NCBI GenBank assembly: GCA_013387205.1
Contig: WARV01000010.1
Coordinates: 765-64,764, forward strand
Reading direction: 5' to 3'
DNA length: 64,000 bases
Source of the DNA: Patescibacteria group bacterium
GTDB taxonomy: Bacteria > Patescibacteriota > Doudnabacteria > UBA920
Part shown: piece after piece, positions 1 to 64,000 of the stretch
Numbering within the stretch: the stretch's first letter is position 1
Layout: every line of letters begins with the position of its first letter
The notes under the pieces: model-generated
The model's input: the letters and a program-made list of their open reading frames with translations, nothing else
What the model was told of the DNA's origin: nothing
Databases searched by the model: none
Made by a program: the position numbers and the translations under genes

Positions 1-1026
1 CACGCCCATCCCTTCTTCGAAACTCTGCGTGGCGAACTGGATGCAGAGAAAATCGTTGGTAAACCTAATCGCGTCCCTGGCAGTTTCATCCAAGTCGCGA
101 TAAGCCGACTCGGCTTCAGTGTCAGTGACAAGCGGGGCAGTCTGAACGCCCGCAACTTTGCAATAACGCTGCGGGTAGCCGATGTCGTACATCACTTCCA
201 CATACCGCGTCAGGTTGATGTCGCCGGACGGCAGGTCTGTGAACTGCATGGGGCGTTTCTTCCAGTCGGGCTGCATGCTGCGAAGCGGCAGGCCCGGACG
301 GATTCTGTGGTTTTTGACGTGGCAGCCATACACGTAATCGCCAACCTTGCGGAACCGCGTCTCCCAGTCCTCGCCTTCCCAGCAGTGGCTGGGATCGGCA
401 TTGACTACCACACAGTCATCTCCGTCGCAGATGTCCACCAGCATGAGGAAATCATCCGCGCATGCCGCTGCTGTCCCGGGATGAATTTCGTGCGCCAAAT
501 AGATGCCACGACTGCTAGCTTCTTCACGCAAGCGCCGGGTCTTATAAACGAACCGTTCCCGGCCTTCTTTGACCAGGTCATAGTCCGCTCCCGAGTAGAA
601 CCCCCACGGATAGCCGGTGGCCAGTTCCCAGCCGAAATACACACCCCAGAACATGGGCATGATCCTTACGTCCAATTCACCGGCAAGGTCGAACAGGCGC
701 AAGATGTAATCCTCGGCCCATTCTTCGATGCCCTTCGAGGACATCTGGGCGACTGAGGCCGGCAGGAACGGACGGATGGTTTTGCTACCGGTCCAGGCCG
801 TGCCATGAATCCAGAACGGGCAATGAGCAGAGATTCCGTCGAGCCGCAACTCGTTATTATCCAAAATGCTGCGGATTTCCGAAACCGGCAAAAAGCCGCC
901 CCTGCCGTCTTCGAGCATGAAATTCGACGGTTGAATCCCCATTGCGCTGGCATCTGCGGCAAATTCCGCAAACCCTTTAAGTCCTTTTGGACCGTGCTGG
1001 GCACCCTCGATACTTGAATGATACAT
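1..1026 (-). CDS. xylose-isomerase-like TIM-barrel (sugar phosphate isomerase/epimerase) family protein; 3' end beyond window edge
   Basis: Hand translation of the minus strand from ATG at 1026 runs 342 codons to position 1 without a stop. It is absent from the ORF track because no stop lies inside the window. Plus-strand ORFs 307..756 and 805..1017 and minus ORFs 210..401, 405..644 and 666..1004 are other-frame shadows. Motifs LAHEIHPG and CHVKNH resemble the E-x-H-P and H-x-K-D/N signatures of this fold. GC is clearly higher than in the neighbours. Confidence 0.5.
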   Translation of the reverse strand, partial: MYHSSIEGAQHGPKGLKGFAEFAADASAMGIQPSNFMLEDGRGGFLPVSEIRSILDNNELRLDGISAHCPFWIHGTAWTGSKTIRPFLPASVAQMSSKGIEEWAEDYILRLFDLAGELDVRIMPMFWGVYFGWELATGYPWGFYSGADYDLVKEGRERFVYKTRRLREEASSRGIYLAHEIHPGTAAACADDFLMLVDICDGDDCVVVNADPSHCWEGEDWETRFRKVGDYVYGCHVKNHRIRPGLPLRSMQPDWKKRPMQFTDLPSGDINLTRYVEVMYDIGYPQRYCKVAGVQTAPLVTDTEAESAYRDLDETARDAIRFTNDFLCIQFATQSFEEGMGV

Positions 1027-1252
1027 TACAATCCTCCAACAAAATAGTCAACAAAAAAAGGGTTTTCACCCTAGTTTGTTGCCGAAGCAATGTTACAATT
1101 TTTTGGCTTATTTGTCAAGACTATTAAAGATTTTACGAAGTACTAATTTATGCGAACTTACGAATACCATCAAAACTGCTTATTTAATACAACTATTATA
1201 TATCTTCGTAAGTTCGTATCCGCCAGTTGGCGGAGTTCGTACTGGTAAAGAA

Positions 1253-2053
1253 TTAATTAAAAAGGTGTTTACTCTTCGACAATTCTTTAATGACCTGATA
1301 GGCTTCCTGGGCGTTATCTACCAAATGGAAAATTTCCATGTCTTCCTTGTTAATAGCCCCATTCTTTTCGCAAATTGTTTCTTTAATCCAATTGACGAGC
1401 GGCGACCAGAATTCACGGTTGACCAGAATTACCGGCACCGGGTCTATCTTTTTGGTCTGGATTAAGGTGACCATTTCGAAAAATTCATCCAAAGTGCCAA
1501 AACCGCCAGGGAAGAAAATATAAACTTGTGAGGCGAATTCCAGCATGACTTTTCTGGTAAAGAAGAAATCAAAACTTTCCGATTCTTTGACATACTGGTT
1601 GGTGCGCTGCTCAAAAGGCAATTTGATGTTAATACCAACAGAGCGCCCGCCTGCTTCAAAAGCTCCCTTGTTAGCCGCTTCCATAATCCCGGGACCCCCG
1701 CCGCTAATCACCACAAAGCCGGCCTTGGACAGCTTGAACGCCAAATCGCGCGCCTCTTCGTACACGCCGTTCTGCAAATTTACCCGCGCGCTTCCCATAA
1801 TGCTTACGGCTTTCTTGTATTTTTTCAAAAATTCAAACCCGGTAATGAACTCGGACATTATCCTAAAAATCGTCCAGGGCGAAACTTCCCTGTTGCGGCC
1901 TTCAAACAGCTTTACCAGTTCTGACGTCGGGACGCAGACTTCCTTTCCTTTGGACACAAAACATATAGTGTCGTTTTTAAACGGCATCTTTAAATGCGGA
2001 AACGGCCCGCTGGTTTTAACAGTTTTTTTTGATATTGCTTGATTATTTGCCAT
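1253..2053 (-). CDS. LOG family protein (TIGR00730; cytokinin riboside 5'-monophosphate phosphoribohydrolase-like)
   Basis: Motifs GGGPGIMEA and PGGFGTLDE are diagnostic of the LOG/lysine-decarboxylase-like family. Confidence 0.85.
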   Translation of the reverse strand: MANNQAISKKTVKTSGPFPHLKMPFKNDTICFVSKGKEVCVPTSELVKLFEGRNREVSPWTIFRIMSEFITGFEFLKKYKKAVSIMGSARVNLQNGVYEEARDLAFKLSKAGFVVISGGGPGIMEAANKGAFEAGGRSVGINIKLPFEQRTNQYVKESESFDFFFTRKVMLEFASQVYIFFPGGFGTLDEFFEMVTLIQTKKIDPVPVILVNREFWSPLVNWIKETICEKNGAINKEDMEIFHLVDNAQEAYQVIKELSKSKHLFN

Positions 2054-2079
2054 GTTGTTATATTTTAATTTCTTAAAGA

Positions 2080-2985
2080 TTATTTTTGAGTAAATACCTG
2101 ATAGAAGTGTAAATAATTTTGGCCAATTTGGGAAGCGGCTGTTTCCCTGTCTAGCTTTTTATCCCTAAAATCAGCCAAAACATCCCAAAAGATAGTTCGG
2201 CCAATAGCAAAGCCAACCACGCCTACTACTTGTTTGCCCGCGTTAAGCCATCTTTCTACATGCTCATTGCTTTCCCCTCTTCCTAAGACCACGACAGATA
2301 CATTTTCGCGGCCATCAGACTTGGCCTGAATCACTACTGCTTGATAATCATCCGATTTTTCCATGCCTTCAATTTTCCAAATATCAGGTTCGACTCCGGC
2401 ATCCTGCAGTTGCCTTATCATTTCAACGGTTAAATTCGGCCTTACTTCCAAATCGAACCTCTGTTTGTCGTCTGCCACGCCTGCCAATTGCAGAGCTGTC
2501 GGCAAAATCAGCGGCTCGATTAAAAATTTATGGCCATTTTTGTGGGAATAATCGCTTAGCTGTTTTAATTTTTCCGCCTGCCTTTTGTTGAGCTGTTCGT
2601 CGCCTTGCGGGTTATATCTTACCAATGCTTTGGTAAAAGCAGGTTTGTATTTTTCAATGTGTTTTCCAAAATCCATGCCATACTGAAAATCAAATTCTTC
2701 CGCCCCGCTGGTTTCCGAAGTCAAAATGGTCAAAAAACCGTTTTCCTTGGCATCCTTTAAGACCTTATCACCGAATTCTTCCTCAACGAGCAAACCGGCT
2801 CCGTCTTTAGGCACACCCATCTCCACGCCTTTTTTAAATCCTTCATAAATTAAAAACTTATAATCACTGATGGTTTGCTTCTGCTCTTCGCTAAGTTTCC
2901 CTTCCCACCCGAACATCTTTTTTATAAAAGACGCGCGGTGGTCAAATGCTAAAATATACAAAGGTTTTTTATATCCGATATCCAT
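2080..2985 (-). CDS. class I aldolase-like protein (DUF2090 / LacD tagatose-bisphosphate aldolase-like)
   Basis: 301 aa; the N-terminal LYILAFDHR motif resembles DUF2090/LacD-type aldolases. Assignment from memory only. Confidence 0.4.
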   Translation of the reverse strand: MDIGYKKPLYILAFDHRASFIKKMFGWEGKLSEEQKQTISDYKFLIYEGFKKGVEMGVPKDGAGLLVEEEFGDKVLKDAKENGFLTILTSETSGAEEFDFQYGMDFGKHIEKYKPAFTKALVRYNPQGDEQLNKRQAEKLKQLSDYSHKNGHKFLIEPLILPTALQLAGVADDKQRFDLEVRPNLTVEMIRQLQDAGVEPDIWKIEGMEKSDDYQAVVIQAKSDGRENVSVVVLGRGESNEHVERWLNAGKQVVGVVGFAIGRTIFWDVLADFRDKKLDRETAASQIGQNYLHFYQVFTQK

Positions 2986-2992
2986 ATATTTA

Positions 2993-5065
2993 CTAAATAT
3001 TTTCTTTTACTATTTTTATAATTGCATTCTTGTCTATTTCTTCGTAAGCCAAAAGCTCGTCTGGCTTGCCGCTCTTGGGTTCTTTTTTTACGGCAAGGGA
3101 TACCACTTTTACCTCTTCTCCTGGCAAGGAGAAGGTGCCGAAGGCGGATGAGGTCGAATCATTACTGCTAGTTCGACCTCTCTGTCCCTGCGGGACATCT
3201 CCCCTCGCCAGGGGAGAAGGAACACAAAGAGCGGAAAGCACCGCCTCGCCGAGCCCGCCTTCTAAGTGATGGTCTTCAACTGTAATTATTGCTTTGGTTT
3301 CCAGCGCGGCTTTTTTAATTGTTTCTATATCAATTGGCTTAATGCTGTATAGATCTATCACGCGGATGTTAATATTTTCTTTTTGCAGTTCCTCGTAAGC
3401 AGACAGCGCTTCATGCAAAGTTATGCCGGCACCAATTACCGTGATTTGATCAGTATCCGATGATCTTAGAGTACATGCCCCCCCGATCCTAAATTCATGA
3501 TGAATTAATTTTTGTTCATTTTTGTCATTTTCGTCGTTTTCGTCGTTTTTGTCATTTGTGTACAATATTTTCGTTTCTTTTCTGGTTGTCCTAATATATA
3601 CCAAGCCGTCGTGCCCTGCTGCGGCTGCCACTAATTTTTCGGTTGAAACGGCATCAGAAGGATACAACACAACCGATCCGATTAGCGAACGGAACATGGC
3701 AATATCTTCAAGGCCCATTTGGCTTACCCCATCTTCGCCAATAGACACTCCTGCGTGAGAGCCGCAAACTTTGATATTGCTATGGGCATACTGGCTCATG
3801 CGAACCTGGTCGTAAGCACGGGACAAAAACGCGGCAAAAGTGGACACGAACGGGATTTTGCCGCGGCGGGCAAAACCCATAGCGGCTCCAACCATATTTT
3901 GCTCGGCAATATACATTTCAAAAAACCTGTCCGGCGCGACTTTCTTAAAAGCATCGGAATAAGTTGAATTGGAAACTTCGGCATCAAGCACCACCATATT
4001 CGGATAAGCATCCGCTAAATTTGCCAAAGCATTGCCATAAGCTTTTCTTGTCGCTGTCGGCTTTTCGTAATTTGAAAAATTAATATCACCTGCTGCAATT
4101 CTCCCCTCCTGTAAAGGAGGGGTGGCTGCGTTAGCAGACGGGGTGGTAGATAATTGTTCTGGAATTGCCACCTGACCAACAATATTTTTATCAACATCCC
4201 CTAATTCTTGCAACGCGCGATTTAAATCCTCGGCCGACAACGGCTTTCCATGCCATCCGTCCTTGTCTTCCAAAAACGACACACCTTTGCCTTTTACAGT
4301 TTTTGCGATTATCATTGTAGGACGACCGTCCTGTAGCGGGCGGATAGTATCCGCCCCTACAGCCATTTCCAAAGCCTTATTTATCTGCTCAAAATCATGC
4401 CCGTCAATAACCATGGTTTTCCAGCCAAAAGACTCAACCCGCTTTTGGTAGGTGTCTGTGTCCCAACCAAGCATGGTTTCCCCTCTCTGGCCCAAACGAT
4501 TGCAATCCAAAATTCCTATCAAATTATTCAGATGGTAATGCGAAGCAGCCTGCAAAGCTTCCCACACGCTGCCTTCGGCCATTTCACTGTCGCCAAGCAT
4601 GACGTAAGTTTTATATGATAATTTATCAAGTTTGGCATTAAGCGCCATGCCAAGCCCGACCGATAAACCTTGGCCTAAAGATCCTGTAGGCACTTCGGTA
4701 TACGGAAAAGCCAAAGTCGGATGCCCCTCCAAACGCGAACCAAACTTTCGCAGTGTCATCAGTTCTTCTGGATTGATTGCGCTCTGTAGCGGGCGGATAC
4801 TATCCGCCCCTACACCTGCTGTTTTTCCTGCTACCGCATATAGTGAATACAAAACAGGCGCTGCATGCCCTTTGGACAGAATAAACCGGTCGTTATTTGC
4901 ATACTCGGGATTATCTAAATCTGCCTTGAAAAATCCATTAAAGAATAAAGCGGTCAATAAATCTGCCGCTGACATAGCCGAAGTCGGATGCCCGCTGCCT
5001 GCTTTCGTGGTAGAAGTTAAAGAATAGTAACGGATTAGCTTGGCTAATTTTTGCAAGTCTTGCAT
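2993..5065 (-). CDS. tkt: transketolase
   Basis: N-terminal SGHPTSAMSAADL and GHAAP thiamine-diphosphate motifs; pyrimidine-binding and C-terminal domains present. Carries several in-frame inserts (see findings). Confidence 0.9.
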   Translation of the reverse strand: MQDLQKLAKLIRYYSLTSTTKAGSGHPTSAMSAADLLTALFFNGFFKADLDNPEYANNDRFILSKGHAAPVLYSLYAVAGKTAGVGADSIRPLQSAINPEELMTLRKFGSRLEGHPTLAFPYTEVPTGSLGQGLSVGLGMALNAKLDKLSYKTYVMLGDSEMAEGSVWEALQAASHYHLNNLIGILDCNRLGQRGETMLGWDTDTYQKRVESFGWKTMVIDGHDFEQINKALEMAVGADTIRPLQDGRPTMIIAKTVKGKGVSFLEDKDGWHGKPLSAEDLNRALQELGDVDKNIVGQVAIPEQLSTTPSANAATPPLQEGRIAAGDINFSNYEKPTATRKAYGNALANLADAYPNMVVLDAEVSNSTYSDAFKKVAPDRFFEMYIAEQNMVGAAMGFARRGKIPFVSTFAAFLSRAYDQVRMSQYAHSNIKVCGSHAGVSIGEDGVSQMGLEDIAMFRSLIGSVVLYPSDAVSTEKLVAAAAGHDGLVYIRTTRKETKILYTNDKNDENDENDKNEQKLIHHEFRIGGACTLRSSDTDQITVIGAGITLHEALSAYEELQKENINIRVIDLYSIKPIDIETIKKAALETKAIITVEDHHLEGGLGEAVLSALCVPSPLARGDVPQGQRGRTSSNDSTSSAFGTFSLPGEEVKVVSLAVKKEPKSGKPDELLAYEEIDKNAIIKIVKENI
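4331..4362. repeat. 32 bp GC-rich palindromic mini-element inserted in frame in tkt (copy 1)
   Basis: Sequence ctgtagcgggcggatagtatccgcccctacag; encodes VGADTIRPLQDGR within transketolase. Confidence 0.7.
4784..4814. repeat. 32 bp GC-rich palindromic mini-element inserted in frame in tkt (copy 2)
   Basis: Sequence ctgtagcgggcggatactatccgcccctaca, nearly identical to copy 1 and in the same orientation; encodes GVGADSIRPLQSA. Confidence 0.7.
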
Positions 5066-5134
5066 AATGGAATTCTTAAATTTATTACTTTAATATTATA
5101 CCATCCAACCTAAGTTTCTACGAACTAACACCTC

Positions 5135-5255
5135 TACCATACTTCTACTAAATACTAAAAGGTACTAAATATACTAAATCACATCAAATATACTTAATTG
5201 ATATCACTGCTAGTATATAGCTTTAGTATATTTAGTATTATTTCGTATTTAGTAG
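5135..5255. repeat. family A intergenic palindromic element (termini ctactaaatactaa / ttagtatttagtag)
   Basis: About 120 bp AT-rich element with perfect 14 bp terminal inverted repeats and internal complementary arms; fills the tkt/upstream-gene intergenic gap. Copies also at 18374, 18789, 19758, 32183 and 63707. Confidence 0.7.
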
Positions 5256-5260
5256 AGCTT

Positions 5261-6931
5261 TTAGTATCCGTTAATCCCAAACATGGATTTGGGCAATTCG
5301 AATTTGGAGATAATCCCCTGGTTTTGCTGGTTTCTTTTTAAAAAGACAATATTATAGCCATCCACGAACACCGGCGCCCATAACGGGTCATGAACCCGGC
5401 TGATTAGAAAGCTCTGCGCCCAAGGGGTAAAATCGCGGTGGGAAAAAATTATGACATTAAAATTTTCTTGTCTTTCCAGTTCCTGCCAGGCCTGCGCGTT
5501 ATCCTGGGCCGGGATATAGATTTTCTGCAAAAAATCCACGGAATAAGCTTCCGGGCGGTTATCAACGAAAACTTTTTCTTTGGGGAATAAATGGAAGATT
5601 AAATAACCGCCAATATCGTAGTCGTTAAAAATAGGGCCTTGAATATTATTTTGTTTGATAAATTCAGCCGAAGCATTCACGTAAGGCATTAAGCCAATTC
5701 CCATAGCCGAAGTCTTCTCGGAAAATTTCAGATAGTCGCGGTAGCCGCTGCCTAAAATAATAAGCAGGCAGATTGCAATAAAATACGCGTGACGAATATC
5801 AAGGGGTATCCTTGATCTGATCAAGGATGCCCCTTGATACAACGCATTGATGTTGTAGGCTAGAATAGGGATAATGAATAACCCGAAAAACGGAAAATTA
5901 CGGATGCCGAACACTGCCATCACCGAAACAATAAAAAAAATGGCAAACAGCGGCCAGGAAAATTTTTTCCTTTGGAAAAATATCACCAAAATAAAACTTA
6001 TAACCCCTATTGCCAGCACTGCTTTGAACAAAGAAAAATTCAACCCGGCCGTGTGGTTAAGCCTTTCCAAAAACCGGACGGACTGGTTTTCAACGACCAA
6101 GTAACCGTAGTTGTTAAAAATCTGCAAAGGATAGAGCGCGCCTTTAATGAAGTTAGGATTAACTAGCGCGGCTAAACCAGAGACTATACCAGTCAGCAAT
6201 AAATTCTTATCAAAAATTTCGTAAAAATCGCGGCCGCGATTTTTACGAAATCGGTTGTCTACCAGAGACCTTGTGGCACTGCTTACAAAAAACACAAAAA
6301 TCAGCAGCAAGCCCATAAAAAACCCGATGTGTAAGTTTACCCAAATAAGCATTAATACTGGCAATAAATACAACCATCGTTTTTTAGTTTTATCCGCGTT
6401 TATATCCGCGGCTGCAGTATCAGATCCGCGTGCAATCTGCGGATTATAATACACCCACAGCACAAAGAAAAATATCCCGGTAAAAAGATAGGTAAACATT
6501 TCCGGGCGCACTTCCGCGCGCGTGGCAAACAATGGCATAACCAAAACACTTGCAGCAATAGCTAAAAGCCAGCCGCCCATCTTTTTTGCCAGGAAAAAAT
6601 ACACGGCAAAAGTACTTATGCCGAGCAGGATGTAAAATGCTGACAGGCCGGAAAATCCCAAAATTTTCCATACCAGGAAAAACACCACCCCGCTCCCCCA
6701 GTGGTGGTTGATAAACGAAAAGCCAGGCTCAGTGTAGGAATAAAAATTTGTCTTAAAGATATTTTGAGAAAAACCGGAAAGTATAATTTCCCCATTCTTG
6801 ATATGCCTGCCCAAATCCGCGGTAGTCAAATCTATCTTCTGGGCAAAATAAAGCCCGCACCAAGACAATAGGATGATGACGCCTAAGATTTTAAGGATAT
6901 TTGATATTATTTTGGTTTTACTATTAGCCAT
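5261..6931 (-). CDS. polytopic membrane protein, glycosyltransferase family 39 / PMT_2 (ArnT-like) candidate
   Basis: 556 aa with many predicted TM helices N-terminally and a soluble C-terminal region. Carries an in-frame 42 bp nested palindrome at 5798..5839. Confidence 0.4.
   Translation of the reverse strand: MANSKTKIISNILKILGVIILLSWCGLYFAQKIDLTTADLGRHIKNGEIILSGFSQNIFKTNFYSYTEPGFSFINHHWGSGVVFFLVWKILGFSGLSAFYILLGISTFAVYFFLAKKMGGWLLAIAASVLVMPLFATRAEVRPEMFTYLFTGIFFFVLWVYYNPQIARGSDTAAADINADKTKKRWLYLLPVLMLIWVNLHIGFFMGLLLIFVFFVSSATRSLVDNRFRKNRGRDFYEIFDKNLLLTGIVSGLAALVNPNFIKGALYPLQIFNNYGYLVVENQSVRFLERLNHTAGLNFSLFKAVLAIGVISFILVIFFQRKKFSWPLFAIFFIVSVMAVFGIRNFPFFGLFIIPILAYNINALYQGASLIRSRIPLDIRHAYFIAICLLIILGSGYRDYLKFSEKTSAMGIGLMPYVNASAEFIKQNNIQGPIFNDYDIGGYLIFHLFPKEKVFVDNRPEAYSVDFLQKIYIPAQDNAQAWQELERQENFNVIIFSHRDFTPWAQSFLISRVHDPLWAPVFVDGYNIVFLKRNQQNQGIISKFELPKSMFGINGY
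5798..5839. repeat. 42 bp nested palindrome inserted in frame in the membrane protein gene
   Basis: Sequence atcaaggggtatccttgatc t gatcaaggatgccccttgata; encodes QGASLIRSRIPLDI. Confidence 0.65.
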
Positions 6932-6940
6932 GCCTGCAAA

Positions 6941-7072
6941 TTTCTAATTGACCTAATTAACCTAATTATTCTAAATAAATCCCAAAACCTAATGCCTAAT
7001 TTAGAAATTGGGAATTGGTGCTTGTTTAGGTTAATTAGAAATTAGAATAATTAGAATAATTTTAAATCCGCC
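6941..7072. repeat. family B intergenic low-complexity hairpin element (ctaatta / taggtta / attagaa words; terminus aattgacctaatta)
   Basis: Built from permuted short words arranged as imperfect inverted halves. Related copies at 43774, 44392, 45900, 48691, 51018, 52668 and 62843. Confidence 0.6.
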
Positions 7073-7129
7073 ATGTCTTCATTGAACATAGTTTATTTTA
7101 CCAAAATATTTTAGTGATGACTAACTTGC

Positions 7130-8326
7130 TTATTTCTTCTTAATTAGCCTGCGTATCTCTTTAACCTTATCTATCTTTTCCCACGGTAATTTAAGGTCAT
7201 TCCTGCCAAAGTGGCCGTAAGCGGCGACTTGACGGTAAATGGGACGGCGCAGACTAAGATTTTTTATTATCATGCCCGGGCGCAAGTCAAAAACCTGCCT
7301 TGTTATGTCCACAATCTTGTCGTCGGAAAAACGGGATGTGCCAAAAGTATCCACACGAACGGATAAAGGCTCAGGCACGCCAATGGCATAAGCAATCTGT
7401 ACTTCGATTTTTTTGGCCAGTCCCGCGGCCACCAAATTCTTTGCCACATAACGGGCCATGTAGCTGCCGCTGCGGTCCACTTTGGACGGATCTTTACCGG
7501 AAAAACATCCGCCACCATGGCGACCTGCCCCGCCATAAGTATCGACAATAATCTTGCGGCCAGTTAAGCCGGTATCACCCTGCGGCCCGCCAATCACGAA
7601 CCTGCCGGTAGAGTTTACCAGAATGCGGGTTTTCTTATCGAGCAATTTTTTTGGAATTACGTATTTAATTACGTGTTTGAAAATTTCATCTTTCAATTTG
7701 GAAGAATCGACTTCCGGATCATGCTGCGCGGCAATTAAAACCGTATGTACCCTTTTGGGCTTATCTCCGTTATATTCCACTGTCACCTGCGATTTGCCGT
7801 CAGGCCTTAAGCCTTTAACAATTCCTTTTTTGCGAACCGCTGCCAAACGCTGGGTCAGTTTATGCGCTAAGACGATAGGCAGAGGCATTAATTCTTTGGT
7901 TTCGTCGGTAGCCAAACCGAACATTAATCCCTGGTCGCCCGCGCCCAAATTTTCCAAATCTTCTTTGACTATTTCCCCGCCCCTGCCTTTAACAAAGCTG
8001 TCCACTCCCATGGCAATATCGCCGGACTGCTCTTTAATGGCCACAACCACACCCGAGGTTTCCCACTGGAAGCCGTATTTTGCGTCAGTATAACCGATAC
8101 CCTTAATCACGCTGCGCGCGATTTTCGGGATATCGACATAAGTTTTAGTAGTCACTTCCCCTGCCACCATACAAACGCCGTTAGTGACCAGCGTTTCCAC
8201 TGCCACGCGCCCGCGGGGGTCGTTTTTTAAAATCTCATCCAAAATAGCGTCTGAAATTTGGTCGCACATCTTGTCCGGATGGCCTTCGGTTACGGATTCC
8301 GAAGTGAACAATTTTAGGTTTGGCAT
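7130..8326 (-). CDS. metK: S-adenosylmethionine synthetase
   Basis: [22 protein letters not shown] and [16 protein letters not shown] motifs. Confidence 0.95.
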
Positions 8327-8443
8327 ATTTTTTCGTTTTGCTGACGCGCTAAAATTACGCGAGTCAACAAAAAAATTCCTTTCTTATCCCTAGCTTCTCC
8401 CTTATCCTCTCCCCAAGATATGGGGAGATCCCGACTTGTCGGG

Positions 8444-8536
8444 AGAGAGGTTGATGCTAAGTTAGCACCTTGCTTTGACTGGAAACATCTAAGTAGGTTG
8501 CCGCCTCGGGATGCAACCCGAGATCTCTTGATAATT
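8444..8536 (-). promoter_or_regulatory. SAM riboswitch (SAM-I clan) aptamer in the metK leader
   Basis: Minus-strand RNA reads UAUCAAGAGA...GGCAACC...AAGGUGCUAACUUAGCA, matching conserved SAM-I cores (AUCAAGAG, GCAACC, GGUGCUAA). P2 is a simple hairpin, suggesting a SAM-I/IV-type variant. An expression platform with hairpins follows at 8345..8443. Confidence 0.6.
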
Positions 8537-8600
8537 ATCAAATTTAATTGTTGCTTATAGATTACGCTAAAAAATAATGCACGTCAAGCAAAAGAAAGTG

Positions 8601-9146
8601 TTATCCAAAAATGCTAGCATGATGGCCAATTCCCAATCCGCGAATACCGGCACCGGCCGGGTCAATATCAATCCACCTCTCCCCAACCTTAACCTGCAAA
8701 TACTGATGAGGCACGAAATTTAAAAACACATGTTTTACTTTTATATCCTCTGTTTTAAAAAATTTGCTATTTGCTAAAAAGGTATAAATTACAAAATTGA
8801 TGGTTGAACAATAAGCAAAACCTTTTACATGCCAGATTTTTTCCAAATCGCTGCGGAATAATTTCGGCAATTGCAACGCTGCCTGGAACCTGCTGTGCTG
8901 CCATCTTTCGGAAACGGTTTTATAAACGGCATCCAAATACGCTTTCTGGTCTGGCGATTGCGCTTCCAGCTCGCTAATTTTTTCTTTCATTTCCTGCGGC
9001 AAACTCGTCGGCGGCTGGTATTGCCTAAAACCCATATAGGGCACCACCAGGCGCAACGCCACAAACACCAGCAAAAAATACGCGGCGACAATTGCCAAAA
9101 TCCAATAAAATGTTTCCATACAACAATTATACCATGAAAACCTCAA
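8601..9146 (-). CDS. hypothetical membrane-anchored protein (possible transglutaminase-like Cys/His/Asp fold)
   Basis: N-terminal TM helix. The true start is probably the second Met (METFYW, about 9119). Candidate catalytic C (YCST), H (KHVF) and D (DIDP) residues are ordered as in transglutaminase-like peptidases. Confidence 0.3.
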   Translation of the reverse strand: MRFSWYNCCMETFYWILAIVAAYFLLVFVALRLVVPYMGFRQYQPPTSLPQEMKEKISELEAQSPDQKAYLDAVYKTVSERWQHSRFQAALQLPKLFRSDLEKIWHVKGFAYCSTINFVIYTFLANSKFFKTEDIKVKHVFLNFVPHQYLQVKVGERWIDIDPAGAGIRGLGIGHHASIFG

Positions 9147-9234
9147 CCGTCGGTTGAGTTAATAATTTCTTAGGAAAAATGATAGAATTCTAAGTGACTA
9201 AATTCGCCATATTTTTTATATTGAACCAGTTAAT

Positions 9235-9948
9235 ATGGTATGCTATAATAATGGTATGCCAAGAATGAATATATTTAAAAAACAGGCTTTCAAACTCAGG
9301 TTAAAAGGTTTTTCGTATAACCTTATTCATAAAAAATTAGGGGTTGCAAAAAGTACCCTGAGCGATTGGTTTAGGGAAGTTCCCTATACCCCGAATGACC
9401 AAGTTTTGAAAAGAATTAAATTTGGCCCTCTTAGAAGCGCGGAAAAAAGGCATAACGAAAAAGTTCAAGCTATTACTGACACCAGGCAAATTGGAATTAA
9501 AGAAATAGGAAAACTTTCAAAAAGAGATCTATGGTTGCTGGGTTTAGGATTATATATCGGAGAAGGTACTAAATCGTACGAAATCATCCGTATAATTAAT
9601 TCCAACCCCGAAGTAATTAAACTAGCTGTACATTGGTTTAAAAACATCTGTTGTTTGGATGAAAAAAATATTACTATTGCTTTGCACCTATATCCGGATA
9701 ACAATGAACTTGCGTGTATAAAATTCTGGGAAAAGGTTACGGGCCTACCAAGAACTAATTTCAGAAAAACACAAATAGACAGACGAAAAGATAAAAAAGC
9801 CATAAAAAAACAAAAGTTGCCATATGGCACTGCCCATGTTACAATAGTCAGTAATGGAGATTCTGAAAAGGGAGTAAGGTTATACAGAAAAATGGAAGGT
9901 TGGATTTTAGGAGCCTTAACGCAAATTAATAATGCGGGTATCGTATAG
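9235..9948 (+). CDS. HTH-domain protein with LAGLIDADG-like motif (putative homing-endonuclease-like)
   Basis: N-terminal HTH (LKGFSYNLIHKKLGVAKSTLSDWF) and an LLGLGLYIGEGTKS motif resembling LAGLIDADG. The 3' end overlaps tRNA-Gly by about 15 nt. Confidence 0.35.
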   Translation: MVCYNNGMPRMNIFKKQAFKLRLKGFSYNLIHKKLGVAKSTLSDWFREVPYTPNDQVLKRIKFGPLRSAEKRHNEKVQAITDTRQIGIKEIGKLSKRDLWLLGLGLYIGEGTKSYEIIRIINSNPEVIKLAVHWFKNICCLDEKNITIALHLYPDNNELACIKFWEKVTGLPRTNFRKTQIDRRKDKKAIKKQKLPYGTAHVTIVSNGDSEKGVRLYRKMEGWILGALTQINNAGIV

Positions 9949-10008
9949 CGGTTATTATCTCAGTTTTCCAAACTGATGATGGGGGTTCGACTCCCCCTAC
10001 CCGCTCCA
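9934..10008 (+). tRNA. tRNA-Gly (anticodon UCC)
   Basis: Cloverleaf folds by hand: acceptor gcgggta/tacccgc, anticodon stem tcagt/actga with loop ttTCCaa, T arm ggggg-ttcgact-ccccc, U73 discriminator, CCA encoded. Confidence 0.9.
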
Positions 10009-10017
10009 GAAAATTTA

Positions 10018-10050
10018 AACCCCGCCCTTTTAAAGGGCGGGGTTCTGTAA
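10018..10050. terminator. bidirectional rho-independent terminator
   Basis: Hairpin aaaccccgccc-ttttaaa-gggcggggtt flanked by A/T runs; lies between the tRNA-Gly and hup 3' ends. Confidence 0.6.
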
Positions 10051-10102
10051 TTATTATCTGTAGGCAATCTGTAGATTCGGATATATCCGTAGATCTGTAG
10101 CT

Positions 10103-10384
10103 TTATCTCAACTTAATCGCTGCCTTAAATGCTTCACCGGCTTTGAACTTCGGGGTATTTAATTCCGGAATAGTAATCTTCTGGGAAGGGTTCCTGGGAT
10201 TTACGCCAATACGTGAAGCGCGATGCGACACGCTGAACTGGCCAAATCCGCTAATGTTCACTTTATCGCCGGTGCGCAGCGTTTCGTAAATCAAATTAAT
10301 TAAAGTGTTCAGCATCCTTTCAGCCTCGCTATGGGTAATGGAAAGTTTAGCTGCCAATTGTTCGGTAAGTTGTAGCTTATTCAT
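10103..10384 (-). CDS. hup: HU family DNA-binding protein
   Basis: 93 aa; GFGQFSV and RNPSQKITIPE arm motifs of HU/IHF. Confidence 0.9.
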   Translation of the reverse strand: MNKLQLTEQLAAKLSITHSEAERMLNTLINLIYETLRTGDKVNISGFGQFSVSHRASRIGVNPRNPSQKITIPELNTPKFKAGEAFKAAIKLR

Positions 10385-10578
10385 ATATTTTTAGGTTACT
10401 AATAAACGGTTTACTGCTCTCGGTACTGAGCTTGCCTTTATTATAAGCCATTTTTCCAGAGTTTGCCAGTGGAAAACCTCATATTTTAAACCTTTCTTAA
10501 TTTAAAAGACGGAACAAAGCGGAAATTCTTGCTGTTTGATAGTATTAGCAAAAAATTTTGCCATAAACCGATAATTTT

Positions 10579-13050
10579 TCAAATTTCTGACGGCCTGTTA
10601 TCCAAGTAAAATCTTTTTACCAAAACTGCCAAAGCCAGCAAAGATAAAATCGCTATAACCAGATATTTTATTCCAACGATTTTTTTGTTGGTTGGATTAT
10701 TTTTTCCATCACTGGCTAAAGCTTTGGTCGGCTCAATTGATGGTATTGCCAAATCATCCAGCTTGTTGTTTAAATCTACAACCTGTTGCTTTAAATTTTG
10801 AATTTCCTGCAGCATCTGTTCGCTGTTTTTTAAAGCCAGCGCGTAAGCTTTGTTTAACTCCTTGTCGCTTACGGTCTTTTTTACTGCAGATGCTTCTTTT
10901 TGCGAAGCACTGCCGGTTGCGGCAGAAAGAACCATCTCGTTAGGTTTTCCTGGCGTAGGTTTTTCTGTCCACAAATACTCGTCCCCTGCCGTCTGCGCGT
11001 AAGCCATACCCATTTCCGCTTTGCCATAAGTTACTTTGTCAATCTCCCTTCCCAAAAAGTCGGTTAAAGAAACGCTCTGGCCGGAGTTCCTTAACTTGGC
11101 CGGTAATTCATCTTCGTAAACAGCATAAAACTCCCCGGGCCTTAACACGCTCTGAGTATCCAAAATTTTACTGCTGTTTCCTAAATGCAGCACCAACCCT
11201 GCCAAAGGATACTCCTTCTCTCCGACATTTTTTATTTCCACAAATTCTTCATCATTTTTTTCAGGATACGGTAAAATTTCAGTAATGATAATTTTTGGCA
11301 GTTCAATGTCAGCTGCATTCTTTTGCCCGGGAGTCGGTATGCCATATTGCCATTTGCCCGATGAGTCTTTGCTGTAACTTTGCCCTTCCGGCGCTTTTTC
11401 AAAACCAACCTGTTCAACTAACTGCCTGGCTGGATTAAACAGCCTGACCGTATCTTTAGTATTATCCAAAGAAAATTTATCTTCCGGAATATTTAAAACA
11501 AAATAGCTTTCCGCCAAAATTATGGCTTTGTCATCTAAAGTCCAGGCAGATGAACCAATGGCACCGTCGCCATCGTCCAAAATAAAGCCTTTCAGGCTAA
11601 CATTGTCCTTGCTGCTGTTAAAAATTTCTACCCATTCTTTGCCGTCGTCAGCGCCTACGGGATTGGCCATTATCTCATTAATAAAAATTCCGGGGTTAGA
11701 AAAAATGCTTTCTGCCGGCAAAAAATTTTTCTGTCCAAGAGTCGGACTTGCCCACGCCCATTTGCCGGAAATTTTTTGCAAAGATTTTCCTTCCGGCGCA
11801 GCGTCGCTGTAGCTGGCTTTGTCAGCCAATGTTTTGTCTGTAAAATACAAGTTTGCCTCGTCCCCGCCCGTGTTGTTAAACGCAAAATAACCTTTGGGGA
11901 TAACAAAGACGGCAAACGCGCCAGGATTGATGATTGTAGGCGGCAATTGGTAAGCGTTGGATTTTACTCCGCTGTCGCTTTTATCGCCAAGGTACCAACC
12001 TCCGACGTCAACCGCTTCAGCCCCGATATTTTCCAGCTCCACCGCTTCCTTGCCGCTGTCATCGCCGGGAGGATTGGCGTAAATTTCCGAAAGTTTAATG
12101 AAACCGGGTTTGCTTTGGCTGGTCTGGACTGCCGCGCTGCTTCCGGAATTATTCTGGTTGTTTTCCTGCTGGTCTAAGGCCGGCGTAGTGGTGGAATTAT
12201 TTTGGTTATCAGTCAGCGTATCGGTGGTTGAAGTTGTTGTGGTGGCCTGGGGCGGGGTAAAATTTTCCGGAAATGTTATGGAAATATTGCGCGGGGAAGA
12301 ATTGGCAATTATGAAATTTTGCGATGGCGATAATAAATCCTGCCTAACTAGCGCTTGCCCGGCTCCGGGATTTTCCGTAGAAACCACGGTAAAGCCGTTT
12401 AACGCGCTCCCCCATGCCACGCTATCAATAATTTCTCCGCTGTCGCTTGCGCCAAGGCGGATGGCAACTCCGTTATTATCGGCAATACTCGCCGAAGTGG
12501 CCGAATCCGGCGCAATTGGAATAGCCGAATAAGAAGAGTTCGCCCACAAATAAAAACCTCGAGCCGGAATTATAGTATCGTCGGTCCAGGATTTTATCAA
12601 AGAATCCAGGCTGCCGGCAGAGGCAGTCCTTTTTACCAGCCTATAGCCTTTTAAATTAAAACTTGTATCACTTTGGTTATATAGCTCAATGAAATCGTCA
12701 GTCGTGTGTCCTGTCCCGCCGGTAATTTGGATTTGGGATATCGCTACAGAAGCAGCTGTCACCACTCCCGGCAGCAAGAAAAATATTGAAAAAAATAAAA
12801 CTGGAAGTGGTCTCAAAACTTGGCTGTAAGGCGATATTTTAGAATTTCGAGACAGTCGGGCAAAACAAATTTTGATGCTTAGCCTCCGGCTAAGCAGAGA
12901 AATTTTTATGGCCGAATGGAGCTTTAATGGCAATCTGGCTCTGCCAGTTGCCAGCTTAACCCCGAAATTATGAAATTGCAGCCAAAATGAAGTTTTGAAA
13001 CCGCTTCCTAAAAACTTTTGTTGTCCCTTGGCGCTTTTAGTACTCTCCAT
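10579..13050 (-). CDS. surface protein with four lamin-tail-domain (LTD) repeats, a low-complexity T/S/N/Q linker, a coiled coil and a C-terminal TM anchor
   Basis: LTD repeats of the form NP-GxDxGKE-VEL-N-G...DxxGW-L recur four times. The real start is probably an alternative codon near 12830, because the signal-like segment LRPLPVLFFSIFFLLPGVVTAAS lies internally. Confidence 0.7.
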   Translation of the reverse strand: MESTKSAKGQQKFLGSGFKTSFWLQFHNFGVKLATGRARLPLKLHSAIKISLLSRRLSIKICFARLSRNSKISPYSQVLRPLPVLFFSIFFLLPGVVTAASVAISQIQITGGTGHTTDDFIELYNQSDTSFNLKGYRLVKRTASAGSLDSLIKSWTDDTIIPARGFYLWANSSYSAIPIAPDSATSASIADNNGVAIRLGASDSGEIIDSVAWGSALNGFTVVSTENPGAGQALVRQDLLSPSQNFIIANSSPRNISITFPENFTPPQATTTTSTTDTLTDNQNNSTTTPALDQQENNQNNSGSSAAVQTSQSKPGFIKLSEIYANPPGDDSGKEAVELENIGAEAVDVGGWYLGDKSDSGVKSNAYQLPPTIINPGAFAVFVIPKGYFAFNNTGGDEANLYFTDKTLADKASYSDAAPEGKSLQKISGKWAWASPTLGQKNFLPAESIFSNPGIFINEIMANPVGADDGKEWVEIFNSSKDNVSLKGFILDDGDGAIGSSAWTLDDKAIILAESYFVLNIPEDKFSLDNTKDTVRLFNPARQLVEQVGFEKAPEGQSYSKDSSGKWQYGIPTPGQKNAADIELPKIIITEILPYPEKNDEEFVEIKNVGEKEYPLAGLVLHLGNSSKILDTQSVLRPGEFYAVYEDELPAKLRNSGQSVSLTDFLGREIDKVTYGKAEMGMAYAQTAGDEYLWTEKPTPGKPNEMVLSAATGSASQKEASAVKKTVSDKELNKAYALALKNSEQMLQEIQNLKQQVVDLNNKLDDLAIPSIEPTKALASDGKNNPTNKKIVGIKYLVIAILSLLALAVLVKRFYLDNRPSEI

Positions 13051-13080
13051 ATATTTTTTTATTTTTAATGATTATTTCTA

Positions 13081-13116
13081 TTCCCGGAAAACGAGCGATC
13101 GCTCGTTTTCCGGGAA
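13081..13116. repeat. perfect 36 bp palindrome ttcccggaaaacgagcgatcgctcgttttccgggaa (CGATCG core)
   Basis: Read directly; lies 10 bp 3' of the PaaX-like gene stop. Confidence 0.8.
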
Positions 13117-13126
13117 TGGGTTGGTT

Positions 13127-13681
13127 TTAAAGTTTAAAAAATTTTTTTATATTTTCATCATTATCAATCTGGTCAATACGAAAGATGCGTATATATTCAT
13201 CCAAACCTGTCTCGTATAAATACCTAATCGCATCACGATTTAAAGGATAAGGGTTTATATACACACTTCTCTGGATTTGCAAAAACCCATGATTCTTTAA
13301 CAAAATTCTCAACAATCTTCTTTTATCTTTTGCCTTCTCCGGTATGTCAAAAACCACCATCCTAAATTTTCCATCCCATTTCTCAGGTTTCTTAATATCA
13401 GCCTTTAATAACAATGTTTCCAAAACACCCTTTTTTGTTAATTTAACATACTGATAACCTTTTTCTTTGAAAATTTTTATCCAATGCTTCTGCTCCAAGG
13501 TATTTAAGATATTCAAATAACTTTTATAAGGCACATAGCCTGAAACCTGACGCTTGAAAAATGCCGTTTTGCTTTCAAAAGGTCGTGGAAATAAATCTAC
13601 CACGGCAAATAACGTCAGCAATAACTTTGCTGAATTGGTCAGCTCTCTTTCTTGTGTATTGTATTTTTTTCTTTTTTTCAT
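13127..13681 (-). CDS. winged-HTH + PaaX_C/Cas2-like domain protein (PaaX-like family), paralog 1
   Basis: The C-terminal motif W-DGKFRMVVFDIPE...R..LR..L...GFLQIQRSV..NPYP matches the PaaX C-terminal (Cas2-like) domain. Paralogous to 29713..30261. Confidence 0.5.
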   Translation of the reverse strand: MKKRKKYNTQERELTNSAKLLLTLFAVVDLFPRPFESKTAFFKRQVSGYVPYKSYLNILNTLEQKHWIKIFKEKGYQYVKLTKKGVLETLLLKADIKKPEKWDGKFRMVVFDIPEKAKDKRRLLRILLKNHGFLQIQRSVYINPYPLNRDAIRYLYETGLDEYIRIFRIDQIDNDENIKKFFKL

Positions 13682-13702
13682 GTTAATCTAGTTAATCTCT
13701 CG

Positions 13703-13738
13703 TTCCCGGATTTCGAGCGATCGCTCGTTTTCCGGGAA
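13703..13738. promoter_or_regulatory. 36 bp near-palindrome ttcccggatttcgagcgatcgctcgttttccgggaa, 22 bp upstream of the paralog-1 start codon (candidate operator)
   Basis: Same arms and core as 13081..13116 with an aaaa->attt change in one arm. Confidence 0.6.
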
Positions 13739-13795
13739 TTGGTTTTTATTTTGATAATTTTAAAAGCACTATCAAAATATGGTAGTGCTTTACTT

Positions 13796-14254
13796 CTAAA
13801 TTTTATTTTCTTCTTTGCCGTCTTCTTCCGTATCGTTGCCTTCGGGAGACATCTGCTTATACAATGTCCCCAGCACACCGTTTAGGAATTTTCCGCTGCT
13901 TTCCCCGCCAAAACTTTTTGCCAGCTCCACCGCTTCGTTAATGGCGACCTTCGGCGGCACGTCTTTTAAAAACATCAGCTCGTAAATCCCTAAGCGTAAT
14001 ACGCTCCTGTCCACTAAAGTAATTTGTTCTATTGGCCATTCCGGAGCCGTTTTGACGATAATGGCATCTATAGCCGGAAGGTTATCCACCACGCCCTGGA
14101 CCAGGGAACGTACAAAATCCGAATCAGTCAGATTTGGGGCGAACTGTTGGATATTATTTTCAATGATTGTCTTTAAATCCTCTTTCCGGTCATGGAAGTC
14201 CCATTCGAACAAGGACTGCATGGCAACAGTTCGGGATAAATGCCGGTTGGCCAT
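13796..14254 (-). CDS. nusB: transcription antitermination factor NusB
   Basis: 152 aa; conserved NusB helical-fold sequence ([17 protein letters not shown]). Confidence 0.9.
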
Positions 14255-14328
14255 TTTATAAACCTGTGACCTTTGACATGCGACATCTGGCTGCTTTCTG
14301 TCAAAGGTTAAATATCAAATGTTAAATG

Positions 14329-14499
14329 TTATTTCGTGATTTTTCTGCCTTTGTAGTAGCCGCAATTTTTGCAAGGCAAATGGGGCATTACCGGACTTCC
14401 GCAATTTTTGCAGGATGCCAAAGATTTAGCTTTTAATGCGTGATGGCTGCGGCGCTGGTCGCGTCCGCTTCTGGTCTTATGCTTCTTGGGAACTCCCAT
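14329..14499 (-). CDS. rpmF: 50S ribosomal protein L32
   Basis: MGVPKKHKTRSGRDQRRSHHALK followed by a CxxC...CxxC zinc ribbon. The real start is the internal Met of track ORF 14329..14538. Confidence 0.85.
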   Translation of the reverse strand: MGVPKKHKTRSGRDQRRSHHALKAKSLASCKNCGSPVMPHLPCKNCGYYKGRKITK

Positions 14500-14620
14500 G
14501 GATTTTCTCCGAAAATTCACCCTGAGCTTGCCTGCCACTCCGAAGCTTTAGCGGAGGGGGGTCGAAGGGTAAATAAATTTAAATATTTATATTAAGTAAA
14601 CAAATTATATCGAAAACCGG

Positions 14621-14660
14621 CAATTTTGTCAAAAGAAAGAGGCCAGGACACGCTAGCGTG
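14621..14660 (-). terminator. rho-independent terminator of the GC-rich orphan gene
   Basis: Perfect hairpin aggccaggacacgc-tagc-gcgtgtcctggcct followed on the minus strand by CUUUCUUUUG. Confidence 0.5.
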
Positions 14661-14685
14661 TCCTGGCCTTATGCATCGACTAAGG

Positions 14686-15015
14686 CTAACCCCCTGTTGC
14701 CGGCAATACATCTTCCAGCATATGAAGCTGGAAGGACCTGGTCTGCACGAGGTCTGGAGCAGGTCTGAGCCCCCTCTTTATATCTTTTCGTCTAAGCACC
14801 CCGGATTCTTTTACTCTCCCGGCTACATTAAACAACTCAGTCTCGAAAGCCGATTGTCTGGCTCTATCTTCTGTGAGGACTTCAACGGCTCCGGGAAGAG
14901 TATGGTCGATGGTACTCCCGATAAAGAGAGCCCATCTTTCCAAACCCTCGTCGGCTCGCGTTTCAACGTCCTTGCCCGTTGGTATTAACAACTCCCAACA
15001 AACATCATCTTTCAT
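14686..15015 (-). CDS. hypothetical protein in a GC-rich (about 52%) islet
   Basis: 109 aa; strong RBS AAGGAGGAAGG 7 nt upstream of ATG; own terminator. No recognisable family. Confidence 0.45.
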   Translation of the reverse strand: MKDDVCWELLIPTGKDVETRADEGLERWALFIGSTIDHTLPGAVEVLTEDRARQSAFETELFNVAGRVKESGVLRRKDIKRGLRPAPDLVQTRSFQLHMLEDVLPATGG

Positions 15016-15317
15016 TCTCTTTCCTTCCTCCTTGATGCTGAACTACATCTTGGCTACAATTACTTACAACCAAAATGCAATTTACATCATTAAATTATTT
15101 TAATGACAAATATTTTATTAGTAAAGTGGATAACTTTGTCTGTATCTGCGTAATCAGCCCCGAAGGGGCCCCTTCGGGGCGCATCCGCGATTTTCCCTCT
15201 AATCCGCCGGCGAGACAGGAAAATTAACTAAAACTTTTATCATAAGATAACAATTTTAGTTAACCTCACCAGCGGGTTAGAAAGAAAAGGTGGAAGGGAG
15301 TAGAATCAAACACGATA

Positions 15318-15443
15318 CTACTCCCTACTTTTGGGTTCATTCCATGGCAGGAATGGGAATCCAAAGATGAAATGGATGAACCTATTCAGCAGAAATACTG
15401 CCGCAGGAACTCCAAAAACCCAATAACAAATCGTTTCAGGCAT
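15318..15443 (-). CDS. small hydrophobic peptide 2 (41 aa, MPETICYWVFGVPAAVFLLNRFIHFIFGFPFLPWNEPKSRE)
   Basis: Start overlaps the peptide-1 stop (TAATG). Followed by the terminator hairpin gggagtag-N14-ctactccc plus a U-run. Confidence 0.4.
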   Translation of the reverse strand: MPETICYWVFGVPAAVFLLNRFIHFIFGFPFLPWNEPKSRE

Positions 15444-15571
15444 TAACCGTTCTCCTTCAACTCCTTGAAAATCTGCACAACTCGCCTGATCTCTTTTTTC
15501 AGCCACAATATAACAATTGCGGTAGACAGCAAGATTGCCATAACCACAACAATATATCCTGCTCTTTCCAT
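15443..15571 (-). CDS. small membrane peptide 1 (42 aa, MERAGYIVVVMAILLSTAIVILWLKKEIRRVVQIFKELKENG)
   Basis: RBS GGAGGAGG 5 nt upstream of ATG. One TM helix plus a charged tail. The track ORF 15318..15584 would translate the RBS itself. Confidence 0.4.
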   Translation of the reverse strand: MERAGYIVVVMAILLSTAIVILWLKKEIRRVVQIFKELKENG

Positions 15572-15644
15572 ATTCCTCCTCCAATCCTTTAAACCAATTT
15601 ACTACAAGAAAAACTTTTTGGCAAATTGGCTTACAGGCTTGGAG

Positions 15645-15686
15645 AAAAAATTGGAGGATAGCGCTTTCCCAGAAGCGCTATCCTCC
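15645..15686 (-). terminator. 14 bp-stem hairpin ggaggatagcgctt-N7-aagcgctatcctcc followed by a T-run on the minus strand
   Basis: Read directly; lies upstream of the small-peptide cassette. Confidence 0.4.
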
Positions 15687-16250
15687 TTAAGTTAGGAGAG
15701 GATCAAACAGCTAACGCAAAAGTATAATTCCCCTGTTGGCAAAACCTTCTTATATTAAGCTGGTTTTAAAACAAGCTCTAATTATTTCCACAATTGTGGG
15801 TCTAAAGCGATGAGGCCAAAGTATCAAGCGATACTTATAAAGTTTGCCTTCCTGTTAGGCCCACGATAGTGAAGATAATTCTACCAATCTACCAATAAAT
15901 ACTAATCTACTAATACCTACAAATCCTTTTTAGTATGCATTAGTAGGCATTGGTAGTATTCGGATAGATTCGTAGATTGGTAGATATTTGTAGAATGATA
16001 AAACCGTATATTCGATACAGGAGAATCAATAAAAAATTATTCTTGTATGCAATATACGGCTTTTAGATGCCCCCAATTCGGTTTACCGAGATTAGGAGCA
16101 CGTGGCCATTCTGCATAATTTCCTGTAAATCACACAGACTAGATTTTTGTTACAGCAATAGAGTAACCATATAATATACACTAAAACCGCCCTTTTGTCA
16201 AGACTTTGGGCGGTTTTTGTTGTTATTTTGGCTTATTTAAGCCCAATATA

Positions 16251-16571
16251 TTATCCTTGTATACCTATATCATTAAGCTGGCTGACCAATTTTTCTAACA
16301 GTATTAAAGCCTGGGTTTTATCTCCCTTTTCTTCTATCTTAATTACTTCTCCAAAGTTCATCCTGAAATCCACATTATCCTTAGAAGATAAAATAATTGA
16401 CAAAGCTTTTTCCTGCTGGTCGCTCAAGCCAATTCTCGACCATACGTACGAAAAAAGTTGCGAAGGAGAATATACTTCCCCTGGATAAGGCCTGTCGGGC
16501 AAACCTTCTACAGCCTTTGGCGGATATTCTTTCGCCTCAATGCTATTTTCTCCATTTATATATTCGGGCAT
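16251..16571 (-). CDS. hypothetical protein
   Basis: 106 aa ORF downstream of groEL; no recognisable motifs. Confidence 0.35.
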   Translation of the reverse strand: MPEYINGENSIEAKEYPPKAVEGLPDRPYPGEVYSPSQLFSYVWSRIGLSDQQEKALSIILSSKDNVDFRMNFGEVIKIEEKGDKTQALILLEKLVSQLNDIGIQG

Positions 16572-16602
16572 TTTTTTGCTTTTAATATCACGATTTCATT
16601 AT

Positions 16603-16645
16603 ATCACAAAACCCCACCCCGTAAATTTACGGGGTGGGGTTTCCT
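16603..16645 (-). terminator. groEL rho-independent terminator
   Basis: Hairpin aaaaccccaccccg-taaattta-cggggtggggttt followed by a U-run on the minus strand. Confidence 0.6.
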
Positions 16646-16687
16646 TCAGTGTTATTCCGCGTAGCTATCCGCGTGATATCCGCGATA

Positions 16688-18355
16688 CTAGTAGTCCATC
16701 CCGCCCATTCCGCCTGGCATTCCGCCGGCTGGGGCTGGAGTTTTCGACTCAGGCTTATCAACGACAATAGCTTCGGTAGTAACCAAAGTTGATGCTATTG
16801 ATACGGCATTTTCCAAAGCCAATCGGGAAACTTTGAGAGGATCGACAATGCCGGCCTTCATCATGTCCTCAACAAGGCTATCCTGCCAGTTGCCGCTGTT
16901 CTTGGAAAAATCATAACCTGCATGGCTTGGACTCTTTTCATTCTGGATATAAGAAATAATACTGGTCGGTTCAATGCCGGAATTGGCCGCAATCTGACGC
17001 AAAGGAGCTTCCAAAGAATCGCGCACCACTTTGACTCCGGCCTTTTCGGCAAAAGACAAATTTTTGCTGAGTTCTTCGAGCTTGGGGGCAATGCGGACAA
17101 AGGCTGCACCGCCTCCTGCAACAATCCCCTCTTCCACGGCAGCTTTGGTGGCATTGAGCGCGTCTTCAATTTTGAATTTCTTGGCTTTCATTTCGGTTTC
17201 AGTGAAAGCGCCAACTTTAATCACGCCCACGCCTCCTGCCAAGCGCGCCATCCTTTCCTGCAACTTTTCCTTGTCAAAATCGGAATTGGATTCTTTGTAT
17301 TCTGCCTTAATCTGGTTTACGCGGTCTTCAATGGCTTTTTTGTCGCCCTGGCCGTCGACAATCGTTGTGTTTTCTTTAGTGGCAACAACCTTGCGCGCGC
17401 GACCGAGCTGATTAAGTTCGGTCTTATCTAATTTTAATCCCAAATCTTCGGTAACAACCTGGCCGCCGGTTAAAATTGCAATGTCCTGCAACATCTCTTT
17501 GCGCCTGTCGCCAAAGCCCGGGGCTTTGACAGCTAAAACGTTAAATATGCCGCGGATCTTATTAAGCACAAATGTCGCTAAGGCTTCGCCTTCCACGTCA
17601 TCGGCAATTATCACCAAATCTTTTTTGCCGCTCTGCGCGACTTTTTCCAAAATCGGCAAAATTTCCTGGATGCTGGAAACTTTTTTGTCTGTGATTAAAA
17701 TATAAGGATCTTCCCACACAGCTTCCATGCGCTCGGTATTGGTGACCATGTACGGATTGACAAAACCCTTGTCAAAGCGCATGCCTTTAACCACTTCCTT
17801 GTTAAGGCCAGTGGTCTGCCCTTCTTCAACAGTAATAATTCCTTCATGGCCGACCTGTTCCATCATTTCCGCAATAAGTTCCCCGACTTCGGAATCCAAA
17901 GAAGCGATGGTTGCTACCTGTTTAATTTCTTCCTTGGTCTTAACATCCTTTTTGACTTTCCTTAATTCTTCCACGACAAAAGCCGCAGCCTTGTCCATGC
18001 CCTTTTTAATCTCGTTAGCCTGCGAACTTGCCAATGCTGCCGCTTCAAAGGATTTTTCAATCATTTTCTGCGCCAAAACCGTTGCGGTGGTGGTGCCATC
18101 ACCGGCTTCTTCGTTGGTTTTGTTGGCGACTTCCTGGATTAAGGACGCGCCGACGTTTTCAAACTTGTCTTCAAGCTCAATATCTTTGGCCACGGTCACG
18201 CCGTCGTCAGTAATAGTCGGGCTGCCGAAGCTCTTGTCCAAAATCACGGCCTTGCCGGTCGGACCCAAGGTTACCTTGACCGCGTTGGCTGCCGCATCAA
18301 CTCCGGCCTTAATGGCCTTTTTCGCTTCAAAACCGTATTTGATAATTTTTGCCAT
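16688..18355 (-). CDS. groL: chaperonin GroEL
   Basis: 555 aa; canonical GroEL sequence ending in the GGM repeat tail. Uses a TAG stop. Confidence 0.97.
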
Positions 18356-18373
18356 AATATTTCTCCGAAATTT

Positions 18374-18456
18374 CTACTAAATACTAATTCTTACTAAAAG
18401 TACTAAATTTTACTTAAATGGCTTTCGTATCTTTAGTACATTTTCGTATTTAGTAG
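18374..18456. repeat. family A palindromic element in the groES-groEL intercistronic gap
   Basis: Termini ctactaaatactaa ... tatttagtagag. Joined to a conserved uucggagaaauAUG RBS segment. Confidence 0.7.
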
Positions 18457-18466
18457 AGATTATTAT

Positions 18467-18772
18467 TTATTCAACTATTGCTAACACATCAGATTCATCC
18501 TTTTCTTTTCCGACGTAAAGAATTTTGTATTCGTTCTTCTTGCCGTCTTCATCCATTTCAACTTCATCGCCGGCATACTTGCCAAACACTACAGTGTCGC
18601 CGACCTTAAGCCCTAAAGAGGCAATTTCGCTGCCGGTCCCCAGTTCCATAATTTTTCCCTGGGCTTTTTTTTCTTTATCTGCAGTGTCCGGCAAAACAAT
18701 CCCGCTCTTGGTTACTTCCTCGCTTGAGAGCTGTTTTACCAGGATCCGGTTTCCTAAAGGTTTTACTTTCAT
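18467..18772 (-). CDS. groS: co-chaperonin GroES
   Basis: 101 aa; canonical GroES. Confidence 0.95.
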   Translation of the reverse strand: MKVKPLGNRILVKQLSSEEVTKSGIVLPDTADKEKKAQGKIMELGTGSEIASLGLKVGDTVVFGKYAGDEVEMDEDGKKNEYKILYVGKEKDESDVLAIVE

Positions 18773-18788
18773 AATTTCTCCGAAATCT

Positions 18789-18899
18789 CTACTAAATACT
18801 AAAAGGTACTAAATATACTAAAATATCATCAAAAAGGCTTAATTGATACCGCTATTGATTTTTGATTTAGTATCTTTAGTATTATTTCGTATTTAGTAG
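18789..18899. repeat. family A palindromic element in the groES 5' UTR
   Basis: Same termini as the other A copies. Confidence 0.7.
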
Positions 18900-18935
18900 A
18901 AGCATTAATTTTCCTAATTTATTTTATAGCAACAC

Positions 18936-18962
18936 TTAGCACTCTGTCAAGCTGAGTGCTAA
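18936..18962. promoter_or_regulatory. CIRCE operator (HrcA binding site)
   Basis: Perfect TTAGCACTC-N9-GAGTGCTAA upstream of groES. Confidence 0.85.
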
Positions 18963-19008
18963 TATGTGATAAAAATCCTCTTTCCCCTGCGTCATGTTAT
19001 AATATCAC

Positions 19009-19747
19009 TATGAATGACAGTTATCAAGACGGCCAAGCTGCCCAAAAATATTTAAAATTCCTGGAGTCAAAAAACGGGAAAATACAGCAAAGCGTACTAA
19101 TTGACGCCCTTTTAAATGCGCTTCCCCAAAACCGGCAGCAAAAAATTTTAGATGCATGCTGCGGCTCTGGCTGGTTGACTTCCCGGCTTTTACAGGATTT
19201 TCCCGAAACTTCAGGCTTTGATTCTTCCAAAGAACTTATTGCTTTTGCCCAAAAAAAATATCCGAACATAAACTTTTCCATTGCCGATGCCGCAAATAAT
19301 CTTCCCTACGAAAAAGATTTTTTTGATGTAGTTATTTTAAACATGGCCGCGCCAGATTTGGAAAACCTGCACCAATCTTTCCAAAACCTTTCCGCCATAC
19401 TAAAAAACAATGGACGTTTTACAATGACCATCCCAAATCCTTATTACACATATCCGGTAGCGGTATGGAAGCGCAGCTTTGCGGATTTTATCCAATTTAA
19501 AAAACCTTCATTAAAAATTCAACTTCCGTATTTCCAGGCGCAGGCAATTGAAAGGGAGTTTGGCAAGGGCAATAAAATTTCTTCCCATTTCTATCCCCTG
19601 TCTTCGTATTTGAATGCGGCAAAAGATGCCGGTTTGAAACTGAAAGAAATTAAAGAAATTAAAAGCGTAATTGATAGCCAAAAATTCGACCTGCAATACC
19701 AGCTCTACAGGTATCCGTTGATATTATTGGTAGAATTTACGAAATAA
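19009..19747 (+). CDS. class I SAM-dependent methyltransferase
   Basis: Motif I ILDACCGSGWLT. The start is probably MNDSYQ; the track ORF starts earlier at 18956. Confidence 0.7.
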
Positions 19748-19757
19748 CCTCTTCTCT

Positions 19758-19868
19758 CTACTAAATACTAAAAAGTACTAAACATACTAAAGCTATATAC
19801 CAGTATTGATATCAGTTAAGTCTATTTGATGATATTTAGTACATTTAGTATTAATTAGTATTTAGTAG
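19758..19868. repeat. family A palindromic element between convergent genes
   Basis: Termini ctactaaatactaa / ttagtatttagtag. Confidence 0.7.
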
Positions 19869-19879
19869 AAAGATTAGTA

Positions 19880-20791
19880 TTATCCAAAAAACATCCTCAA
19901 CAAATCCTGCTGCTTACTTAACGGATGGAATGATAGTTCGTCATCTTTAACCACAATAAACTTTTCCTGGCGGATTTTGGGAAGCTGCCAGCTTTTTAAT
20001 ATTACCTCAAAACTCGCGCCAAACTTGTTATCAAAAATTCTTTCCAAAAATTTCTGGTATCGCGATGCTTTATCCTGGATGCAGAAAAACGTAACATTTG
20101 GAAAAAAAATATTAATCCAGCTTAGGTTTTTCATTTGAAAATCGTAAATAGCGCTGGCAAAAACCAAAGGGCGGAGCTTGGCATATTCCCAAGCCGTGTA
20201 TAAATTCCTAAAGCCATCCATTTGTTTTTGCCCCACTATATAATGGTTCAGGCAGAACCGGTTGGAAATTTTATTCCCATGCCGCCTTAAACCTAAAAAT
20301 TGGAAATAAGCCGTTATCAAAGTCCTTGCCAACCATAAAAATTTGTGAGATACGATAATGAACAAGTCGATATCTGAATTTGGTTTTTGAAATCCCTGTG
20401 CCTGGCTGCCGGTTAAACCTACTCCCCTTATGAACGGAATGAGCCTAAGGCCCGAAATGTATTTCCTGATTAATTTTTCCCTGATAATCCCGTAGCTATA
20501 ATTTTGCAGCCTTTTTTCTACAATTTCCCGCTTTCCCGGCAAATAATAAAATCCTTTATCATTTAAAACTTGGCTGCCGCACTCAGTATCCAAGCATTTT
20601 AAAACATCGCTGATTGATACTTGGCTGGAATTTTGTTGTAGATTAATATCATTTAATTCCCATTGGCTGTCGAGTGAAGTTTTAAGGTCTGTTGTTTCGG
20701 AAATTAAAAAACGATGGAGTTCCAAAAGGGTCAAAGGAGTCTCCATTAAATCAAAAAAACGCAAAGTTGAAAGGATACGATTTTTTAACAT
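19880..20791 (-). CDS. nucleotidyltransferase-domain protein (Pol beta superfamily)
   Basis: G-S-x9-13-D-x-D-like motif GSQAQGFQKPNSDIDLFIIV. Confidence 0.45.
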   Translation of the reverse strand: MLKNRILSTLRFFDLMETPLTLLELHRFLISETTDLKTSLDSQWELNDINLQQNSSQVSISDVLKCLDTECGSQVLNDKGFYYLPGKREIVEKRLQNYSYGIIREKLIRKYISGLRLIPFIRGVGLTGSQAQGFQKPNSDIDLFIIVSHKFLWLARTLITAYFQFLGLRRHGNKISNRFCLNHYIVGQKQMDGFRNLYTAWEYAKLRPLVFASAIYDFQMKNLSWINIFFPNVTFFCIQDKASRYQKFLERIFDNKFGASFEVILKSWQLPKIRQEKFIVVKDDELSFHPLSKQQDLLRMFFG

Positions 20792-20881
20792 ATTACTAGT
20801 CCACTAATTCTCGAATAAACACTAATTACACTAAGTAGTTTCGTGATATTAGTGATGATTAGTGTATTAGTGGATGGGTAA

Positions 20882-21229
20882 TTATAAGCCTAACTTGTCC
20901 AGTGTTATTTCTTCCCACTCGTCAAAATCAACTTCCTTGAAGACACGAAGTTTATGCGAAAATTGGTCTTGAGAAAACTTATATTCTGTCCTGGCAGTAT
21001 CGCCCATCCGGTGCGAATAATGCTCTTTCTTTTCCAAAACAACAGGATGGTTTTCGCGTACTAGTTTATACCTGTCGCCGCTTGGATGGGTGAATATTAA
21101 AATATCCTGGGCCCCGCGCTTCTGCGGGCCGTCCTCAGTTTCGACCATAATATCTTCCGTTCTTAAGCTAACATCGGAAAAATTATTCTTGGCCGCCTCC
21201 ACTAATTGTTCCCATTTTTCATTTGTCAT
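20882..21229 (-). CDS. hypothetical protein
   Basis: 115 aa ORF; no recognised family. Confidence 0.35.
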   Translation of the reverse strand: MTNEKWEQLVEAAKNNFSDVSLRTEDIMVETEDGPQKRGAQDILIFTHPSGDRYKLVRENHPVVLEKKEHYSHRMGDTARTEYKFSQDQFSHKLRVFKEVDFDEWEEITLDKLGL

Positions 21230-21230
21230 A

Positions 21231-21305
21231 GGTTACAGATTACGAATAATTTACAGATGTACGGATTACGGATCTGTATATCTGTACAAAATCCGTAATC
21301 TTTAA
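21231..21305. repeat. family C palindromic element (ggttacagattacg ... cgtaatctttaacc)
   Basis: Inverted halves around gattacggatctgtatatctgtac. Second copy at 54119..54210. Confidence 0.6.
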
Positions 21306-21310
21306 CCTGA

Positions 21311-21604
21311 TTACTGCGTAAGGCTGCCGCCGTAAATTCCGCCTAAGGTGGAAAGGGATTTCATTACCATTGGCAAAAGCACGGCCATAGCCAAAATCGG
21401 CAGTACAATTAAAACGAGAGTAATGTACAATTGCCATTGCATGTATTTTTTCGTCTTGCGTGAGTTTTCTAAAATTTCTGCCAACATTTCCCTGTCCTCC
21501 GACTTGTCCGACGTAGCTTTAGCGAAGTCGGAAGCCTTGGCGAAGGAGGATTCTTGGCCCATTACTTGCCCTTGCTGCACATTTTCCATTTGATTTGTTT
21601 CCAT
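21311..21604 (-). CDS. small membrane protein (97 aa) with an in-frame GC-rich repeat insert
   Basis: C-terminal TM helix. RBS AAGGAGAGGGGA lies inside a hairpin (cctctcct-atgat-aaggagagg). The insert at 21488..21545 shares an 18 bp core with the fpg insert. Confidence 0.4.
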   Translation of the reverse strand: METNQMENVQQGQVMGQESSFAKASDFAKATSDKSEDREMLAEILENSRKTKKYMQWQLYITLVLIVLPILAMAVLLPMVMKSLSTLGGIYGGSLTQ

Positions 21605-21781
21605 AAGTTTTATCCCCTCTCCTTATCATAGGAGAGGGAGGGTGAGGTTATTATTCTTATCTTTATTTTACCATACCAGCCAATTGACAAAAAGCCGCTT
21701 TAATTATACCCTAAATTGACGCCAAAAGCGCCAAATCAAAACCATAGCTGACGGCGGAAAGCCTAAGCAACTGGAGGATAT

Positions 21782-22324
21782 ATGCAAGAAACGGTCATTG
21801 AAACGTTCAAGGAATGGCTTCTTGAACAAACCGAGAAAACCGTAGTTGTGCGCACGTGGATTTATGAAGAGGCAGGGAAATCTGCAGCGTTCGAATCCTA
21901 CCTGTTCTTCAGACAAAAGGATGGTATTCTGTTCGGGGTGCTGTCGTCTCAATCCTTAAAACCAGTGACCCCGCATCATCAACAGTTAGGTCCAATCCCC
22001 TACGATCATCCAGGATTGGATCAAGAACTCCGCAAATGGATCCGCATGCGATGCGACGACTTCTTGGACTGCGAACAGGTTGTAACTGTCCGCCAAGCAA
22101 ACAACAGCATCACCAGCGCTGGTACCTTCTCGCCAGAGATTCCGTACGTCTTCGGAATGCTATTTGCAGAAATAAAGGGGTTCGTCGACAATCCCAAGAC
22201 ATCTCAGAGCGAACGCTTTTTGATGCAAACAGTTGTCAACCGTTTGTCTGGTTTCCTGAACGAACAGTTCAGTAAGTTCAAGCAAGCTAAACAGCAACTA
22301 CTCGAGGTCGTTTCCTCTATGTAG
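21782..22324 (+). CDS. hypothetical protein in a GC-rich islet (about 50% GC)
   Basis: 180 aa; RBS GGAGGA; followed by a strong terminator. No recognised family. Confidence 0.45.
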   Translation: MQETVIETFKEWLLEQTEKTVVVRTWIYEEAGKSAAFESYLFFRQKDGILFGVLSSQSLKPVTPHHQQLGPIPYDHPGLDQELRKWIRMRCDDFLDCEQVVTVRQANNSITSAGTFSPEIPYVFGMLFAEIKGFVDNPKTSQSERFLMQTVVNRLSGFLNEQFSKFKQAKQQLLEVVSSM

Positions 22325-22326
22325 CA

Positions 22327-22365
22327 AAAGCCCGCGGCGCGCATTTTGCGCCGCGGGCTTCTTTC
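22327..22365 (+). terminator. rho-independent terminator
   Basis: Hairpin aaagcccgcggcgc-gcattttgc-gccgcgggctt followed by ctttc. Confidence 0.6.
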
Positions 22366-22414
22366 ACCCTTCGGGTGATCACCCGAAGGGTGACTATATT
22401 CTAAATTCTAGATT

Positions 22415-23407
22415 CTACTTTTGGCATTTCGGGCAAAACGAACCGGTGCGTCCGCCAATCTTCATCGACTGGATTACTGTGCCGCAAACTTTACATTTCT
22501 CCCCTGCCCGGCCGTAAACGAAATGAAATTTTCCCATTTGCCCCCAAGAGCCATCTGTCCTTATAAAATCCCCAACCGACGAGCCCTTAGCTTTAATCGC
22601 CTGCTTTAAAACTTTTTGAATGTTTTGATAAATACCCCTTAATTCTTGATTCTTAATACTTGATACTTTCCTGTCCGGCCTGACTTTGGCATGAAATAAA
22701 ATCTCATCGCTATAAATATTGCCAATCCCCGCCACTACTTTTGGATCCATCAAAACCTGTTTGATTTTCCCCTTCGGACGTTTTTTCACGGCCGTGAAAA
22801 AACGTCCCCATATGAATTCTTTGTTTAACGGCTCGGGGCCGTATTCCGAAAGTTCTCTAACTTGATCAATCTCATTATCGCGCACCAATTTTAAATACCC
22901 AAACTTACGTACGTCGTTAAAATACAAAGTTGATCCATCTGTAAATTTAAATATCACGTGCGTGTGCTTGCTTGGCAACTGGACCAATGGAGCATTAGAT
23001 GAATTAATCAGGCGATATTTTCCACCAGTTTTTTGCCGCAGTTTTTTATCCTCAAAAATAAACTGCCCGGTCATTTTTAAATGTGCCAAAATAGAAAGCG
23101 ATCCGCTTGTCCGACGTAGCCTTGCATTGCCCGCCGAAGCTTTATGCGAAGGCTGGGGCGAAGTTGGAGATAAATCAAAAATCAAAAGTTTGGCCCTGCG
23201 CTTAACCGACAAAATCTTTTTTCCAATCAGCAAATCAGAAAATTTTTTTACCTGGCCATTTTTGACTTTCCTGACATTACTAACGACATCCGGTCCAATT
23301 TGCACCATCTTTGGCGCATTAACAAAAACCGACTTAATAGCCTTGTTTTTTAGCTTTTTATTTAGTTCATTTACAATGGTTTGGACTTCTGGGAGTTCAG
23401 GCATCAA
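22415..23407 (-). CDS. mutM: formamidopyrimidine-DNA glycosylase (Fpg/MutM) with an inserted repeat
   Basis: N-terminal MPELPEVQT; C-terminal zinc finger CKVCG...GRTGSFCPKCQ. An in-frame 26 aa GC-rich insert (SPTSPQPSHKASAGNARLRRTSGSLS) lies at 23086..23165. Confidence 0.85.
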   Translation of the reverse strand: MMPELPEVQTIVNELNKKLKNKAIKSVFVNAPKMVQIGPDVVSNVRKVKNGQVKKFSDLLIGKKILSVKRRAKLLIFDLSPTSPQPSHKASAGNARLRRTSGSLSILAHLKMTGQFIFEDKKLRQKTGGKYRLINSSNAPLVQLPSKHTHVIFKFTDGSTLYFNDVRKFGYLKLVRDNEIDQVRELSEYGPEPLNKEFIWGRFFTAVKKRPKGKIKQVLMDPKVVAGIGNIYSDEILFHAKVRPDRKVSSIKNQELRGIYQNIQKVLKQAIKAKGSSVGDFIRTDGSWGQMGKFHFVYGRAGEKCKVCGTVIQSMKIGGRTGSFCPKCQK

Positions 23408-23882
23408 TTTAGATATTAGATAACTTAATTATACCAATCGCCGCACAATTGACAAAATAACCTATAAATGAGAAAATGGTTAGTCGCTGATGTTTGCATG
23501 CCTTAAATGATATCCCGAAAGGATGAATAGTTTTTTGTTCTAAGTTTAAGGCGGTTTGATGTTACGACGGCGACAAAAGACCTGAATAAGGCTTGGCGAG
23601 AAAAAGTCAAAAGAGGAAAGCAATTCTCCAAGTTTTGGCGTGTGAGGTTATGTATTTGAGGCAGGCGGCACTGCCGGAAAATGAGACCAAAACCACTATC
23701 TTCCTCTACGCGAGGATAAAAAGCACGACATGGGAACCGCAAGAACCATGTAGCCGCAATAGTTTTTATTGCGGGTGCTGCCAAAACCAACCTGAAGATC
23801 GCGTTTAAAAATTCTTTAAATTAAAAAATTTTTGAAATACCCAGCGGCACATCTTCAGGACAACGAGAACCTAATCCCGCTC

Positions 23883-23912
23883 GCCACCACCCTTTAAGGT
23901 GGTGGCTTTTTC
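23883..23912 (+). terminator. strong rho-independent terminator with no upstream plus-strand gene
   Basis: Hairpin gccaccacc-ctttaa-ggtggtggc followed by ttttt. Confidence 0.55.
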
Positions 23913-24053
23913 ATTTTATTGACAATATCATGTTATTGATATATATTAATCTATCAATTGCGGTTTGCGGAGTAAGCGTTTCTAGTGCTTATTCCGCTGC
24001 CCGCAAGAGCAGCCTGCCTTTGGCAGACTTCGTCTACCTAGACGTTAAACGAG

Positions 24054-24440
24054 GTGGAAAAGATGAGTGAGGTCGAGAATCCTCTCACCAAATTACATCA
24101 GTTAACCCGCACAACCGAGCAGCAACTTTGCCAAAATGCGGGAATGATTGCTAAAGCATTAGCAGCTTTAGGGCCCTGCAATCTACCTATGGACTACCAA
24201 GTCCGGAAGGTTGCTGGCAAACCCCGACTCCAACGACGGAATAAGAGATGTCACGAAGGAGTCCCTTACAAACACGCTTTTACGGTATATCCGGAAATCC
24301 GGGTGCCAATCTACGACGCTCTCTGCATAGCTGAAGATGTAGAGGCTGGTTTGATTGACCAAGTTGTCGTCGAACTACAGACAATGCAGAAAGCTGAAAC
24401 CGTGCTCGCAAAAGCAGTGGCTAGACTGAAGTTGATGTAG
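24054..24440 (+). CDS. hypothetical protein in a GC-rich islet (about 52% GC)
   Basis: 128 aa; RBS GAGGTGGAAAAG before ATG. Confidence 0.45.
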   Translation: MEKMSEVENPLTKLHQLTRTTEQQLCQNAGMIAKALAALGPCNLPMDYQVRKVAGKPRLQRRNKRCHEGVPYKHAFTVYPEIRVPIYDALCIAEDVEAGLIDQVVVELQTMQKAETVLAKAVARLKLM

Positions 24441-24927
24441 GATTTTTCAGACTTGAAAGTTCAGTTTTTCAGTATTCCATCTTCCGTATTCCGTTTTCCG
24501 TCATGCAATAATGATTGCGTTCTTGGGTAGACGCAAGCAGGAGGAGGAATATACCCAATTATTATGCAAAAAATAGAACATCGTTCTATGGATAATGCAA
24601 AAAGATCATGAAAGCCCGCTAGAGGAACCAGATGTGTTTCTCGCGGGCTTTTCATATTGAAAATATTCCCATTCTCCGTCATAATAAGTATAATGGTTTT
24701 TGGTTAAATTACAGGGTGTTATCCAAACGGCTAAATCGATTATTTACTGCGTTTTAGCCGTTCTCCTTCCCTGTAAAGGGAAGGTGGCTTGCGAAAACAA
24801 GCCGGAAGGGTATGACAATAATTTGATACCACCTCCCTCCACTTTTACGTGGAGTACTCCTCCTTAGAAAGGAGGAGAGAAGGTTACACCAGCACCCAGT
24901 TCGCAATAACGATAACGTTAAAATGAT

Positions 24928-26433
24928 ATGCAGAATTTTTTAAAGTCCATACCCCATAAATTCACGGCCAAGGAAGAGCAGATTTTGCAAAAGGCTTTTG
25001 AATTTGGCAATAATGCCCACAAAGGCCAAAAGCGCAAAAACGGCGACGACTATTTCACGCATCCGGTCGGCGCTTCAATTATTTTAGGGCAAATTTTCCC
25101 GGATACCCCAACCTTAGCCGCCACCCTCCTTCACGACGTACCAGAAGACACGGGCATGTCTTTGGAAACAATCGAGAAAGAGTTCGGCAAGGAAGTCGCC
25201 AGGCTGATTGACGGCGTCACTCAGCTCGGCCACGTCAGGTTCAAAAGCAGCAAGGACAAATACTACGTGGAAAATTTGCGTAAACTGTTCATTGCCACCA
25301 GCCAGGACATCCGGGTTATTTTAATCAAGCTTGCCGACCGCTTGCACAATATGCGGACCATAGAATTCATCCCTCCGGAAAAACAGAAAAAAGTGGCCAT
25401 GGAAACTTTGGAGATGTATTCCCCTATTGCCGGCAGGCTTGGCATAGGAGCCTGGAAAGACGAGCTGGAAGATTTGTCTTTTAAAATTGTCTTTCCCAAG
25501 GAATTCGAGGAAACAAAAAAACTTCTGGAAGACGAGCTAAAAAAACGAAATGAAAATTTAAAAGACATGCAAAAGCGCCTGGGCCACACTTTGCGTACCG
25601 AAGGGATCAAATATTTGGAAATTACCGGCCGCGTCAAACGCCTTTATTCTTTATATAATAAACTCAAGCGCTACAAAGGCGACATAAGCAAGATTTACGA
25701 TATCATGGCCTTAAGGATCATTACCAAATCCACCGCAGATTGCTATGCTGTCTTAGGCGCCATTCACAAACACTTCCAGCCCGTACCGAACAGAATTAAA
25801 GATTTTATCGCCACGCCAAAACCCAATGGCTACCAGAGCATACATACTACAGTTTTCGACAAGAACGGCAGCATTATGGAAATCCAAATCCGCACGGATT
25901 TGATGCACGAAGAGGCCGAGCGCGGAATTGCCGCCCACTGGTTTTATTCGGAAGAAGGCAAGCCGGAAAACAGCGGCCCAATGAAGCCTTCCTGGATTGC
26001 CGAGCTTCAGGCCTGGCACGAAGAAGACACTAACCCGGACGAATATTTGGAAAGGTTGAAAATAGATTTTTTCCGCGACCGCATTTTCGTGTTCACGCCC
26101 AAAGGCGACATTAAAGATTTGCCGCACGGCGCCACGGTTATAGATTTTGCCTTTGCCGTGCATAGCGATTTAGGCTACCACATGATGGGCGCCAAGATAA
26201 ACGGAAAGATGGCCAGCATCTACGACGAGCTTTCCCAGGAAGACGTGGTAGAAATTATAAAGAGCAAAAAGCCGGCAACTATTTCCCGCGACTGGCTGGA
26301 CGCGGCCAAAACCAGTGGCGCGCGCAACAAAATCCGCCACTACCTGAACGAGCATGATAAAGGGATAATCCAAAGGGTAAAAGAACTCAAGCTACAGGAT
26401 TTCAAAATTGCGAGGTTTTTCAGAAAGAAATAG
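24928..26433 (+). CDS. RelA/SpoT-family (p)ppGpp synthetase/hydrolase (RSH)
   Basis: HD domain (HDVPEDT), synthetase domain (RIKDFIATPKPNGYQSIHTTV) and TGS domain. Confidence 0.9.
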   Translation: MQNFLKSIPHKFTAKEEQILQKAFEFGNNAHKGQKRKNGDDYFTHPVGASIILGQIFPDTPTLAATLLHDVPEDTGMSLETIEKEFGKEVARLIDGVTQLGHVRFKSSKDKYYVENLRKLFIATSQDIRVILIKLADRLHNMRTIEFIPPEKQKKVAMETLEMYSPIAGRLGIGAWKDELEDLSFKIVFPKEFEETKKLLEDELKKRNENLKDMQKRLGHTLRTEGIKYLEITGRVKRLYSLYNKLKRYKGDISKIYDIMALRIITKSTADCYAVLGAIHKHFQPVPNRIKDFIATPKPNGYQSIHTTVFDKNGSIMEIQIRTDLMHEEAERGIAAHWFYSEEGKPENSGPMKPSWIAELQAWHEEDTNPDEYLERLKIDFFRDRIFVFTPKGDIKDLPHGATVIDFAFAVHSDLGYHMMGAKINGKMASIYDELSQEDVVEIIKSKKPATISRDWLDAAKTSGARNKIRHYLNEHDKGIIQRVKELKLQDFKIARFFRKK

Positions 26434-26546
26434 CGCGATCCGAATCAACGAATACCCCGAAGGGGTCCATTTGGGACATCCGAATGCTCCGAATAAAAGA
26501 ACAGCGGTTCGATATTAAAATAATTCAAAACTTGAAAATAACCAAA

Positions 26547-26663
26547 AACAACGGCTAAAACCTAATATTCTTAGGTTTTAGCCGTTGTTTTATACCACCC
26601 CCTCCTTTGACAAGGGGGTTATATAAAAGTCCTATATGTCGTATTCGACATATAGGACTTTTA
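26547..26663 (+). terminator. three consecutive perfect hairpins downstream of the RSH gene
   Basis: aacaacggctaaaacctaa-tattc-ttaggttttagccgttgtt; cccccT...Aggggg; aaaagtcctatatgtcg-tatt-cgacatataggactttt. Confidence 0.5.
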
Positions 26664-26688
26664 AGGCAAATCTTATTTCTATCAGCGA

Positions 26689-27291
26689 CTAGAACATTAT
26701 ATCTTCTTCCGCTCGCTTGTATGCGTGTATTTCTTCCGGTTTAAACCACAAGTTGATTTCGTTATTTGCTTCTTCCGGGGTTTCGGAGGCATGCATGATG
26801 TTATGGATAGCACGGCGTTCGACATTAGCAACTGACGGGGAGTCTACGGAGTAATCACCGCGGATAGTTCCCATTTCCGCAAACACCGGCAAGGTGTGGC
26901 CTGCCAATTTGCGAATCATGTCAATTGCGTGGATACCCTGGATAACCATAGCCACAACCGGCCCGCTGCTTAAATATTCTATCAAGGAAGTCTTCACCAT
27001 TTTGCCGATTTCTTTCGGGTCAGCAGTGCCTTGCGCTTCGATAGGATCTATATTATATTCGGCAAATGTTTTTAAAGTTTTATTGCCCAAGCGTTCCACC
27101 CATTCATCGCTGGTCGGCAAATGTTTTTCCGCATGGTTTGGCGTAGCCTGGACCATTTTTATAGCAATGATTTTCAAACCTCTTCTTTCAATGCGCTGAA
27201 TGACTTCTCCGGTCAACCCCCTCTTTACACCGTCCGGCTTAACCAAAACTAATGTTTTCTCTTCCTTAATTTTTTTATGGATCTCGGTCAT
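26689..27291 (-). CDS. ndk: nucleoside diphosphate kinase (with insert)
   Basis: LVLVKPDGVKRGL and TIRGD...NxxHAS motifs. Confidence 0.75.
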   Translation of the reverse strand: MTEIHKKIKEEKTLVLVKPDGVKRGLTGEVIQRIERRGLKIIAIKMVQATPNHAEKHLPTSDEWVERLGNKTLKTFAEYNIDPIEAQGTADPKEIGKMVKTSLIEYLSSGPVVAMVIQGIHAIDMIRKLAGHTLPVFAEMGTIRGDYSVDSPSVANVERRAIHNIMHASETPEEANNEINLWFKPEEIHAYKRAEEDIMF

Positions 27292-27417
27292 TTATTTGTC
27301 CTATATGTCTTATAAGTCCAATTTGGCTTATTTGACCAATTAAAATTATTTTTTAGATCTTTCGACTCGTCCGCCAACCAGCAGACTCGCTTAGAGGATG
27401 ACAATTGTAAAATAATT

Positions 27418-28176
27418 TTATTTTACAATCGTTACTTTTTGCATCACCACCGGAGTAACCGGTTTGCCGTCTGTCGGGCCCATTTGCGGGATAATATCCA
27501 CCTGTCCGACTTTATCAACCACCTCTTGCCCGGATACCACTTTGCCGAAAATCGTGTAATTGTTCGGCAGAGGCACATCGCCCAGCATTATGAAGAACTG
27601 GCTGGTGTTGGTGTTAGGCCCGGCATTAGCCATGGCCAATACACCTTTTTTATAGCCTTCCTTATAGCTTGGCGTGTTAGGATTCAACTCGTCGGCAAAC
27701 GGTCCGCCAAAAGCGCTGTCTCCCCCGCTGCCAGTACCAGTTGGGTCGCCGCCCTGGATGACAAATCCTTTTGCCACGCGGTGGAAAGTTAAACAGTCAA
27801 AGTATCCGGCATTGGCCAAGCGTAAAAAATTCTCCACGGTCTTTGGCGCGTCTTTGTCATAAAATTCAACTGTGACCTTGCCGAAATCTTTAATGTCAAT
27901 CTCCGCCTGCCTGCCCGCAATGTCCACTTTGGCAGTTTGCAGTTTGTTCTGATCAAAATCCCTTTGGCAGGTATTTTGCGTTGACTGCTCTGCTTTCGGA
28001 GTCTGAACCTGGTTGGCCGGAGTTTCTTGCTGGTTAGAATTTTGGGTTTGTTGCTGCGTTGTGTTCATGCTTGTTTCCTGGCTTTCGCCTTTATTTCTTA
28101 ATTTGGCAACCGCGACAATGGCGCCGGCAGCCAGTAATATGCAAATAATAGATATCGCTAGTGTTTTATTTGACAT
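27418..28176 (-). CDS. cyclophilin-type peptidyl-prolyl cis-trans isomerase, membrane-anchored
   Basis: FHRVAKGFVIQGGDPTGTGSGG and LAMANAGPNTNTSQFFI motifs; N-terminal TM plus a Q/T-rich linker. Confidence 0.85.
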   Translation of the reverse strand: MSNKTLAISIICILLAAGAIVAVAKLRNKGESQETSMNTTQQQTQNSNQQETPANQVQTPKAEQSTQNTCQRDFDQNKLQTAKVDIAGRQAEIDIKDFGKVTVEFYDKDAPKTVENFLRLANAGYFDCLTFHRVAKGFVIQGGDPTGTGSGGDSAFGGPFADELNPNTPSYKEGYKKGVLAMANAGPNTNTSQFFIMLGDVPLPNNYTIFGKVVSGQEVVDKVGQVDIIPQMGPTDGKPVTPVVMQKVTIVK

Positions 28177-28211
28177 CCTTATGTATTTTAATGATTACAA
28201 TGATAATTTTA

Positions 28212-29675
28212 TCACAAAAACATGCGGAACTCAACAGGCTGATTTTCATCTTTTTTGATGTTTTTTGCCGCAAAATGCAGGAGCGCATAAATGACGCCGA
28301 CCGCGCAGACCATCAGCCAAAACATCCATAAAGAAATATTTACATCGATGCTGCTAAAGCGCCAGGACGACAAAATAGCAACAGTTTTAATTATATAGAC
28401 AAGAAAAAAGTTGGCAGTATAGGCAAAACCTGGGCCGACAAAAGGCAGGACAGATAAAAAACCAAGGAGCATGGTCAAAGGCAAAAACGGCAAAATAAGG
28501 ACGTTGGCTAAAGGGGCGACCAAACTGATCCGGCCGAAAGTCAAAGCGATTAAAGGCAGCGTGGCAATGATGGCGGAAATGGTGGTAAAGAAATTATCCT
28601 TTAGCGAAAGCGGATTGATCCAGTCTTTTGTCAGCCTTGCAAACAAAGGATAAAAATAAACTATGCCCAAAGTTGCGGCAAAGGACAGCTGGAAGCCCAT
28701 GTCCCAAAATAAAATTTTGGGGTTTAGGATAAGCATAAAAAGGCCAGATAAAAACAGTGCCGGGACTACCGCATACTGCCTTCCAATCTGCAAAGACACT
28801 ATTAGCATAAAACCCATCAGCCCTGCTCTCAGCACTGATGCCGATGCCCCGGTTAAAACCACAAACCCGGCAATAACAGACAAGGTCAGCCAAAAACAAT
28901 TTTTCCTGCCGATATACTTGGCTAAAAAACTCAAGGCAGCAACGATTATGGTAATATTAAAACCGGATATGGCGATAATGTGCGTTGTCCCCGTTGCCTG
29001 GAAGTCATCAACCAAGTCCTGCGGCAAAGCTTTTTTCGCGCCAATGATTATGCCAAGCAGCAGGCTGCCTTGCGGCTCTTTGAACATTTTGCCGACCCTT
29101 TTGGTAAAAGCGTATTTTACGCGCAGCAAGCTTTCCTTAATAAAATTTTGCTGGTGATTTTTTAAAACCAATATTTTTGGATACCTCGATACGCCATAAA
29201 TATCGAACCTTTCCAAGTATTTTTGGTAATCAAAATCTTCAAAATTTTTCGGCTCGTCAATTTTTCCGTTAACCACTATCCAGTCGCCATAAAAATATTC
29301 CTGTGAGAGCGGCGCGGTTATCAGCAATCGTTGATTATAACCTTTGGGCAAAAATGTCAAAAGCTGCTTGTCTGTCCGGATATCTATATCTTCCACGATA
29401 TAACCTTCCAATTGATGTTTGCCGCCGAACATGCTTTTATATTCGTTTTCAATACTTGCCAAATTCAGCCTAAAAGCTCCCAAACACGCGCAAAATAAAA
29501 AAAGCGCCGCTAAAGTTAGCTTGTTTTTTTTGCTATAAAAGCTAATGCCGAAAAAGGCTATTAAAATTGCCCCGGCAACAAAAAGATGGAAATTTGGCAA
29601 AGAGAATTTGGATGCTGCCAAAATCCCCAAGGCAAAACTTATGGCGATAAATATAAAGACCTTGCTCTTGCTCAT
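28212..29675 (-). CDS. comEC: ComEC/Rec2 family competence protein
   Basis: DUF4131-like N-terminus plus a competence domain with HIIAISGFNITII. Confidence 0.75.
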   Translation of the reverse strand: MSKSKVFIFIAISFALGILAASKFSLPNFHLFVAGAILIAFFGISFYSKKNKLTLAALFLFCACLGAFRLNLASIENEYKSMFGGKHQLEGYIVEDIDIRTDKQLLTFLPKGYNQRLLITAPLSQEYFYGDWIVVNGKIDEPKNFEDFDYQKYLERFDIYGVSRYPKILVLKNHQQNFIKESLLRVKYAFTKRVGKMFKEPQGSLLLGIIIGAKKALPQDLVDDFQATGTTHIIAISGFNITIIVAALSFLAKYIGRKNCFWLTLSVIAGFVVLTGASASVLRAGLMGFMLIVSLQIGRQYAVVPALFLSGLFMLILNPKILFWDMGFQLSFAATLGIVYFYPLFARLTKDWINPLSLKDNFFTTISAIIATLPLIALTFGRISLVAPLANVLILPFLPLTMLLGFLSVLPFVGPGFAYTANFFLVYIIKTVAILSSWRFSSIDVNISLWMFWLMVCAVGVIYALLHFAAKNIKKDENQPVEFRMFL

Positions 29676-29692
29676 ATATAAACAAAAAAGCG

Positions 29693-29724
29693 TATCAAAA
29701 ATGAGCGGCCGCTCATTTTTGATA
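29693..29724. repeat. perfect 32 bp palindrome tatcaaaaatgagcggccgctcatttttgata (GCGGCCGC core), overlapping the stop of PaaX-like paralog 2
   Basis: Read directly. Confidence 0.8.
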
Positions 29725-30261
29725 CGGTAATTTAAACCTCTCTCTTAATTCCCTATCGTCATCCATCTGGTCCACTCTGATAATCCTGACAAAATCCATT
29801 AACCCTGTTTGTTTTAAATATTCTACTGCATGGCTATTTAAAGGATAGGGACTTATAAAAACACTTGCCTGCAATTTCACAAAATTGTTTTGCTTTAATA
29901 ACCTTCGAAATCTATTCCGTTCCCATTTAAAAGCTTCGGGAATATCAAACATTATCAATCTCCATTTATTATCCCAGGGTATAAAAGCGCGCAATTTTGC
30001 CATCAACATTAAATAATGAAGGTATCCATTCTTTGTTATTCTTAAAAACTTTTTATTGTTTTTCTCTACAACTTCTACATCATTACGTTTTTTTAACCTA
30101 GAGACTACCGTGCGATAATAATCCGGGTCGAAATTTTTAACTCTTCTGCTCCAGGCATATGGTGATTCAAAAGGAACAGGTAACATATGTGCCGCCTCCA
30201 CTAAAAACTGAAGGACACCATCCACTATCGATAAAGTTATGTTTTGAGTTTGTTTTGCCAT
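29713..30261 (-). CDS. winged-HTH + PaaX_C/Cas2-like domain protein (PaaX-like family), paralog 2
   Basis: WRLIMFDIPE...R.RFRRLL...NFVKLQASVFISPYP; paralog of 13127..13681. Confidence 0.5.
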   Translation of the reverse strand: MAKQTQNITLSIVDGVLQFLVEAAHMLPVPFESPYAWSRRVKNFDPDYYRTVVSRLKKRNDVEVVEKNNKKFLRITKNGYLHYLMLMAKLRAFIPWDNKWRLIMFDIPEAFKWERNRFRRLLKQNNFVKLQASVFISPYPLNSHAVEYLKQTGLMDFVRIIRVDQMDDDRELRERFKLPYQK

Positions 30262-30282
30262 ATGGTAATCTTCATTACTCTA

Positions 30283-30318
30283 TGTATCACTTTTGAGCGG
30301 CCGCTCAAAAGTGATACG
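30283..30318. promoter_or_regulatory. perfect 32 bp palindrome tatcacttttgagcggccgctcaaaagtgata, 22 bp upstream of the paralog-2 start (candidate operator)
   Basis: Same outer ends and core as 29693..29724; the inner arm has a compensatory aaaa/cttt change. Confidence 0.6.
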
Positions 30319-30332
30319 TTGTTATTTTAGTT

Positions 30333-30554
30333 TCAAATGATTATCCTAAAAACTTTCTGTTTGGATTTTTCGCCGCGCAAAAGGTTTACGCAGGATTTTG
30401 CCACTTTAAAATGTTCGGCCAGCGCTTCAATTACGGCCTTGTTGGCCTTGCCCTCAAGCGGCGGCTGACTGACGTAAACATGCATGGTGCCAAGCAGGTC
30501 TTTATCAATCCGGGGTTTTTTGGAATTAGGATGGACGATTACTGTAATATCCAT
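30333..30554 (-). CDS. DUF167 (YggU) family protein
   Basis: 73 aa; PNSKKPRI...G...V..PP..GKANKA..E.LA motif. Confidence 0.65.
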   Translation of the reverse strand: MDITVIVHPNSKKPRIDKDLLGTMHVYVSQPPLEGKANKAVIEALAEHFKVAKSCVNLLRGEKSKQKVFRIII

Positions 30555-30563
30555 ATCTGGTGT

Positions 30564-30995
30564 TTAGATAAGTTTATTCTTATAATTTGTTATAAACACT
30601 GGCCACTGGGAATGCATTTCCCTAGGGCAGTTATCCAACGTAAACCACGATATTTCGTCAAACTTATGAGGCTCACCGTTTCTCACTTTTTCCGGGTTGA
30701 CCAATACTTTAAAATCTAAAGCGATCCAATGGGTGGGTTGTCCATTATGCTGGCGGTGCACATCGCGGTATCCCAAAAACTCAAAATCCAAAACATCCGC
30801 GCAAAACTCTTCCATAATCTCTTTTCTTAATGTTTGCTCGACAGTATCATGAAGCTCCAGACCGCCGCCGCCAATATCCCATTTCCCTGACTCATCCCGC
30901 GCGCCCTTGCCGCGCTTGTGCATGACAAATCTTCCTTTGCCGTCATGGCAAAAGTAAACCACTGTCACGCCGGTAAAATCTATGCCTTTTTGCAT
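30564..30995 (-). CDS. NUDIX hydrolase
   Basis: Nudix box GGGLELHDTVEQTLRKEIMEE. Confidence 0.8.
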   Translation of the reverse strand: MQKGIDFTGVTVVYFCHDGKGRFVMHKRGKGARDESGKWDIGGGGLELHDTVEQTLRKEIMEEFCADVLDFEFLGYRDVHRQHNGQPTHWIALDFKVLVNPEKVRNGEPHKFDEISWFTLDNCPREMHSQWPVFITNYKNKLI

Positions 30996-31007
30996 AAGCC
31001 AAAAAAA

Positions 31008-31604
31008 TTATTTCATTTTTTTAAATTCCCAAAAACCCGCAGATTTATCATCGCCATGAAATCCCATGGCGCTTACCAAGGCCTTTATTTTTACCACCCT
31101 CCATTTCGGCTGATTTTGCTGAGGATCAATTAACCTAATTAAACCTTTTGAAGGATAAATGCGGTCGATTACGCAAACATGCCCGCCCTGGATATCATCA
31201 CCTTTCAATTTTCCATGGTCAAAACAGACCAGTATATCTTTATCTTTTTTTACTGCGTCCACGACAAATTTAACAATATCAGCTTCCGAGCAAAATTGGC
31301 TGATTGGGTGATATTGCATCCTTAATGGAATTTTAAGTTTTGGAAATACTATATTGGGGTGAAATTTTTTTAAATAAATTTGGGTGCCATAACCAGAAGG
31401 TGGTCTCTTGCCTAACCGTGGACGCCAATAAAGATTTTTGTTTTCTTTAGATACGACCAAACCTAAATGATATCCTAATAATTCTTGTGGAATCAAAGGC
31501 AGGCCGTGCCTATACATCACCATTGATATACAAGTCGGCACGCAACATGATTTTTGCTGAACCAACGGGATATATCTGCTATCTTTCGGAGTAATTTCTT
31601 TCAT
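31008..31604 (-). CDS. papain-like cysteine peptidase-fold protein (C39-like), tentative
   Basis: Candidate catalytic Cys (SCCVPTCIS) and His (GGHVCVIDRI) in the correct order; weak call. Confidence 0.3.
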   Translation of the reverse strand: MKEITPKDSRYIPLVQQKSCCVPTCISMVMYRHGLPLIPQELLGYHLGLVVSKENKNLYWRPRLGKRPPSGYGTQIYLKKFHPNIVFPKLKIPLRMQYHPISQFCSEADIVKFVVDAVKKDKDILVCFDHGKLKGDDIQGGHVCVIDRIYPSKGLIRLIDPQQNQPKWRVVKIKALVSAMGFHGDDKSAGFWEFKKMK

Positions 31605-31621
31605 AAATATATTATACCACT

Positions 31622-31650
31622 AAAAAACCCCGCTTAAGCGGGGTTTTGGG
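31622..31650. terminator. bidirectional terminator aaaaaccccgc-ttaa-gcggggtttt
   Basis: Read directly. Confidence 0.6.
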
Positions 31651-32164
31651 AAGTTTGGAGTTTTCTCTTTCCGGCTAAGTATCTGACCAGCTGCAAGCTG
31701 CCGAATAAAACAGCTGTGTAAGTTACATCGCCAAGCAAAGTTCCCCTAAAAAACGGCAGGCCGTTTACATAAGACTGGATTATGCCGGCAAAGTTATGGG
31801 GGTAGTAAGAATAAAAGAAAGCGAAGTTGGTTACCAAAAAGAAAATTACTGCCGTGGCAACAGATGAGCCAATAATTTTTACCCAGCGGTTGTCTGGAGT
31901 TTTTTTAATCCAAAGCCCGAACAAAACTCCCAGCAAATGGCAGGCATAAACCGCAACCATCAAAGGCCACTGGAAAAATCCCAAGAAAATATCGGAGATA
32001 AACCTGGCAGCCAAAGGAATTGCGATAGCCTGTTTTTTTGGCAAGTAAGCCGCACCAAAAATTGCCAATGCGGTAATGGGCGCGAAATTGGCCATATCAA
32101 TTGCAAAAAAATGAGTGACAAAACGGGAAATTATTGCGAGGATGATAATTAAATAAATAGCCAT
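31634..32164 (-). CDS. multi-pass membrane protein (possible ECF-transporter S-component-like)
   Basis: 176 aa with 5-6 predicted TM helices; next to a DUF4430 lipoprotein and cobO. Confidence 0.35.
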   Translation of the reverse strand: MAIYLIIILAIISRFVTHFFAIDMANFAPITALAIFGAAYLPKKQAIAIPLAARFISDIFLGFFQWPLMVAVYACHLLGVLFGLWIKKTPDNRWVKIIGSSVATAVIFFLVTNFAFFYSYYPHNFAGIIQSYVNGLPFFRGTLLGDVTYTAVLFGSLQLVRYLAGKRKLQTSQNPA

Positions 32165-32182
32165 GATAGTTCTTACATTCTC

Positions 32183-32294
32183 TACTAAATACTAATATAT
32201 ACGAAAGATACTAAAGCTTTATACTAATAGTGATATTAATTAAGTATACTTAGATGATATTTTAGTATATTTAGTACTAATTAGTATTTAGTAG
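32183..32294. repeat. family A palindromic element
   Basis: Termini ctactaaatactaa / ttagtatttagtag. Confidence 0.7.
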
Positions 32295-32299
32295 AAGTA

Positions 32300-32701
32300 T
32301 TAAAGGTTAGTGTTAATTTTTTCCAACTTCCATTCAATCTTGTCGCTGTTCTTTAACTGGTATTGTCCGGCTCCGACCGGCGCCAGCTGGCTGTTTATAT
32401 AAAAGGCCCAAAAGTTTTTGCCGTTTTCCGACATATTACCGTCAATGCCTATTACCATCTCCCCCAGGCCCTGATACGTCTTAGTCTGCACTTGGTGGGT
32501 ACTCTTTAACAAATCCAACGCAGTCGTTCCTTGTTTTACTGCATAATCAGGCTGGTTTAAATTTGAAGCCTGGACAGTCTGGTAAACCTTAATATCCTGG
32601 CTTTGCTGGCTGGTTTGGTTGCCGGGCTGCTTACTGCATCCAGCCGCTGCCAAAAAAATCAGTGATGATAATAAAAAAACCTTAAAGAAAGTTTTTCGCA
32701 T
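32300..32701 (-). CDS. DUF4430-domain lipoprotein (transcobalamin-like fold), tentative
   Basis: Signal peptide plus lipobox LAAAGC; C-terminal GKNFWAFYINSQLAPVGAGQYQLKNSDKIEWKL is typical of DUF4430. Confidence 0.5.
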   Translation of the reverse strand: MRKTFFKVFLLSSLIFLAAAGCSKQPGNQTSQQSQDIKVYQTVQASNLNQPDYAVKQGTTALDLLKSTHQVQTKTYQGLGEMVIGIDGNMSENGKNFWAFYINSQLAPVGAGQYQLKNSDKIEWKLEKINTNL

Positions 32702-32716
32702 AAAAATTGGTTATAT

Positions 32717-32850
32717 TACAACCAATCTACGAATCCATACTAATAATAACTAATGGCAACTAATCCTTACTAAGATAATATTAGCTGTCATTGGCAATAT
32801 TCGTTACATTAGTTGATTGGTTAATCTAATTGGCTATCTTATATTTTATA
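32717..32850. repeat. family F repeat (acgaatccatactaataataactaatg...)
   Basis: About 45 bp nearly identical to 47130..47250, then a divergent palindromic tail. Confidence 0.5.
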
Positions 32851-32860
32851 TTCCCCGTCC

Positions 32861-33487
32861 CTAATAGTCAATGCCTTTTTGCGCCAAAATCCCCTCGTAA
32901 TACGGATGTTTGACCATTTTCATTTCCGTGACTAAATCGCAAGCCTTGATAATTTTAGGATACTTGTTATGCCCGGTTATTACCAAATGCAGCATCTCGG
33001 GCTTTATTGCAATAAGGTCCAAAATATCCCTTTCTTCAATAAGGCCGACTTCCAAAGCCGAAATCAATTCATCTAAAATTAAAACCTGATACTGGCCGGA
33101 TAACATAATCTCACGAGCGCGATTAAGGCCGCTCAAAGCTTCTTTGATATGGACTTCTTTTTCTTTTTTATCACCTAAAATTCCGACAAAGCCTGCACCG
33201 CTCTGTTCGTTGTCAATTTTTCCCAAACTGCCTCGCATGGACACTTGGTTGAAGAAATTAATCTCATTGGATATTGGCCACTCCCCGCTTTGGCGCTTTT
33301 CTCCGGCTTCCAGCTCCTTGGCTTTGACGAACTGAAGGATAAAAACATTCATTCCTGCCCCGCTGGCCCTAACTGCCACCCCCATCGCCGCACTAGTTTT
33401 TCCCTTGCCGTCACCAATATAACAAATGACCAAACCTTTTTTGGCTACCACCGGCTTGTCTTTTTTCGGTTTTTTATATTTGGGCAT
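32861..33487 (-). CDS. cobO: cob(I)yrinic acid a,c-diamide adenosyltransferase (CobA/CobO/BtuR family)
   Basis: P-loop-like GDGKGKTSAAMG; family-typical length with an insert. Confidence 0.75.
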   Translation of the reverse strand: MPKYKKPKKDKPVVAKKGLVICYIGDGKGKTSAAMGVAVRASGAGMNVFILQFVKAKELEAGEKRQSGEWPISNEINFFNQVSMRGSLGKIDNEQSGAGFVGILGDKKEKEVHIKEALSGLNRAREIMLSGQYQVLILDELISALEVGLIEERDILDLIAIKPEMLHLVITGHNKYPKIIKACDLVTEMKMVKHPYYEGILAQKGIDY

Positions 33488-33489
33488 AA

Positions 33490-33887
33490 TTGTGTCATCC
33501 CGACCGAAGCGGAGGGATCCCTTGTCTTACATTTTTATATGATATTCCAACTTAGGCTCAAGTCTGCCCATTTAGGATTTAATTTTTTTATTAAAAATTC
33601 TTTCTTTTTTCTATTCCATCTTTTCAACTGCCTTTCCCTTGCAATAGCTGAATTTACATCTGATGTTTGTTCAAAATAAACTAACTAATGGCAACAATAT
33701 TTTTTTGTAAAACCATCAGCCACGTTATTTTTATGTTGCCATACCCGATTTGCCAAATCATTAGTAACTCCTGTATACAAAGTACCGCTTTCACTGGCTA
33801 AAATATAAATATAATATTGGTAATCTTTCATAGTTACTCATTATTTTATACATTAAGGGATCCCTCCGCTTCGGTCGGGATGACACA
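33490..33887. mobile_element. 398 bp element: perfect 33 bp terminal inverted repeats flanking a GIY-YIG nuclease pseudogene
   Basis: Left TIR tgtgtcatcccgaccgaagcggagggatccctt (33490..33522) is the exact reverse complement of 33855..33887. The element abuts the cobO ATG and the upstream gene's terminator. Confidence 0.55.
33578..33829 (-). pseudogene. GIY-YIG nuclease family (UPF0213-like) gene with one in-frame TAG
   Basis: Hand translation gives MKDYQYYIYILASESGTLYTGVTNDLANRVWQHKNNVADGFTKKYCCH*LVYFEQTSDVNSAIARERQLKRWNRKKKEFLIKN. The GIY...YTG and R-x3-QHK motifs are intact. TAG is a genuine stop here, since groEL ends with TAG. Confidence 0.6.
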
Positions 33888-33949
33888 TAGGGCGGCAGCT
33901 GTTTTGCCTGCCGCCCATACATAATACACTATACGTTATTAAAAAAGAC

Positions 33950-34216
33950 CTACCGCTCTTGCATGGCAATCTCCGCTACCAATTTTTCTAAATCGGTATC
34001 GCGTCCTACAAACATCCATTGACCGCTCTCTTTCTTTAGCGCTATTTGCATATTGGGCATATTGGTAAACGGCACTTCTACCTGCTGTCCATAAATCTCT
34101 ACGAATGTTGATTTACCATCTTTATGGCCATCCTGCACGATAAACCGGTATCCCTTGGCTTCCAATTGCCTGCGTATTTCATTGGTTGAAATTTTTCTTT
34201 CGATTGAATTTTCCAT
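33950..34216 (-). CDS. hypothetical protein
   Basis: 88 aa ORF downstream of nrdJ; terminator hairpin gggcggcag-N9-ctgccgccc at 33891..33917. Confidence 0.35.
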   Translation of the reverse strand: MENSIERKISTNEIRRQLEAKGYRFIVQDGHKDGKSTFVEIYGQQVEVPFTNMPNMQIALKKESGQWMFVGRDTDLEKLVAEIAMQER

Positions 34217-34346
34217 ACATTATTACTTTCAACTTTACAACTTCTCAGTCGCAAATGCGATTTAGCCTCTCTCGCCCTTCGGGCACTCTCTCCATAAACT
34301 GGAGAGAGAAATAATATTGTTCCGCCACACCAGGCGTGGATCCGCG

Positions 34347-37010
34347 CTATCCGCATTTGCTATATCCGCACATATCGCACTTCATGCAGCCTTCGGCCAA
34401 GACCATCATGCTGGCGCACGAAGGGCAAACCGGGGCATTGCCCAAATTGGCAATGGAAATCTTTTGGGTCTTTCTGTATGTCATGTGCCCATTGGTCTTT
34501 ATCTTATCTTCGCTTAAAGTTTCAACAACTTTTTCTTCCACTAAAACTTTAGTTTCCGATTTCACTCCAACTGCATTTTCCGCTTTTGTCGGGGTCGGCA
34601 CAGCAGGAAGGTTCAGACTCAGCTGCTTATCATGCCTCTTAATGTGCCTTTCTAAAACTTTGGCAATAGCGTCTGGTAGAGAAAAGACAATTTCGCCGCC
34701 AGAGAAAGAAACTTCCGGTCCGCGAATGCCTTTAAGCTGCTCGATAATTTCTTCAATGGCAATATTGGAACGAAGCGACAAGCTAATCAGCCTGGTGATA
34801 GCTTCGGTCTGGGCGCTAAAGAAACCGCCGGCTTTGCCCATTTGGGCGAACACTTCAAACGGACCTTGCGCGTCTTCGTTGATAGTCACGTACAAATTAC
34901 CGTAAGCCGTGGCGACTTTGTAGGTAATGCCCTGCATCTGGTCAGGCCTGGTACGCGGAGCGATTTTAATCTGGATATTATCTCCGGAAACAGACATGAC
35001 TTCTTGCGGCTTGCTCGTTTCGGCATTGCCCAGTTTCGATTCCACCTGCTGCGCCGCGTCCTTGCCGAGTTTTTTATGATCAGTTGCCAAAACCTGTTCA
35101 TCGCGGGATCCGTCGCGATAAATCGTCCCGCCCTTGCAACCCAAGTCATAAAGCAATTCATAAAGCTGCTTGGTCTGGTCAACGGTGTAATCGGAAGGAG
35201 CATTCACGGTTTTGGAAATGGCGCTATCTGTCCAGCGCTGGACCGCTGCCTGCATGCGCACGTGGTCTTCCGGTGCCAGTTCCATTGCAGTGACAAAATA
35301 TTCCGGCAACTCTTGCCCCGGATTATTATCTAGCCAGTCCTGGGCGATTTTTATTTTTTCCTGATGCACGCCAATGCGGCTCTTTCTGAAATATGTCCAG
35401 GAGAAGAACGGTTCAATACCGGTGGATGTGCCGACCATGGTGCCAACGCTGCCTGTCGGAGCCTGCGTCAAAATAGTCACGTTCCTAATCCCGTATTTAG
35501 CAACCAAGTCGCGGATATACTCGGGCATGTTTTTCATGTACCCGCTTTGCAAATATTTTTCCGCGTTGAATTCCTTAAATGGCCCCTTTTCCCGGGCAAG
35601 CTCTACCGATGTTTCGTAAGCGGTAACGGCAATAAACTGGTACAGCTTGTCCGTAAATTCCACGGCCTTGGGGCTGCCGTAGCGCAATTCTAAGTTGATT
35701 AACATTTCGGCAAGACCAATGGTCCCGAGGCCAATACGCCTCTCGGACAGCTGCTGCTTTTTATTCTCTTCAAAAAAGTAAGGAGTGGCATCTACCACGT
35801 TGTCCTGGAAGCGCACAGCGTATTGCACCGCAGCCTTAAGGCCGTTCCAATTCACGTCTTTCTTTTCCTTGTCCACGAACTTGGACAAGTTAACATGGCC
35901 CAAATTGCACACGCCCCAGGCCGGAAGCGGCTGCTCGCCGCAAGGGTTAGTGCAAGGCAATGCGGAATAATACCAGGAGTTGGAATAATGTTCGGCGCGG
36001 TCTATAAAGTACACGCCCGGCTCAGCGCTGGACCAGGCCGATGAGATTATGGTATCCCAAATATCAGCCGCCCTGACGGTTTTATACTTGTTAACCTTGC
36101 CGCCCATCTCTTTCCATTTGCGGATATTGCCGTCCCAATGCTTTTCGTACAAAGGATCCGTGGAATCCGGAAAAACCAAATCCCAGGACAAATCCTGCTT
36201 GACTGCCTGCATGAAATCGTCGGTAATGCCTACGGAAATGTTGGCATTGGTAATTTTACCCGCTTCTTTTTTGGCATTTATAAAATCCAATACGTCCGGG
36301 TGCCAAACGTTTAAGATAAGCATTAAAGCGCCGCGCCTGCTGCCGCCCTGTTCAATCAATCCCGTGACAAAACTATATAGAGAAGCCCAGGAGACAGAAC
36401 CGCTAGACCTGCCGTTGACGCCTTTGACATAAGAATACCTGGGGCGCAAAGAGGAAACGTTAATCCCTACTCCCCCGCCTCTGGACATTATTTCCGCCAT
36501 ATGGCGCAAGGTTTCAAAAATTCCGCCGCGGCTGTCATGCGGAGAAGGAATCACGAAACAATTATAAAAAGACAAGTTTTTTGTGCCGGCTCCGGCGTAA
36601 ATCCTTCCGCCCGGAGTATACTTCCAGTCATCCATTAGGCTCTTGAATTTATCTTCCCATTCTTTTTGTTTCTCCAAAGTCGGTTCTGCGCTGGAGATAT
36701 GTTTGGCCACGCGCTCAAACATCTGCTCCGGCATAATCTCCAGAGGCTTGTCGACATGTTCAAAAGCCCGCTGCTCCACTTGCCCGTCGCGCAAGCGGAC
36801 CATGACTGTGCGGCTCGGGGCATCTACAGATTCCACCGTGCCTATTTCCCTCTGCCCGGTTTTTGGATTAACCATAACCACAACTCTGTCACCGACTTCA
36901 ATGGTTTCCCTTTTGATGTCTTTGACAGCATATCTGTCTAAAAATATTTTTTCACCAAGCTCGGAGAGCCCGTTAACCTTTCTTTCTTGCAAGTTTTCCT
37001 TGGATTGCAT
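34347..37010 (-). CDS. nrdJ: adenosylcobalamin-dependent ribonucleotide reductase (class II)
   Basis: Active-site CTNPCGEQ...CNLG motif; C-terminal zinc ribbon CPSCASMMVLAEGCMKCDMCGYSKCG; GC above local background. Confidence 0.9.
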   Translation of the reverse strand: MQSKENLQERKVNGLSELGEKIFLDRYAVKDIKRETIEVGDRVVVMVNPKTGQREIGTVESVDAPSRTVMVRLRDGQVEQRAFEHVDKPLEIMPEQMFERVAKHISSAEPTLEKQKEWEDKFKSLMDDWKYTPGGRIYAGAGTKNLSFYNCFVIPSPHDSRGGIFETLRHMAEIMSRGGGVGINVSSLRPRYSYVKGVNGRSSGSVSWASLYSFVTGLIEQGGSRRGALMLILNVWHPDVLDFINAKKEAGKITNANISVGITDDFMQAVKQDLSWDLVFPDSTDPLYEKHWDGNIRKWKEMGGKVNKYKTVRAADIWDTIISSAWSSAEPGVYFIDRAEHYSNSWYYSALPCTNPCGEQPLPAWGVCNLGHVNLSKFVDKEKKDVNWNGLKAAVQYAVRFQDNVVDATPYFFEENKKQQLSERRIGLGTIGLAEMLINLELRYGSPKAVEFTDKLYQFIAVTAYETSVELAREKGPFKEFNAEKYLQSGYMKNMPEYIRDLVAKYGIRNVTILTQAPTGSVGTMVGTSTGIEPFFSWTYFRKSRIGVHQEKIKIAQDWLDNNPGQELPEYFVTAMELAPEDHVRMQAAVQRWTDSAISKTVNAPSDYTVDQTKQLYELLYDLGCKGGTIYRDGSRDEQVLATDHKKLGKDAAQQVESKLGNAETSKPQEVMSVSGDNIQIKIAPRTRPDQMQGITYKVATAYGNLYVTINEDAQGPFEVFAQMGKAGGFFSAQTEAITRLISLSLRSNIAIEEIIEQLKGIRGPEVSFSGGEIVFSLPDAIAKVLERHIKRHDKQLSLNLPAVPTPTKAENAVGVKSETKVLVEEKVVETLSEDKIKTNGHMTYRKTQKISIANLGNAPVCPSCASMMVLAEGCMKCDMCGYSKCG

Positions 37011-37193
37011 ATGTTTTCTTTTCTCTTCGTCCTTTTTTGCTCCCTTATTGGGAACGCGCGGCGGACAAATTAATTTTTAGATAGTATCATGCAGCAAGCA
37101 GTATGTATCAAGATTGATTTAAAACTTGCCACTTTTCAGGTGAACTTACATGCACCTGTTTGACGATAAATAACAAATCTTCTTATTGCTGTT

Positions 37194-37640
37194 TTACAGC
37201 TTACTTAACTCTTCCTTAAACTCATCTACATCTTCAAATTTTCGATAGACCGAAGCAAACCGAATATAGGCGACTTTGTCAATTTTTTTAATTTTCTTAC
37301 TGACTATTTCCCCTATTTCCAGGCTTTTTATTTCTCCGTCCTTGCTCTTCTTTTGGATTTCCTGCTCAATGCCTGAGATGAGCTTGCGCAGGGTGTCGTC
37401 TGTATGTTCCCGTTTTTCAAAGGCCCGCTTTATGCCCCGCTCCAGCTTTTCCCGGCTGTAAAGCTGCCTGGCCCCGTCTTTTTTTACGACCGTCAGGTCC
37501 AATATTTCAATGACTTCGTAAGTACTAAACCTAAAATCGCACTTTTCACATTCTCTCCTGCGCCTGATGGCATCTCCGTCGTCCACCGGACGGCTGTCTA
37601 ACACCTTGGTGTCAGCGTTCTGGCAATTGGGGCAACGCAT
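37194..37640 (-). CDS. nrdR: transcriptional repressor NrdR
   Basis: N-terminal zinc ribbon MRCPNCQ...CEKCDFRF plus an ATP-cone; directly upstream of nrdJ. Confidence 0.9.
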   Translation of the reverse strand: MRCPNCQNADTKVLDSRPVDDGDAIRRRRECEKCDFRFSTYEVIEILDLTVVKKDGARQLYSREKLERGIKRAFEKREHTDDTLRKLISGIEQEIQKKSKDGEIKSLEIGEIVSKKIKKIDKVAYIRFASVYRKFEDVDEFKEELSKL

Positions 37641-37808
37641 TTTAGTATTGATTAGTCTTCTTAATTGCCGTTTAAAGGCTTAAATTGCTTTTGTGGGATG
37701 GGTTTTCGGCCTTTTTGTATCTTTTAGTGGCGATAAAAAACCCGCCCTCCCTAAGCTGTTTTTAGCTCTCAGTTGTGGTTTTTATTTAGATTTCTTAAAA
37801 AACCTTTT

Positions 37809-37855
37809 CTACCATATATGGTAGATACCTTAAATATCATAATACTACATATAGT
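37809..37855. promoter_or_regulatory. candidate tandem NrdR boxes
   Basis: Perfect 16 bp palindrome ctaccatatatggtag and a second imperfect ACTACATATAGT; centres 33 bp apart. Confidence 0.45.
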
Positions 37856-37982
37856 TTTGGTCAAAACTTTAAAAAACTCCAATGTTTTAAATATTTATCC
37901 CTCTTCTCCCCCCACGATATCCACAGAAAAATTATTACAACATAAAAAGCCGCCGCGTTCCCCTCCTAAGAAACGCGGGCGG

Positions 37983-38969
37983 CTACCATCCCCAATTAAG
38001 TTGATGGACTCTTTGCCCTAAGGCATCAAACTTTTCCAGCAGTGCATAAGGCAGGGTTTCTTTTATGGCAAAACCCATATAACCTTTTGCCGCCTGCCAA
38101 GCATGGTCATGTTCCAGCCCGTGGTCCAACATGTACTCTAAATGATGCAAAGACTTTCTTAGCGTACGCTTGAACCGTTTGGTATTTGAGATGCTATCCG
38201 AAACGATGTTTAATCCTAACATGCGGCACATGCCGCCATGGCTTATTTGCCGAATCTTATGGACATCAAACATCTTTTTTACTTCTGACAGGATTCCGGC
38301 TCTGGCAAATTTCGGAAATTCCGGTTCCTGGCTACTGAAAAACAAATTATCAGCGTATCGGTTATAGACCAAACAATGCCTGTCCGCCCAGGTTTGCAGT
38401 TTATCATCAAGCGGAGAAAAGCAAAGCTCAAACAAACGAGGACTGGTACAGGCTCCCTGCGGCAATTTGCCACCGCAAGAAAACCATTCCATCCCGGAGG
38501 CATAGGCGCGGGATATGTCACCGACGGTACAAAGATCGGCAATCATCCAAGAACAATAAAACGAAAGCTTGGGCGCGCCGAGCCCATAAACAGCTTTAAA
38601 AACTTGGTTATGGCTGATGGATGAAAAAGCATGCCTTAAATCGAAGCACAGCATCGATTTAAATCCCTTATGGCTTGCCACGGCCTGCCTGCAACTCCCA
38701 CCCATAAACCCAAAACTTTGTATGCTGCTGCAAAACTTTGACAAAATGCTCTTGTTCACCGTATCTTGCACAGCCTTCAGTTCCTTGTTAGGAACAAATA
38801 TTGGCCTTGTGGTTCCATCCTTGTTTGTCTTTTCCCACTTCTTGTAATACAAATGGTGTTTGTTCTGTCTAAGGTTGCCGATAAGGTAATAGAGATTAAA
38901 CTCTTCACTCAGTTTCAGCTTGCCATGTAGCCATGGCAAAGTAAAAACCACTTCACGCTGCTCAAACAT
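37983..38969 (-). CDS. reverse transcriptase, compact (RT domains only; retron/DRT-like)
   Basis: RT blocks present: RPIFVPNKELKAVQD, FDLRHAFSSISHN, LPQGACTSPRLFELCF, YNRYADNLFF (YADN rather than YADD), and a retron-like RMLGLNIV. The start is likely the second ATG (MFEQ), which has an AAGGAGG RBS. GC is above local background. Confidence 0.85.
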   Translation of the reverse strand: MFEQREVVFTLPWLHGKLKLSEEFNLYYLIGNLRQNKHHLYYKKWEKTNKDGTTRPIFVPNKELKAVQDTVNKSILSKFCSSIQSFGFMGGSCRQAVASHKGFKSMLCFDLRHAFSSISHNQVFKAVYGLGAPKLSFYCSWMIADLCTVGDISRAYASGMEWFSCGGKLPQGACTSPRLFELCFSPLDDKLQTWADRHCLVYNRYADNLFFSSQEPEFPKFARAGILSEVKKMFDVHKIRQISHGGMCRMLGLNIVSDSISNTKRFKRTLRKSLHHLEYMLDHGLEHDHAWQAAKGYMGFAIKETLPYALLEKFDALGQRVHQLNWGW

Positions 38970-38990
38970 GGAAAGCCTCCTTAAAATTTT

Positions 38991-39109
38991 TTCTGCCGCC
39001 AATCATGCGTTAGAAGAAAAGTAATCGCATACAACTGACGACTGCCAGAGTTCTGACAGCCGGTCCGGACCAACCTAGCGTATGGCTGGACATGTTGACT
39101 GGCGGCAGA
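38991..39109 (-). ncRNA. candidate RT-associated ncRNA (retron msr/msd-like or DRT-like) bracketed by 11 bp inverted repeats
   Basis: ttctgccgcca at 38991..39001 is the reverse complement of tggcggcagaa at 39099..39109. On the RNA, the first repeat is followed immediately by G. The transcript would start at the first repeat from the promoter at 39116..39144. Confidence 0.35.
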
Positions 39110-39115
39110 AGTCTT

Positions 39116-39144
39116 AGTATATAACTTTGAATTAACAATTTCAA
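39116..39144 (-). promoter_or_regulatory. consensus sigma70 promoter TTGAAA-17-TATACT driving the RT leader
   Basis: Read on the minus strand: -35 at 39144..39139 and -10 at 39121..39116. Confidence 0.5.
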
Positions 39145-39212
39145 GGGTGATATCCAAAACAAAAACCTCCGGGGGCACAGCCGGAGGTTTAAAGATATGC
39201 GTACTTTTAATT

Positions 39213-39650
39213 CTATTCTATCAGCATGGAATATAATTTATCCAAACTGAATTTTACGGGAGCCTTTTTTTCGGTGTAGGCTCCGGCTACAGCCGGCCCC
39301 TGGGGCACTGACTGGTAGCTTGCCGGCTCAACAAACTTTTGAAGCCCGGCTATTGCCACTATTGACTCCGAGCTGTTGTCCATGACCCAGCTAGCATTGT
39401 CCTTATACATGGCGTAGTCCGCTTTAACCGGCTCAAACAAATTCATAGCCAAAAAGTTGCTATATGAATTTGCGGCGCTGTCGATTACTGCCACGACTTT
39501 TTCCGGGGCAAACGGGTTAGGCAGCTGGTTTTCCATTCCGGCAAAACTGGCATTGCTCGCTGAAGCTCCGAGCAAGAAGAACATGGAAAACAACGCGACG
39601 CCGGCTAATGACATAACCTTAGCCGGAGTTTCTTCTGTTAAAAATTTCAT
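39213..39650 (-). CDS. secreted hypothetical protein (signal peptide)
   Basis: 145 aa; N-terminal signal-like segment MSLAGVALFSMFFLLGASASNASFA. Confidence 0.4.
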   Translation of the reverse strand: MKFLTEETPAKVMSLAGVALFSMFFLLGASASNASFAGMENQLPNPFAPEKVVAVIDSAANSYSNFLAMNLFEPVKADYAMYKDNASWVMDNSSESIVAIAGLQKFVEPASYQSVPQGPAVAGAYTEKKAPVKFSLDKLYSMLIE

Positions 39651-40032
39651 AATTTACTTTTTCCTTGCGACAAGAAAAACTTTCCCTCCTGCCCTGGCAA
39701 CCCCTCCACGCCCTGCCATTTAATTCGATCCTAATATCCCATCAGTATCGAAATAGCAAGGAGAAGTGTTTGCGCACGCACTCCTTAAGTAGCCAACGCA
39801 AAAAAAGCTTAACTTATCTCTATTTAATTGTATTTTGGTTTTCTTGCCCCCACACCAACTGCCGATAAACGCTAAGCTTATCGGATACTCACCGATTATA
39901 ACCAGTCTTGATGCATATCAATACTGATAGAGAATTGGTGTGGGGGTGAATTTTTTGTTTCTAATTCGATTTTTCATTGCTATTTTTGCAATGAATCGAC
40001 CTTTATTAAATCTATATATATTATAGCACAAA
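39651..40032 (-). promoter_or_regulatory. about 350 nt structured 5' leader of 39213..39650 with an extended -10 promoter TGCTATAAT at 40020..40032
   Basis: Contains a long hairpin (gcccccacaccaa...ttggtgtggggg) enclosing two inner hairpins, plus G-rich repeats before the RBS. Confidence 0.4.
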
Positions 40033-40034
40033 AT

Positions 40035-40068
40035 AAAAATTTCCGCAAGAGGCGGAAATTTTTTATAT
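40035..40068 (-). terminator. ftsZ rho-independent terminator
   Basis: Hairpin aaatttccgcc-tctt-gcggaaattt followed by a T-run on the minus strand. Confidence 0.6.
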
Positions 40069-40108
40069 TAATATTTGCGTAATCCGCGACATCTGCGCAT
40101 CTGCGAAT

Positions 40109-41296
40109 TTATTTCATTTTCTTTCTTATGAACGCAGGAATATCAAGTTCGTCTTCAGCCTGCTCTTCCGCTTTCACGGTTTCAATCGGCATTACCGGAG
40201 CAACGGGTTTTGGGTTAAACAAAGGCTTCCTGATTTCCATGGCCGGGTTAGCAGCCTGGTGGACTTTCTGTTCCACTTGCGGCCTCTTCTGCTCTTCAGG
40301 GAACATTGCTTGAATGGGAGTCGGCCTCTTGTTGCCTTCGTCAAACCCGGTGGCAATGACAGTAATACGCACGTCGTCGCCCATCTCTTCGTCAATGACT
40401 GCACCAAACTTGACCTTGGCATCTGGATCGATATTTTTGGTAATGACTTTGGCGGCTTCGTCGATTTCAAACATGCCCAAGTTGGGTCCGCCGGTGATAT
40501 TGAACAGCACACCCTTTGCTCCATCGATAGTCAATTCAAGCAAAGGAGAATTAATGGCAGCCCTGGCCGCATCCTGCGCCCTGTTCTCGCCGCTGGCCCT
40601 GCCAATTCCCATGAGCGCGGTACCCGCGTCTTGCATTATACTGCGCACGTCCGCGAAGTCCGCGTTCACTATTCCGTGGGTGGTAATCAAATCGGAAATT
40701 CCGGAAATGCCCTGGCGCAATACTTCATCAACCGTCTTAAAGGCATCAACCAAAGAAGTCTTCTTGTCGATTATTTGTAAGATGCGGTCGTTATGAATAG
40801 AAATTATCGCATCGACTTTATCTTTTAAATTATCGTACCCGGTTTCGGCAATTTCTTTTCTCTTGCTGCCTTCAAAGGTAAACGGCTTGGTGACGACCGC
40901 GACAGTTAAAATGCCTTTGTTCTTAGCCAACTCGGCGACAATAGGTGCGGCTCCGGTTCCGGTCCCCCCGCCCAGCCCGCAAGTGATGAAAATCATGTCA
41001 GCGTTATCAATGACTTCTTCCAGTTCTTCCACCGATTCTTCAGCAGCCTGGCGCCCGAGTTCCGGATTCATGCCGCTGCCTAAGCCCTTGGTAATGCTTT
41101 TTCCAATGTGAACTTTGCGGTCGGACTGGTTGTTGTGCAAAGCCTGGGCATCCGTATTGACAGCAATAAACTCCACGCCTTTAATTCCCAATTCAGTCAT
41201 CCTGTTGACAGCGTTGGTGCCAGATCCTCCGATTCCGAAAATCTTTATTCTGGCAAAAGTTTCGATTTTTGGTTTCACTTCCATAAGTTTCTTCAT
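40109..41296 (-). CDS. ftsZ: cell division protein FtsZ
   Basis: Tubulin signature GGGTGTGAAPIVA and FGIGGSGTNAVNRM. Confidence 0.95.
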   Translation of the reverse strand: MKKLMEVKPKIETFARIKIFGIGGSGTNAVNRMTELGIKGVEFIAVNTDAQALHNNQSDRKVHIGKSITKGLGSGMNPELGRQAAEESVEELEEVIDNADMIFITCGLGGGTGTGAAPIVAELAKNKGILTVAVVTKPFTFEGSKRKEIAETGYDNLKDKVDAIISIHNDRILQIIDKKTSLVDAFKTVDEVLRQGISGISDLITTHGIVNADFADVRSIMQDAGTALMGIGRASGENRAQDAARAAINSPLLELTIDGAKGVLFNITGGPNLGMFEIDEAAKVITKNIDPDAKVKFGAVIDEEMGDDVRITVIATGFDEGNKRPTPIQAMFPEEQKRPQVEQKVHQAANPAMEIRKPLFNPKPVAPVMPIETVKAEEQAEDELDIPAFIRKKMK

Positions 41297-41371
41297 TCTG
41301 GTTAAAAATTTAAAGCTTAATTAAGGCGGGCCGGTGGAAAAAATATTGCATACCAGGCCTTTTGTGTCTGC

Positions 41372-41400
41372 ATTATAGCACAAAACCATTATAGCACAAA
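41372..41400 (-). promoter_or_regulatory. two tandem extended -10 promoters (TTTGTGCTATAAT x2) upstream of ftsZ
   Basis: Motif attatagcacaaa on the plus strand at 41372..41384 and 41388..41400; a third copy at 40020..40032. Confidence 0.45.
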
Positions 41401-41479
41401 CCCTGGTTTTGTCATCCCAAAGATTGTCCTAGAAGCAGTCTTGAAAATTAAAAACCCCTCGGCTTGAGGGGTTAAAAAT

Positions 41480-42730
41480 TTATGGCAGGAATGATTTAAA
41501 CCATTTGCGGATTTTTGCCACGTTTTCGTTATCCAGTATTCCTTTGACCATGCCGCCAAACTTGGCATCGGCAAATCCCGAAGAAGCTTTGCTGCCCCAC
41601 AAGACCAATCCGGCTGCCGTGGCAAATGTCGGGTCATCGACCCGGTCTATTATAGTGTCAATATTTTGCGGATGGCCGATTATGGTCGGCAGGCGCAAAT
41701 GCTTTTTGGAAAAATCAACAATCCCCGGAAGTTTGCTGCCTCCTCCGGTCAAAACAATTCCCGAAGGAAGCTTGCCGTCGCGGTTGATTTTTTTAAGTTC
41801 CGACAGTACGTGGTCGAAAATTTCTTCAAGCCTAGCTTCGATAATTTCTACCACATAGTTGCGCATGGTAATTTCTTCTTCGCCCGTATCAATTTTTGAA
41901 AGATCAATTTCTTCGCCCTTTGCTACAGCTTTAGGATCTGCGTGGCCAAAAAGCAACTTCACTTTTTCCGCAGTCTCAATGCTGCACCTCAGGCCAATGG
42001 CAATGTCGTTTGTTATGTGCATGCTGCCAATGGGCAAAACTGCGGTATGCAGCAAATCCCCTTCTTCATAAACTGCGACTGAAGTCGTGCCCGCGCCCAA
42101 ATCCACCAAAGCCACGCCTAAATCTTTTTGGCGTTTGTTCAAAACGCTTTCGGCCGAAGCGCACGAAGACAAAACCAAATCATCTATTTCGAGTCCCGCC
42201 TGCATGACCGCTCTGCTCAAATTGCGGATAAACGGCAGTCCCGCCTGTACGATTATGGTATCCACTTCCAATCTTATACCGCTCATGGCCAGCGGGTCTT
42301 TAATGCCGGTCTGGCCGTCGAGCGTAAAAGTTTTTGGGAAAACATGCAAGACTTCGCGGTTGTTGGGAATGGAAATGGCCTGGGAAGCGTCGACAACCCT
42401 GACAATGTCGTTTTCGGAAATTTCCCCGTCCGCCCTGGAAACCGCAATCACCCCGTGCGAAGAAACGGAAGAGACATGACTGCCTCCTACGGAAATATTT
42501 GCCGAAACAACCGGCACTCCGGTCATCCTTTCAACTTTTTCCAGAGCTACGGAAATGCACGAGACTGCTTCTTCAATGTCAATAATCACGCCGCGGCGCA
42601 TGCCTGACGCAATCACCTCGCTGGCGCCGATTATGGAAAAACTTCCCTGCTCGGGCTGGAACTTTGCCTGCACGGCACGGATGTACTGCGTGCCGATATC
42701 AAGTCCTGTTATGTAGTGTTCTTTTGCCAT
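41480..42730 (-). CDS. ftsA: cell division protein FtsA
   Basis: Actin-like ATPase fold; ITGLDIGTQYIRAV and GGGSKLPGIVDF motifs. Confidence 0.9.
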   Translation of the reverse strand: MAKEHYITGLDIGTQYIRAVQAKFQPEQGSFSIIGASEVIASGMRRGVIIDIEEAVSCISVALEKVERMTGVPVVSANISVGGSHVSSVSSHGVIAVSRADGEISENDIVRVVDASQAISIPNNREVLHVFPKTFTLDGQTGIKDPLAMSGIRLEVDTIIVQAGLPFIRNLSRAVMQAGLEIDDLVLSSCASAESVLNKRQKDLGVALVDLGAGTTSVAVYEEGDLLHTAVLPIGSMHITNDIAIGLRCSIETAEKVKLLFGHADPKAVAKGEEIDLSKIDTGEEEITMRNYVVEIIEARLEEIFDHVLSELKKINRDGKLPSGIVLTGGGSKLPGIVDFSKKHLRLPTIIGHPQNIDTIIDRVDDPTFATAAGLVLWGSKASSGFADAKFGGMVKGILDNENVAKIRKWFKSFLP

Positions 42731-42740
42731 AAGGTATAAT

Positions 42741-42832
42741 CCTAATGCCCCGAATTAGTATCCGAATGCCCCAAATAATTTCTTCCCTTTTCGGGTCATT
42801 TGGATAGAATTCGTAGATTCGGATTATATTAT
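42741..42832 (-). promoter_or_regulatory. family D conserved structured 5' UTR element upstream of ftsA
   Basis: About 90 nt element (ccgaat words; hairpin ccaaatga...tcatttgg; ends aattaggattATG). About 85% identical to 61501..61591 upstream of the ABC permease. Confidence 0.5.
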
Positions 42833-43296
42833 TTTAGTTTTTCTTTCAGTATCTTGGCTAGCATTGCTCCATCGGCCAGCAGGCCGACCTTGGCTTTAAG
42901 CTTGCCCATTGCCGGCCCAAAATCTTTGGCCGTAAAATTGTTTTCCGCAATTTCCTTGTCGATAATTTCAGAAAGCTGCGCTTCGCTCATCTGCTGCGGC
43001 AAATACTGTTCCAAAATACCAGCCTCGGAAAGCTCCTTGGCTTCCAGTTCCGGCCTGCCGCCTTCTTTATAAGAAGCCGCCGCCTCTTTGCGGCGCTTAA
43101 CTTCTGACCTGACCAAAACAACAATATCAGATTCTTCCAAATCCTTTCGCCCTTTGGGTGATCCGCCTTTGGCGGACATCTTGGCAATTTTCTCGTTCGT
43201 TATCCGGGTTTTCAATGCGCGCAAAGTGTCCACCTTAAGCTGATCTTTAGCCTTAAGGGCGGCTGTTAAATCCTGTTCAATTTGGGACAATGAAAC
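42829..43296 (-). CDS. GatB/YqeY domain protein
   Basis: SQIEQDLTAALKAKDQLKVDTLRALKTRI...LADGAMLAKILKEKL is typical of YqeY. Confidence 0.7.
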   Translation of the reverse strand, partial: VSLSQIEQDLTAALKAKDQLKVDTLRALKTRITNEKIAKMSAKGGSPKGRKDLEESDIVVLVRSEVKRRKEAAASYKEGGRPELEAKELSEAGILEQYLPQQMSEAQLSEIIDKEIAENNFTAKDFGPAMGKLKAKVGLLADGAMLAKILKEKLK

Positions 43297-43381
43297 CATG
43301 AAAATTATCATAATGAAGTACGAATTAAGAATTATGAATGGGTTTAACCTTAATTCATAATTCCAGATTCATAATTCAATT

Positions 43382-43615
43382 TTATCTTCTGCCGTATTTT
43401 TTTACCGGCTTGCTGAATTTTTTAAATTCTTCTTTTTGCTGTTTGATCTGGGCACGCCTTCTAGCCGCGACTTTTTGCAAATTGCGGGATTTCGGAGCTT
43501 CAAAAAAGCGGATTCTGCGGGCGCGAACCAAGACGCCGCTCTGCTGGATTTTCCTGTTGAAACGGCGCAAAAGGCTTTCAAACGACTCGTTGTCTTTCTT
43601 TTTGACTTCTACCAT
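43382..43615 (-). CDS. rpsU: 30S ribosomal protein S21
   Basis: MVEVKKKDNESFESLLRRFNRKIQQSG...; RBS AAAGAGGTGA; the track ORF starts at an upstream GTG. Confidence 0.85.
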   Translation of the reverse strand: MVEVKKKDNESFESLLRRFNRKIQQSGVLVRARRIRFFEAPKSRNLQKVAARRRAQIKQQKEEFKKFSKPVKKYGRR

Positions 43616-43773
43616 TAATATCACCTCTTTCTTTAGTATAGACCACTGATACGCAGATAATCGCAGATTACACAGATGCAGTTATCTGCGTCATCAGTGC
43701 AAATCTGTGTATCTGCGGTCTTATTTCTTACCTAACTATAATATATTTCCCGATTTTGGTCAAACGGAACGAG

Positions 43774-43917
43774 AATTAACCTAATTATTCTAATTTCTAA
43801 TTAACCTAAACAAATCCCAATTTCTAACTACCCAATTTCCTAATTTCTGATATTTTAGTCATTGGTTATTAGTCATTGTTTAGACTAATTAGGTCAATTA
43901 GGAATTAGGTTAATTTA
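43774..43917. repeat. family B intergenic element
   Basis: Words ctaatta / taggtta; terminus motif cctaattgacctaattag. Confidence 0.6.
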
Positions 43918-43990
43918 CAAAATATTAATCAATAAAAAAGCCTGCCTTGTAAAGGCAGGCCTTAAAAACCTTCTTATGTTCTATGGAAGA

Positions 43991-44326
43991 CTACTCTCCC
44001 ATATTCTTGCCGCCCATCAGGTGCAAGTGTAAGTGCGGGATAACTTGTCCCCCATCACGCCCTACATTGAATACCAATTTATATCCGGTTTCCGAAACTC
44101 CGTACTTCACGCCCATATCCTTGGCTGTTAAAATCATCTTGCCGACCAAACCAGCCTGAGCAGGATCCAAGTGGCTGACAGAAATAATGTGCTGTTTGGG
44201 AATAACCAACAAATGAACAGGAGCTTTGGGCAAAATATCCTTAATAACAATTAAGTCCTGGTCTTCAAAAAGAATTTGGGATTCAATGGTCCTGTTGATG
44301 ATATTGCAAAATACGCAGTCTTCCAT
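43991..44326 (-). CDS. HIT family protein
   Basis: Histidine triad HLHLHLMGG. Confidence 0.85.
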   Translation of the reverse strand: MEDCVFCNIINRTIESQILFEDQDLIVIKDILPKAPVHLLVIPKQHIISVSHLDPAQAGLVGKMILTAKDMGVKYGVSETGYKLVFNVGRDGGQVIPHLHLHLMGGKNMGE

Positions 44327-44391
44327 GGAAGTTATGTTAATATTAATAGGTTCGTAATTATTTAATAATTATTTTTATTACAAAAATTGCA

Positions 44392-44542
44392 AATTCCTAA
44401 TTATTCTAATTGTTCTAATTGACCCCGGGTCAAGCCCGGGGCAGGCTCTAAATAATGTCTAATGACCCAATGTCTAAAATTTGGATATTAGGATTTAGGA
44501 TTTGTTTAGAAATTAGGTCAATTAGGTTAATTAGAAATTATC
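44392..44542. repeat. family B intergenic element with a GC hairpin core (ccccgggtcaagcccgggg)
   Basis: Read directly. Confidence 0.6.
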
Positions 44543-44591
44543 CCCGAAACAGCACATTTAAAGGTGAAAATTTACATCAACTTCAAACTCT

Positions 44592-45893
44592 TCACTTACC
44601 TAAACGCTTCTTCACTTCCTCTACTATTTTATCATAAGATATGATTTCCTGCATCCCGCTTTTCACGTCCCGCAAAATTACCATCTCATCCATAGCTTCT
44701 TTTTGTCCCATAATCAAGGCGATAGGCGCTTTAAAGTTTTCGGCCTGCTTAAGCTGGTTCTTAACTCCGCTCTGGCCGAAATGGTCGTAAACCAAAATTT
44801 TCTGGCCGGTCAAATCACGGAACAAGCGCAGGCTTTTTTTTGAGGCCAGTTCGCCCAAAGGAACCAAAAACACATCGCTCTTCTGTTCCCTGGTAACAAC
44901 GACTTTATTGGCTTCCAAAATTTCCTTTATTTTGGCCAGGCTGCCTGAAAATCCAAAACAGCAATAATTTTTTCCGCACAAATTCTGCATTAAGCCGTCA
45001 TGGTATCCTCCCTCGCCAAGCACCCTAGTTTCCCCTTTGTATTTATACTTGATAACGACATTGGTCTTGCTGCTGCCTTCTGGTCCGGCGTACAATGGAT
45101 TGAGTTGGTAAGGGATACCTAATTCATCCAGCGCTTCCAAAATGCTGGTAAAATGCTTGTGCGAATCCTGGTCCAGAAAATCCAAAATGGTCGGAGCCTC
45201 GGAAACCACGGCCTGGCAATCCAAACTATTGCAGCGGAAAACATTTAATACCCTGCCCTGCAAATGTTCGTTGCAATTATCGCAAAGCTCATACTTCTTG
45301 CCGGCCAAAAAATCCTGCAGCGTGTCCTGGTACGCTATCTGACATTCGTCTTTGCCGATATTGTTAATTTCCAAAGTCAAATCTGTAATCCCCAGAGATT
45401 GTAAAAATTCCCAAACCGCGCCTATTACCTGAGCTTCGGTCAAGTGGTTAAAATTCCCGAATACTTCAAAACCGAACTCGTAATCGCTGGCCAACTCCTG
45501 CGACTCGCCTACTTTTTTAACTGCCATCCCGCTATAAAACCATTTGCTTAAAGGCGAAACATCGAAAATTTTATGCTCATAATAAGCGCGCAATACTGAA
45601 GGAAGAATAGAAGAGCGCAGCGCTGCCTGACGGCCGCCTGCCTCGATAGTATGGAAACTGGCAGGCTTGCCCTGGCTGGCTTTGCTTATGTTTTCGTATA
45701 ACCTAGGATCTTCTAAAAGAGGGGTTTCTACCCTGGAAAAACCGTAAATTCGGGAAATTTTATTTAAGCGTTTTATTACCGCATCCCATAAAGAATCGGT
45801 TTCCGTTAAGACATCCGTCATCCCTTCCAGCCTGTAGACTTTTTTTAAAGCCGAATTAGAAGCGAAGGCGCTATTTTTTCTTGGTCTTCCCAT
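44592..45893 (-). CDS. hisS: histidyl-tRNA synthetase
   Basis: Class II motif-1-like region followed by a C-terminal anticodon-binding domain (VFLVPLGELASKKSLRLFRDL...IALIMGQKE). Confidence 0.8.
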   Translation of the reverse strand: MGRPRKNSAFASNSALKKVYRLEGMTDVLTETDSLWDAVIKRLNKISRIYGFSRVETPLLEDPRLYENISKASQGKPASFHTIEAGGRQAALRSSILPSVLRAYYEHKIFDVSPLSKWFYSGMAVKKVGESQELASDYEFGFEVFGNFNHLTEAQVIGAVWEFLQSLGITDLTLEINNIGKDECQIAYQDTLQDFLAGKKYELCDNCNEHLQGRVLNVFRCNSLDCQAVVSEAPTILDFLDQDSHKHFTSILEALDELGIPYQLNPLYAGPEGSSKTNVVIKYKYKGETRVLGEGGYHDGLMQNLCGKNYCCFGFSGSLAKIKEILEANKVVVTREQKSDVFLVPLGELASKKSLRLFRDLTGQKILVYDHFGQSGVKNQLKQAENFKAPIALIMGQKEAMDEMVILRDVKSGMQEIISYDKIVEEVKKRLGK

Positions 45894-45899
45894 AGATTT

Positions 45900-46045
45900 A
45901 TCAAATTCTAAATTCTAATATCTAAACTATAAACAATATTTAAACTCCAAATTTCAAAATTCAAAACTATAAAGTTTGGGAATTTGGATTTAGATATTTG
46001 AATTTGTTTAGAATTCAGGATTTAGAGTTTAGAAATTTTAATTTT
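45900..46045. repeat. family B-like variant element (aattctaaat / atttagaatt words)
   Basis: Imperfect inverted halves built from ttcaaaa / tttgaat words. Confidence 0.5.
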
Positions 46046-46047
46046 TT

Positions 46048-46650
46048 TTAAAAATTATACTGGGGCCTGGGAATTGTCCCGCTGTTCGGATAAACCCTTA
46101 CCCAAACCCGGCCTACTATATTATTGCCCGGCAGTATCCCCCAAACCCGCGAATCCGAGCTTCCAGTCCTGTTATCCCCGAGCACGTAATATTCATTGCT
46201 TCCCAGTTTGACCGTGTCTGACCGTCCTAAAGTTTCCGTCTGGCTGGTCAAATACGGCTCGCTTAAAACTTCCCCTTCGGGATGGGCCTGGTTGAAAATA
46301 ACAACATGTCCGCCTTGGATTTTTACGCTTTCTCCCGGCAAACCGATAATCCGTTTGATGAAGAATTGGGACGGATCTTTCGGGTACTTCAATACAATCA
46401 CATCCCCCCTCTGTGGAAGATTATTCCTGTAGCTGATCCGGTCAATAATCAAGTAATCCCTGTTGTGGAAATTCTGCAGCATGGACGATCCAGAAACCAC
46501 AAAAGGCTCGGCAATATAATACCTGAAAGGAATTATTATCACCAGGGCAATAACAAGAATTTTTACCAAGTCCCAAATAAAAATCCCGACAGCTTTTAAC
46601 TGCGAGGTTTCGTTGTCTGTTTTTTGGTTTTTATTTTCTTCGGATTCCAT
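46048..46650 (-). CDS. lepB: signal peptidase I
   Basis: Boxes GSSM (box B) and GDNRTGSSDSRVWG (box E). Confidence 0.85.
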   Translation of the reverse strand: MESEENKNQKTDNETSQLKAVGIFIWDLVKILVIALVIIIPFRYYIAEPFVVSGSSMLQNFHNRDYLIIDRISYRNNLPQRGDVIVLKYPKDPSQFFIKRIIGLPGESVKIQGGHVVIFNQAHPEGEVLSEPYLTSQTETLGRSDTVKLGSNEYYVLGDNRTGSSDSRVWGILPGNNIVGRVWVRVYPNSGTIPRPQYNF

Positions 46651-46835
46651 AAAGTTTATAAAGATTAATAAAGATACCGTGCTATTCTCTTGGCCCCATA
46701 CCGCTCGCTACGACATAAATGTCGGCTCGGGTACAGGGCATGTACCATTCGTCCGCTTATATGCACAGCTTACAAGATTCGTGGCTGTGCCATGTACCTG
46801 AGCGAGTGAGTGCATCCGAACGAACGAATGGTACA

Positions 46836-46912
46836 TGGTGGACGCGAGAGGGCTCGAACCTCTGACCTCGCCGATGTGAACGGCGCGCTCTAACCAACTG
46901 AGCTACGCATCC
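46836..46912 (-). tRNA. tRNA-Val (anticodon CAC)
   Basis: Acceptor ggatgcg/cgcgtcc (one G-U), D arm gctc-agttggtta-gagc, anticodon stem cgccg/cggcg with loop ttCACat, T arm agagg-ttcgagc-cctct, CCA encoded. Confidence 0.85.
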
Positions 46913-47129
46913 CCATAAAAACTAATGCTGTCCAAGTATCAACTTTTGATTTTTTGGCCGTCATCTACTTTATTCGACGGCAAATATAGCAAAATTTAAC
47001 AGTAATTCCACCTGAACTTTTTAAAATATAGCACTCTCGGGGCTTCTGTGCAAGATCTATAAGTAAGAAAATTACAAAAATTTAAGCCCTTACCCTAAAG
47101 CTGTATTTATTATATAATTATATCGATAA

Positions 47130-47250
47130 CTAATACAATTACTAATCAACGAATCCATACTAATAATAACTAATGACAGCTAATACTATCTTAAGTACGC
47201 ATTAGTTATCATTTGTTTTATTCGTTGCATTAGTAGATTAGTTAATCCAA
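47130..47250. repeat. family F repeat
   Basis: Shares acgaatccatactaataataactaatg with 32717..32850. Confidence 0.5.
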
Positions 47251-47265
47251 TTCGCTTATTTTATC

Positions 47266-48693
47266 ATGACCAATCCAGACTTAAACAATAACCAGCCAAT
47301 TCGCCCGCCAAAAATTTCAGTAAGCAACACCGCCCAAGTCAGTTTGCTAAAAGGCCAGAAACAAAAACACGGGACCAGGAAAGCGCTTAAGCTTACTTTA
47401 TTGGCCATTTTGGCTGTTATTTTAATTTTGGGCGGAGTTGTTGCAAACCGGGCCGCTAACCTGTCGCAAAAAATCTTTGTCGGCCAAAAGATGACTTTTT
47501 TCCAAAAAATCAAGGATGTGTTTAAAGGAAGCGGCACAAAGCTGGTCGGAGAAGATTTGGGACAGATTAACGTCCTGCTCCTCGGGATCGGCGGCGAAGG
47601 CCACGACGGCCCATACCTTTCCGACACGATGATTTTGGCGCAAATCCGTCCTGATATCGGCCAGGTATCTTTAATTTCTATCCCCCGCGATTACCTGGTC
47701 CAGCTGCCGAACAATTTAGGCAGCAGGAAAATTAACGCGGCGTTTGCCGAAGGCTACTACAAAAATAAGGACTGGAACGAAGCCGGCACTTGGGCCAGGG
47801 AAGCCGTAGAAAAAGTCTCCGGCCAAAAAATCCCTTATTTCGCAGTGGTTGATTTTGCCGGTTTCGAAGATGCCGTCAATAAAGTTGGCGGCGTGGATGT
47901 TAACGTGGAAAGGGATTTTACCGACTACTCCTATCCCGATTCAAAAGACGGTTACTTGCCGCCAGTGACTTTTAAAAAAGGCTTGGAGCACATGGGTGGC
48001 ACGCGCGCTTTGCAGTTTGCCCGCTCCAGGCATGCGGCTGGCCCCGAAGGATCGGATTTTGCCCGCTCCCAGCGCCAGCAAAAAATCATACAGGCTTTCA
48101 AGGACAAAGCAATGAGCATGCAGACTTTGTCTGATCCTTCCAAAGTAAACGGACTGCTTGGAGTTTTTGCCGACCATTTCCACACCAATGTCAGTCCCGG
48201 GGAAATTTTCAGGATTTATAGCCTGGTTAAGGAACACGACATCCAAAATTTCATTTCCATCAGCCTGGATCCCACCACCAAACTCATCTGTCCGCAGATA
48301 CTGCCGGAGAACGGGGCTTACGTACTTACCCCGTGCCCGGGAAAAACAGACCAGGATATTAAAAACTATTTTGCCAATTCTTTTTCCATAGGAAAACTTT
48401 ACCAGGAAAAAAGCATAATCTGGATGTCTACAAGCAATCAGGACAAGGCAGCTTACCAAACAGCTGACCAGAAACTTAAAGACGCCGGGCTGACCGTCTG
48501 GGAACTGCCTTACAAAGGGCCAGTCCTATCGCAAAACGTTTTTTACCAAGCCAACATAAAGCCGGCAACTGCCGAGTTCATAAAGAACACGCTTGGTGCC
48601 ACCGAAGTCAACCTGCCTCCCCCAGGGATGAAAATTGACAAGAGCAAAGTAGATATTATTGTGATACTTGGAGGAGAAGAGCAGAAGAATTAA
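47266..48693 (+). CDS. LCP family protein (LytR-CpsA-Psr)
   Basis: N-terminal TM; LCP core NVLLLGIGGEG...SDTMILAQIRPD...ISIPRD. Confidence 0.85.
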   Translation: MTNPDLNNNQPIRPPKISVSNTAQVSLLKGQKQKHGTRKALKLTLLAILAVILILGGVVANRAANLSQKIFVGQKMTFFQKIKDVFKGSGTKLVGEDLGQINVLLLGIGGEGHDGPYLSDTMILAQIRPDIGQVSLISIPRDYLVQLPNNLGSRKINAAFAEGYYKNKDWNEAGTWAREAVEKVSGQKIPYFAVVDFAGFEDAVNKVGGVDVNVERDFTDYSYPDSKDGYLPPVTFKKGLEHMGGTRALQFARSRHAAGPEGSDFARSQRQQKIIQAFKDKAMSMQTLSDPSKVNGLLGVFADHFHTNVSPGEIFRIYSLVKEHDIQNFISISLDPTTKLICPQILPENGAYVLTPCPGKTDQDIKNYFANSFSIGKLYQEKSIIWMSTSNQDKAAYQTADQKLKDAGLTVWELPYKGPVLSQNVFYQANIKPATAEFIKNTLGATEVNLPPPGMKIDKSKVDIIVILGGEEQKN

Positions 48694-48905
48694 CCTAATT
48701 ATTCTAATTATTATTAACTCATCCTGTCCTTCTCTTTAGCAAAGAGAAGGAACCAGCTTAGCAAGGCTATAATCTAGCTTAGTATGTACTCCCTCTTTAT
48801 CATAAGAGGGAGACAGAGGGAGTTAGTATTAGGAATTAGGAATTGGGATTTGTTTAGTCCGCCAGCTGGCGGAAATTAGGTTAATTAGGTTAATTAGGTC
48901 AATTG
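48691..48905. repeat. composite family B element containing CTCCCTCTTT-loop-AAAGAGGGAG hairpins
   Basis: ctaatta word arms plus internal hairpins ccttctcttt-agca-aagagaagg and ctccctcttt-atcat-aagagggag-acagagggag. Related composites at 51018 and 52668 (the latter inverted). Confidence 0.6.
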
Positions 48906-48948
48906 TTATCAAAGAATTTTAAAGTAAATCATTAACATTATTCATCCC

Positions 48949-50286
48949 GTGTCTAAATCTATATTACCCATTGTCGCCATAGTCGGACAGCCGAACGTGG
49001 GAAAATCCACCCTATTAAACAAAGTTTCCGGAAAACAGATGGCAGTCACCTCCCCGCTTGCCGGCACCACCCGCGACCGCCAGTATTCGGACATTTCCTG
49101 GAACGAAGTAACATTTACCTTAGTCGATACCGCGGGAATAAACCCCCTGGCCAAAGACGAACTGGAACACAATTTGCACAAACAAGTTGACATTGCCATT
49201 GAGGAAGCGGATTTGATATTGCTCGTAGCTGACGGCAGGCTAAACAGGCTGTCTGTCGACCAATCAATAATCCAAAAACTCCGCCGCACCAAAAAACCGA
49301 TGGTCTTGGCATTGAACAAACTGGATTCGTCTAAAGCCTGGGAAGAAAAACTCGCGGAGTTTGCCGCTTTGGGCATAAAAAATGTTTTTCCCATCTCATC
49401 CATCAACGGGCGGGGCATTGGCGACATGCTGGATTTTGTGGCAAAACAGGTAGCCAAAACTTCCGAAGAAGAAGCTGTCTTGGAGGAAAACCAAAACGGC
49501 ATCGCTGTGGGGATTATCGGCAAACCCAATGTCGGCAAATCCAGCATCTTTAATGCCATTGTCAAAGAAGAGCGCGTGGTAGTCTCCCCTGTCCCCGGCA
49601 CGACCAGGACTGCCATTGACAGCCAGCTTGAAATTGAAGGCCAGCCTTACACTTTTATAGACACGGCCGGGCTGAAAAAGAAAACTTACCGCCAGGCCCA
49701 GGCTGACACTTACGGCGGCTTCCAGACTTTTAAAACCATCAGGCGATCCGACGTCTGCTTTTTGGTTATTGATTCCATAGAAGAAATAACCAAGCAGGAC
49801 CAGCGCGTGGCGCAGGAAATCTTCTCCCTGGAAAAAGGGATTATCATTTTGGCCAACAAGATAGATCTGTTCCGCGGAGACAAAGAAAAACTGCGCGACT
49901 ACGTCAGCATGCATTTTCCGTTTTTATGGATGTGCCCCATGTTCTTAGTTTCCGGAAAGAACGGAGAAGGATTAGAAGAAGCCCTGGCAGCAATAAAGCC
50001 GATTTTTGAATCCAGGAACAAGCAGGTCGACAACCAGGCTTTGAGCGAATTTTTGTCCAAAAAAATCAAGCACAATCCGCCCAAACTCTTGCGCGACCAA
50101 AAAAAGCCAAAAGTATTTTCTTTGCACCAGGTTAATGCCAATCCCCCAACCTTTGAACTGTTAGTCAACCATCCGGCAGCAATTTCGCAACAGTTCAGGA
50201 AATATATTGAAAACTCCATTATAAAAGACTTAGATTTCTGGGGAACACCGATAATCCTAAAACTTAAAGGAAAAGATAAAACATAA
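48949..50286 (+). CDS. der: ribosome-associated GTPase Der (EngA)
   Basis: Two G domains (GQPNVGKSTL, GKPNVGKSSIFN) plus a KH-like C-terminus. Confidence 0.9.
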   Translation: MSKSILPIVAIVGQPNVGKSTLLNKVSGKQMAVTSPLAGTTRDRQYSDISWNEVTFTLVDTAGINPLAKDELEHNLHKQVDIAIEEADLILLVADGRLNRLSVDQSIIQKLRRTKKPMVLALNKLDSSKAWEEKLAEFAALGIKNVFPISSINGRGIGDMLDFVAKQVAKTSEEEAVLEENQNGIAVGIIGKPNVGKSSIFNAIVKEERVVVSPVPGTTRTAIDSQLEIEGQPYTFIDTAGLKKKTYRQAQADTYGGFQTFKTIRRSDVCFLVIDSIEEITKQDQRVAQEIFSLEKGIIILANKIDLFRGDKEKLRDYVSMHFPFLWMCPMFLVSGKNGEGLEEALAAIKPIFESRNKQVDNQALSEFLSKKIKHNPPKLLRDQKKPKVFSLHQVNANPPTFELLVNHPAAISQQFRKYIENSIIKDLDFWGTPIILKLKGKDKT

Positions 50287-50307
50287 AAGTTATCCATACC
50301 ACACAAT

Positions 50308-50346
50308 ACAAAGAGACTCTTCGCTCAGAGCGAAGAGTCTCTTTGT
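50308..50346 (+). terminator. family E perfect 16 bp-stem terminator acaaagagactcttcgct-cagag-cgaagagtctctttgt
   Basis: Near-identical copy with a different loop at 60166..60203. Confidence 0.65.
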
Positions 50347-50484
50347 ATGCGATGCAAAAAATTACAGACCAATCTTCGGTTGGCCCATTTGTAATCAAAA
50401 TGAATTATTTGTTATAATTATTCTACAAACAAACCTTTCAGCGTTAATATCCGCGTAGCTGATCCGCGTTAAGATCAGAGGAAC

Positions 50485-51027
50485 ATGAAACTCATTGTCG
50501 GTTTAGGAAATCCGGGAACAAAATACGAACACACCCGCCACAACGCGGGCTTTTTGGCGATTGACGAATATTTGAAAGACGTCCAAAGCATTAATTGCCA
50601 AAGCAGCTTTAAGTCGCAGGTCTGCGAATTGCATTTTGGCAGCAATAAAATTTTCTTTGTAAAGCCCCAAACCTTCATGAATTTATCCGGTGAGGCAATT
50701 GCCGAAATTGCCAATTTTTATAAAGTTGATATTGCCAAAGACCTGTTAGTCATCCACGATGAAGTTGACTTGCCGTTCGGTACCATAAGAGCCACCGATT
50801 CCTCTTCTTCCGCCGGACATAACGGCGTACAAAATATTATCGACAAATTAGGAACGCAAAATTTTCACAGAATAAGAATTGGCGTGGAATCAAGGACAGA
50901 GGAAGACATGACGCCGACAGACGCTTTTGTCTTGCAAAATTTCACAGACGAAGAAACAAAAAAACTCCAGGAAGAAATCTTTCCCAAAGTTAAGGTTGAG
51001 ATAGAGCGGTTTATAAAATTGACCTAA
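50485..51027 (+). CDS. pth: peptidyl-tRNA hydrolase
   Basis: MKLIVGLGNPGTKYEHTRHNAGF. Confidence 0.9.
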   Translation: MKLIVGLGNPGTKYEHTRHNAGFLAIDEYLKDVQSINCQSSFKSQVCELHFGSNKIFFVKPQTFMNLSGEAIAEIANFYKVDIAKDLLVIHDEVDLPFGTIRATDSSSSAGHNGVQNIIDKLGTQNFHRIRIGVESRTEEDMTPTDAFVLQNFTDEETKKLQEEIFPKVKVEIERFIKLT

Positions 51028-51200
51028 TTATTATTAACTCATCCTGTCCTGCTCTTTGCTAAAGAGAAGGGACATATTAAGAAAGATTTGTAAATGATTA
51101 ACAGATAAACTATCTTAGCATGTTCTCCCTCTTTGTCTAAAGAGGGAGACAGAGGGAGTTGATATTAGAAATTGGGATTTGTTTAGAATAATTTTAAACC
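51018..51200. repeat. composite family B element; its aaattgacctaatta terminus overlaps the pth stop codon
   Basis: Same internal hairpins as 48691..48905. Confidence 0.6.
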
Positions 51201-51562
51201 GCCCTTACAAAAATAAAAAAAACTTTCCATCAACGAATGAAAGGAAAGATTTCAATGTTTACACCCAGTACCCTACTTGCAAGTGAAAGGCTGGAGACAA
51301 TCGCCTTCAAACCTTTGCTTGATGCTAAGAGCAAGTAATAGGAGGGATGATACCTGCTTTCGCAACTTGCATGTAGGATACTAGATATAAGCTTATAACA
51401 AAGTACCATTTAATACTTTACCTATAAGTATACTCCTTTTTTGGCATTTTGTCAACCCCGTTAGAAAGCGCTTTAATTATAAGGCTTTTAGTCAATATTT
51501 GATTAATATCTAATACCTAGGCTTTCTAACGGGGCCAAGGAGTGCTTAAATAACTTAAACAT

Positions 51563-52669
51563 ATGGTTTCCGAGCCCTCAAAAGAGGCCCTTTGCCTCCA
51601 CACCCTGAATTTATTGCCAGAACTAGGACCAACAAGGCTAAAGGCTTTAAAAAACCGCTTTGAGAACTTTTCTAATGCGTTTTCAGCTTCTTTTAACGAT
51701 TTTATTGATATCGGCTTTGAAAAAACACTGGCTGAAAAAATCACCACGCACCTAAAACAGGCTGATTTGGAAAAAGAAGTGCGAATTTTGTCTGGCGAGA
51801 ATATCAATCTGCTCCCTTTTTGGGACGAGCGCTTCCCCGAACTGCTTTTGGAAATTCCTAAATTCCCTGCATTGCTTTATTATAAAGGAATTATGGAAGA
51901 GCCGGACGAGCTTTGCGTGGCCTGCGTGGGGACAAGGATGATTTCCAATTATGGCCGTATAGTCACCCCCAATATTTTAGACCCTCTTATCGATGCCGGT
52001 GTTACAATTGTTTCCGGCATGGCTTATGGCGTGGACGCGCTGGCCCACCAAAGAACCATAGAAAGAAATAAAAGGACTATTGCGGTTTTGGGCGGAGGGC
52101 TAGACAGCAAAAGCATTTACCCGCGGAACCACGCACTGCTGGCGGAAAGGATTTTGGAATGCGGCGGCGCCATTGTATCCGAATACCCTCCGGGAACACC
52201 GAACTTTAAGCAGCATTTTGTGGCGCGCAACCGGATTATTTCCGGACTCAGCGTTGGAACAATTGTTATTGAATGCGATTTGCAAAGCGGCACGCTGATT
52301 ACCGCCAAGCACGCCCTGGACCAGAACCGTGCGGTTTACGCCGTGCCCGGGCCAATTTATTCCGAAACCAGCAAAGGGCCGAACAACTTAATTAAAATGG
52401 GCGCCAAGCTAATAACCGAGGCTAAGGATATTTTGGATGATTTGAATTTAGAGAATTTGCCCGAAGCCAAACAGAACCAGATGATTTTCGGAGACTCCCC
52501 TGCTGAGACCGCCGTGATAAAAATATTATCTTTTGAACCGCTGCACATTGACGAGCTGGTCAAGCAATCCGGCCTGGAAGCTGGCGAAGTTTCTTCAACG
52601 CTTGTCTTTTTGGAAATGAAAGGAAAAGTCAGAAACCTCGGCGGCCAGCAATATATATTGAGTAGGTAA
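51563..52669 (+). CDS. dprA: DNA processing protein DprA (Smf)
   Basis: Rossmann-like core GMAYGVDALAHQ...AVLGGGLD...ISGLS; C-terminal wHTH. Confidence 0.85.
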   Translation: MVSEPSKEALCLHTLNLLPELGPTRLKALKNRFENFSNAFSASFNDFIDIGFEKTLAEKITTHLKQADLEKEVRILSGENINLLPFWDERFPELLLEIPKFPALLYYKGIMEEPDELCVACVGTRMISNYGRIVTPNILDPLIDAGVTIVSGMAYGVDALAHQRTIERNKRTIAVLGGGLDSKSIYPRNHALLAERILECGGAIVSEYPPGTPNFKQHFVARNRIISGLSVGTIVIECDLQSGTLITAKHALDQNRAVYAVPGPIYSETSKGPNNLIKMGAKLITEAKDILDDLNLENLPEAKQNQMIFGDSPAETAVIKILSFEPLHIDELVKQSGLEAGEVSSTLVFLEMKGKVRNLGGQQYILSR

Positions 52670-52900
52670 ATTGACCTAATTAACCTAATTATTCCTAATT
52701 TCCGCCAGCTGACGGACTAAACAAATCCCAAATCCCAATTCCTAATACTAACTCCCTCTGCCTCCCTCTTTAGAAAAGAGGGAGGACATACTAAGAAAGG
52801 TTGGCTGATATATATCAATAAATCTTACTTAGCAAGTTCCTTCTCTTATTCTTAAGAGAAGGGCAGGATGAGTTAATAATTAGGAATAATTAGGTTAATT
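52668..52900. repeat. composite family B element (inverted relative to the previous two); its terminus abuts the dprA stop
   Basis: Read directly. Confidence 0.6.
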
Positions 52901-52916
52901 CTGATACGATATAAAC

Positions 52917-54101
52917 ATGAAACGATACAACTTACTCAAAATATTTCTCCCTATTCTTTTCGTCATCGCCTTAATATTGGGTTTTATCCAGCATAAAGCC
53001 GATCCGTATCTGGGGCAAAACCGCTACGAAATAAAAAATTCTCCTTCCCAAAGCCAGGGAGACGAATTTCAGTATTACATCAACAAAGCCAATGAACTGG
53101 CCGGAAAAAACAACAGCGAAACCACGGCCAGTTTTTTAGCAGTCGGCGACATTATGCTTTCGCGCAACGTGGCGGGCACAATCAAAAAAGCGAATGACCC
53201 ACTATTGCCTTTTTCCAGAATGGCGGATGAATTAAAAGCCGTGGATTTTTCCGTGGGAAATTTGGAATCACCCATGTCAGGAAGCGAGTACTTTAACCCT
53301 TCGGGTACAATGGTTTTTAACATGCCTACGGCTAACATTAAAGGCCTTGTTGATTATAATTTCAAGCTGGTGACCTTAGCCAACAACCACGCGCTTGACC
53401 AGGGATTAAAGGGTCTGGAATTTACCAAAAAATTTCTGGCTGGTAATAACATTAAAGCTGTCGGGGCGGGAAAAAATTTAAATGAAGCCTGGCAGCCTGC
53501 GGTTGTCGAGCAAAACGGCATTAAAATCTGTTTTCTTGGCGTATCTTACGCTTCTGTTAACGACAACGGCAAAACAACAAACGATTACGTCGCGAGGATT
53601 GAGGATATTGAAAATTTAAAATCGAAAATTGAAAATTTAAAATCGCTATGCGATTTTACTGCTGTCCTAATGCACGCGGGAACCGAATACACCACCAAAC
53701 CCAACCAGGTGCAAGAAAATTTTGCCCATGCCGCAATTGACGACGGGGCAGACATGGTTATTGGCAGCCACCCGCATTGGGTCCAAAGCGTGGAAAAGTA
53801 TAATGGCAAATATATTTTTTATTCTTTAGGAAATTTTATATTTGACCAGGAATGGTCCAAGGAAACCAAAGAAGGATTGGTTTTGAAGATAACATTAAAA
53901 TCAAGCAAACAAAAAAACCCGACTATTGGCGGTGCGGCAAGCCTGGATGATTTGCAGGGTACCAGGATAAAAGCGACTCTGGAGAATATAGACCTTATTC
54001 CGGTTATAATTGAAAATTACAGCACGCCAAGGCCGGCAAACCAGGAAGAAACAAAAAGTATTTTGGACAAAATCGGCATTACGCAAAACCCCTTAAAATA
54101 A
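52917..54101 (+). CDS. CapA family protein (poly-gamma-glutamate synthesis / metallophosphatase-like)
   Basis: FLAVGDIMLSR, ANNHALDQG and GSHPHWVQ motifs; contains an exact 21 bp tandem duplication (IENLKSK x2) at 53607..53648. Confidence 0.8.
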   Translation: MKRYNLLKIFLPILFVIALILGFIQHKADPYLGQNRYEIKNSPSQSQGDEFQYYINKANELAGKNNSETTASFLAVGDIMLSRNVAGTIKKANDPLLPFSRMADELKAVDFSVGNLESPMSGSEYFNPSGTMVFNMPTANIKGLVDYNFKLVTLANNHALDQGLKGLEFTKKFLAGNNIKAVGAGKNLNEAWQPAVVEQNGIKICFLGVSYASVNDNGKTTNDYVARIEDIENLKSKIENLKSLCDFTAVLMHAGTEYTTKPNQVQENFAHAAIDDGADMVIGSHPHWVQSVEKYNGKYIFYSLGNFIFDQEWSKETKEGLVLKITLKSSKQKNPTIGGAASLDDLQGTRIKATLENIDLIPVIIENYSTPRPANQEETKSILDKIGITQNPLK

Positions 54102-54118
54102 GTTCTGTAAAACAGCAT

Positions 54119-54210
54119 TCGATGACAGTTAAGGATTACAACCGACTAAGGATTACAGATAATTTACAGATATGCGGATTACGGATCTGTATATCCGTAA
54201 AAGATTAGTA
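54119..54210. repeat. family C palindromic element
   Basis: gattacagataatttacagatatgcggattacggatctgtatatccgtaa...taatctgtaacc; second copy at 21231..21305. Confidence 0.6.
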
Positions 54211-54262
54211 ATCTGTAACCATAAAAAAGAGGGCGACACAAAGGCCGCCCTGTACTATCCGG

Positions 54263-54532
54263 TTATGCCGAACTTGGCGGAAGGAAATAGCAGGCAGAAA
54301 ACTCTTCAACCCCTTCGCTAGTTTTTACAAGCAAGTTGAGGTTATTAGACATATTGACTAAGTTACCCTGTTCGTCCGCATGGCAAAGCGGAATGCCCAG
54401 ACGAAACTTTACAAACCCTTGGAATTCAACTTCATCTCCGCAATGACCGGCAAAAATTTTCTTGGCTGTTTCGGTCCATCTAAGCTTCTGGTTCTGCCCA
54501 GGCTTCAACAACGCCGCTTCCTGTTTGGTCAT
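54263..54532 (-). CDS. hypothetical protein (89 aa)
   Basis: RBS AAGGAGG 6 nt upstream of ATG; second gene of a two-gene cassette. Confidence 0.4.
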   Translation of the reverse strand: MTKQEAALLKPGQNQKLRWTETAKKIFAGHCGDEVEFQGFVKFRLGIPLCHADEQGNLVNMSNNLNLLVKTSEGVEEFSACYFLPPSSA

Positions 54533-54555
54533 CTTTTGCCTCCTTTCTTTGAAAT

Positions 54556-54714
54556 TCAGCTATTTGCTCTTGGTTTTTCTGCCGATTCGGATTGGATTTG
54601 GCTGTCTGGAACATCATCAAGCCTGAAACCGTGATGATGCAGGGAGCCTTTCCTTTCCCGGCGTTTGCCAATTCTTTTTTGGAACCGTCTTTTGCTATTT
54701 CTGCGCTTATGCAT
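54556..54714 (-). CDS. small basic peptide (52 aa, MHKRRNSKRRFQKRIGKRRERKGSLHHHGFRLDDVPDSQIQSESAEKPRANS)
   Basis: RBS AAGGAGGG 3 nt upstream of ATG; not in the ORF track (under 60 aa); ends 23 nt before the next gene's RBS. Confidence 0.35.
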   Translation of the reverse strand: MHKRRNSKRRFQKRIGKRRERKGSLHHHGFRLDDVPDSQIQSESAEKPRANS

Positions 54715-55012
54715 CAACCCTCCTTAGTATATCGCGATATCAAAATAAAGTTATCATAATTAGGCGGAAAAAACAATATTTTGCCTTGAGATTGCCTAGA
54801 ATTTTTACACTATAATATAGGTGCCTATTTGACAAATCGTTTTTGTGTCTGTAAAATCAGTGAATGTGATGTGATACCAATTTACGAATACATGCTAATG
54901 ATACTAATAATACGAAATTATCTAAATAATAATCTTATAAGAGAATTAGTATTATTCGTATCATTAGAATTCAAATTAGTAGATTAGTATCATATAATTA
55001 TAAATCTATCTT

Positions 55013-64000: not shown

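Follow-up and report, generated by a model that had tools for sequence, protein, structure and literature searches.

A probable SRM-ssn-SRM unit with a decayed GIY-YIG nuclease gene at the cobO start in a Patescibacteria genome

The window, a 64-kb stretch of DNA from a Patescibacteria/CPR MAG, contains a short segment between a class II RNR gene and cobO in which a small nuclease gene is enclosed by two inverted repeats. The features of this locus are the following:

32861 to 33487, minus strand: cobO (ATP:corrinoid adenosyltransferase; Pfam PF02572, E=2e-52), the downstream neighbour of the unit.
33488 to 33490, minus strand: spacer of 3 nt between the unit and the cobO ATG, reading ATT in the gene sense, recognized from the sequence and from comparison with the empty site of locus L103.
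33491 to 33523, plus strand: left putative SRM (Ssn-related motif), TGT-GTCATCCCGACCGAAGCGGAGGGATC-CCTT, a perfect inverted-repeat arm with a hairpin fold, its GTCAT end pointing outward to cobO.
33535 to 33831, minus strand: probable ssn-type single-domain GIY-YIG nuclease pseudogene, 98 codons plus TAA, recognized by translation and Pfam PF01541.
33685 to 33687, minus strand: in-frame TAG at codon 49 of the GIY-YIG gene, where homologues have Lys (AAG).
33855 to 33887, sense on the minus strand: right putative SRM, identical to the left one, its GTCAT end pointing outward to the GC hairpin.
33890 to 33916, no strand: GC-rich hairpin GGGCGGCAG...CTGCCGCCC, 2 nt beyond the right SRM, outside the unit and marking the insertion site.

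The stretch from the class II RNR gene to the GC hairpin also contains an ORF of 88 aa (33950-34216, minus strand) without a Pfam or NCBIfam match.

The repeat search returned two inverted arms (33491-33523 and 33855-33887), 331 nt apart, which are 33 nt long and 100% complementary, as had been claimed in the initial annotation; the unit that they bound spans 33491-33887 and measures 397 bp, one less than the 398 bp given there. When up to 3 mismatches were allowed, a 28-nt core sequence from the arm was located at two places in the 64-kb window, namely the two arms, with 0 expected in 100 dinucleotide shuffles, and no SRM or ssn copies beyond the unit's own were found in the window. The left arm begins 3 nt from the cobO start at 33487, in line with the distance originally reported, and transcription of cobO must either run through the unit or start out of it. 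The right end had been described as abutting the terminator of the previous gene. What lies there, 2 nt away, is the GC hairpin, which has a fold of about -31 kcal/mol (z about -3) and no T-run, and which was not called by the terminator scan. No target-site duplication is visible, since the flanks (...CATAAT / unit / TAGGGC...) show no direct repeat.

The minus-strand ORF runs from the ATG at 33831 to the TAA at 33535 and comprises 98 sense-equivalent codons plus the stop, instead of the 83 codons counted previously, with TAG at 33687-33685 (codon 49) as its sole in-frame stop. With the TAG read as Lys, the product matches the Pfam GIY-YIG family (PF01541, E=3e-14, residues 5-77) and no second Pfam domain, while no NCBIfam model matches it. 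The residues Y9, Y19 and E66, corresponding to the catalytic Y6, Y17 and E64 of SsnA, are kept, which bears out the description of intact catalytic motifs interrupted by a single in-frame TAG. A search of 5.8 billion proteins yielded more than 3800 homologues, the best being 76% identical; no near-identical intact allele was among them, and metagenomes scanned for an allele with NAG in place of the TAG gave 0 matches. At codon 49 the aligned homologues have Lys, and more distant ones Met or Asp, but never a stop. Recoding of TAG as a sense codon was rejected, because TAG terminates 10 of the 34 long non-overlapping ORFs of the window. Since TAG is a genuine stop here and the homologues carry Lys at this position, the ssn copy of the window is a pseudogene; judging from the sequence, the change of AAG to TAG at codon 49 is the inactivating mutation and the copy is presumably dead, as the amber codon had been taken to indicate. 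The predicted product up to the TAG has 48 aa and lacks the metal-binding Glu66. The frame past the TAG is still open and conserved, and the lesion is therefore one substitution, probably recent, or a sequencing error.

The gene had been linked to classic homing and selfish nucleases, and the arms had been read as TIRs that indicate recent mobility or a hairpin-forming insertion unit. Our analysis points instead to a member of the Ssn family of ssDNA nucleases, with arms that correspond to the SRM-type hairpin motif of the same family, an architecture that has already been published (Chenal et al., Nat Commun 2025; PMC11893778). SsnA of Neisseria meningitidis is a 94-aa single-domain GIY-YIG protein, which binds the hairpin repeat NTS (CGTCATTCCCGCGMAVGCGGGAATCYRG) solely as ssDNA and in one orientation, and nicks it a few nt upstream (PMC11893778). 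The characterized Ssn members, from Neisseria and Wolbachia, bind their motif in ssDNA only and nick a few nt 5' of GTCAT; members of the clade have no dsDNA activity, and SsnA does not bind RNA (PMC11893778). The SsnA residues mutated in that study were Y6, Y17 and E64. At least one SRM was reported near 71% of the Ssn homologues, with SRMs on both sides in 42% (PMC11893778). For the present work, the Ssn ssDNA nucleases were taken as the CDD clade cd10448 (GIY-YIG_unchar_3).

A tblastn search with the window protein detected one place in each of two N. gonorrhoeae chromosomes (E=8e-18 and 2e-17), where a 94-aa ORF with Tyr6, Tyr17 and Glu64 lies inside a cluster of NTS repeats. Based on its length, residue numbering and NTS context, this ORF is most probably the SsnA orthologue. 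According to BLASTP, it shares 48% identity with the window protein (E=1e-27), and Y9/Y19/E66 are aligned to Y6/Y17/E64. The two gonococcal records (NZ_CP119140.1, here L094, and NZ_CP119142.1) come from the plasmid collection; at 2.17 Mb they are evidently chromosomes mislabelled as plasmids, and they hold 12 annotated features only, the ssnA-like ORF being unannotated.

The 98-codon gene thus resembles the Ssn proteins in its size (about 94 aa in that family), in encoding a single domain without an additional DNA-binding one, and in its homology to SsnA, including the catalytic Y/Y/E. Searching the PDB with the window protein returned no SsnA structure and only the UPF0213 proteins 1zg2 and 1ywl (E=3e-6 and 4e-4). 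Proteins of the UPF0213/YhbQ/SLX1-like group are similar in size and fold family; however, they are far more distant than the Ssn clade and are not associated with SRM hairpins. A literature search on GIY-YIG proteins with TIRs, COG2827 or UPF0213 found nothing relevant.

Each arm folds as an imperfect hairpin, ATCCC-GA-CCG-AAG-CGG-A-GGGAT. Shuffled sequences reach similar folding energies (z of an arm -0.1 to -0.4), and a gathering scan of the whole window with Rfam returned two tRNAs only, with none at the arms. The layout of the arm is that of NTS and SRM, i.e. T-GTCAT, a palindromic stem, ATC and then C, and both arms carry the oriented hairpin (5' GTCAT, palindrome, 3' C) that flanks ssn genes. 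As in the Ssn/SsnA system, such TGTCAT-palindrome-ATC-C hairpins stand inverted on both sides of the gene and also occur as solo copies elsewhere in genomes. The published SRM string, HGTCWYN(0-2)YYVSBRHN(0-5)WNVSBRGN(0-2)RNCYNB, matches the Neisseria and Rhizobium copies but nothing in the window, the arm included, because the stem of the latter carries a GA/A bulge. The degenerate string is a search heuristic and not a definition.

Of 58 distinct motifs from other loci whose choice did not depend on the search pattern, 55 showed complementarity of the stem pair GTCAT[T/C]CC...GG[A/G]AT (Fisher p=8e-13), and the base at -1 of GTCAT was T in 127 of 139 cases; kinship of the copies inflates these figures, and the direction of both the stem covariation and the T preference is clear. 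The paired SRMs within other units mostly differ from each other, often by a compensatory change between ATTCC/GGAAT and ATCCC/GGGAT. The best-matching homologue, found in a Liptonbacteria MAG (L001), is flanked by TGTGTCATTCCGAGCGAG[stem-loop]CGAGTCGAGGAATCCCTTA and an inverted copy that is not identical. The 33/33 identity of the arms in the window is unusual, and suggests either youth or homogenization between the arms. With respect to variation of the motif, the left SRM of the ssn unit at L106:930-1170 contains an apparent insertion of about 200 nt between its stem halves (GTCATCCTGAA ... TTCAGGATAC), and loop insertions of 10-40 nt are also present in SRMs of L020 and L046. A hammerhead-like CUGAUGA in the SRM loop of L003 was judged to be a chance occurrence.

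Based on the homology of the protein and the layout of the arms, the gene is assigned to the Ssn family and the arms to a variant SRM, and we consider it highly probable that the 397-bp segment is an SRM-ssn-SRM unit, in which a gene for a GIY-YIG protein of about 95 aa stands between inverted copies of a putative recognition hairpin. Elements of this kind have already been published (PMC11893778), and the unit upstream of cobO is a real but ordinary, decayed example. It differs from the Ssn/SsnA and NTS system of Neisseria in several respects. It belongs to a Patescibacteria/CPR MAG, and this group is not mentioned in the Ssn paper. The stem has the GA/A bulge, only two motif copies are present in 64 kb, the gene is inactivated by the TAG, and the GTCAT ends point away from the gene, in contrast to the inward-pointing NTS copies beside the gene in N. 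gonorrhoeae. The abundance of the family in Patescibacteria is new in the present analysis.

Copies of the arm motif also exist in other genomes. A motif scan for GTCATCCCGACCGNNNCGGAGGGATCC, with one genome per species, revealed 76 loci, gene-less pairs among them, in lineages of Patescibacteria as well as in Acidobacteriota, Chloroflexota, Clostridia, Nitrospirota, Planctomycetota and others; the condition under which the initial annotation would have been refuted, an old fixed feature with no other TIR copies anywhere, is thus not what was observed. An ssn-type gene lies within the locus in only about 10 of the 76, the remaining loci being solo copies, convergent gene-less pairs 12-124 nt apart, or tandem arrays. 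The outward-facing SRM(+)-ssn-SRM(-) arrangement was seen in 8 of the 23 ssn matches examined, including CPR MAGs and a Rhizobium plasmid, the motifs of which fit the published SRM pattern. In one Peribacteria MAG the motif is present on at least 8 contigs, alongside two ssn copies of about 73% DNA identity (L023 and L048), and in Peribacteria genomes the repeated segment runs about 55 nt past one SRM.

Two candidate signs of transposition were rejected. The one 'miniature' checked, L063 of Peribacteria, at first sight resembled a MITE that had transposed; it lies, however, at the orthologue of the locus that carries a full unit in a sister genome (L026), and derives from that unit by internal deletion, which speaks for long residence and decay in situ. 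The homologues P0091 and P0028, which occur as identical proteins on multiple contigs, do not represent several insertion sites, as the same locus had been recovered in several samples.

Some further arrangements were also noted in the course of these comparisons. Tandem arrays of SRMs in the same orientation, with no ssn in the locus, are present at L035:1766-2074, L062:3923-4354 and L076:7749-7999, the first of which (an Acidobacteriota MAG) has at least 4 copies with a period of 94 nt. In the Liptonbacteria MAG GCA_016194445.1, three small GIY-YIG genes lie within one heme-copper oxidase operon (L001:2900-5800), one between COX1 and COX3, one between COX3 and COX4 and one after UbiA; one of the three has an SRM pair, while the second gene (3960-4217) has another 18-nt inverted repeat, TTTAATCCCGTTAGAGAT, on both sides (94% complementary). 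Flanking motifs of their own are thus suggested for further subfamilies of small GIY-YIG proteins. On plasmid p1 of Planktothrix agardhii (L095:1370-1900), an ssn homologue with 60% identity is located between an MmeI-type restriction-modification gene and drmA (DISARM), in a defence-island context, and is followed by short tandem repeats with TGTCATTCTGAG.

The gene order RNR, cobO, DUF4430 and DUF6580 is found again in relatives that share 72-75% identity in cobO, with one or both of the genes downstream of cobO missing in some of them. Extra genes (DHFR and other ORFs) are found between RNR and cobO in L100 and L101, while in L103 RNR leads directly to the hairpin and cobO; the content of the RNR-cobO spacer is thus variable across the relatives. 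Sites without the unit, which the initial annotation had proposed to look for, were found in L103/L104 and in L105. In L103/L104 the order is GC hairpin-TAAAAATTT-ATG of cobO, compared with GC hairpin-TA-[397-bp unit]-ATT-ATG in the window, and in L105 the hairpin is present and the unit absent. When metagenomes were scanned for an empty site of the same species, with 0-30 nt between the hairpin and the start of cobO, 0 matches were obtained. Aligned with these loci, the unit is seen as extra DNA in a short A/T-rich spacer, of which the 3 nt at 33488-33490 would be a remnant, and its arrival by insertion is the probable explanation, drawn from relatives with cobO genes of only 72-75% identity.

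A different occupant is found at the same spot in L106 (cobO 72% identical), where an intact 95-aa ssn gene is present and the right SRM lies 2 nt from the cobO ATG. The L106 protein is 64% identical to that of the window, ranks about 120th among the homologues of the latter and has its own best matches elsewhere, and the SRMs of the L106 unit belong to a different type (GTCATCCTGAA...TTCAGGATCC). Upstream of cobO in L101, two SRMs of the L106 type form a pair without a gene. The GC-rich hairpin (GGCGGC...GCCGCC) is found at the equivalent position upstream of cobO in four lineages (window 33890-33916, L103:2960-2990, L105:1415-1437 and L106:925-950); it has no T-run, the spacers around it are otherwise AT-rich, and the ssn/SRM units adjoin it. 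Given that another ssn/SRM variant occupies the site in L106, the spacer is either a recurrent landing target or has long been occupied with turnover. Of the earlier reading, the view of the unit as extra DNA is supported relative to L103/L104 and L105; recent mobility is not supported as it was phrased, as L106 has another variant at the same place. The filled, empty and differently filled cobO sites, together with the gene-less SRM pairs of other genomes, are new here.

With respect to mechanism, the unit occupies the few A/T-rich bases that separate the start codon of cobO from the conserved GC hairpin. Because both motifs point outward with their GTCAT ends, nicks are predicted at about 33489/33490 in the top strand and at about 33888/33889 in the bottom strand, where they would coincide, to within 1-2 nt, with the limits of the perfect repeat and of the extra DNA; this coincidence in the outward arrangement is likewise new here. 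The gene-proximal NTS face inward in Neisseria, so that the outward geometry is not universal and the equation of nick sites with the ends of the unit is a tentative one. Spread may well begin with the nicking of hairpins in ssDNA by Ssn. As a hydrolytic nickase cannot join DNA, the host would have to complete the process, through replication or recombination that starts at the exposed 3'-OH ends or through recombination of SRM copies with one another. Any present-day action on the SRMs of the window would need an Ssn from elsewhere in the genome. Mobility of the unit is plausible, though not demonstrated, and no literature following up on Ssn mobility was found.

We would propose only tentatively that SRM-ssn-SRM units form a genuinely mobile class, which relies on a GIY-YIG single-strand nickase instead of a transposase and is copied to hairpin-adjacent A/T-rich spacers, with the cobO spacer as a recurrent landing site. 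In the outward-facing arrangement, which is common in CPR bacteria, each strand would be nicked just 5' of the unit, leaving 3'-OH ends on the flanks, and the host would then copy the unit elsewhere. The cobO spacer holds unrelated ssn/SRM variants in two lineages and a gene-less pair in a third, and is empty in two others.

A different account, which we regard as possible but doubtful, is that of an autonomous IS-like transposon, with the arms as true terminal inverted repeats and the GIY-YIG protein as a transposase that excises and reinserts the element. The layout of a gene between inverted repeats speaks for it, and was likened to an IS by the Ssn authors as well (PMC11893778). Several ssn-type genes per locus or genome in differing contexts (L001; L023 and L048 of the Peribacteria MAG), the gene-less pairs, the empty sites and the other variant at the same site in L106 agree with it too. 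To our knowledge, however, GIY-YIG enzymes are hydrolytic nickases, and we know of no strand-transfer chemistry in the superfamily. There is likewise no target-site duplication, the flanking SRMs of other units are usually not identical, the Peribacteria repeat reaches about 55 nt past one SRM, the L063 miniature arose by internal deletion in situ, and most SRM copies are solo. Among transposons, IS200/IS605 and REP/RAYT elements come close in having a small gene between hairpin motifs recognized as ssDNA, solo repeats and no target-site duplication. They differ in the enzyme, which is an HUH Y1 tyrosine transposase in their case and a hydrolytic GIY-YIG nickase in the unit; a search for an HUH/Y1 transposase (TnpA or RAYT) in the unit found none, the sole domain-bearing ORF being the GIY-YIG gene. 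Moreover, the hairpins of the window are inverted, with the cleavable copies on opposite strands, whereas LE and RE of IS200/IS605 are on the same strand.

It is similarly unlikely, though conceivable, that the locus is the remainder of a host-domesticated system as in Neisseria, in which Ssn and dispersed SRMs restrict or shape the integration of ssDNA in natural transformation, the copy of the window having been lost by mutation. A domesticated role, namely the restriction of incoming single-stranded DNA, has been shown experimentally in N. meningitidis (PMC11893778). Most SRMs in other genomes are not beside an ssn gene, and relatives have ComEC-type competence genes within a short distance (a few genes) of cobO. 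Against this account, the window has two SRMs only in 64 kb, both flanking the gene, compared with hundreds dispersed in Neisseria, and the gene is a pseudogene in a unit that relatives with conserved synteny lack.

A classic free-standing GIY-YIG homing endonuclease of the Seg/I-TevI type, which makes a double-strand break in the empty allele and is copied in by repair, is very improbable. The GIY-YIG catalytic domain, the selfish-looking intergenic position and the presence or absence between relatives are shared with I-TevI and SegA-G, but the window gene encodes 98 aa in one domain with no DNA-binding or linker domain, and it lies in a chromosomal intergenic spacer of the RNR-cobO string and not in an intron, intein or phage context. 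In addition, it is closest to the Ssn clade, whose members act on ssDNA and lack dsDNA activity, and its conserved flanking hairpin motifs are foreign to homing endonuclease genes. Equally improbable is a role at the RNA level, with the arms as REP-like stabilizing or attenuating hairpins of the RNR-cobO transcript and the nuclease gene incidental, since the stable folds of the arms and the GC hairpin and the position within a conserved operon-like gene string are outweighed by the lack of an Rfam match, by arm folding energies no better than those of shuffles, by conservation of the motif across phyla in sequence and not in structure alone, by its tie to ssn genes, and by the finding that SsnA does not bind RNA (PMC11893778).

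Returning to the SRM-ssn-SRM unit, the filled, empty and differently filled sites and the outward geometry bear on a question left open in the Ssn paper, that is, whether NTS-ssnA-NTS units are mobile. The same kinds of data are needed in order to understand how a hydrolytic ssDNA nickase could move such units. Our analysis also extends the Ssn/SRM pairs to the reduced genomes of Patescibacteria, and the new SRM variants may offer potential new specificities for ssDNA-cutting tools.

What the first reader, a model, noticed from the sequence alone, without database searches (positions are those of the whole stretch)
37983..39144. Stand-alone compact reverse transcriptase with a promoter-proximal leader RNA bracketed by perfect inverted repeats (retron/DRT-like)
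What the sequence shows:
- A 328-339 aa ORF carries RT blocks 1-7 and nothing else: no maturase, endonuclease or zinc-finger domain.
- Its fingers motif is QG...SP (LPQGACTSPRLF), which argues against a DGR RT.
- A retron-like R-x-x-G-L-x-I-V segment follows the active site.
- A consensus sigma70 promoter (TTGAAA-17-TATACT, minus strand 39144..39116) lies immediately upstream.
- The transcript would begin with ttctgccgcca, which is perfectly complementary to tggcggcagaa located 97 nt downstream. That second repeat ends 20 nt before the RT RBS.
- A G directly follows the first repeat. This is the geometry of retron a1/a2 repeats with the msr branching G.
- No effector gene is adjacent.
- GC is raised over the RT.
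Established knowledge: retrons, and DRT2/DRT9-type defence systems, are single RT + ncRNA units. This locus fits that architecture, but the leader is shorter than usual (about 120 nt), so it may be a reduced or undescribed variant.
Basis: partly seen in the sequence, partly recalled or inferred. Interest (0 to 1): 0.85.

Follow-up and report, generated by a model that had tools for sequence, protein, structure and literature searches.

The report
Effector-less retron-like RT and ncRNA
This is a self-contained 1.2-kb unit from a Patescibacteria (CPR) genome: a retron-type reverse transcriptase plus a conserved structured RNA, from a divergent and apparently undescribed lineage with no toxin partner, an altered active site (YADN) and a very short template.

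Summary
Window 37953..39144 (minus strand) is a closed unit: sigma70-like promoter, 126-nt structured RNA, RBS, 328-aa RT and terminator.

- **RT:** it matches retron RTs best by HMM, PDB sequence and predicted fold. Group II, DGR and DRT RTs score far lower.
- **RNA:** the leader is conserved upstream of 14 homologous RTs. It has a 16-bp closing a1/a2 stem (14 of 16 pairs show compensatory changes) and an invariant G near the 3' end of a1. It also has two conserved hairpins and a 34-38-nt variable segment.
- **No partner gene:** the cassette occurs in three genomic contexts. It is absent from the same site in two related genomes.

It departs from canonical retrons in four ways:
- YADN replaces YADD, invariant across a clade of at least 87 clusters at 50% identity.
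- NAxxH and VTG survive only as H and G.
- There is no long msd hairpin.
- There is no effector.

Most likely it is a retron-type RNP that makes a short (about 40-nt) msDNA. Its output is unknown. I rate it a new variant of a known kind.

The parts
39116..39144 (-). sigma70-like promoter: TTGAAA (39144-39139), 17-nt spacer, TATACT (39121-39116)
   Evidence: Found by the scan. A -10 hexamer ends 4-10 nt upstream of a1 in 10 of 11 homologous loci.
38988..39113 (-). structured ncRNA (putative msr-msd), a four-way junction
   Evidence: Covariance model R1 scores 104.5 bits here, the only copy in the window; the opposite strand scores 18 bits. Fold z = -6.4. Conserved in 14 loci.
39096..39110 (-). 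a1 arm of the closing stem (TTCTGCCGCCAGTCA)
   Evidence: In the 16-bp consensus helix, 14 pairs show changes on both sides.
39099..39099 (-). invariant G in a1, candidate 2'-OH priming (branching) G. It forms a G.U wobble in 12 of 14 loci and sits 3 bp inside the inner end of the stem.
   Evidence: Invariant column G22/T23. Pair 29-136 is GU in 12 loci and GC in 2. The priming role is inferred, not shown.
39063..39091 (-). hairpin H1 (core CCAGCC/GGTTGG), putative msr stem-loop 1
   Evidence: Helix 2 is 95% paired across the 14 loci.
39039..39062 (-). hairpin H2 (GGCTGTCAGAACTCTGGCAGTC), the most conserved element and probable RT-binding stem-loop
   Evidence: Runs of invariant columns. Helix 3 is 97% paired. 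The H2 motif also lies upstream of distant clade members L006, L007 and L013-L019.
39005..39038 (-). variable 34-nt segment with a weak hairpin H3 (39030-39005), putative msd template
   Evidence: Its length is held at 34-38 nt in 14 loci while the sequence varies, with hairpins of -2 to -13 kcal/mol. The template role is inferred.
38991..39005 (-). a2 arm of the closing stem (TGATTGGCGGCAGAA)
38976..38982 (-). RBS AAGGAGG of the RT gene
   Evidence: An AGGAGG-type RBS lies at the same distance in the homologous loci.
37983..38969 (-). retron-type reverse transcriptase, 328 aa, with motif C YADN, 'QAVASH' in place of NAxxH and 'MLG' in place of VTG
37953..37978 (-). intrinsic terminator-like hairpin closing the unit
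   Evidence: 11-bp stem followed by a T-rich tail.

Best explanation
This is a retron-type msr-msd-RT cassette of a divergent lineage found so far in Patescibacteria.

Proposed mechanism:
1. A promoter fires a few nucleotides before a1, producing one transcript that carries both the ncRNA and the RT mRNA.
2. The ncRNA folds into a four-way junction closed by the a1/a2 stem.
3. The RT binds the sequence-conserved hairpin H2, and probably H1.
4. The RT uses the 2'-OH of the invariant G (39099) as primer.
5. It copies the 34-38-nt variable segment just 5' of a2, producing a short branched msDNA of roughly 40 nt that stays bound in an RT-RNA-DNA particle.

The unit has no cis-encoded effector. Its output therefore acts either through a partner encoded elsewhere or through the particle itself.

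What is shown: the retron-type RT, the conserved structured RNA with covariation, the closed transcription-unit anatomy, the absence of a conserved neighbour, and presence/absence polymorphism at this site.

What is inferred: RT binding to H2, priming at G39099, the template boundaries, msDNA synthesis, and any biological role.
For: - **RT affinity.** All 25 best PADLOC families are retron RT models. The NCBIfam best hit is retron_St85_RT. Ec86 RT is the best PDB sequence hit at 5.8e-26, against about 1e-7 for group II RTs. The AlphaFold model (pLDDT 87) matches 18 retron RT structures first, Ec86 at TM 0.66.
- **Polymerase residues conserved.** The motif A Asp with the DLRHAF steric-gate pattern, LPQGxxTSP, the first Asp of motif C, and HK in motif D are invariant. 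This argues for an active polymerase.
- **ncRNA.** It sits in the same position and has the same architecture in 14 loci. Overall 95.4% of cells are paired, against 85% in shuffles and at most 49% when partners are slid. Nineteen pairs change on both sides, with 0 of 500 shuffles as good. All 14 fold individually into the same junction.
- **Strand.** G.U pairs and a 104-bit versus 18-bit asymmetry between strands fix the RNA strand.
- **Transcription unit.** A -10 box lies just before a1 in 10 of 11 loci. Terminators flank the unit.
- **No partner.** There are three unrelated contexts. The upstream small TM gene persists in the RT-less genomes L033 and L034. No known domain is fused in longer clade members. 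Distant members also sit among housekeeping genes.
Against: - Motif C is YADN, not YADD, so the second catalytic Asp is missing. Activity is therefore unproven.
- NAxxH and VTG are kept only at H and G.
- There is no long, stable msd hairpin; H3 is only 5-8 bp and is not positionally conserved.
- The candidate priming G is base-paired as G.U 3 bp inside the stem, rather than sitting at its end.
- No Rfam family matches the leader.
- There are no expression or msDNA data.
- Without an effector, the canonical toxin-antitoxin logic of retrons cannot apply as it stands.
Confidence: 0.6

Rival explanations
1. The RT-ncRNA particle forms, but the YADN enzyme does not make a templated msDNA. It would either be polymerase-impaired and act as an RNA-binding protein, or carry out a different reaction such as non-templated or protein-primed synthesis, as in some Abi/DRT enzymes.
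For: YADN is invariant across the close family and about 87 related clusters. The msd-type long hairpin is missing. The candidate G is paired.
Against: All other polymerase motifs, including the steric-gate Phe, the motif B Gln and the motif D Lys, are invariant. That would be unexpected for a dead enzyme. a1/a2 and an invariant G next to a length-constrained segment are exactly what templated priming needs. Natural GDN/ADN variants in viral RdRps are active (own knowledge).
Confidence: 0.2
2. It is a canonical tripartite retron whose effector is the upstream 145-aa membrane protein (39213..39650, minus strand), analogous to retrons with transmembrane effectors.
For: A homologue of this gene lies directly upstream of the RT in 9 distinct loci besides the window. 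It has an N-terminal hydrophobic segment.
Against: It has its own terminator, and the RT has its own promoter. It keeps the same FtsZ-to-NrdR position in L033 and L034, which lack both RT and ncRNA. It is absent from the L021, L023 and L027 contexts. It has no PADLOC or Pfam hit. The association is therefore explained by synteny.
Confidence: 0.06
3. The structured leader is only a cis-regulatory 5' UTR, for example an autoregulatory RT binding site or a stability element, and not a template.
For: It is co-transcribed and ends 8 nt before the RBS. H2 is conserved in sequence like a protein-binding site.
Against: The RBS and start codon are not sequestered in the conserved fold. The a1/a2 stem, invariant G and internal-hairpin layout copies the retron msr-msd plan (PMC7736814). 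A regulatory role and a template role are not mutually exclusive.
Confidence: 0.08
4. It is a DRT/UG- or Abi-type defence RT with its ncRNA (DRT2- or DRT9-like).
For: It is a single RT plus ncRNA with no other gene.
Against: None of the 25 best PADLOC families is a DRT or Abi model. DRT9 and DRT2 structures rank 21st or lower, with TM of 0.54 or less. The RNA has the retron a1/a2 layout.
Confidence: 0.03
5. It is a remnant of a group II intron or of a diversity-generating retroelement.
For: DGRs are the dominant RT class in CPR (PMC8632793). A bAvd-like gene lies near the RT in L026.
Against: There is no intron RNA hit and no TR/VR-type repeat within 10 kb on either side. Motif 4 is QGxxxSP. 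Group II and DGR structures match far more weakly. There is no maturase or endonuclease domain.
Confidence: 0.01

Closest known systems
Retron-Eco1 (Ec86), type II-A retron
   Same: It is the best sequence and fold match of the RT. The gene order is the same: promoter, ncRNA, RT. The RNA has an a1/a2 closing stem, a G near the 3' end of a1 and internal msr hairpins. The RT size (about 320 aa) and domain plan are similar.
   Different: - Ec86 has YADD, NAxxH and VTG; here these are YADN, xAxxH and xLG.
- Ec86 has a long msd hairpin and an 86-nt msDNA; here the template is 34-38 nt with a weak hairpin.
- Ec86 works with an NDT-type effector; none is present here.
- Identity is only about 24%.
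Orphan (stand-alone) msr-msd-RT cassettes: the Retron-Eco5 (Ec107) branch of RT clade 2, and clade 11 (Mestre et al. 2020, PMC7736814)
   Same: They have no associated effector, sit among housekeeping genes and show partly vertical inheritance. Ec107 lies next to pyrE, and one member here (L021) lies next to prs-pyrE-pyrF-pyrD.
   Different: Those branches are mostly Gammaproteobacteria and Actinobacteria with canonical motifs (PMC7736814). The PADLOC RT_Ec107-like model scores only 2e-29, against 3.5e-40 for RT_II-A. The Ec107 msDNA is 107 nt.
DRT9 / DRT2 (UG-class defence RTs with an ncRNA)
   Same: They are single RT gene plus structured ncRNA units that work without a separate effector protein.
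   Different: They belong to a different RT lineage, have a different RNA architecture, and make non-retron products (poly-dA or a concatemeric cDNA; own knowledge).

Membership tests
Retron (msr-msd-RT) | RT belongs to the retron RT lineage | tested here: met
   - PADLOC: all 25 best families are retron RT models.
- Ec86 is the best PDB sequence hit.
- The top 18 Foldseek hits are retron RTs.
- No maximum-likelihood tree with reference clades was made.
Retron (msr-msd-RT) | Region X NAxxH motif (H the most conserved residue) | tested here: inconclusive
   Aligned to Ec86 'NNATPH', the window has 'QAVASH' and the family consensus is QAAxxH. The H is nearly invariant and the N is lost.
Retron (msr-msd-RT) | Region Y VTG triplet in RT7 (G the most conserved residue) | tested here: inconclusive
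   'MLG' aligns to the Ec86 'VTG'. The G is invariant and V and T are replaced throughout the clade.
Retron (msr-msd-RT) | Catalytic YADD in motif C | tested here: not met
   YADN is invariant in all 14 close homologues, in P0015-P0024, and in about 87 clusters of the clade.
Retron (msr-msd-RT) | Adjacent ncRNA closed by inverted repeats a1/a2 | tested here: met
   A 16-bp helix in which 14 pairs change on both sides, 94.6% paired across 14 loci.
Retron (msr-msd-RT) | Conserved branching G at the 3' end of a1 | tested here: inconclusive
   An invariant G (39099) exists, but it is a G.U pair 3 bp inside the stem. The 2'-5' branch cannot be tested here.
Retron (msr-msd-RT) | One to three msr hairpins | tested here: met
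   H1 and H2 are conserved and 95-97% paired.
Retron (msr-msd-RT) | Long stable msd stem-loop (10-50 bp) | tested here: not met
   The segment is only 34-38 nt, with hairpins of 5-8 bp at -2 to -13 kcal/mol that are not positionally conserved.
Retron (msr-msd-RT) | Production of msDNA | not testable with these tools
   This needs expression and nucleic-acid analysis.
Retron (msr-msd-RT) | Third component: an effector gene or fused effector domain | tested here: not met
   There are three contexts with no shared neighbour, and the RT has RVT_1 only. About 25% of retrons also lack a third component (PMC8632793).
Curated NCBIfam retron RT families (St85, Ec67, TIR) | Score above the family cut-off | tested here: not met
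   retron_St85_RT scores 123.6 bits against a cut-off of 235.
Diversity-generating retroelement | TR/VR repeat pair and a DGR-type RT | tested here: not met
   No such repeat lies in 28000-49000. The DGR RT structure ranks 44th.
Group II intron | Intron RNA domains and a maturase/X domain | tested here: not met
   There are no Rfam intron hits. TIGR04416 scores 31.7 bits against a cut-off of 300.
DRT/UG-Abi RTs | RT belongs to the UG/Abi lineage | tested here: not met
   None appears among the 25 best PADLOC families. DRT9 and DRT2 folds rank 21st or lower.

The most novel reading that the evidence does not exclude
The cassette would represent a monophyletic clade of retron-derived RT-ncRNA modules, known so far only from Patescibacteria. 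It comprises at least 87 clusters at 50% identity, all with YADN and xLGLN. These modules never recruited a toxin and use a minimal template of about 36 nt. On this reading they do not work by the toxin-antitoxin logic of known retrons. Instead they would be self-sufficient RNPs with an altered active-site chemistry, acting either in a new kind of defence or in a cellular role. A link to nucleotide metabolism is possible, given the recurrent neighbours nrdR-nrd, prs-pyr and zwf-gnd.
Probability: 0.35. Interest if true: 0.8.

Novelty: new variant of a known kind. Interest (0 to 1): 0.62.

Why it matters
Retrons are currently understood as three-part toxin-antitoxin defence systems. The few orphan cassettes remain unexplained. 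Here a whole lineage in ultra-small CPR bacteria keeps the RT and a covarying msr-msd-like RNA under selection, but has no effector, a changed catalytic triad and the shortest predicted template.

If it makes msDNA, it would show what a retron does on its own. It could also provide a very compact RT plus 126-nt RNA scaffold for retron-based DNA production. If it does not make msDNA, it would be an example of a retron RT repurposed as an RNA-binding module.

In the held paper library no article links retrons to Patescibacteria in this sense. CPR RTs are described there as about 80% DGRs (PMC8632793).

Tried and rejected
- **Rfam.** At gathering thresholds over the whole window and at permissive E-values over the leader, the search found only two tRNAs and one chance snoRNA match. 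No curated retron or DRT RNA model matches.
- **DGR or group II intron.** Rejected.
- **Upstream hairpin as part of the element.** The conserved hairpin CCGGCTGTGCCCCCGG is also present in the RT-less L034, so it belongs to the neighbouring gene.
- **Upstream small membrane protein as effector.** Rejected as the main reading.
- **Fused effector domains in longer clade members.** None known to Pfam.
- **Neighbours of distant members.** They are housekeeping genes.
- **Phage carriage.** No family member was found in IMG/VR. There was only a 24-30% identical RT on one viral contig and RT-less chance matches to the H2 motif.
- **Raised GC or recent transfer.** Not seen.
- **Consensus for hairpin H3.** RNAalifold found none. 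Individual folds show hairpins that are weak and shifted in position.
- **Taxonomy of more clade members.** Cluster look-ups returned no source names.
- **Literature.** Searches for YADN or for retrons in CPR found nothing relevant.

Full report
**Anatomy.** On the minus strand the window holds a compact, closed unit.
- The terminator of the upstream gene lies at 39190-39163.
- A sigma70-like promoter, TTGAAA-17-TATACT, lies at 39144..39116.
- A 126-nt structured leader lies at 39113..38988.
- The RBS AAGGAGG lies at 38982-38976, the ATG at 38969 and the stop codon at 37983.
- An 11-bp terminator hairpin lies at 37978-37953.

The 328-aa product has only an RVT_1 domain. The leader folds far better than shuffled controls (-56.8 kcal/mol, z = -6.4). 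Three details in the finding are off. The 11-nt cores are 98 nt apart. a2 ends 8 nt before the RBS. GC over the RT (0.44-0.46) is not raised relative to its neighbours.

**The RT is retron-type.**
- All 25 best PADLOC families are retron RT models, led by RT_II-A at 3.5e-40 and RT_III-A at 1.3e-39.
- NCBIfam's best hit is retron_St85_RT, but well below its cut-off: 123.6 bits against 235.
- A profile of the family finds Ec86 RT first in the PDB (5.8e-26). Other retron RTs follow, and group II RTs appear only at about 1e-7.
- An AlphaFold model (pLDDT 87) matches 18 retron RT structures before anything else, Ec86 at TM 0.66. Group II, G2L4, DRT9, DRT2 and DGR RTs come later.

**The RT departs from canonical retrons.** The residue-level alignment to Ec86 shows three changes. 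YADD is YADN. 'NNATPH' (NAxxH) is 'QAVASH', keeping only the His. 'VTG' is 'MLG', keeping only the Gly. These are not peculiarities of this genome.
- All 14 close homologues (49-63% identity) and ten more distant ones carry RYADN.
- In an exhaustive profile search, essentially all of the top roughly 75 cluster representatives at 50% identity have R[YF]ADN plus xLGLN. Canonical YADD/VTG retron RTs take over below about 1e-32.
- In a rough neighbour-joining tree, 87 of 89 YADN sequences form one clade.
- The other polymerase residues are invariant: the motif A Asp with a DLRHAF steric-gate pattern, LPQGxxTSP, the first Asp of motif C, and HK in motif D. I therefore consider the enzyme more likely active than dead. 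Natural GDN/ADN polymerases exist among viral RdRps (own knowledge).

**The leader is a conserved, covarying RNA with the retron layout.** I collected 14 distinct loci that encode close homologues. In every one the same element precedes the RT.
- RNAalifold and pair counting give a 16-bp closing stem with double-sided changes in 14 pairs.
- Overall 95.4% of cells are paired, against 85% in shuffles and at most 49% when partners are slid. Nineteen pairs change on both sides, and 0 of 500 shuffles reach the observed values.
- All 14 RNAs fold individually into the same four-way junction. It consists of a1/a2, H1 (CCAACC/GGUUGG core), H2 (GCUGUCAGAAYUCUGRCAG, nearly invariant) and a variable region.
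- One G in a1 (window 39099) is invariant. It forms a G.U wobble in 12 of 14 loci, 3 bp from the inner end of the stem. It is the only conserved G near the 3' end of a1, and so the candidate priming G.
- The segment between H2 and a2 varies in sequence but is held at 34-38 nt, with only weak hairpins that shift in position. This is where a retron template (msd) would lie, but it lacks the usual long hairpin.
- A covariance model finds a single copy in the window, at 104.5 bits against 18 bits on the other strand.
- The model also detects the H2 motif upstream of distant clade members. Several of those have their own flanking inverted repeats, for example AAATTAGTCACG/CGTGACTAATTT in L006.
- A -10 hexamer ends 4-10 nt before a1 in 10 of 11 loci, so the transcript probably begins at a1.
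- Rfam has no matching family.

**There is no effector.** The close family occurs in three contexts:
- FtsZ, small membrane protein, [cassette], NrdR, ribonucleotide reductase. This applies to the window and 9 other loci.
- Divergent from prs-pyrE-pyrF-pyrD, with an RNHCP gene downstream (L021).
- Between a DEAD-box helicase and zwf/gnd (L023, L027).

Nothing is shared among these contexts. The small membrane protein is explained by synteny. Two related genomes keep FtsZ, the small protein, NrdR and RNR but have other short ORFs in place of the cassette. They contain no RT remnant and no ncRNA. The conserved hairpin after that gene also occurs in the RT-less L034. Longer clade members carry no Pfam-recognisable extra domain, and distant members sit among housekeeping genes. 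The family was not found on IMG/VR viral contigs. FtsZ is 83% identical between the window and L004, the RT 53% and the small protein 41%. This pattern fits mostly vertical descent with losses.

**Interpretation.** The best-supported reading is a retron-type RNP. The RT would bind H2/H1, prime from the 2'-OH of G39099 and copy the template of about 36 nt into a short msDNA. Only the anatomy and the homology are shown; the chemistry is inferred. The main rival, at about 0.2, is that the YADN enzyme no longer makes templated DNA. Stand-alone msr-msd-RT cassettes are already known in two retron clades, the Ec107 branch and clade 11, and their function is open (PMC7736814). Absence of an effector is therefore not new in kind. 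What is new is the combination: a large Patescibacteria-associated clade, YADN, degraded NAxxH and VTG motifs, a minimal template and a distinctive conserved H2 hairpin. Searches of the held literature found no description of retrons in CPR. CPR RTs are reported there as about 80% DGRs. I therefore rate it a new variant of a known kind.

**Limits.**
- Taxonomy rests on the record titles of a few loci: Saccharibacteria, Doudnabacteria, Falkowbacteria and 'Patescibacteria group'.
- The clade tree is neighbour-joining without support values.
- No reference-typed phylogeny was built.
- There are no expression data.

Noticed in passing
window 39163-39190 (minus strand); L003, L004, L009, L024-L026, L029-L031, L034: The terminator hairpin after the small membrane-protein gene is conserved in sequence, loop included (CCGGCTGTGCCCCCGG). 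It occurs in 10 loci, one of which (L034) lacks the RT. That is unusually strong conservation for a terminator.
   Followed up: partly
window 37808-37864 (minus strand), upstream of nrdR (37194-37640): The palindromes ACTATATGTAGT and TCTACCATATATGGTAGA sit next to a promoter-like site (37864..37836). They look like NrdR boxes autoregulating nrdR-nrd. The 'terminator' called at 37825-37808 is probably one of them.
   Followed up: no
L033 5388-5948; L034 5442-6720: The site between the small membrane-protein gene and nrdR is variable among related genomes. It holds the RT cassette, an 89-aa ORF, or a 242-aa ORF on the opposite strand with no Pfam match.
   Followed up: partly
window; L021 6278-7757; L023 and L027: All three contexts of the close RT family adjoin nucleotide or pentose-phosphate genes: nrdR-nrd, prs-pyrE-pyrF-pyrD and zwf/gnd. 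The orphan E. coli retron Ec107 also sits next to pyrE (PMC7736814). This may be coincidence in small genomes.
   Followed up: no
window 32721-32767 and 47141-47187: A 47-nt direct repeat at 89% identity, with copies 14.4 kb apart. The copies bracket the cobA-nrd-RT-ftsZ-ftsA region, and the second lies near a tRNA gene (46839-46912).
   Followed up: no
window 29692-29726 and 30284-30318: Two related 35-nt palindromes with a GCGGCCGC core, 592 nt apart.
   Followed up: no
L026 4707-5078; L023 13989-14633: Genes of the bAvd / 23S_rRNA_IVP family (the DGR accessory fold) lie two genes upstream of the RT in L026 and 5 kb away in L023. They are not conserved across the family.
   Followed up: no
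proteins P0102, P0124, P0098 and P0115 (one search hits): These retron-like RTs have canonical YADD and score just outside the YADN clade. They are large fusions: protein kinase-RT (1381 aa), metallophosphatase-LRR-RT (1134 aa), and two with unannotated N-terminal extensions of 300-400 aa.
   Followed up: partly
L035 5001-5621 (IMGVR_UViG_3300031576_000008, 106 kb): A distant RT, 24-30% identical to clade members, is encoded on a large viral contig.
   Followed up: no

What the first reader, a model, noticed from the sequence alone, without database searches (positions are those of the whole stretch)
48691..52900. Composite family B elements separate every gene in the der / pth / dprA / capA run, with termini overlapping stop codons
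200-240 bp composites (ctaatta word arms plus two CTCCCTCTTT-loop-AAAGAGGGAG hairpins) lie at 48691, 51018 and 52668; the third is inverted. The conserved terminus aaattgacctaatta supplies or overlaps the TAA stops of pth and dprA. Simpler family B elements are at 6941, 43774, 44392, 62843 and a variant at 45900. This is a dispersed element that repeatedly lands at, or creates, gene ends.
Basis: seen in the sequence. Interest (0 to 1): 0.55.

Follow-up and report, generated by a model that had tools for sequence, protein, structure and literature searches.

The report
Palindromic IVS-like elements between genes
The repeats between these housekeeping genes are gene-less copies of a hairpin-shaped insertion element found throughout the Patescibacteria (CPR), whose complete form carries a small four-helix-bundle gene of the kind known from ribosomal-RNA intervening sequences, so an obscure rRNA curiosity looks like one face of a widespread, apparently undescribed genomic parasite.

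Summary
Three related composites lie at 48688-48904, 51017-51193 and 52669-52900 (inverted). Simpler copies lie at 6939-7061, 43774-43915, 44392-44539 and 62838-62974. The shared terminus is far beyond chance. The der|pth spacer has no copy. The dprA stop is native; the pth and LytR stops lie inside the element's first word.

The element is not private to this genome. Its 21-nt terminus hits more than 117 loci, almost all in Patescibacteria. In about 90 loci the same arms enclose a 120-aa PF05635/TIGR02436 four-helix-bundle gene. The arms are CTAATT hexamers at 9- or 7-nt spacing, inverted on the two sides. Profiles of those full-length ends hit every window copy, so the window copies are ORF-less derivatives.

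Related genomes have empty orthologous sites. One ORF-less copy sits in a 16S rRNA helix loop, as a classical intervening sequence would. Full-length copies are almost always co-oriented with their neighbours; ORF-less ones are not.

Best reading: a selfish IVS-like hairpin cassette and its MITE-like relics, tolerated between operon genes. Mobility and RNase III processing are inferred, not shown. Four-helix-bundle genes on plasmids from other phyla show the same word-arm architecture.

The parts
48688..48904 (+). Composite copy B1 (217 bp), lying between the LytR stop and der. Its layout is: left word arm 48688-48712; nested module 48713-48826 (its 22-nt inverted termini at 48715-48736 and 48804-48825); B right half 48827-48857 (ATTGGGATTTGTTTAG); small GC hairpin TCCGCCAGCTGGCGGA at 48858-48873; right word arm 48874-48904.
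   Evidence: Sequence; alignment A1; terminus search; RNA fold -80.6 kcal/mol, z -6.9; nhmmer hits from full-length element ends, E 1e-6 to 3e-5.
51017..51193 (+). Composite copy B2 (177 bp), directly after pth. Its arms are short: left AATTGACCTAATTATT, right AGAATAATT. It carries the same nested module as B1.
   Evidence: 3'-end profile hit at 51164-51194, E 0.006.
52669..52900 (-). Composite copy B3 (232 bp), inverted relative to B1 and B2. It lies between the dprA stop and capA; the capA ATG follows 16 nt later.
   Evidence: (I2: 84 nt, 92% complementary to B1); fold -81.9 kcal/mol, z -9.6, with a 23-bp outer stem; nhmmer E 6e-7 and 4e-6.
48691..48693 (+). LytR_cpsA_psr stop codon TAA, lying inside the first word of B1 (aatTAAcc). 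Window LytR lacks about 50 C-terminal residues that its orthologues have.
51016..51027 (+). The last three pth codons plus the stop: AAA TTG ACC TAA (K-L-T-stop). The last two codons and the stop are encoded by the terminal word of B2.
   Evidence: The L120 orthologue ends FIKNS*, which is the same length.
52667..52669 (+). dprA stop codon TAA. It is native and shares only its last A with B3.
   Evidence: Orthologues without the element end ...SR-TAA.
6939..7061 (.). Simple (ORF-less) family B copy, 7 nt upstream of the start codon of the minus-strand gene 5261-6931.
   Evidence: E 3e-12 and 6e-12.
43774..43915 (.). Simple family B copy in the convergent spacer next to the HIT gene.
   Evidence: E 2e-14.
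44392..44539 (.). Simple family B copy on the other side of the HIT gene. It carries an inserted GC hairpin (ccccgggtcaagcccgggg).
   Evidence: E 6e-13.
62838..62974 (+). Simple family B copy that fills a whole spacer. It retains CTAAATAATGTCTAAT, the remnant of the four-helix-bundle start codon, and carries the TCCGCCAGCTGGCGGA hairpin. The stop of the gene at 62974-63690 (-) abuts its terminal word.
   Evidence: E 2e-12.
45900..46045 (.). Diverged palindrome built on TCTAAAT/ATTTAGA words. It is only weakly related to family B.
   Evidence: 3'-end profile E 0.04.

Best explanation
Family B copies are ORF-less, MITE-like derivatives of a hairpin-bounded insertion cassette that is spread through the Patescibacteria.

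Structure of the full-length cassette (about 450-500 bp):
- A left arm of 3-5 CTAATT words. Each word is an invariant hexamer plus a variable RNY triplet, at 9-nt or sometimes 7-nt spacing.
- A sub-terminal repeat, CTAAAyAAATCCCAAT, that contains the start codon.
- A ~120-aa basic four-helix-bundle protein (PF05635 / TIGR02436). This is the family encoded in 23S rRNA intervening sequences and related to the DGR protein Avd.
- The mirror-image arm, ATTGGGATTTGTTTAG followed by AATTAG words.

Behaviour, as shown:
- The cassette lies in transcribed DNA, between the stop and start codons of neighbouring genes or in an rRNA helix loop.
- Empty sites carry a native AATT(AA) motif at the insertion point.
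- Because the first word holds TAA or TGA in two of three frames, a copy that clips a gene's 3' end immediately restores a stop.

Behaviour, as inferred:
- In the transcript the arms pair. As in rRNA intervening sequences, the element is probably a removable or neutral stem-loop and a likely RNase III substrate. That would explain why it is tolerated inside operons.
- The four-helix-bundle protein probably binds the word arrays and serves the element's own maintenance or spread.
- Internal deletion leaves orientation-indifferent relics such as those in this window.

The three composites are one such relic that acquired a nested second palindrome and then multiplied locally.
For: Homology to the full-length cassette:
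- Profiles built from the 5' and 3' ends of 81 full-length elements from other genomes hit every window copy (E 1e-14 to 1e-5). They hit nothing else in the 64 kb apart from the weak variant near 45987-46039 (E 0.04). The matches reach about 30 nt into the ORF.

The ORF and its arms:
- The ORF sits exactly between the arms in 13 GTDB loci.
- Among metagenome loci, 51 of 78 have at least 3 words on each side. In the pooled set, 64 of 81 have at least 2 on each side.
- Protein identity: PF05635 (E 1e-9), TIGR02436 (E 1e-17 to 1e-19), PDB 2RLD.
- dN/dS is about 0.17 and dS is mostly saturated, yet the arm hexamers stay invariant.

Distribution:
- More than 117 genome loci match the terminus. Of the 80 listed, 69 are named as CPR lineages from many classes.

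Insertion polymorphism:
- In L120, the LytR|der spacer is 8 nt and the dprA|capA spacer is 23 nt.
- L014 versus L164 shows one full-length and one ORF-less filled/empty pair. The empty site reads aaaATTAATTAAAATATG.
- Different full-length elements align only across arms plus ORF (~500 nt); their flanks are unrelated.

rRNA copy:
- L075 carries an ORF-less copy in a 16S helix loop. It folds as one hairpin continuing the helix, -88.5 kcal/mol, z -13.

Orientation:
- Full-length copies are co-oriented with both neighbours in 53 cases and antisense in 2. ORF-less copies split 29:22.

Flank geometry:
- The stop lies a median of -1 nt from the edge and the start a median of +9 nt.

Local spread of the composite:
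- Its nested-module termini occur only in B1-B3 and not in 120 other loci.

Literature analogue:
- rRNA IVS have inverted termini, an S23p ORF and RNase III excision (PMC4990558).
- CPR rRNA insertions include 23S_rRNA_IVP ORFs and short uncharacterised ORF-less inserts (PMC11270868).
Against: - No four-helix-bundle gene lies in the 64-kb window. Dependence of these copies on that protein is untested.
- The protein family has no known catalytic activity, and no transposase, recombinase or nuclease is associated with the element.
- No flanking target-site duplication exceeds chance. A palindromic AATT duplication would be invisible.
- Arms of ORF-less copies are not more complementary to each other than to arms of other copies.
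- RNA folding shows no strand bias relative to transcription. RNA-level selection is therefore not demonstrated outside the rRNA copy.
- RNase III cleavage rests purely on analogy.
- Some orthologous sites keep a copy across about 70% nucleotide divergence (L077/L088). This could also mean a host-beneficial role.
Confidence: 0.6

Rival explanations
1. These are ordinary MITEs mobilised in trans by an unseen conventional transposase, for example an IS with the same word termini or a Y1/RAYT-type enzyme acting on hairpins. On this reading the four-helix-bundle gene is only a frequent passenger.
For: - The elements have terminal inverted arms, are multi-copy and show insertion polymorphism.
- Sub-terminal arrays of repeated binding-site-like words are typical of transposon ends such as Tn7, Mu and CACTA elements (established knowledge).
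- The protein family has no known enzymatic activity.
Against: - Every long element found (430-500 bp) carries the four-helix-bundle ORF and nothing else.
- The start codon lies inside the sub-terminal repeat, and the N-terminal codons continue the word array.
- The same ORF-plus-word-arm architecture recurs with different words in other phyla. That is hard to explain for a passenger gene.
- No transposase was seen next to any copy in about 1.1 Mb of loci, although this was not searched systematically.
Confidence: 0.2
2. This is a host cis-element kept by selection. The arrays would be binding sites for a nucleoid or transcription protein, or a portable promoter or terminator serving SD-less or leaderless genes. 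It would not be selfish DNA.
For: - The hexamer and its spacing are conserved across the phylum while synonymous sites are saturated.
- Start codons follow the outer word (…TAGAAATT) by a median of 9 nt, with no Shine-Dalgarno sequence.
- Some sites are conserved between genomes with about 70% nucleotide identity.
Against: - The element is absent from orthologous spacers of syntenic relatives, where the genes keep 8-23-nt spacers.
- Copies lie in both orientations.
- The distribution across co-directional, convergent and divergent spacers (54/8/3) mirrors the background (460/82/67), with no excess upstream of genes.
- One copy lies inside a 16S rRNA gene.
- A coding form exists.
- The promoter scan finds nothing in the termini.
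Confidence: 0.12
3. The palindromes are generated in place in each spacer, by slippage of short words plus hairpin-templated repair. They would then be convergent products, not homologous insertions.
For: - Nearly every spacer in the window holds some word-built palindrome, with different words in different spacers.
- Word order within the arms is combinatorial.
Against: - Family B copies share non-repetitive sub-terminal sequence and the ORF-start remnant with elements in unrelated genomes (E down to 1e-14).
- The three composites share identical module junctions.
- Filled and empty sites have clean boundaries.
Confidence: 0.05
4. The arms are guide-RNA arrays of the CRISPR or TIGR-Tas type.
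For: - The arrays have a short period and occur in CPR genomes.
- TIGR arrays are reported in CPR and use 9-nt spacers (PMC12045711).
Against: - There is no 36-nt unit of two alternating 8-12-nt repeats.
- Only 3 variable bases lie between the hexamers, and these come from a small vocabulary (AAC, ATT, GAC, GCT).
- The arrays are paired in inverted orientation and dispersed among spacers.
- The neighbouring genes are LytR, Der, Pth, DprA and CapA, not a Nop-domain gene.
Confidence: 0.01

Closest known systems
rRNA intervening sequences (IVS) carrying an S23p / 23S_rRNA_IVP ORF (Leptospira, Coxiella; PMC4990558)
   Same: - The encoded protein family is the same (PF05635 / TIGR02436).
- Both have inverted termini that form a long stem enclosing the ORF.
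- Both are inserted in transcribed DNA and distributed sporadically, in a way that suggests horizontal spread.
- One ORF-less family B copy replaces the loop of a 16S rRNA helix (L075), exactly as an IVS does.
   Different: - Nearly all copies, and all those in this window, lie between protein-coding genes rather than in rRNA.
- The termini are arrays of tandem words rather than a unique 28-bp stem.
- ORF-less derivatives are abundant.
- RNase III excision is not shown here.
Transcribed palindromic MITEs of enterobacteria and Neisseria (ERIC/IRU; Correia/CREE, PMC2649163)
   Same: - Both are 100-230-bp imperfect palindromes in intergenic parts of operons, found in either orientation.
- Both have size variants caused by internal insertions.
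- Both are co-transcribed with flanking genes.
- Correia elements are known RNase III targets and can alter expression.
   Different: - There is no sequence relation.
- No TA duplication is detected.
- The longer partner element encodes a four-helix-bundle protein, not a transposase.
- The termini are built of 9- or 7-nt words conserved across a whole phylum.
Heptamer tandem arrays of cyanobacteria (STRR-type) and Xanthomonas GGGAATC arrays, including 70-75 convergent pairs (PMC4692102)
   Same: - Both are short tandem words in intergenic DNA, often as facing inverted arrays, with unknown function.
- Four-helix-bundle genes on Nostoc, Planktothrix and Gloeocapsa plasmids are flanked by exactly such inverted heptamer arrays.
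   Different: - The word and period differ: 7 nt and G-rich there, against CTAATT+3 here.
- The cited paper does not mention any link to four-helix-bundle genes. That link is my observation on nine plasmid loci, not an established result.
Avd, the accessory protein of diversity-generating retroelements
   Same: Avd has a homologous four-helix-bundle fold family (PMC10053308). It is small and basic, and it binds nucleic acid together with a partner enzyme.
   Different: No reverse transcriptase and no template or variable repeats lie next to the cassettes examined.
TIGR arrays of TIGR-Tas systems (PMC12045711)
   Same: Both are short-period arrays found in CPR genomes.
   Different: TIGR arrays have 36-nt units with two alternating repeats and 9-nt variable spacers, and they lie next to a Nop-domain gene. 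None of this is present here.

Membership tests
rRNA intervening sequence (IVS) with S23p ORF | Inserted in the loop of an rRNA helix | tested here: not met
   All window copies lie between protein-coding genes. A related ORF-less copy in L075 does sit in a 16S helix loop.
rRNA intervening sequence (IVS) with S23p ORF | Complementary termini that form an extended stem-loop | tested here: met
   B1 has an outer stem of 14+7 bp and B3 one of 23 bp, with z -6.9 and -9.6. The L075 copy has z -13.
rRNA intervening sequence (IVS) with S23p ORF | Encodes a PF05635 four-helix-bundle protein (in ORF-bearing IVSs) | tested here: not met
   tblastn finds no such ORF in the window. Full-length relatives elsewhere do carry it, and the window copies match their ends.
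rRNA intervening sequence (IVS) with S23p ORF | Excised from the transcript by RNase III | not testable with these tools
   This needs transcript end-mapping or an in-vitro cleavage assay.
MITE | Small, non-coding, multi-copy element with terminal inverted repeats | tested here: met
   Seven clear copies (three composite, four simple) of 123-232 bp plus one weak variant lie in 64 kb, all with inverted word arms.
MITE | Presence/absence polymorphism at orthologous sites | tested here: met
   L120 has empty LytR|der and dprA|capA spacers. L014 and L164 give filled/empty pairs. These comparisons are between genomes only about 65-78% identical, not between strains.
MITE | Target-site duplication | tested here: inconclusive
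   Flanking direct repeats of 2-8 nt are no more frequent than in permuted pairs. The termini are AATT, and empty sites contain AATT(AA), so a palindromic AATT duplication cannot be seen or excluded.
MITE | Derived from an autonomous element that encodes a transposase and has the same termini | tested here: not met
   The longer partner with the same termini encodes only a TIGR02436 four-helix-bundle protein. No transposase domain was found in it.
REP/BIME (REPIN-RAYT) | 20-40-nt GC-rich imperfect palindromes, singly or in pairs | tested here: not met
   The elements are 123-232 bp, AT-rich, and built of CTAATT words.
REP/BIME (REPIN-RAYT) | A cognate RAYT (Y1 transposase) gene flanked by the repeats | not tested
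   The rest of the genome is not available. Not every window ORF was scanned.
TIGR array (TIGR-Tas) | Tandem ~36-nt units of two alternating 8-12-nt repeats with 9-nt spacers | tested here: not met
   The spacing is 9 nt (278 cases) or 7 nt (90 cases), with a 6-nt constant part and a 3-nt part drawn from a small vocabulary. The arrays are inverted pairs.
TIGR array (TIGR-Tas) | An adjacent Nop-domain tas gene | tested here: not met
   The neighbours are LytR, Der, Pth, DprA and CapA.
Any Rfam RNA family | A covariance-model match | tested here: not met
   Nothing but two tRNAs reaches gathering score in the window. In 48600-53000 only chance-level matches appear at E up to 10.

The most novel reading that the evidence does not exclude
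The TIGR02436/PF05635 four-helix-bundle gene, together with its two inverted arrays of short tandem words, may be a self-contained, pan-bacterial mobile cassette of a new kind. It would carry no transposase, recombinase or nuclease. The small basic protein would bind the word arrays and drive, or safeguard, the element's spread through transcribed DNA.

On this reading, several things would be manifestations or relics of one element class:
- classical rRNA intervening sequences;
- the short uncharacterised insertions in CPR rRNA genes;
- cyanobacterial STRR-type inverted heptamer arrays;
- the convergent GGGAATC arrays of Xanthomonas;
- the CPR family B palindromes in this window.
Probability: 0.25. 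Interest if true: 0.85.

Novelty: new variant of a known kind. Interest (0 to 1): 0.66.

Why it matters
- **CPR intergenic DNA.** Patescibacteria have tiny genomes with minimal spacers, yet here a large share of the intergenic DNA is one element family. That family is conserved across classes whose housekeeping proteins are only 40-65% identical. This bears on how these genomes are transcribed, how operon mRNAs are processed, and how DNA moves between CPR lineages.

- **The protein family.** The S23p / four-helix-bundle protein has had no assigned function since it was found in rRNA intervening sequences. It now has a concrete, testable partner: the CTAATT-type word arrays that flank it in about 80% of the CPR loci examined. 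Analogous heptamer arrays flank it in other phyla.

- **Annotation.** Gene callers will assign these genomes C-terminal residues (for example KLT*) and stop codons that actually come from an insertion. rRNA pipelines will meet the same element inside 16S genes.

- **Older puzzles.** If the generalisation holds, it offers an origin for several long-unexplained intergenic repeat classes.

Tried and rejected
1. **Known structured RNA.** Rfam gave no family match, either at gathering score for the window or at E up to 10 for 48600-53000.
2. **Window contig and close strains.** The Pth and DprA look-ups found no record. The nearest DprA relatives are only 65-67% identical, so strain-level empty-site analysis was impossible.
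3. **Target-site duplication.** None was found above chance.
4. **Arm complementarity in ORF-less copies.** Cognate arms pair no better than non-cognate ones, and in fact pair worse. The sample was selected on one arm, which biases this test.
5. **Strand asymmetry of folding (G-U versus A-C) relative to transcription.** There is none: 26:26 for ORF-less copies and 39:38 for full-length ones. RNA-level and DNA-level roles therefore could not be separated.
6. **Preference for a spacer type.** After choosing the longer flanking ORF, the distribution matches the background. An initial apparent excess of convergent sites was an artefact of my first classification.
7. **Promoter reading of TTGACC.** The sigma-70 scan found nothing in the termini.
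8. **Phage carriage.** Neither pattern occurs in IMG/VR.
9. **Composite inner module elsewhere.** It is absent from 120 loci and from viral contigs.
10. **TIGR-Tas arrays.** Rejected on anatomy.
11. **Co-variation of word type with protein lineage.** This is only suggestive. The AATGAC-type words occur in GC-richer contigs, so host composition is confounded with lineage.
12. **Literature.** Eight searches found no description of these CPR elements, and none linking four-helix-bundle genes to flanking word arrays. The library is incomplete, so prior description cannot be excluded.

Full report
**1. What is in the window**

Pfam confirms LytR_cpsA_psr (47266-48693), Der/EngA (48949-50286), Pth (50485-51027), DprA (51563-52669) and a PGA_cap/CapA protein (52917-54101), all on the + strand.

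Three composite repeats lie at 48688-48904 (B1), 51017-51193 (B2) and 52669-52900 (B3, inverted). They align at 78% mean column identity. B1 and B3 share an 84-nt stretch that is 92% complementary.

Simple copies lie at 6939-7061, 43774-43915, 44392-44539 and 62838-62974. A weakly related palindrome lies near 45900-46045.

The terminus pattern AATTRACCTAATTAWYCTAAT occurs 12 times at up to 2 mismatches, against none in 100 dinucleotide shuffles. The low-complexity artefact that would have refuted the finding is therefore excluded.

Three points of the observation need correcting.
- The der|pth spacer holds no family B copy, only a GC-rich hairpin at 50309-50345 that recurs at 60167-60202.
- The two 'CTCCCTCTTT' hairpins are not identical. 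They are the two arms of a nested ~110-nt palindromic module whose 22-nt inverted terminus, TAACTCMYCCTGYCYYYCTCTT, occurs six times in the window. That is twice in each composite and nowhere else.
- B2 is complete but has only one or two words per arm.

**2. Stop codons**

- The LytR TAA (48691-48693) lies inside B1's first word, aatTAAcc.
- The pth TAA (51025-51027) lies inside aaATTGACCTAA, so Pth ends K-L-T-stop.
- The dprA TAA (52667-52669) shares only its last A with B3.

Syntenic loci from relatives with about 65% protein identity settle which stops are native.
- DprA ends ...GGQQY(I/V)(L/T)SR-TAA in all three genomes, with or without the element. That stop is native.
- Pth of L120 ends ...FIKNS*, against ...FIKLT* in the window. 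The length is the same, but the last two codons and the stop are element sequence.
- Window LytR stops six residues after the last conserved block, whereas its orthologues run about 50 residues further. This is compatible with truncation by B1, but it does not prove it.

**3. The elements are insertions**

In L120 the LytR|der spacer is 8 nt and the dprA|capA spacer is 23 nt (agaTAAaattaacattcaattttaatataATG). In L118 the same spacers hold a different repeat family.

A second syntenic pair, L014 and L164 (71-78% nucleotide identity), gives two clean filled/empty comparisons.
- Where L164 has a 471-nt full-length element, L014 has 43 nt. The upstream ORF ends ...DLLAKSS* in the empty genome and ...RNKLT* in the filled one, with its stop in AAATTAACCTAA.
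- Where L014 has a 158-nt ORF-less copy, L164 has aaaATTAATTAAAATATG. Both ORFs end ...PIKIN-TAA, and the native AATTAA coincides with the element's first word.

Empty sites thus carry AATT(AA), which suggests either a target preference or microhomology. I found no flanking duplication above chance, but an AATT duplication would be hidden inside the palindromic termini.

**4. The family spans the Patescibacteria**

I estimate that the 21-nt terminus should occur only a few times by chance in the 596-Gb GTDB collection. Of the 80 listed, 69 are named as CPR lineages: Saccharibacteria, Roizman-, Levy-, Curtiss-, Ames-, Gottesman-, Yanofsky-, Staskawicz-, Azam-, Doudna-, Falkow-, Nealson- and Berkelbacteria. 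Six are unclassified. There are no hits in IMG/VR.

The anatomy is the same everywhere.
- Arms are built of an invariant CTAATT hexamer plus a variable RNY triplet (AAC 83, ATT 62, GAC 41, GCT 21). The spacing is 9 nt in 278 cases and 7 nt in 90.
- Next comes CTAAAyAAATCCCAAT, then a variable centre, and then the mirror image.
- The median length is 130 nt.

**5. The full-length form**

In 13 of those loci the centre is a ~120-aa ORF. Its ATG lies inside the sub-terminal repeat (CTAAAnAATG) and its stop is followed at once by ATTGGGATTTATTTAG and the AATTAG words. The ORF is PF05635 (23S rRNA intervening-sequence protein) and TIGR02436 (four helix bundle protein). Its nearest solved relative is 2RLD.

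A metagenome scan found at least 575 relatives.
- Of the 78 best loci, 51 have at least 3 CTAAT words upstream and at least 3 ATTAG words downstream.
- In the pooled set, 64 of 81 have at least 2 on each side.

The protein is basic (pI 8.2-9.5) and under purifying selection. dN/dS is about 0.17 where dS is measurable, and dS is saturated for most pairs. The non-coding hexamers nevertheless stay invariant, which implies constraint on the arms.

Different full-length elements align over about 500 nt, covering arms plus ORF only, and their flanks are unrelated.

Profile HMMs of the two ends of 81 full-length elements hit every family B copy in the window (E 1e-14 to 1e-5). They hit nothing else apart from the weak variant near 45987-46039 (E 0.04). 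The matches extend about 30 nt into the ORF. For example, 62838-62974 retains CTAAATAATGTCTAAT.

The window itself has no such ORF. Its copies are therefore ORF-less derivatives. The three composites are one derivative that gained a nested palindrome and then multiplied within 4.2 kb, since they share junctions and the module is private to them.

**6. Link to rRNA intervening sequences**

In L075 (Staskawiczbacteria) a 149-nt ORF-less copy replaces the apical loop of a 16S rRNA helix. This shows as a 186-nt insert at Rfam model position ~187-190. It folds as one long hairpin continuing that helix, at -88.5 kcal/mol and z -13.

This is the defining geometry of bacterial IVSs. Those have inverted termini, may carry an S23p ORF, and are cut out by RNase III (PMC4990558). 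A survey of CPR rRNA insertions reported 23S_rRNA_IVP ORFs in both 16S and 23S genes. It also reported many short ORF-less, non-intron inserts of unknown nature (PMC11270868). The present family gives at least some of those a name, and shows that the same element mostly lives between protein genes.

**7. Clues to how it works**

- Elements fill the spacer. The upstream stop lies a median of -1 nt from the edge, and 37 of 58 lie at or inside the element. Recurring positions are -11 (AATTGACCTAA), -6 (AATTAA) and -1. The downstream start follows by a median of 9 nt, without a Shine-Dalgarno sequence.
- The spacer-type distribution (54 co-directional, 8 convergent, 3 divergent) matches the background (460/82/67).
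- ORF-less copies lie in either orientation (29:22). The window itself shows this, with B3 inverted.
- Full-length copies are co-oriented with both neighbours in 53 cases and antisense in 2. The upstream neighbour is on the same strand in 71 of 79 cases (p 1e-13). Orientation therefore matters only when the ORF is present, which fits a promoter-poor gene that depends on read-through transcription.
- Cognate arms of full-length elements pair better than non-cognate arms (-32.4 against -28.4 kcal/mol, p 0.001). Arms of ORF-less copies do not, as expected for decaying relics. The ORF-less sample was selected on one arm, which biases that comparison.
- Folding shows no strand bias, so RNA-level and DNA-level roles cannot be separated here.
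- The window composites do fold strongly, with 21-23-bp outer stems.

**8. Explanation I commit to**

Shown:
- Family B is homologous to the ends of a four-helix-bundle cassette.
- It is gained and lost at orthologous sites.
- It can sit in rRNA.
- Its terminal word supplies stops.

Inferred:
- In transcripts the arms form a stem that makes the insert removable or harmless, as in IVSs. RNase III is the likely nuclease.
- The protein binds the phased hexamer arrays and serves the element.
- ORF-less copies arise by internal deletion.

The movement chemistry is unknown. I put 0.6 on the whole statement. Within that, I put about 0.9 on the homology and insertion part, and about 0.35 on protein-dependent mobility and RNase III processing.

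**9. Rivals**

- A conventional MITE with an unseen transposase and the four-helix-bundle gene as passenger (0.2). Against this, the ORF is the only cargo ever seen, its start is built into the repeat, and the architecture recurs with other words in other phyla.
- A host regulatory module (0.12). Against this are the empty orthologous sites, the two orientations, the rRNA copy and the negative promoter scan.
- In-situ generation of palindromes (0.05). This is contradicted by the shared non-repetitive sequence.
- TIGR- or CRISPR-like arrays (0.01). The anatomy does not fit.

**10. Beyond CPR**

I examined nine annotated 'four helix bundle protein' genes on plasmids of Nostoc (two), Planktothrix, Pseudanabaena, Gloeocapsa, Chlorohelix, Chondrinema, Bernardetia and Treponema.

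All nine are co-oriented with their neighbours and flanked by arrays of 7-nt words, mostly inverted. The clearest examples are:
- Nostoc flagelliforme: AATTCAA x4 / TTGAATT x4, 31 nt and 100% complementary.
- Nostoc punctiforme: GTCGGAR / YTCCGAC.
- Planktothrix: AATCCCC + AATCGTA / TACGATT.
- Gloeocapsa: TTTAGAT / ATCTAAA.

Several are wedged inside operons: between an RND adaptor and its permease, between a helicase and a methylase, and between DUF1156 and a HEPN gene.

Heptamer arrays of this kind are described as unexplained repeats (PMC4692102). They include 70-75 convergent pairs in Xanthomonas. That paper makes no mention of four-helix-bundle genes.

Nine loci are a lead, not a survey. 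This is the basis of the 'novel case'.

**11. Novelty and score**

As a kind of thing, a palindromic insertion in transcribed spacers or an IVS, this is known. Three features appear new. I found no description of any of them in eight literature searches.
- The word-array termini.
- The phylum-wide conservation.
- The pairing with a four-helix-bundle gene outside rRNA, together with MITE-like relics.

I rate it a new variant of a known kind, with interest 0.66.

Noticed in passing
window 51262-51384, minus strand (pth|dprA spacer); also L118 ~4556-4680 and L120 ~4660-4790: A conserved ~125-nt structured sequence lies in the same spacer in three syntenic genomes. It has a long closing helix and a conserved loop, GGUAUCAUCCCUCCUAUUAC. 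On the minus strand it is followed by a hairpin plus a T-run. RNAalifold gives -61.7 kcal/mol on the minus strand against -34.5 on the plus strand. There is no Rfam match at E up to 10. It is a candidate unannotated small RNA.
   Followed up: partly
window 5139-5257, 18371-18461, 18784-18905, 19753-19873, 32177-32300, 63708-63805 (TACTAAA words); 21231-21304 and 54147-54220 (GATTACGGAT/CTGTA words); 42736-42813 and 61497-61574 (CCGAATGCCCC words); 32721-32830 and 47141-47250 (ACTAAT words); 43650-43718 (CGCAGAT words): Nearly every intergenic spacer of the window holds some imperfect palindrome built of short tandem words, with a different word in each family. Family B is only one of at least five such families. 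I did not test whether the others derive from other four-helix-bundle cassette lineages. Some metagenome cassettes do use AATGACGA, CTAATCTC or CTAAATCC words.
   Followed up: partly
window 33494-33884: This is a second 'small ORF inside a palindrome' cassette. A GIY-YIG nuclease gene (Pfam E 9e-14) on the minus strand is interrupted by an in-frame TAG. It is bounded by perfect 28-nt inverted repeats, GTCATCCCGACCGAAGCGGAGGGATCCC. ORF-less repeats with similar termini (cgtcatcctgag...gacgaaggatctc) occupy the LytR|der and dprA|capA spacers of relative L118.
   Followed up: partly
L075 6412-6600 (Candidatus Staskawiczbacteria, MHPA01000032.1): A 149-nt ORF-less CTAATT-word element is inserted in the apical loop of a 16S rRNA helix. 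It folds as a continuous extension of that helix (z -13). The helix sequence CCAAAACTTnnnnAGTTTTGG appears on both sides of the insert.
   Followed up: yes
L201-L209 (plasmids of Nostoc, Planktothrix, Pseudanabaena, Gloeocapsa, Chlorohelix, Chondrinema, Bernardetia, Treponema): Annotated 'four helix bundle protein' genes outside the CPR are also flanked by arrays of 7-nt tandem words, mostly inverted. They sit co-directionally between operon genes: RND adaptor|permease, helicase|N6-methylase, DUF1156|HEPN, and upstream of cas1.
   Followed up: partly
window 1220-1233, 48859-48872, 52702-52715, 62933-62946; L088: A small GC-rich palindrome, TCCGCCAGCTGGCGGA (containing CAGCTG), recurs as an inserted module between the sub-terminal repeat and the word arm of family B copies. 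It also occurs inside a different word family near window position 1220, and in a family B copy of another genome (L088).
   Followed up: no
window 50309-50345 and 60167-60202: The same GC-rich hairpin, CAAAGAGACTCTTCGC-loop-GCGAAGAGTCTCTTTG, follows der and also follows a gene 10 kb away. It may be a shared terminator-like module.
   Followed up: no
window 13081-13116 and 13703-13739: A 36-nt perfect palindrome, TTCCCGGAAAACGAGCGATCGCTCGTTTTCCGGGAA, and a close copy flank the gene at 13127-13681 on both sides.
   Followed up: no
many CPR loci, e.g. L117, L109, L027, L089; window 52901-52919: Start codons that follow the elements have no Shine-Dalgarno sequence. They sit 0-20 nt after an A/T-rich outer word (…TAGAAATT). 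This suggests SD-independent or near-leaderless initiation in these lineages.
   Followed up: partly
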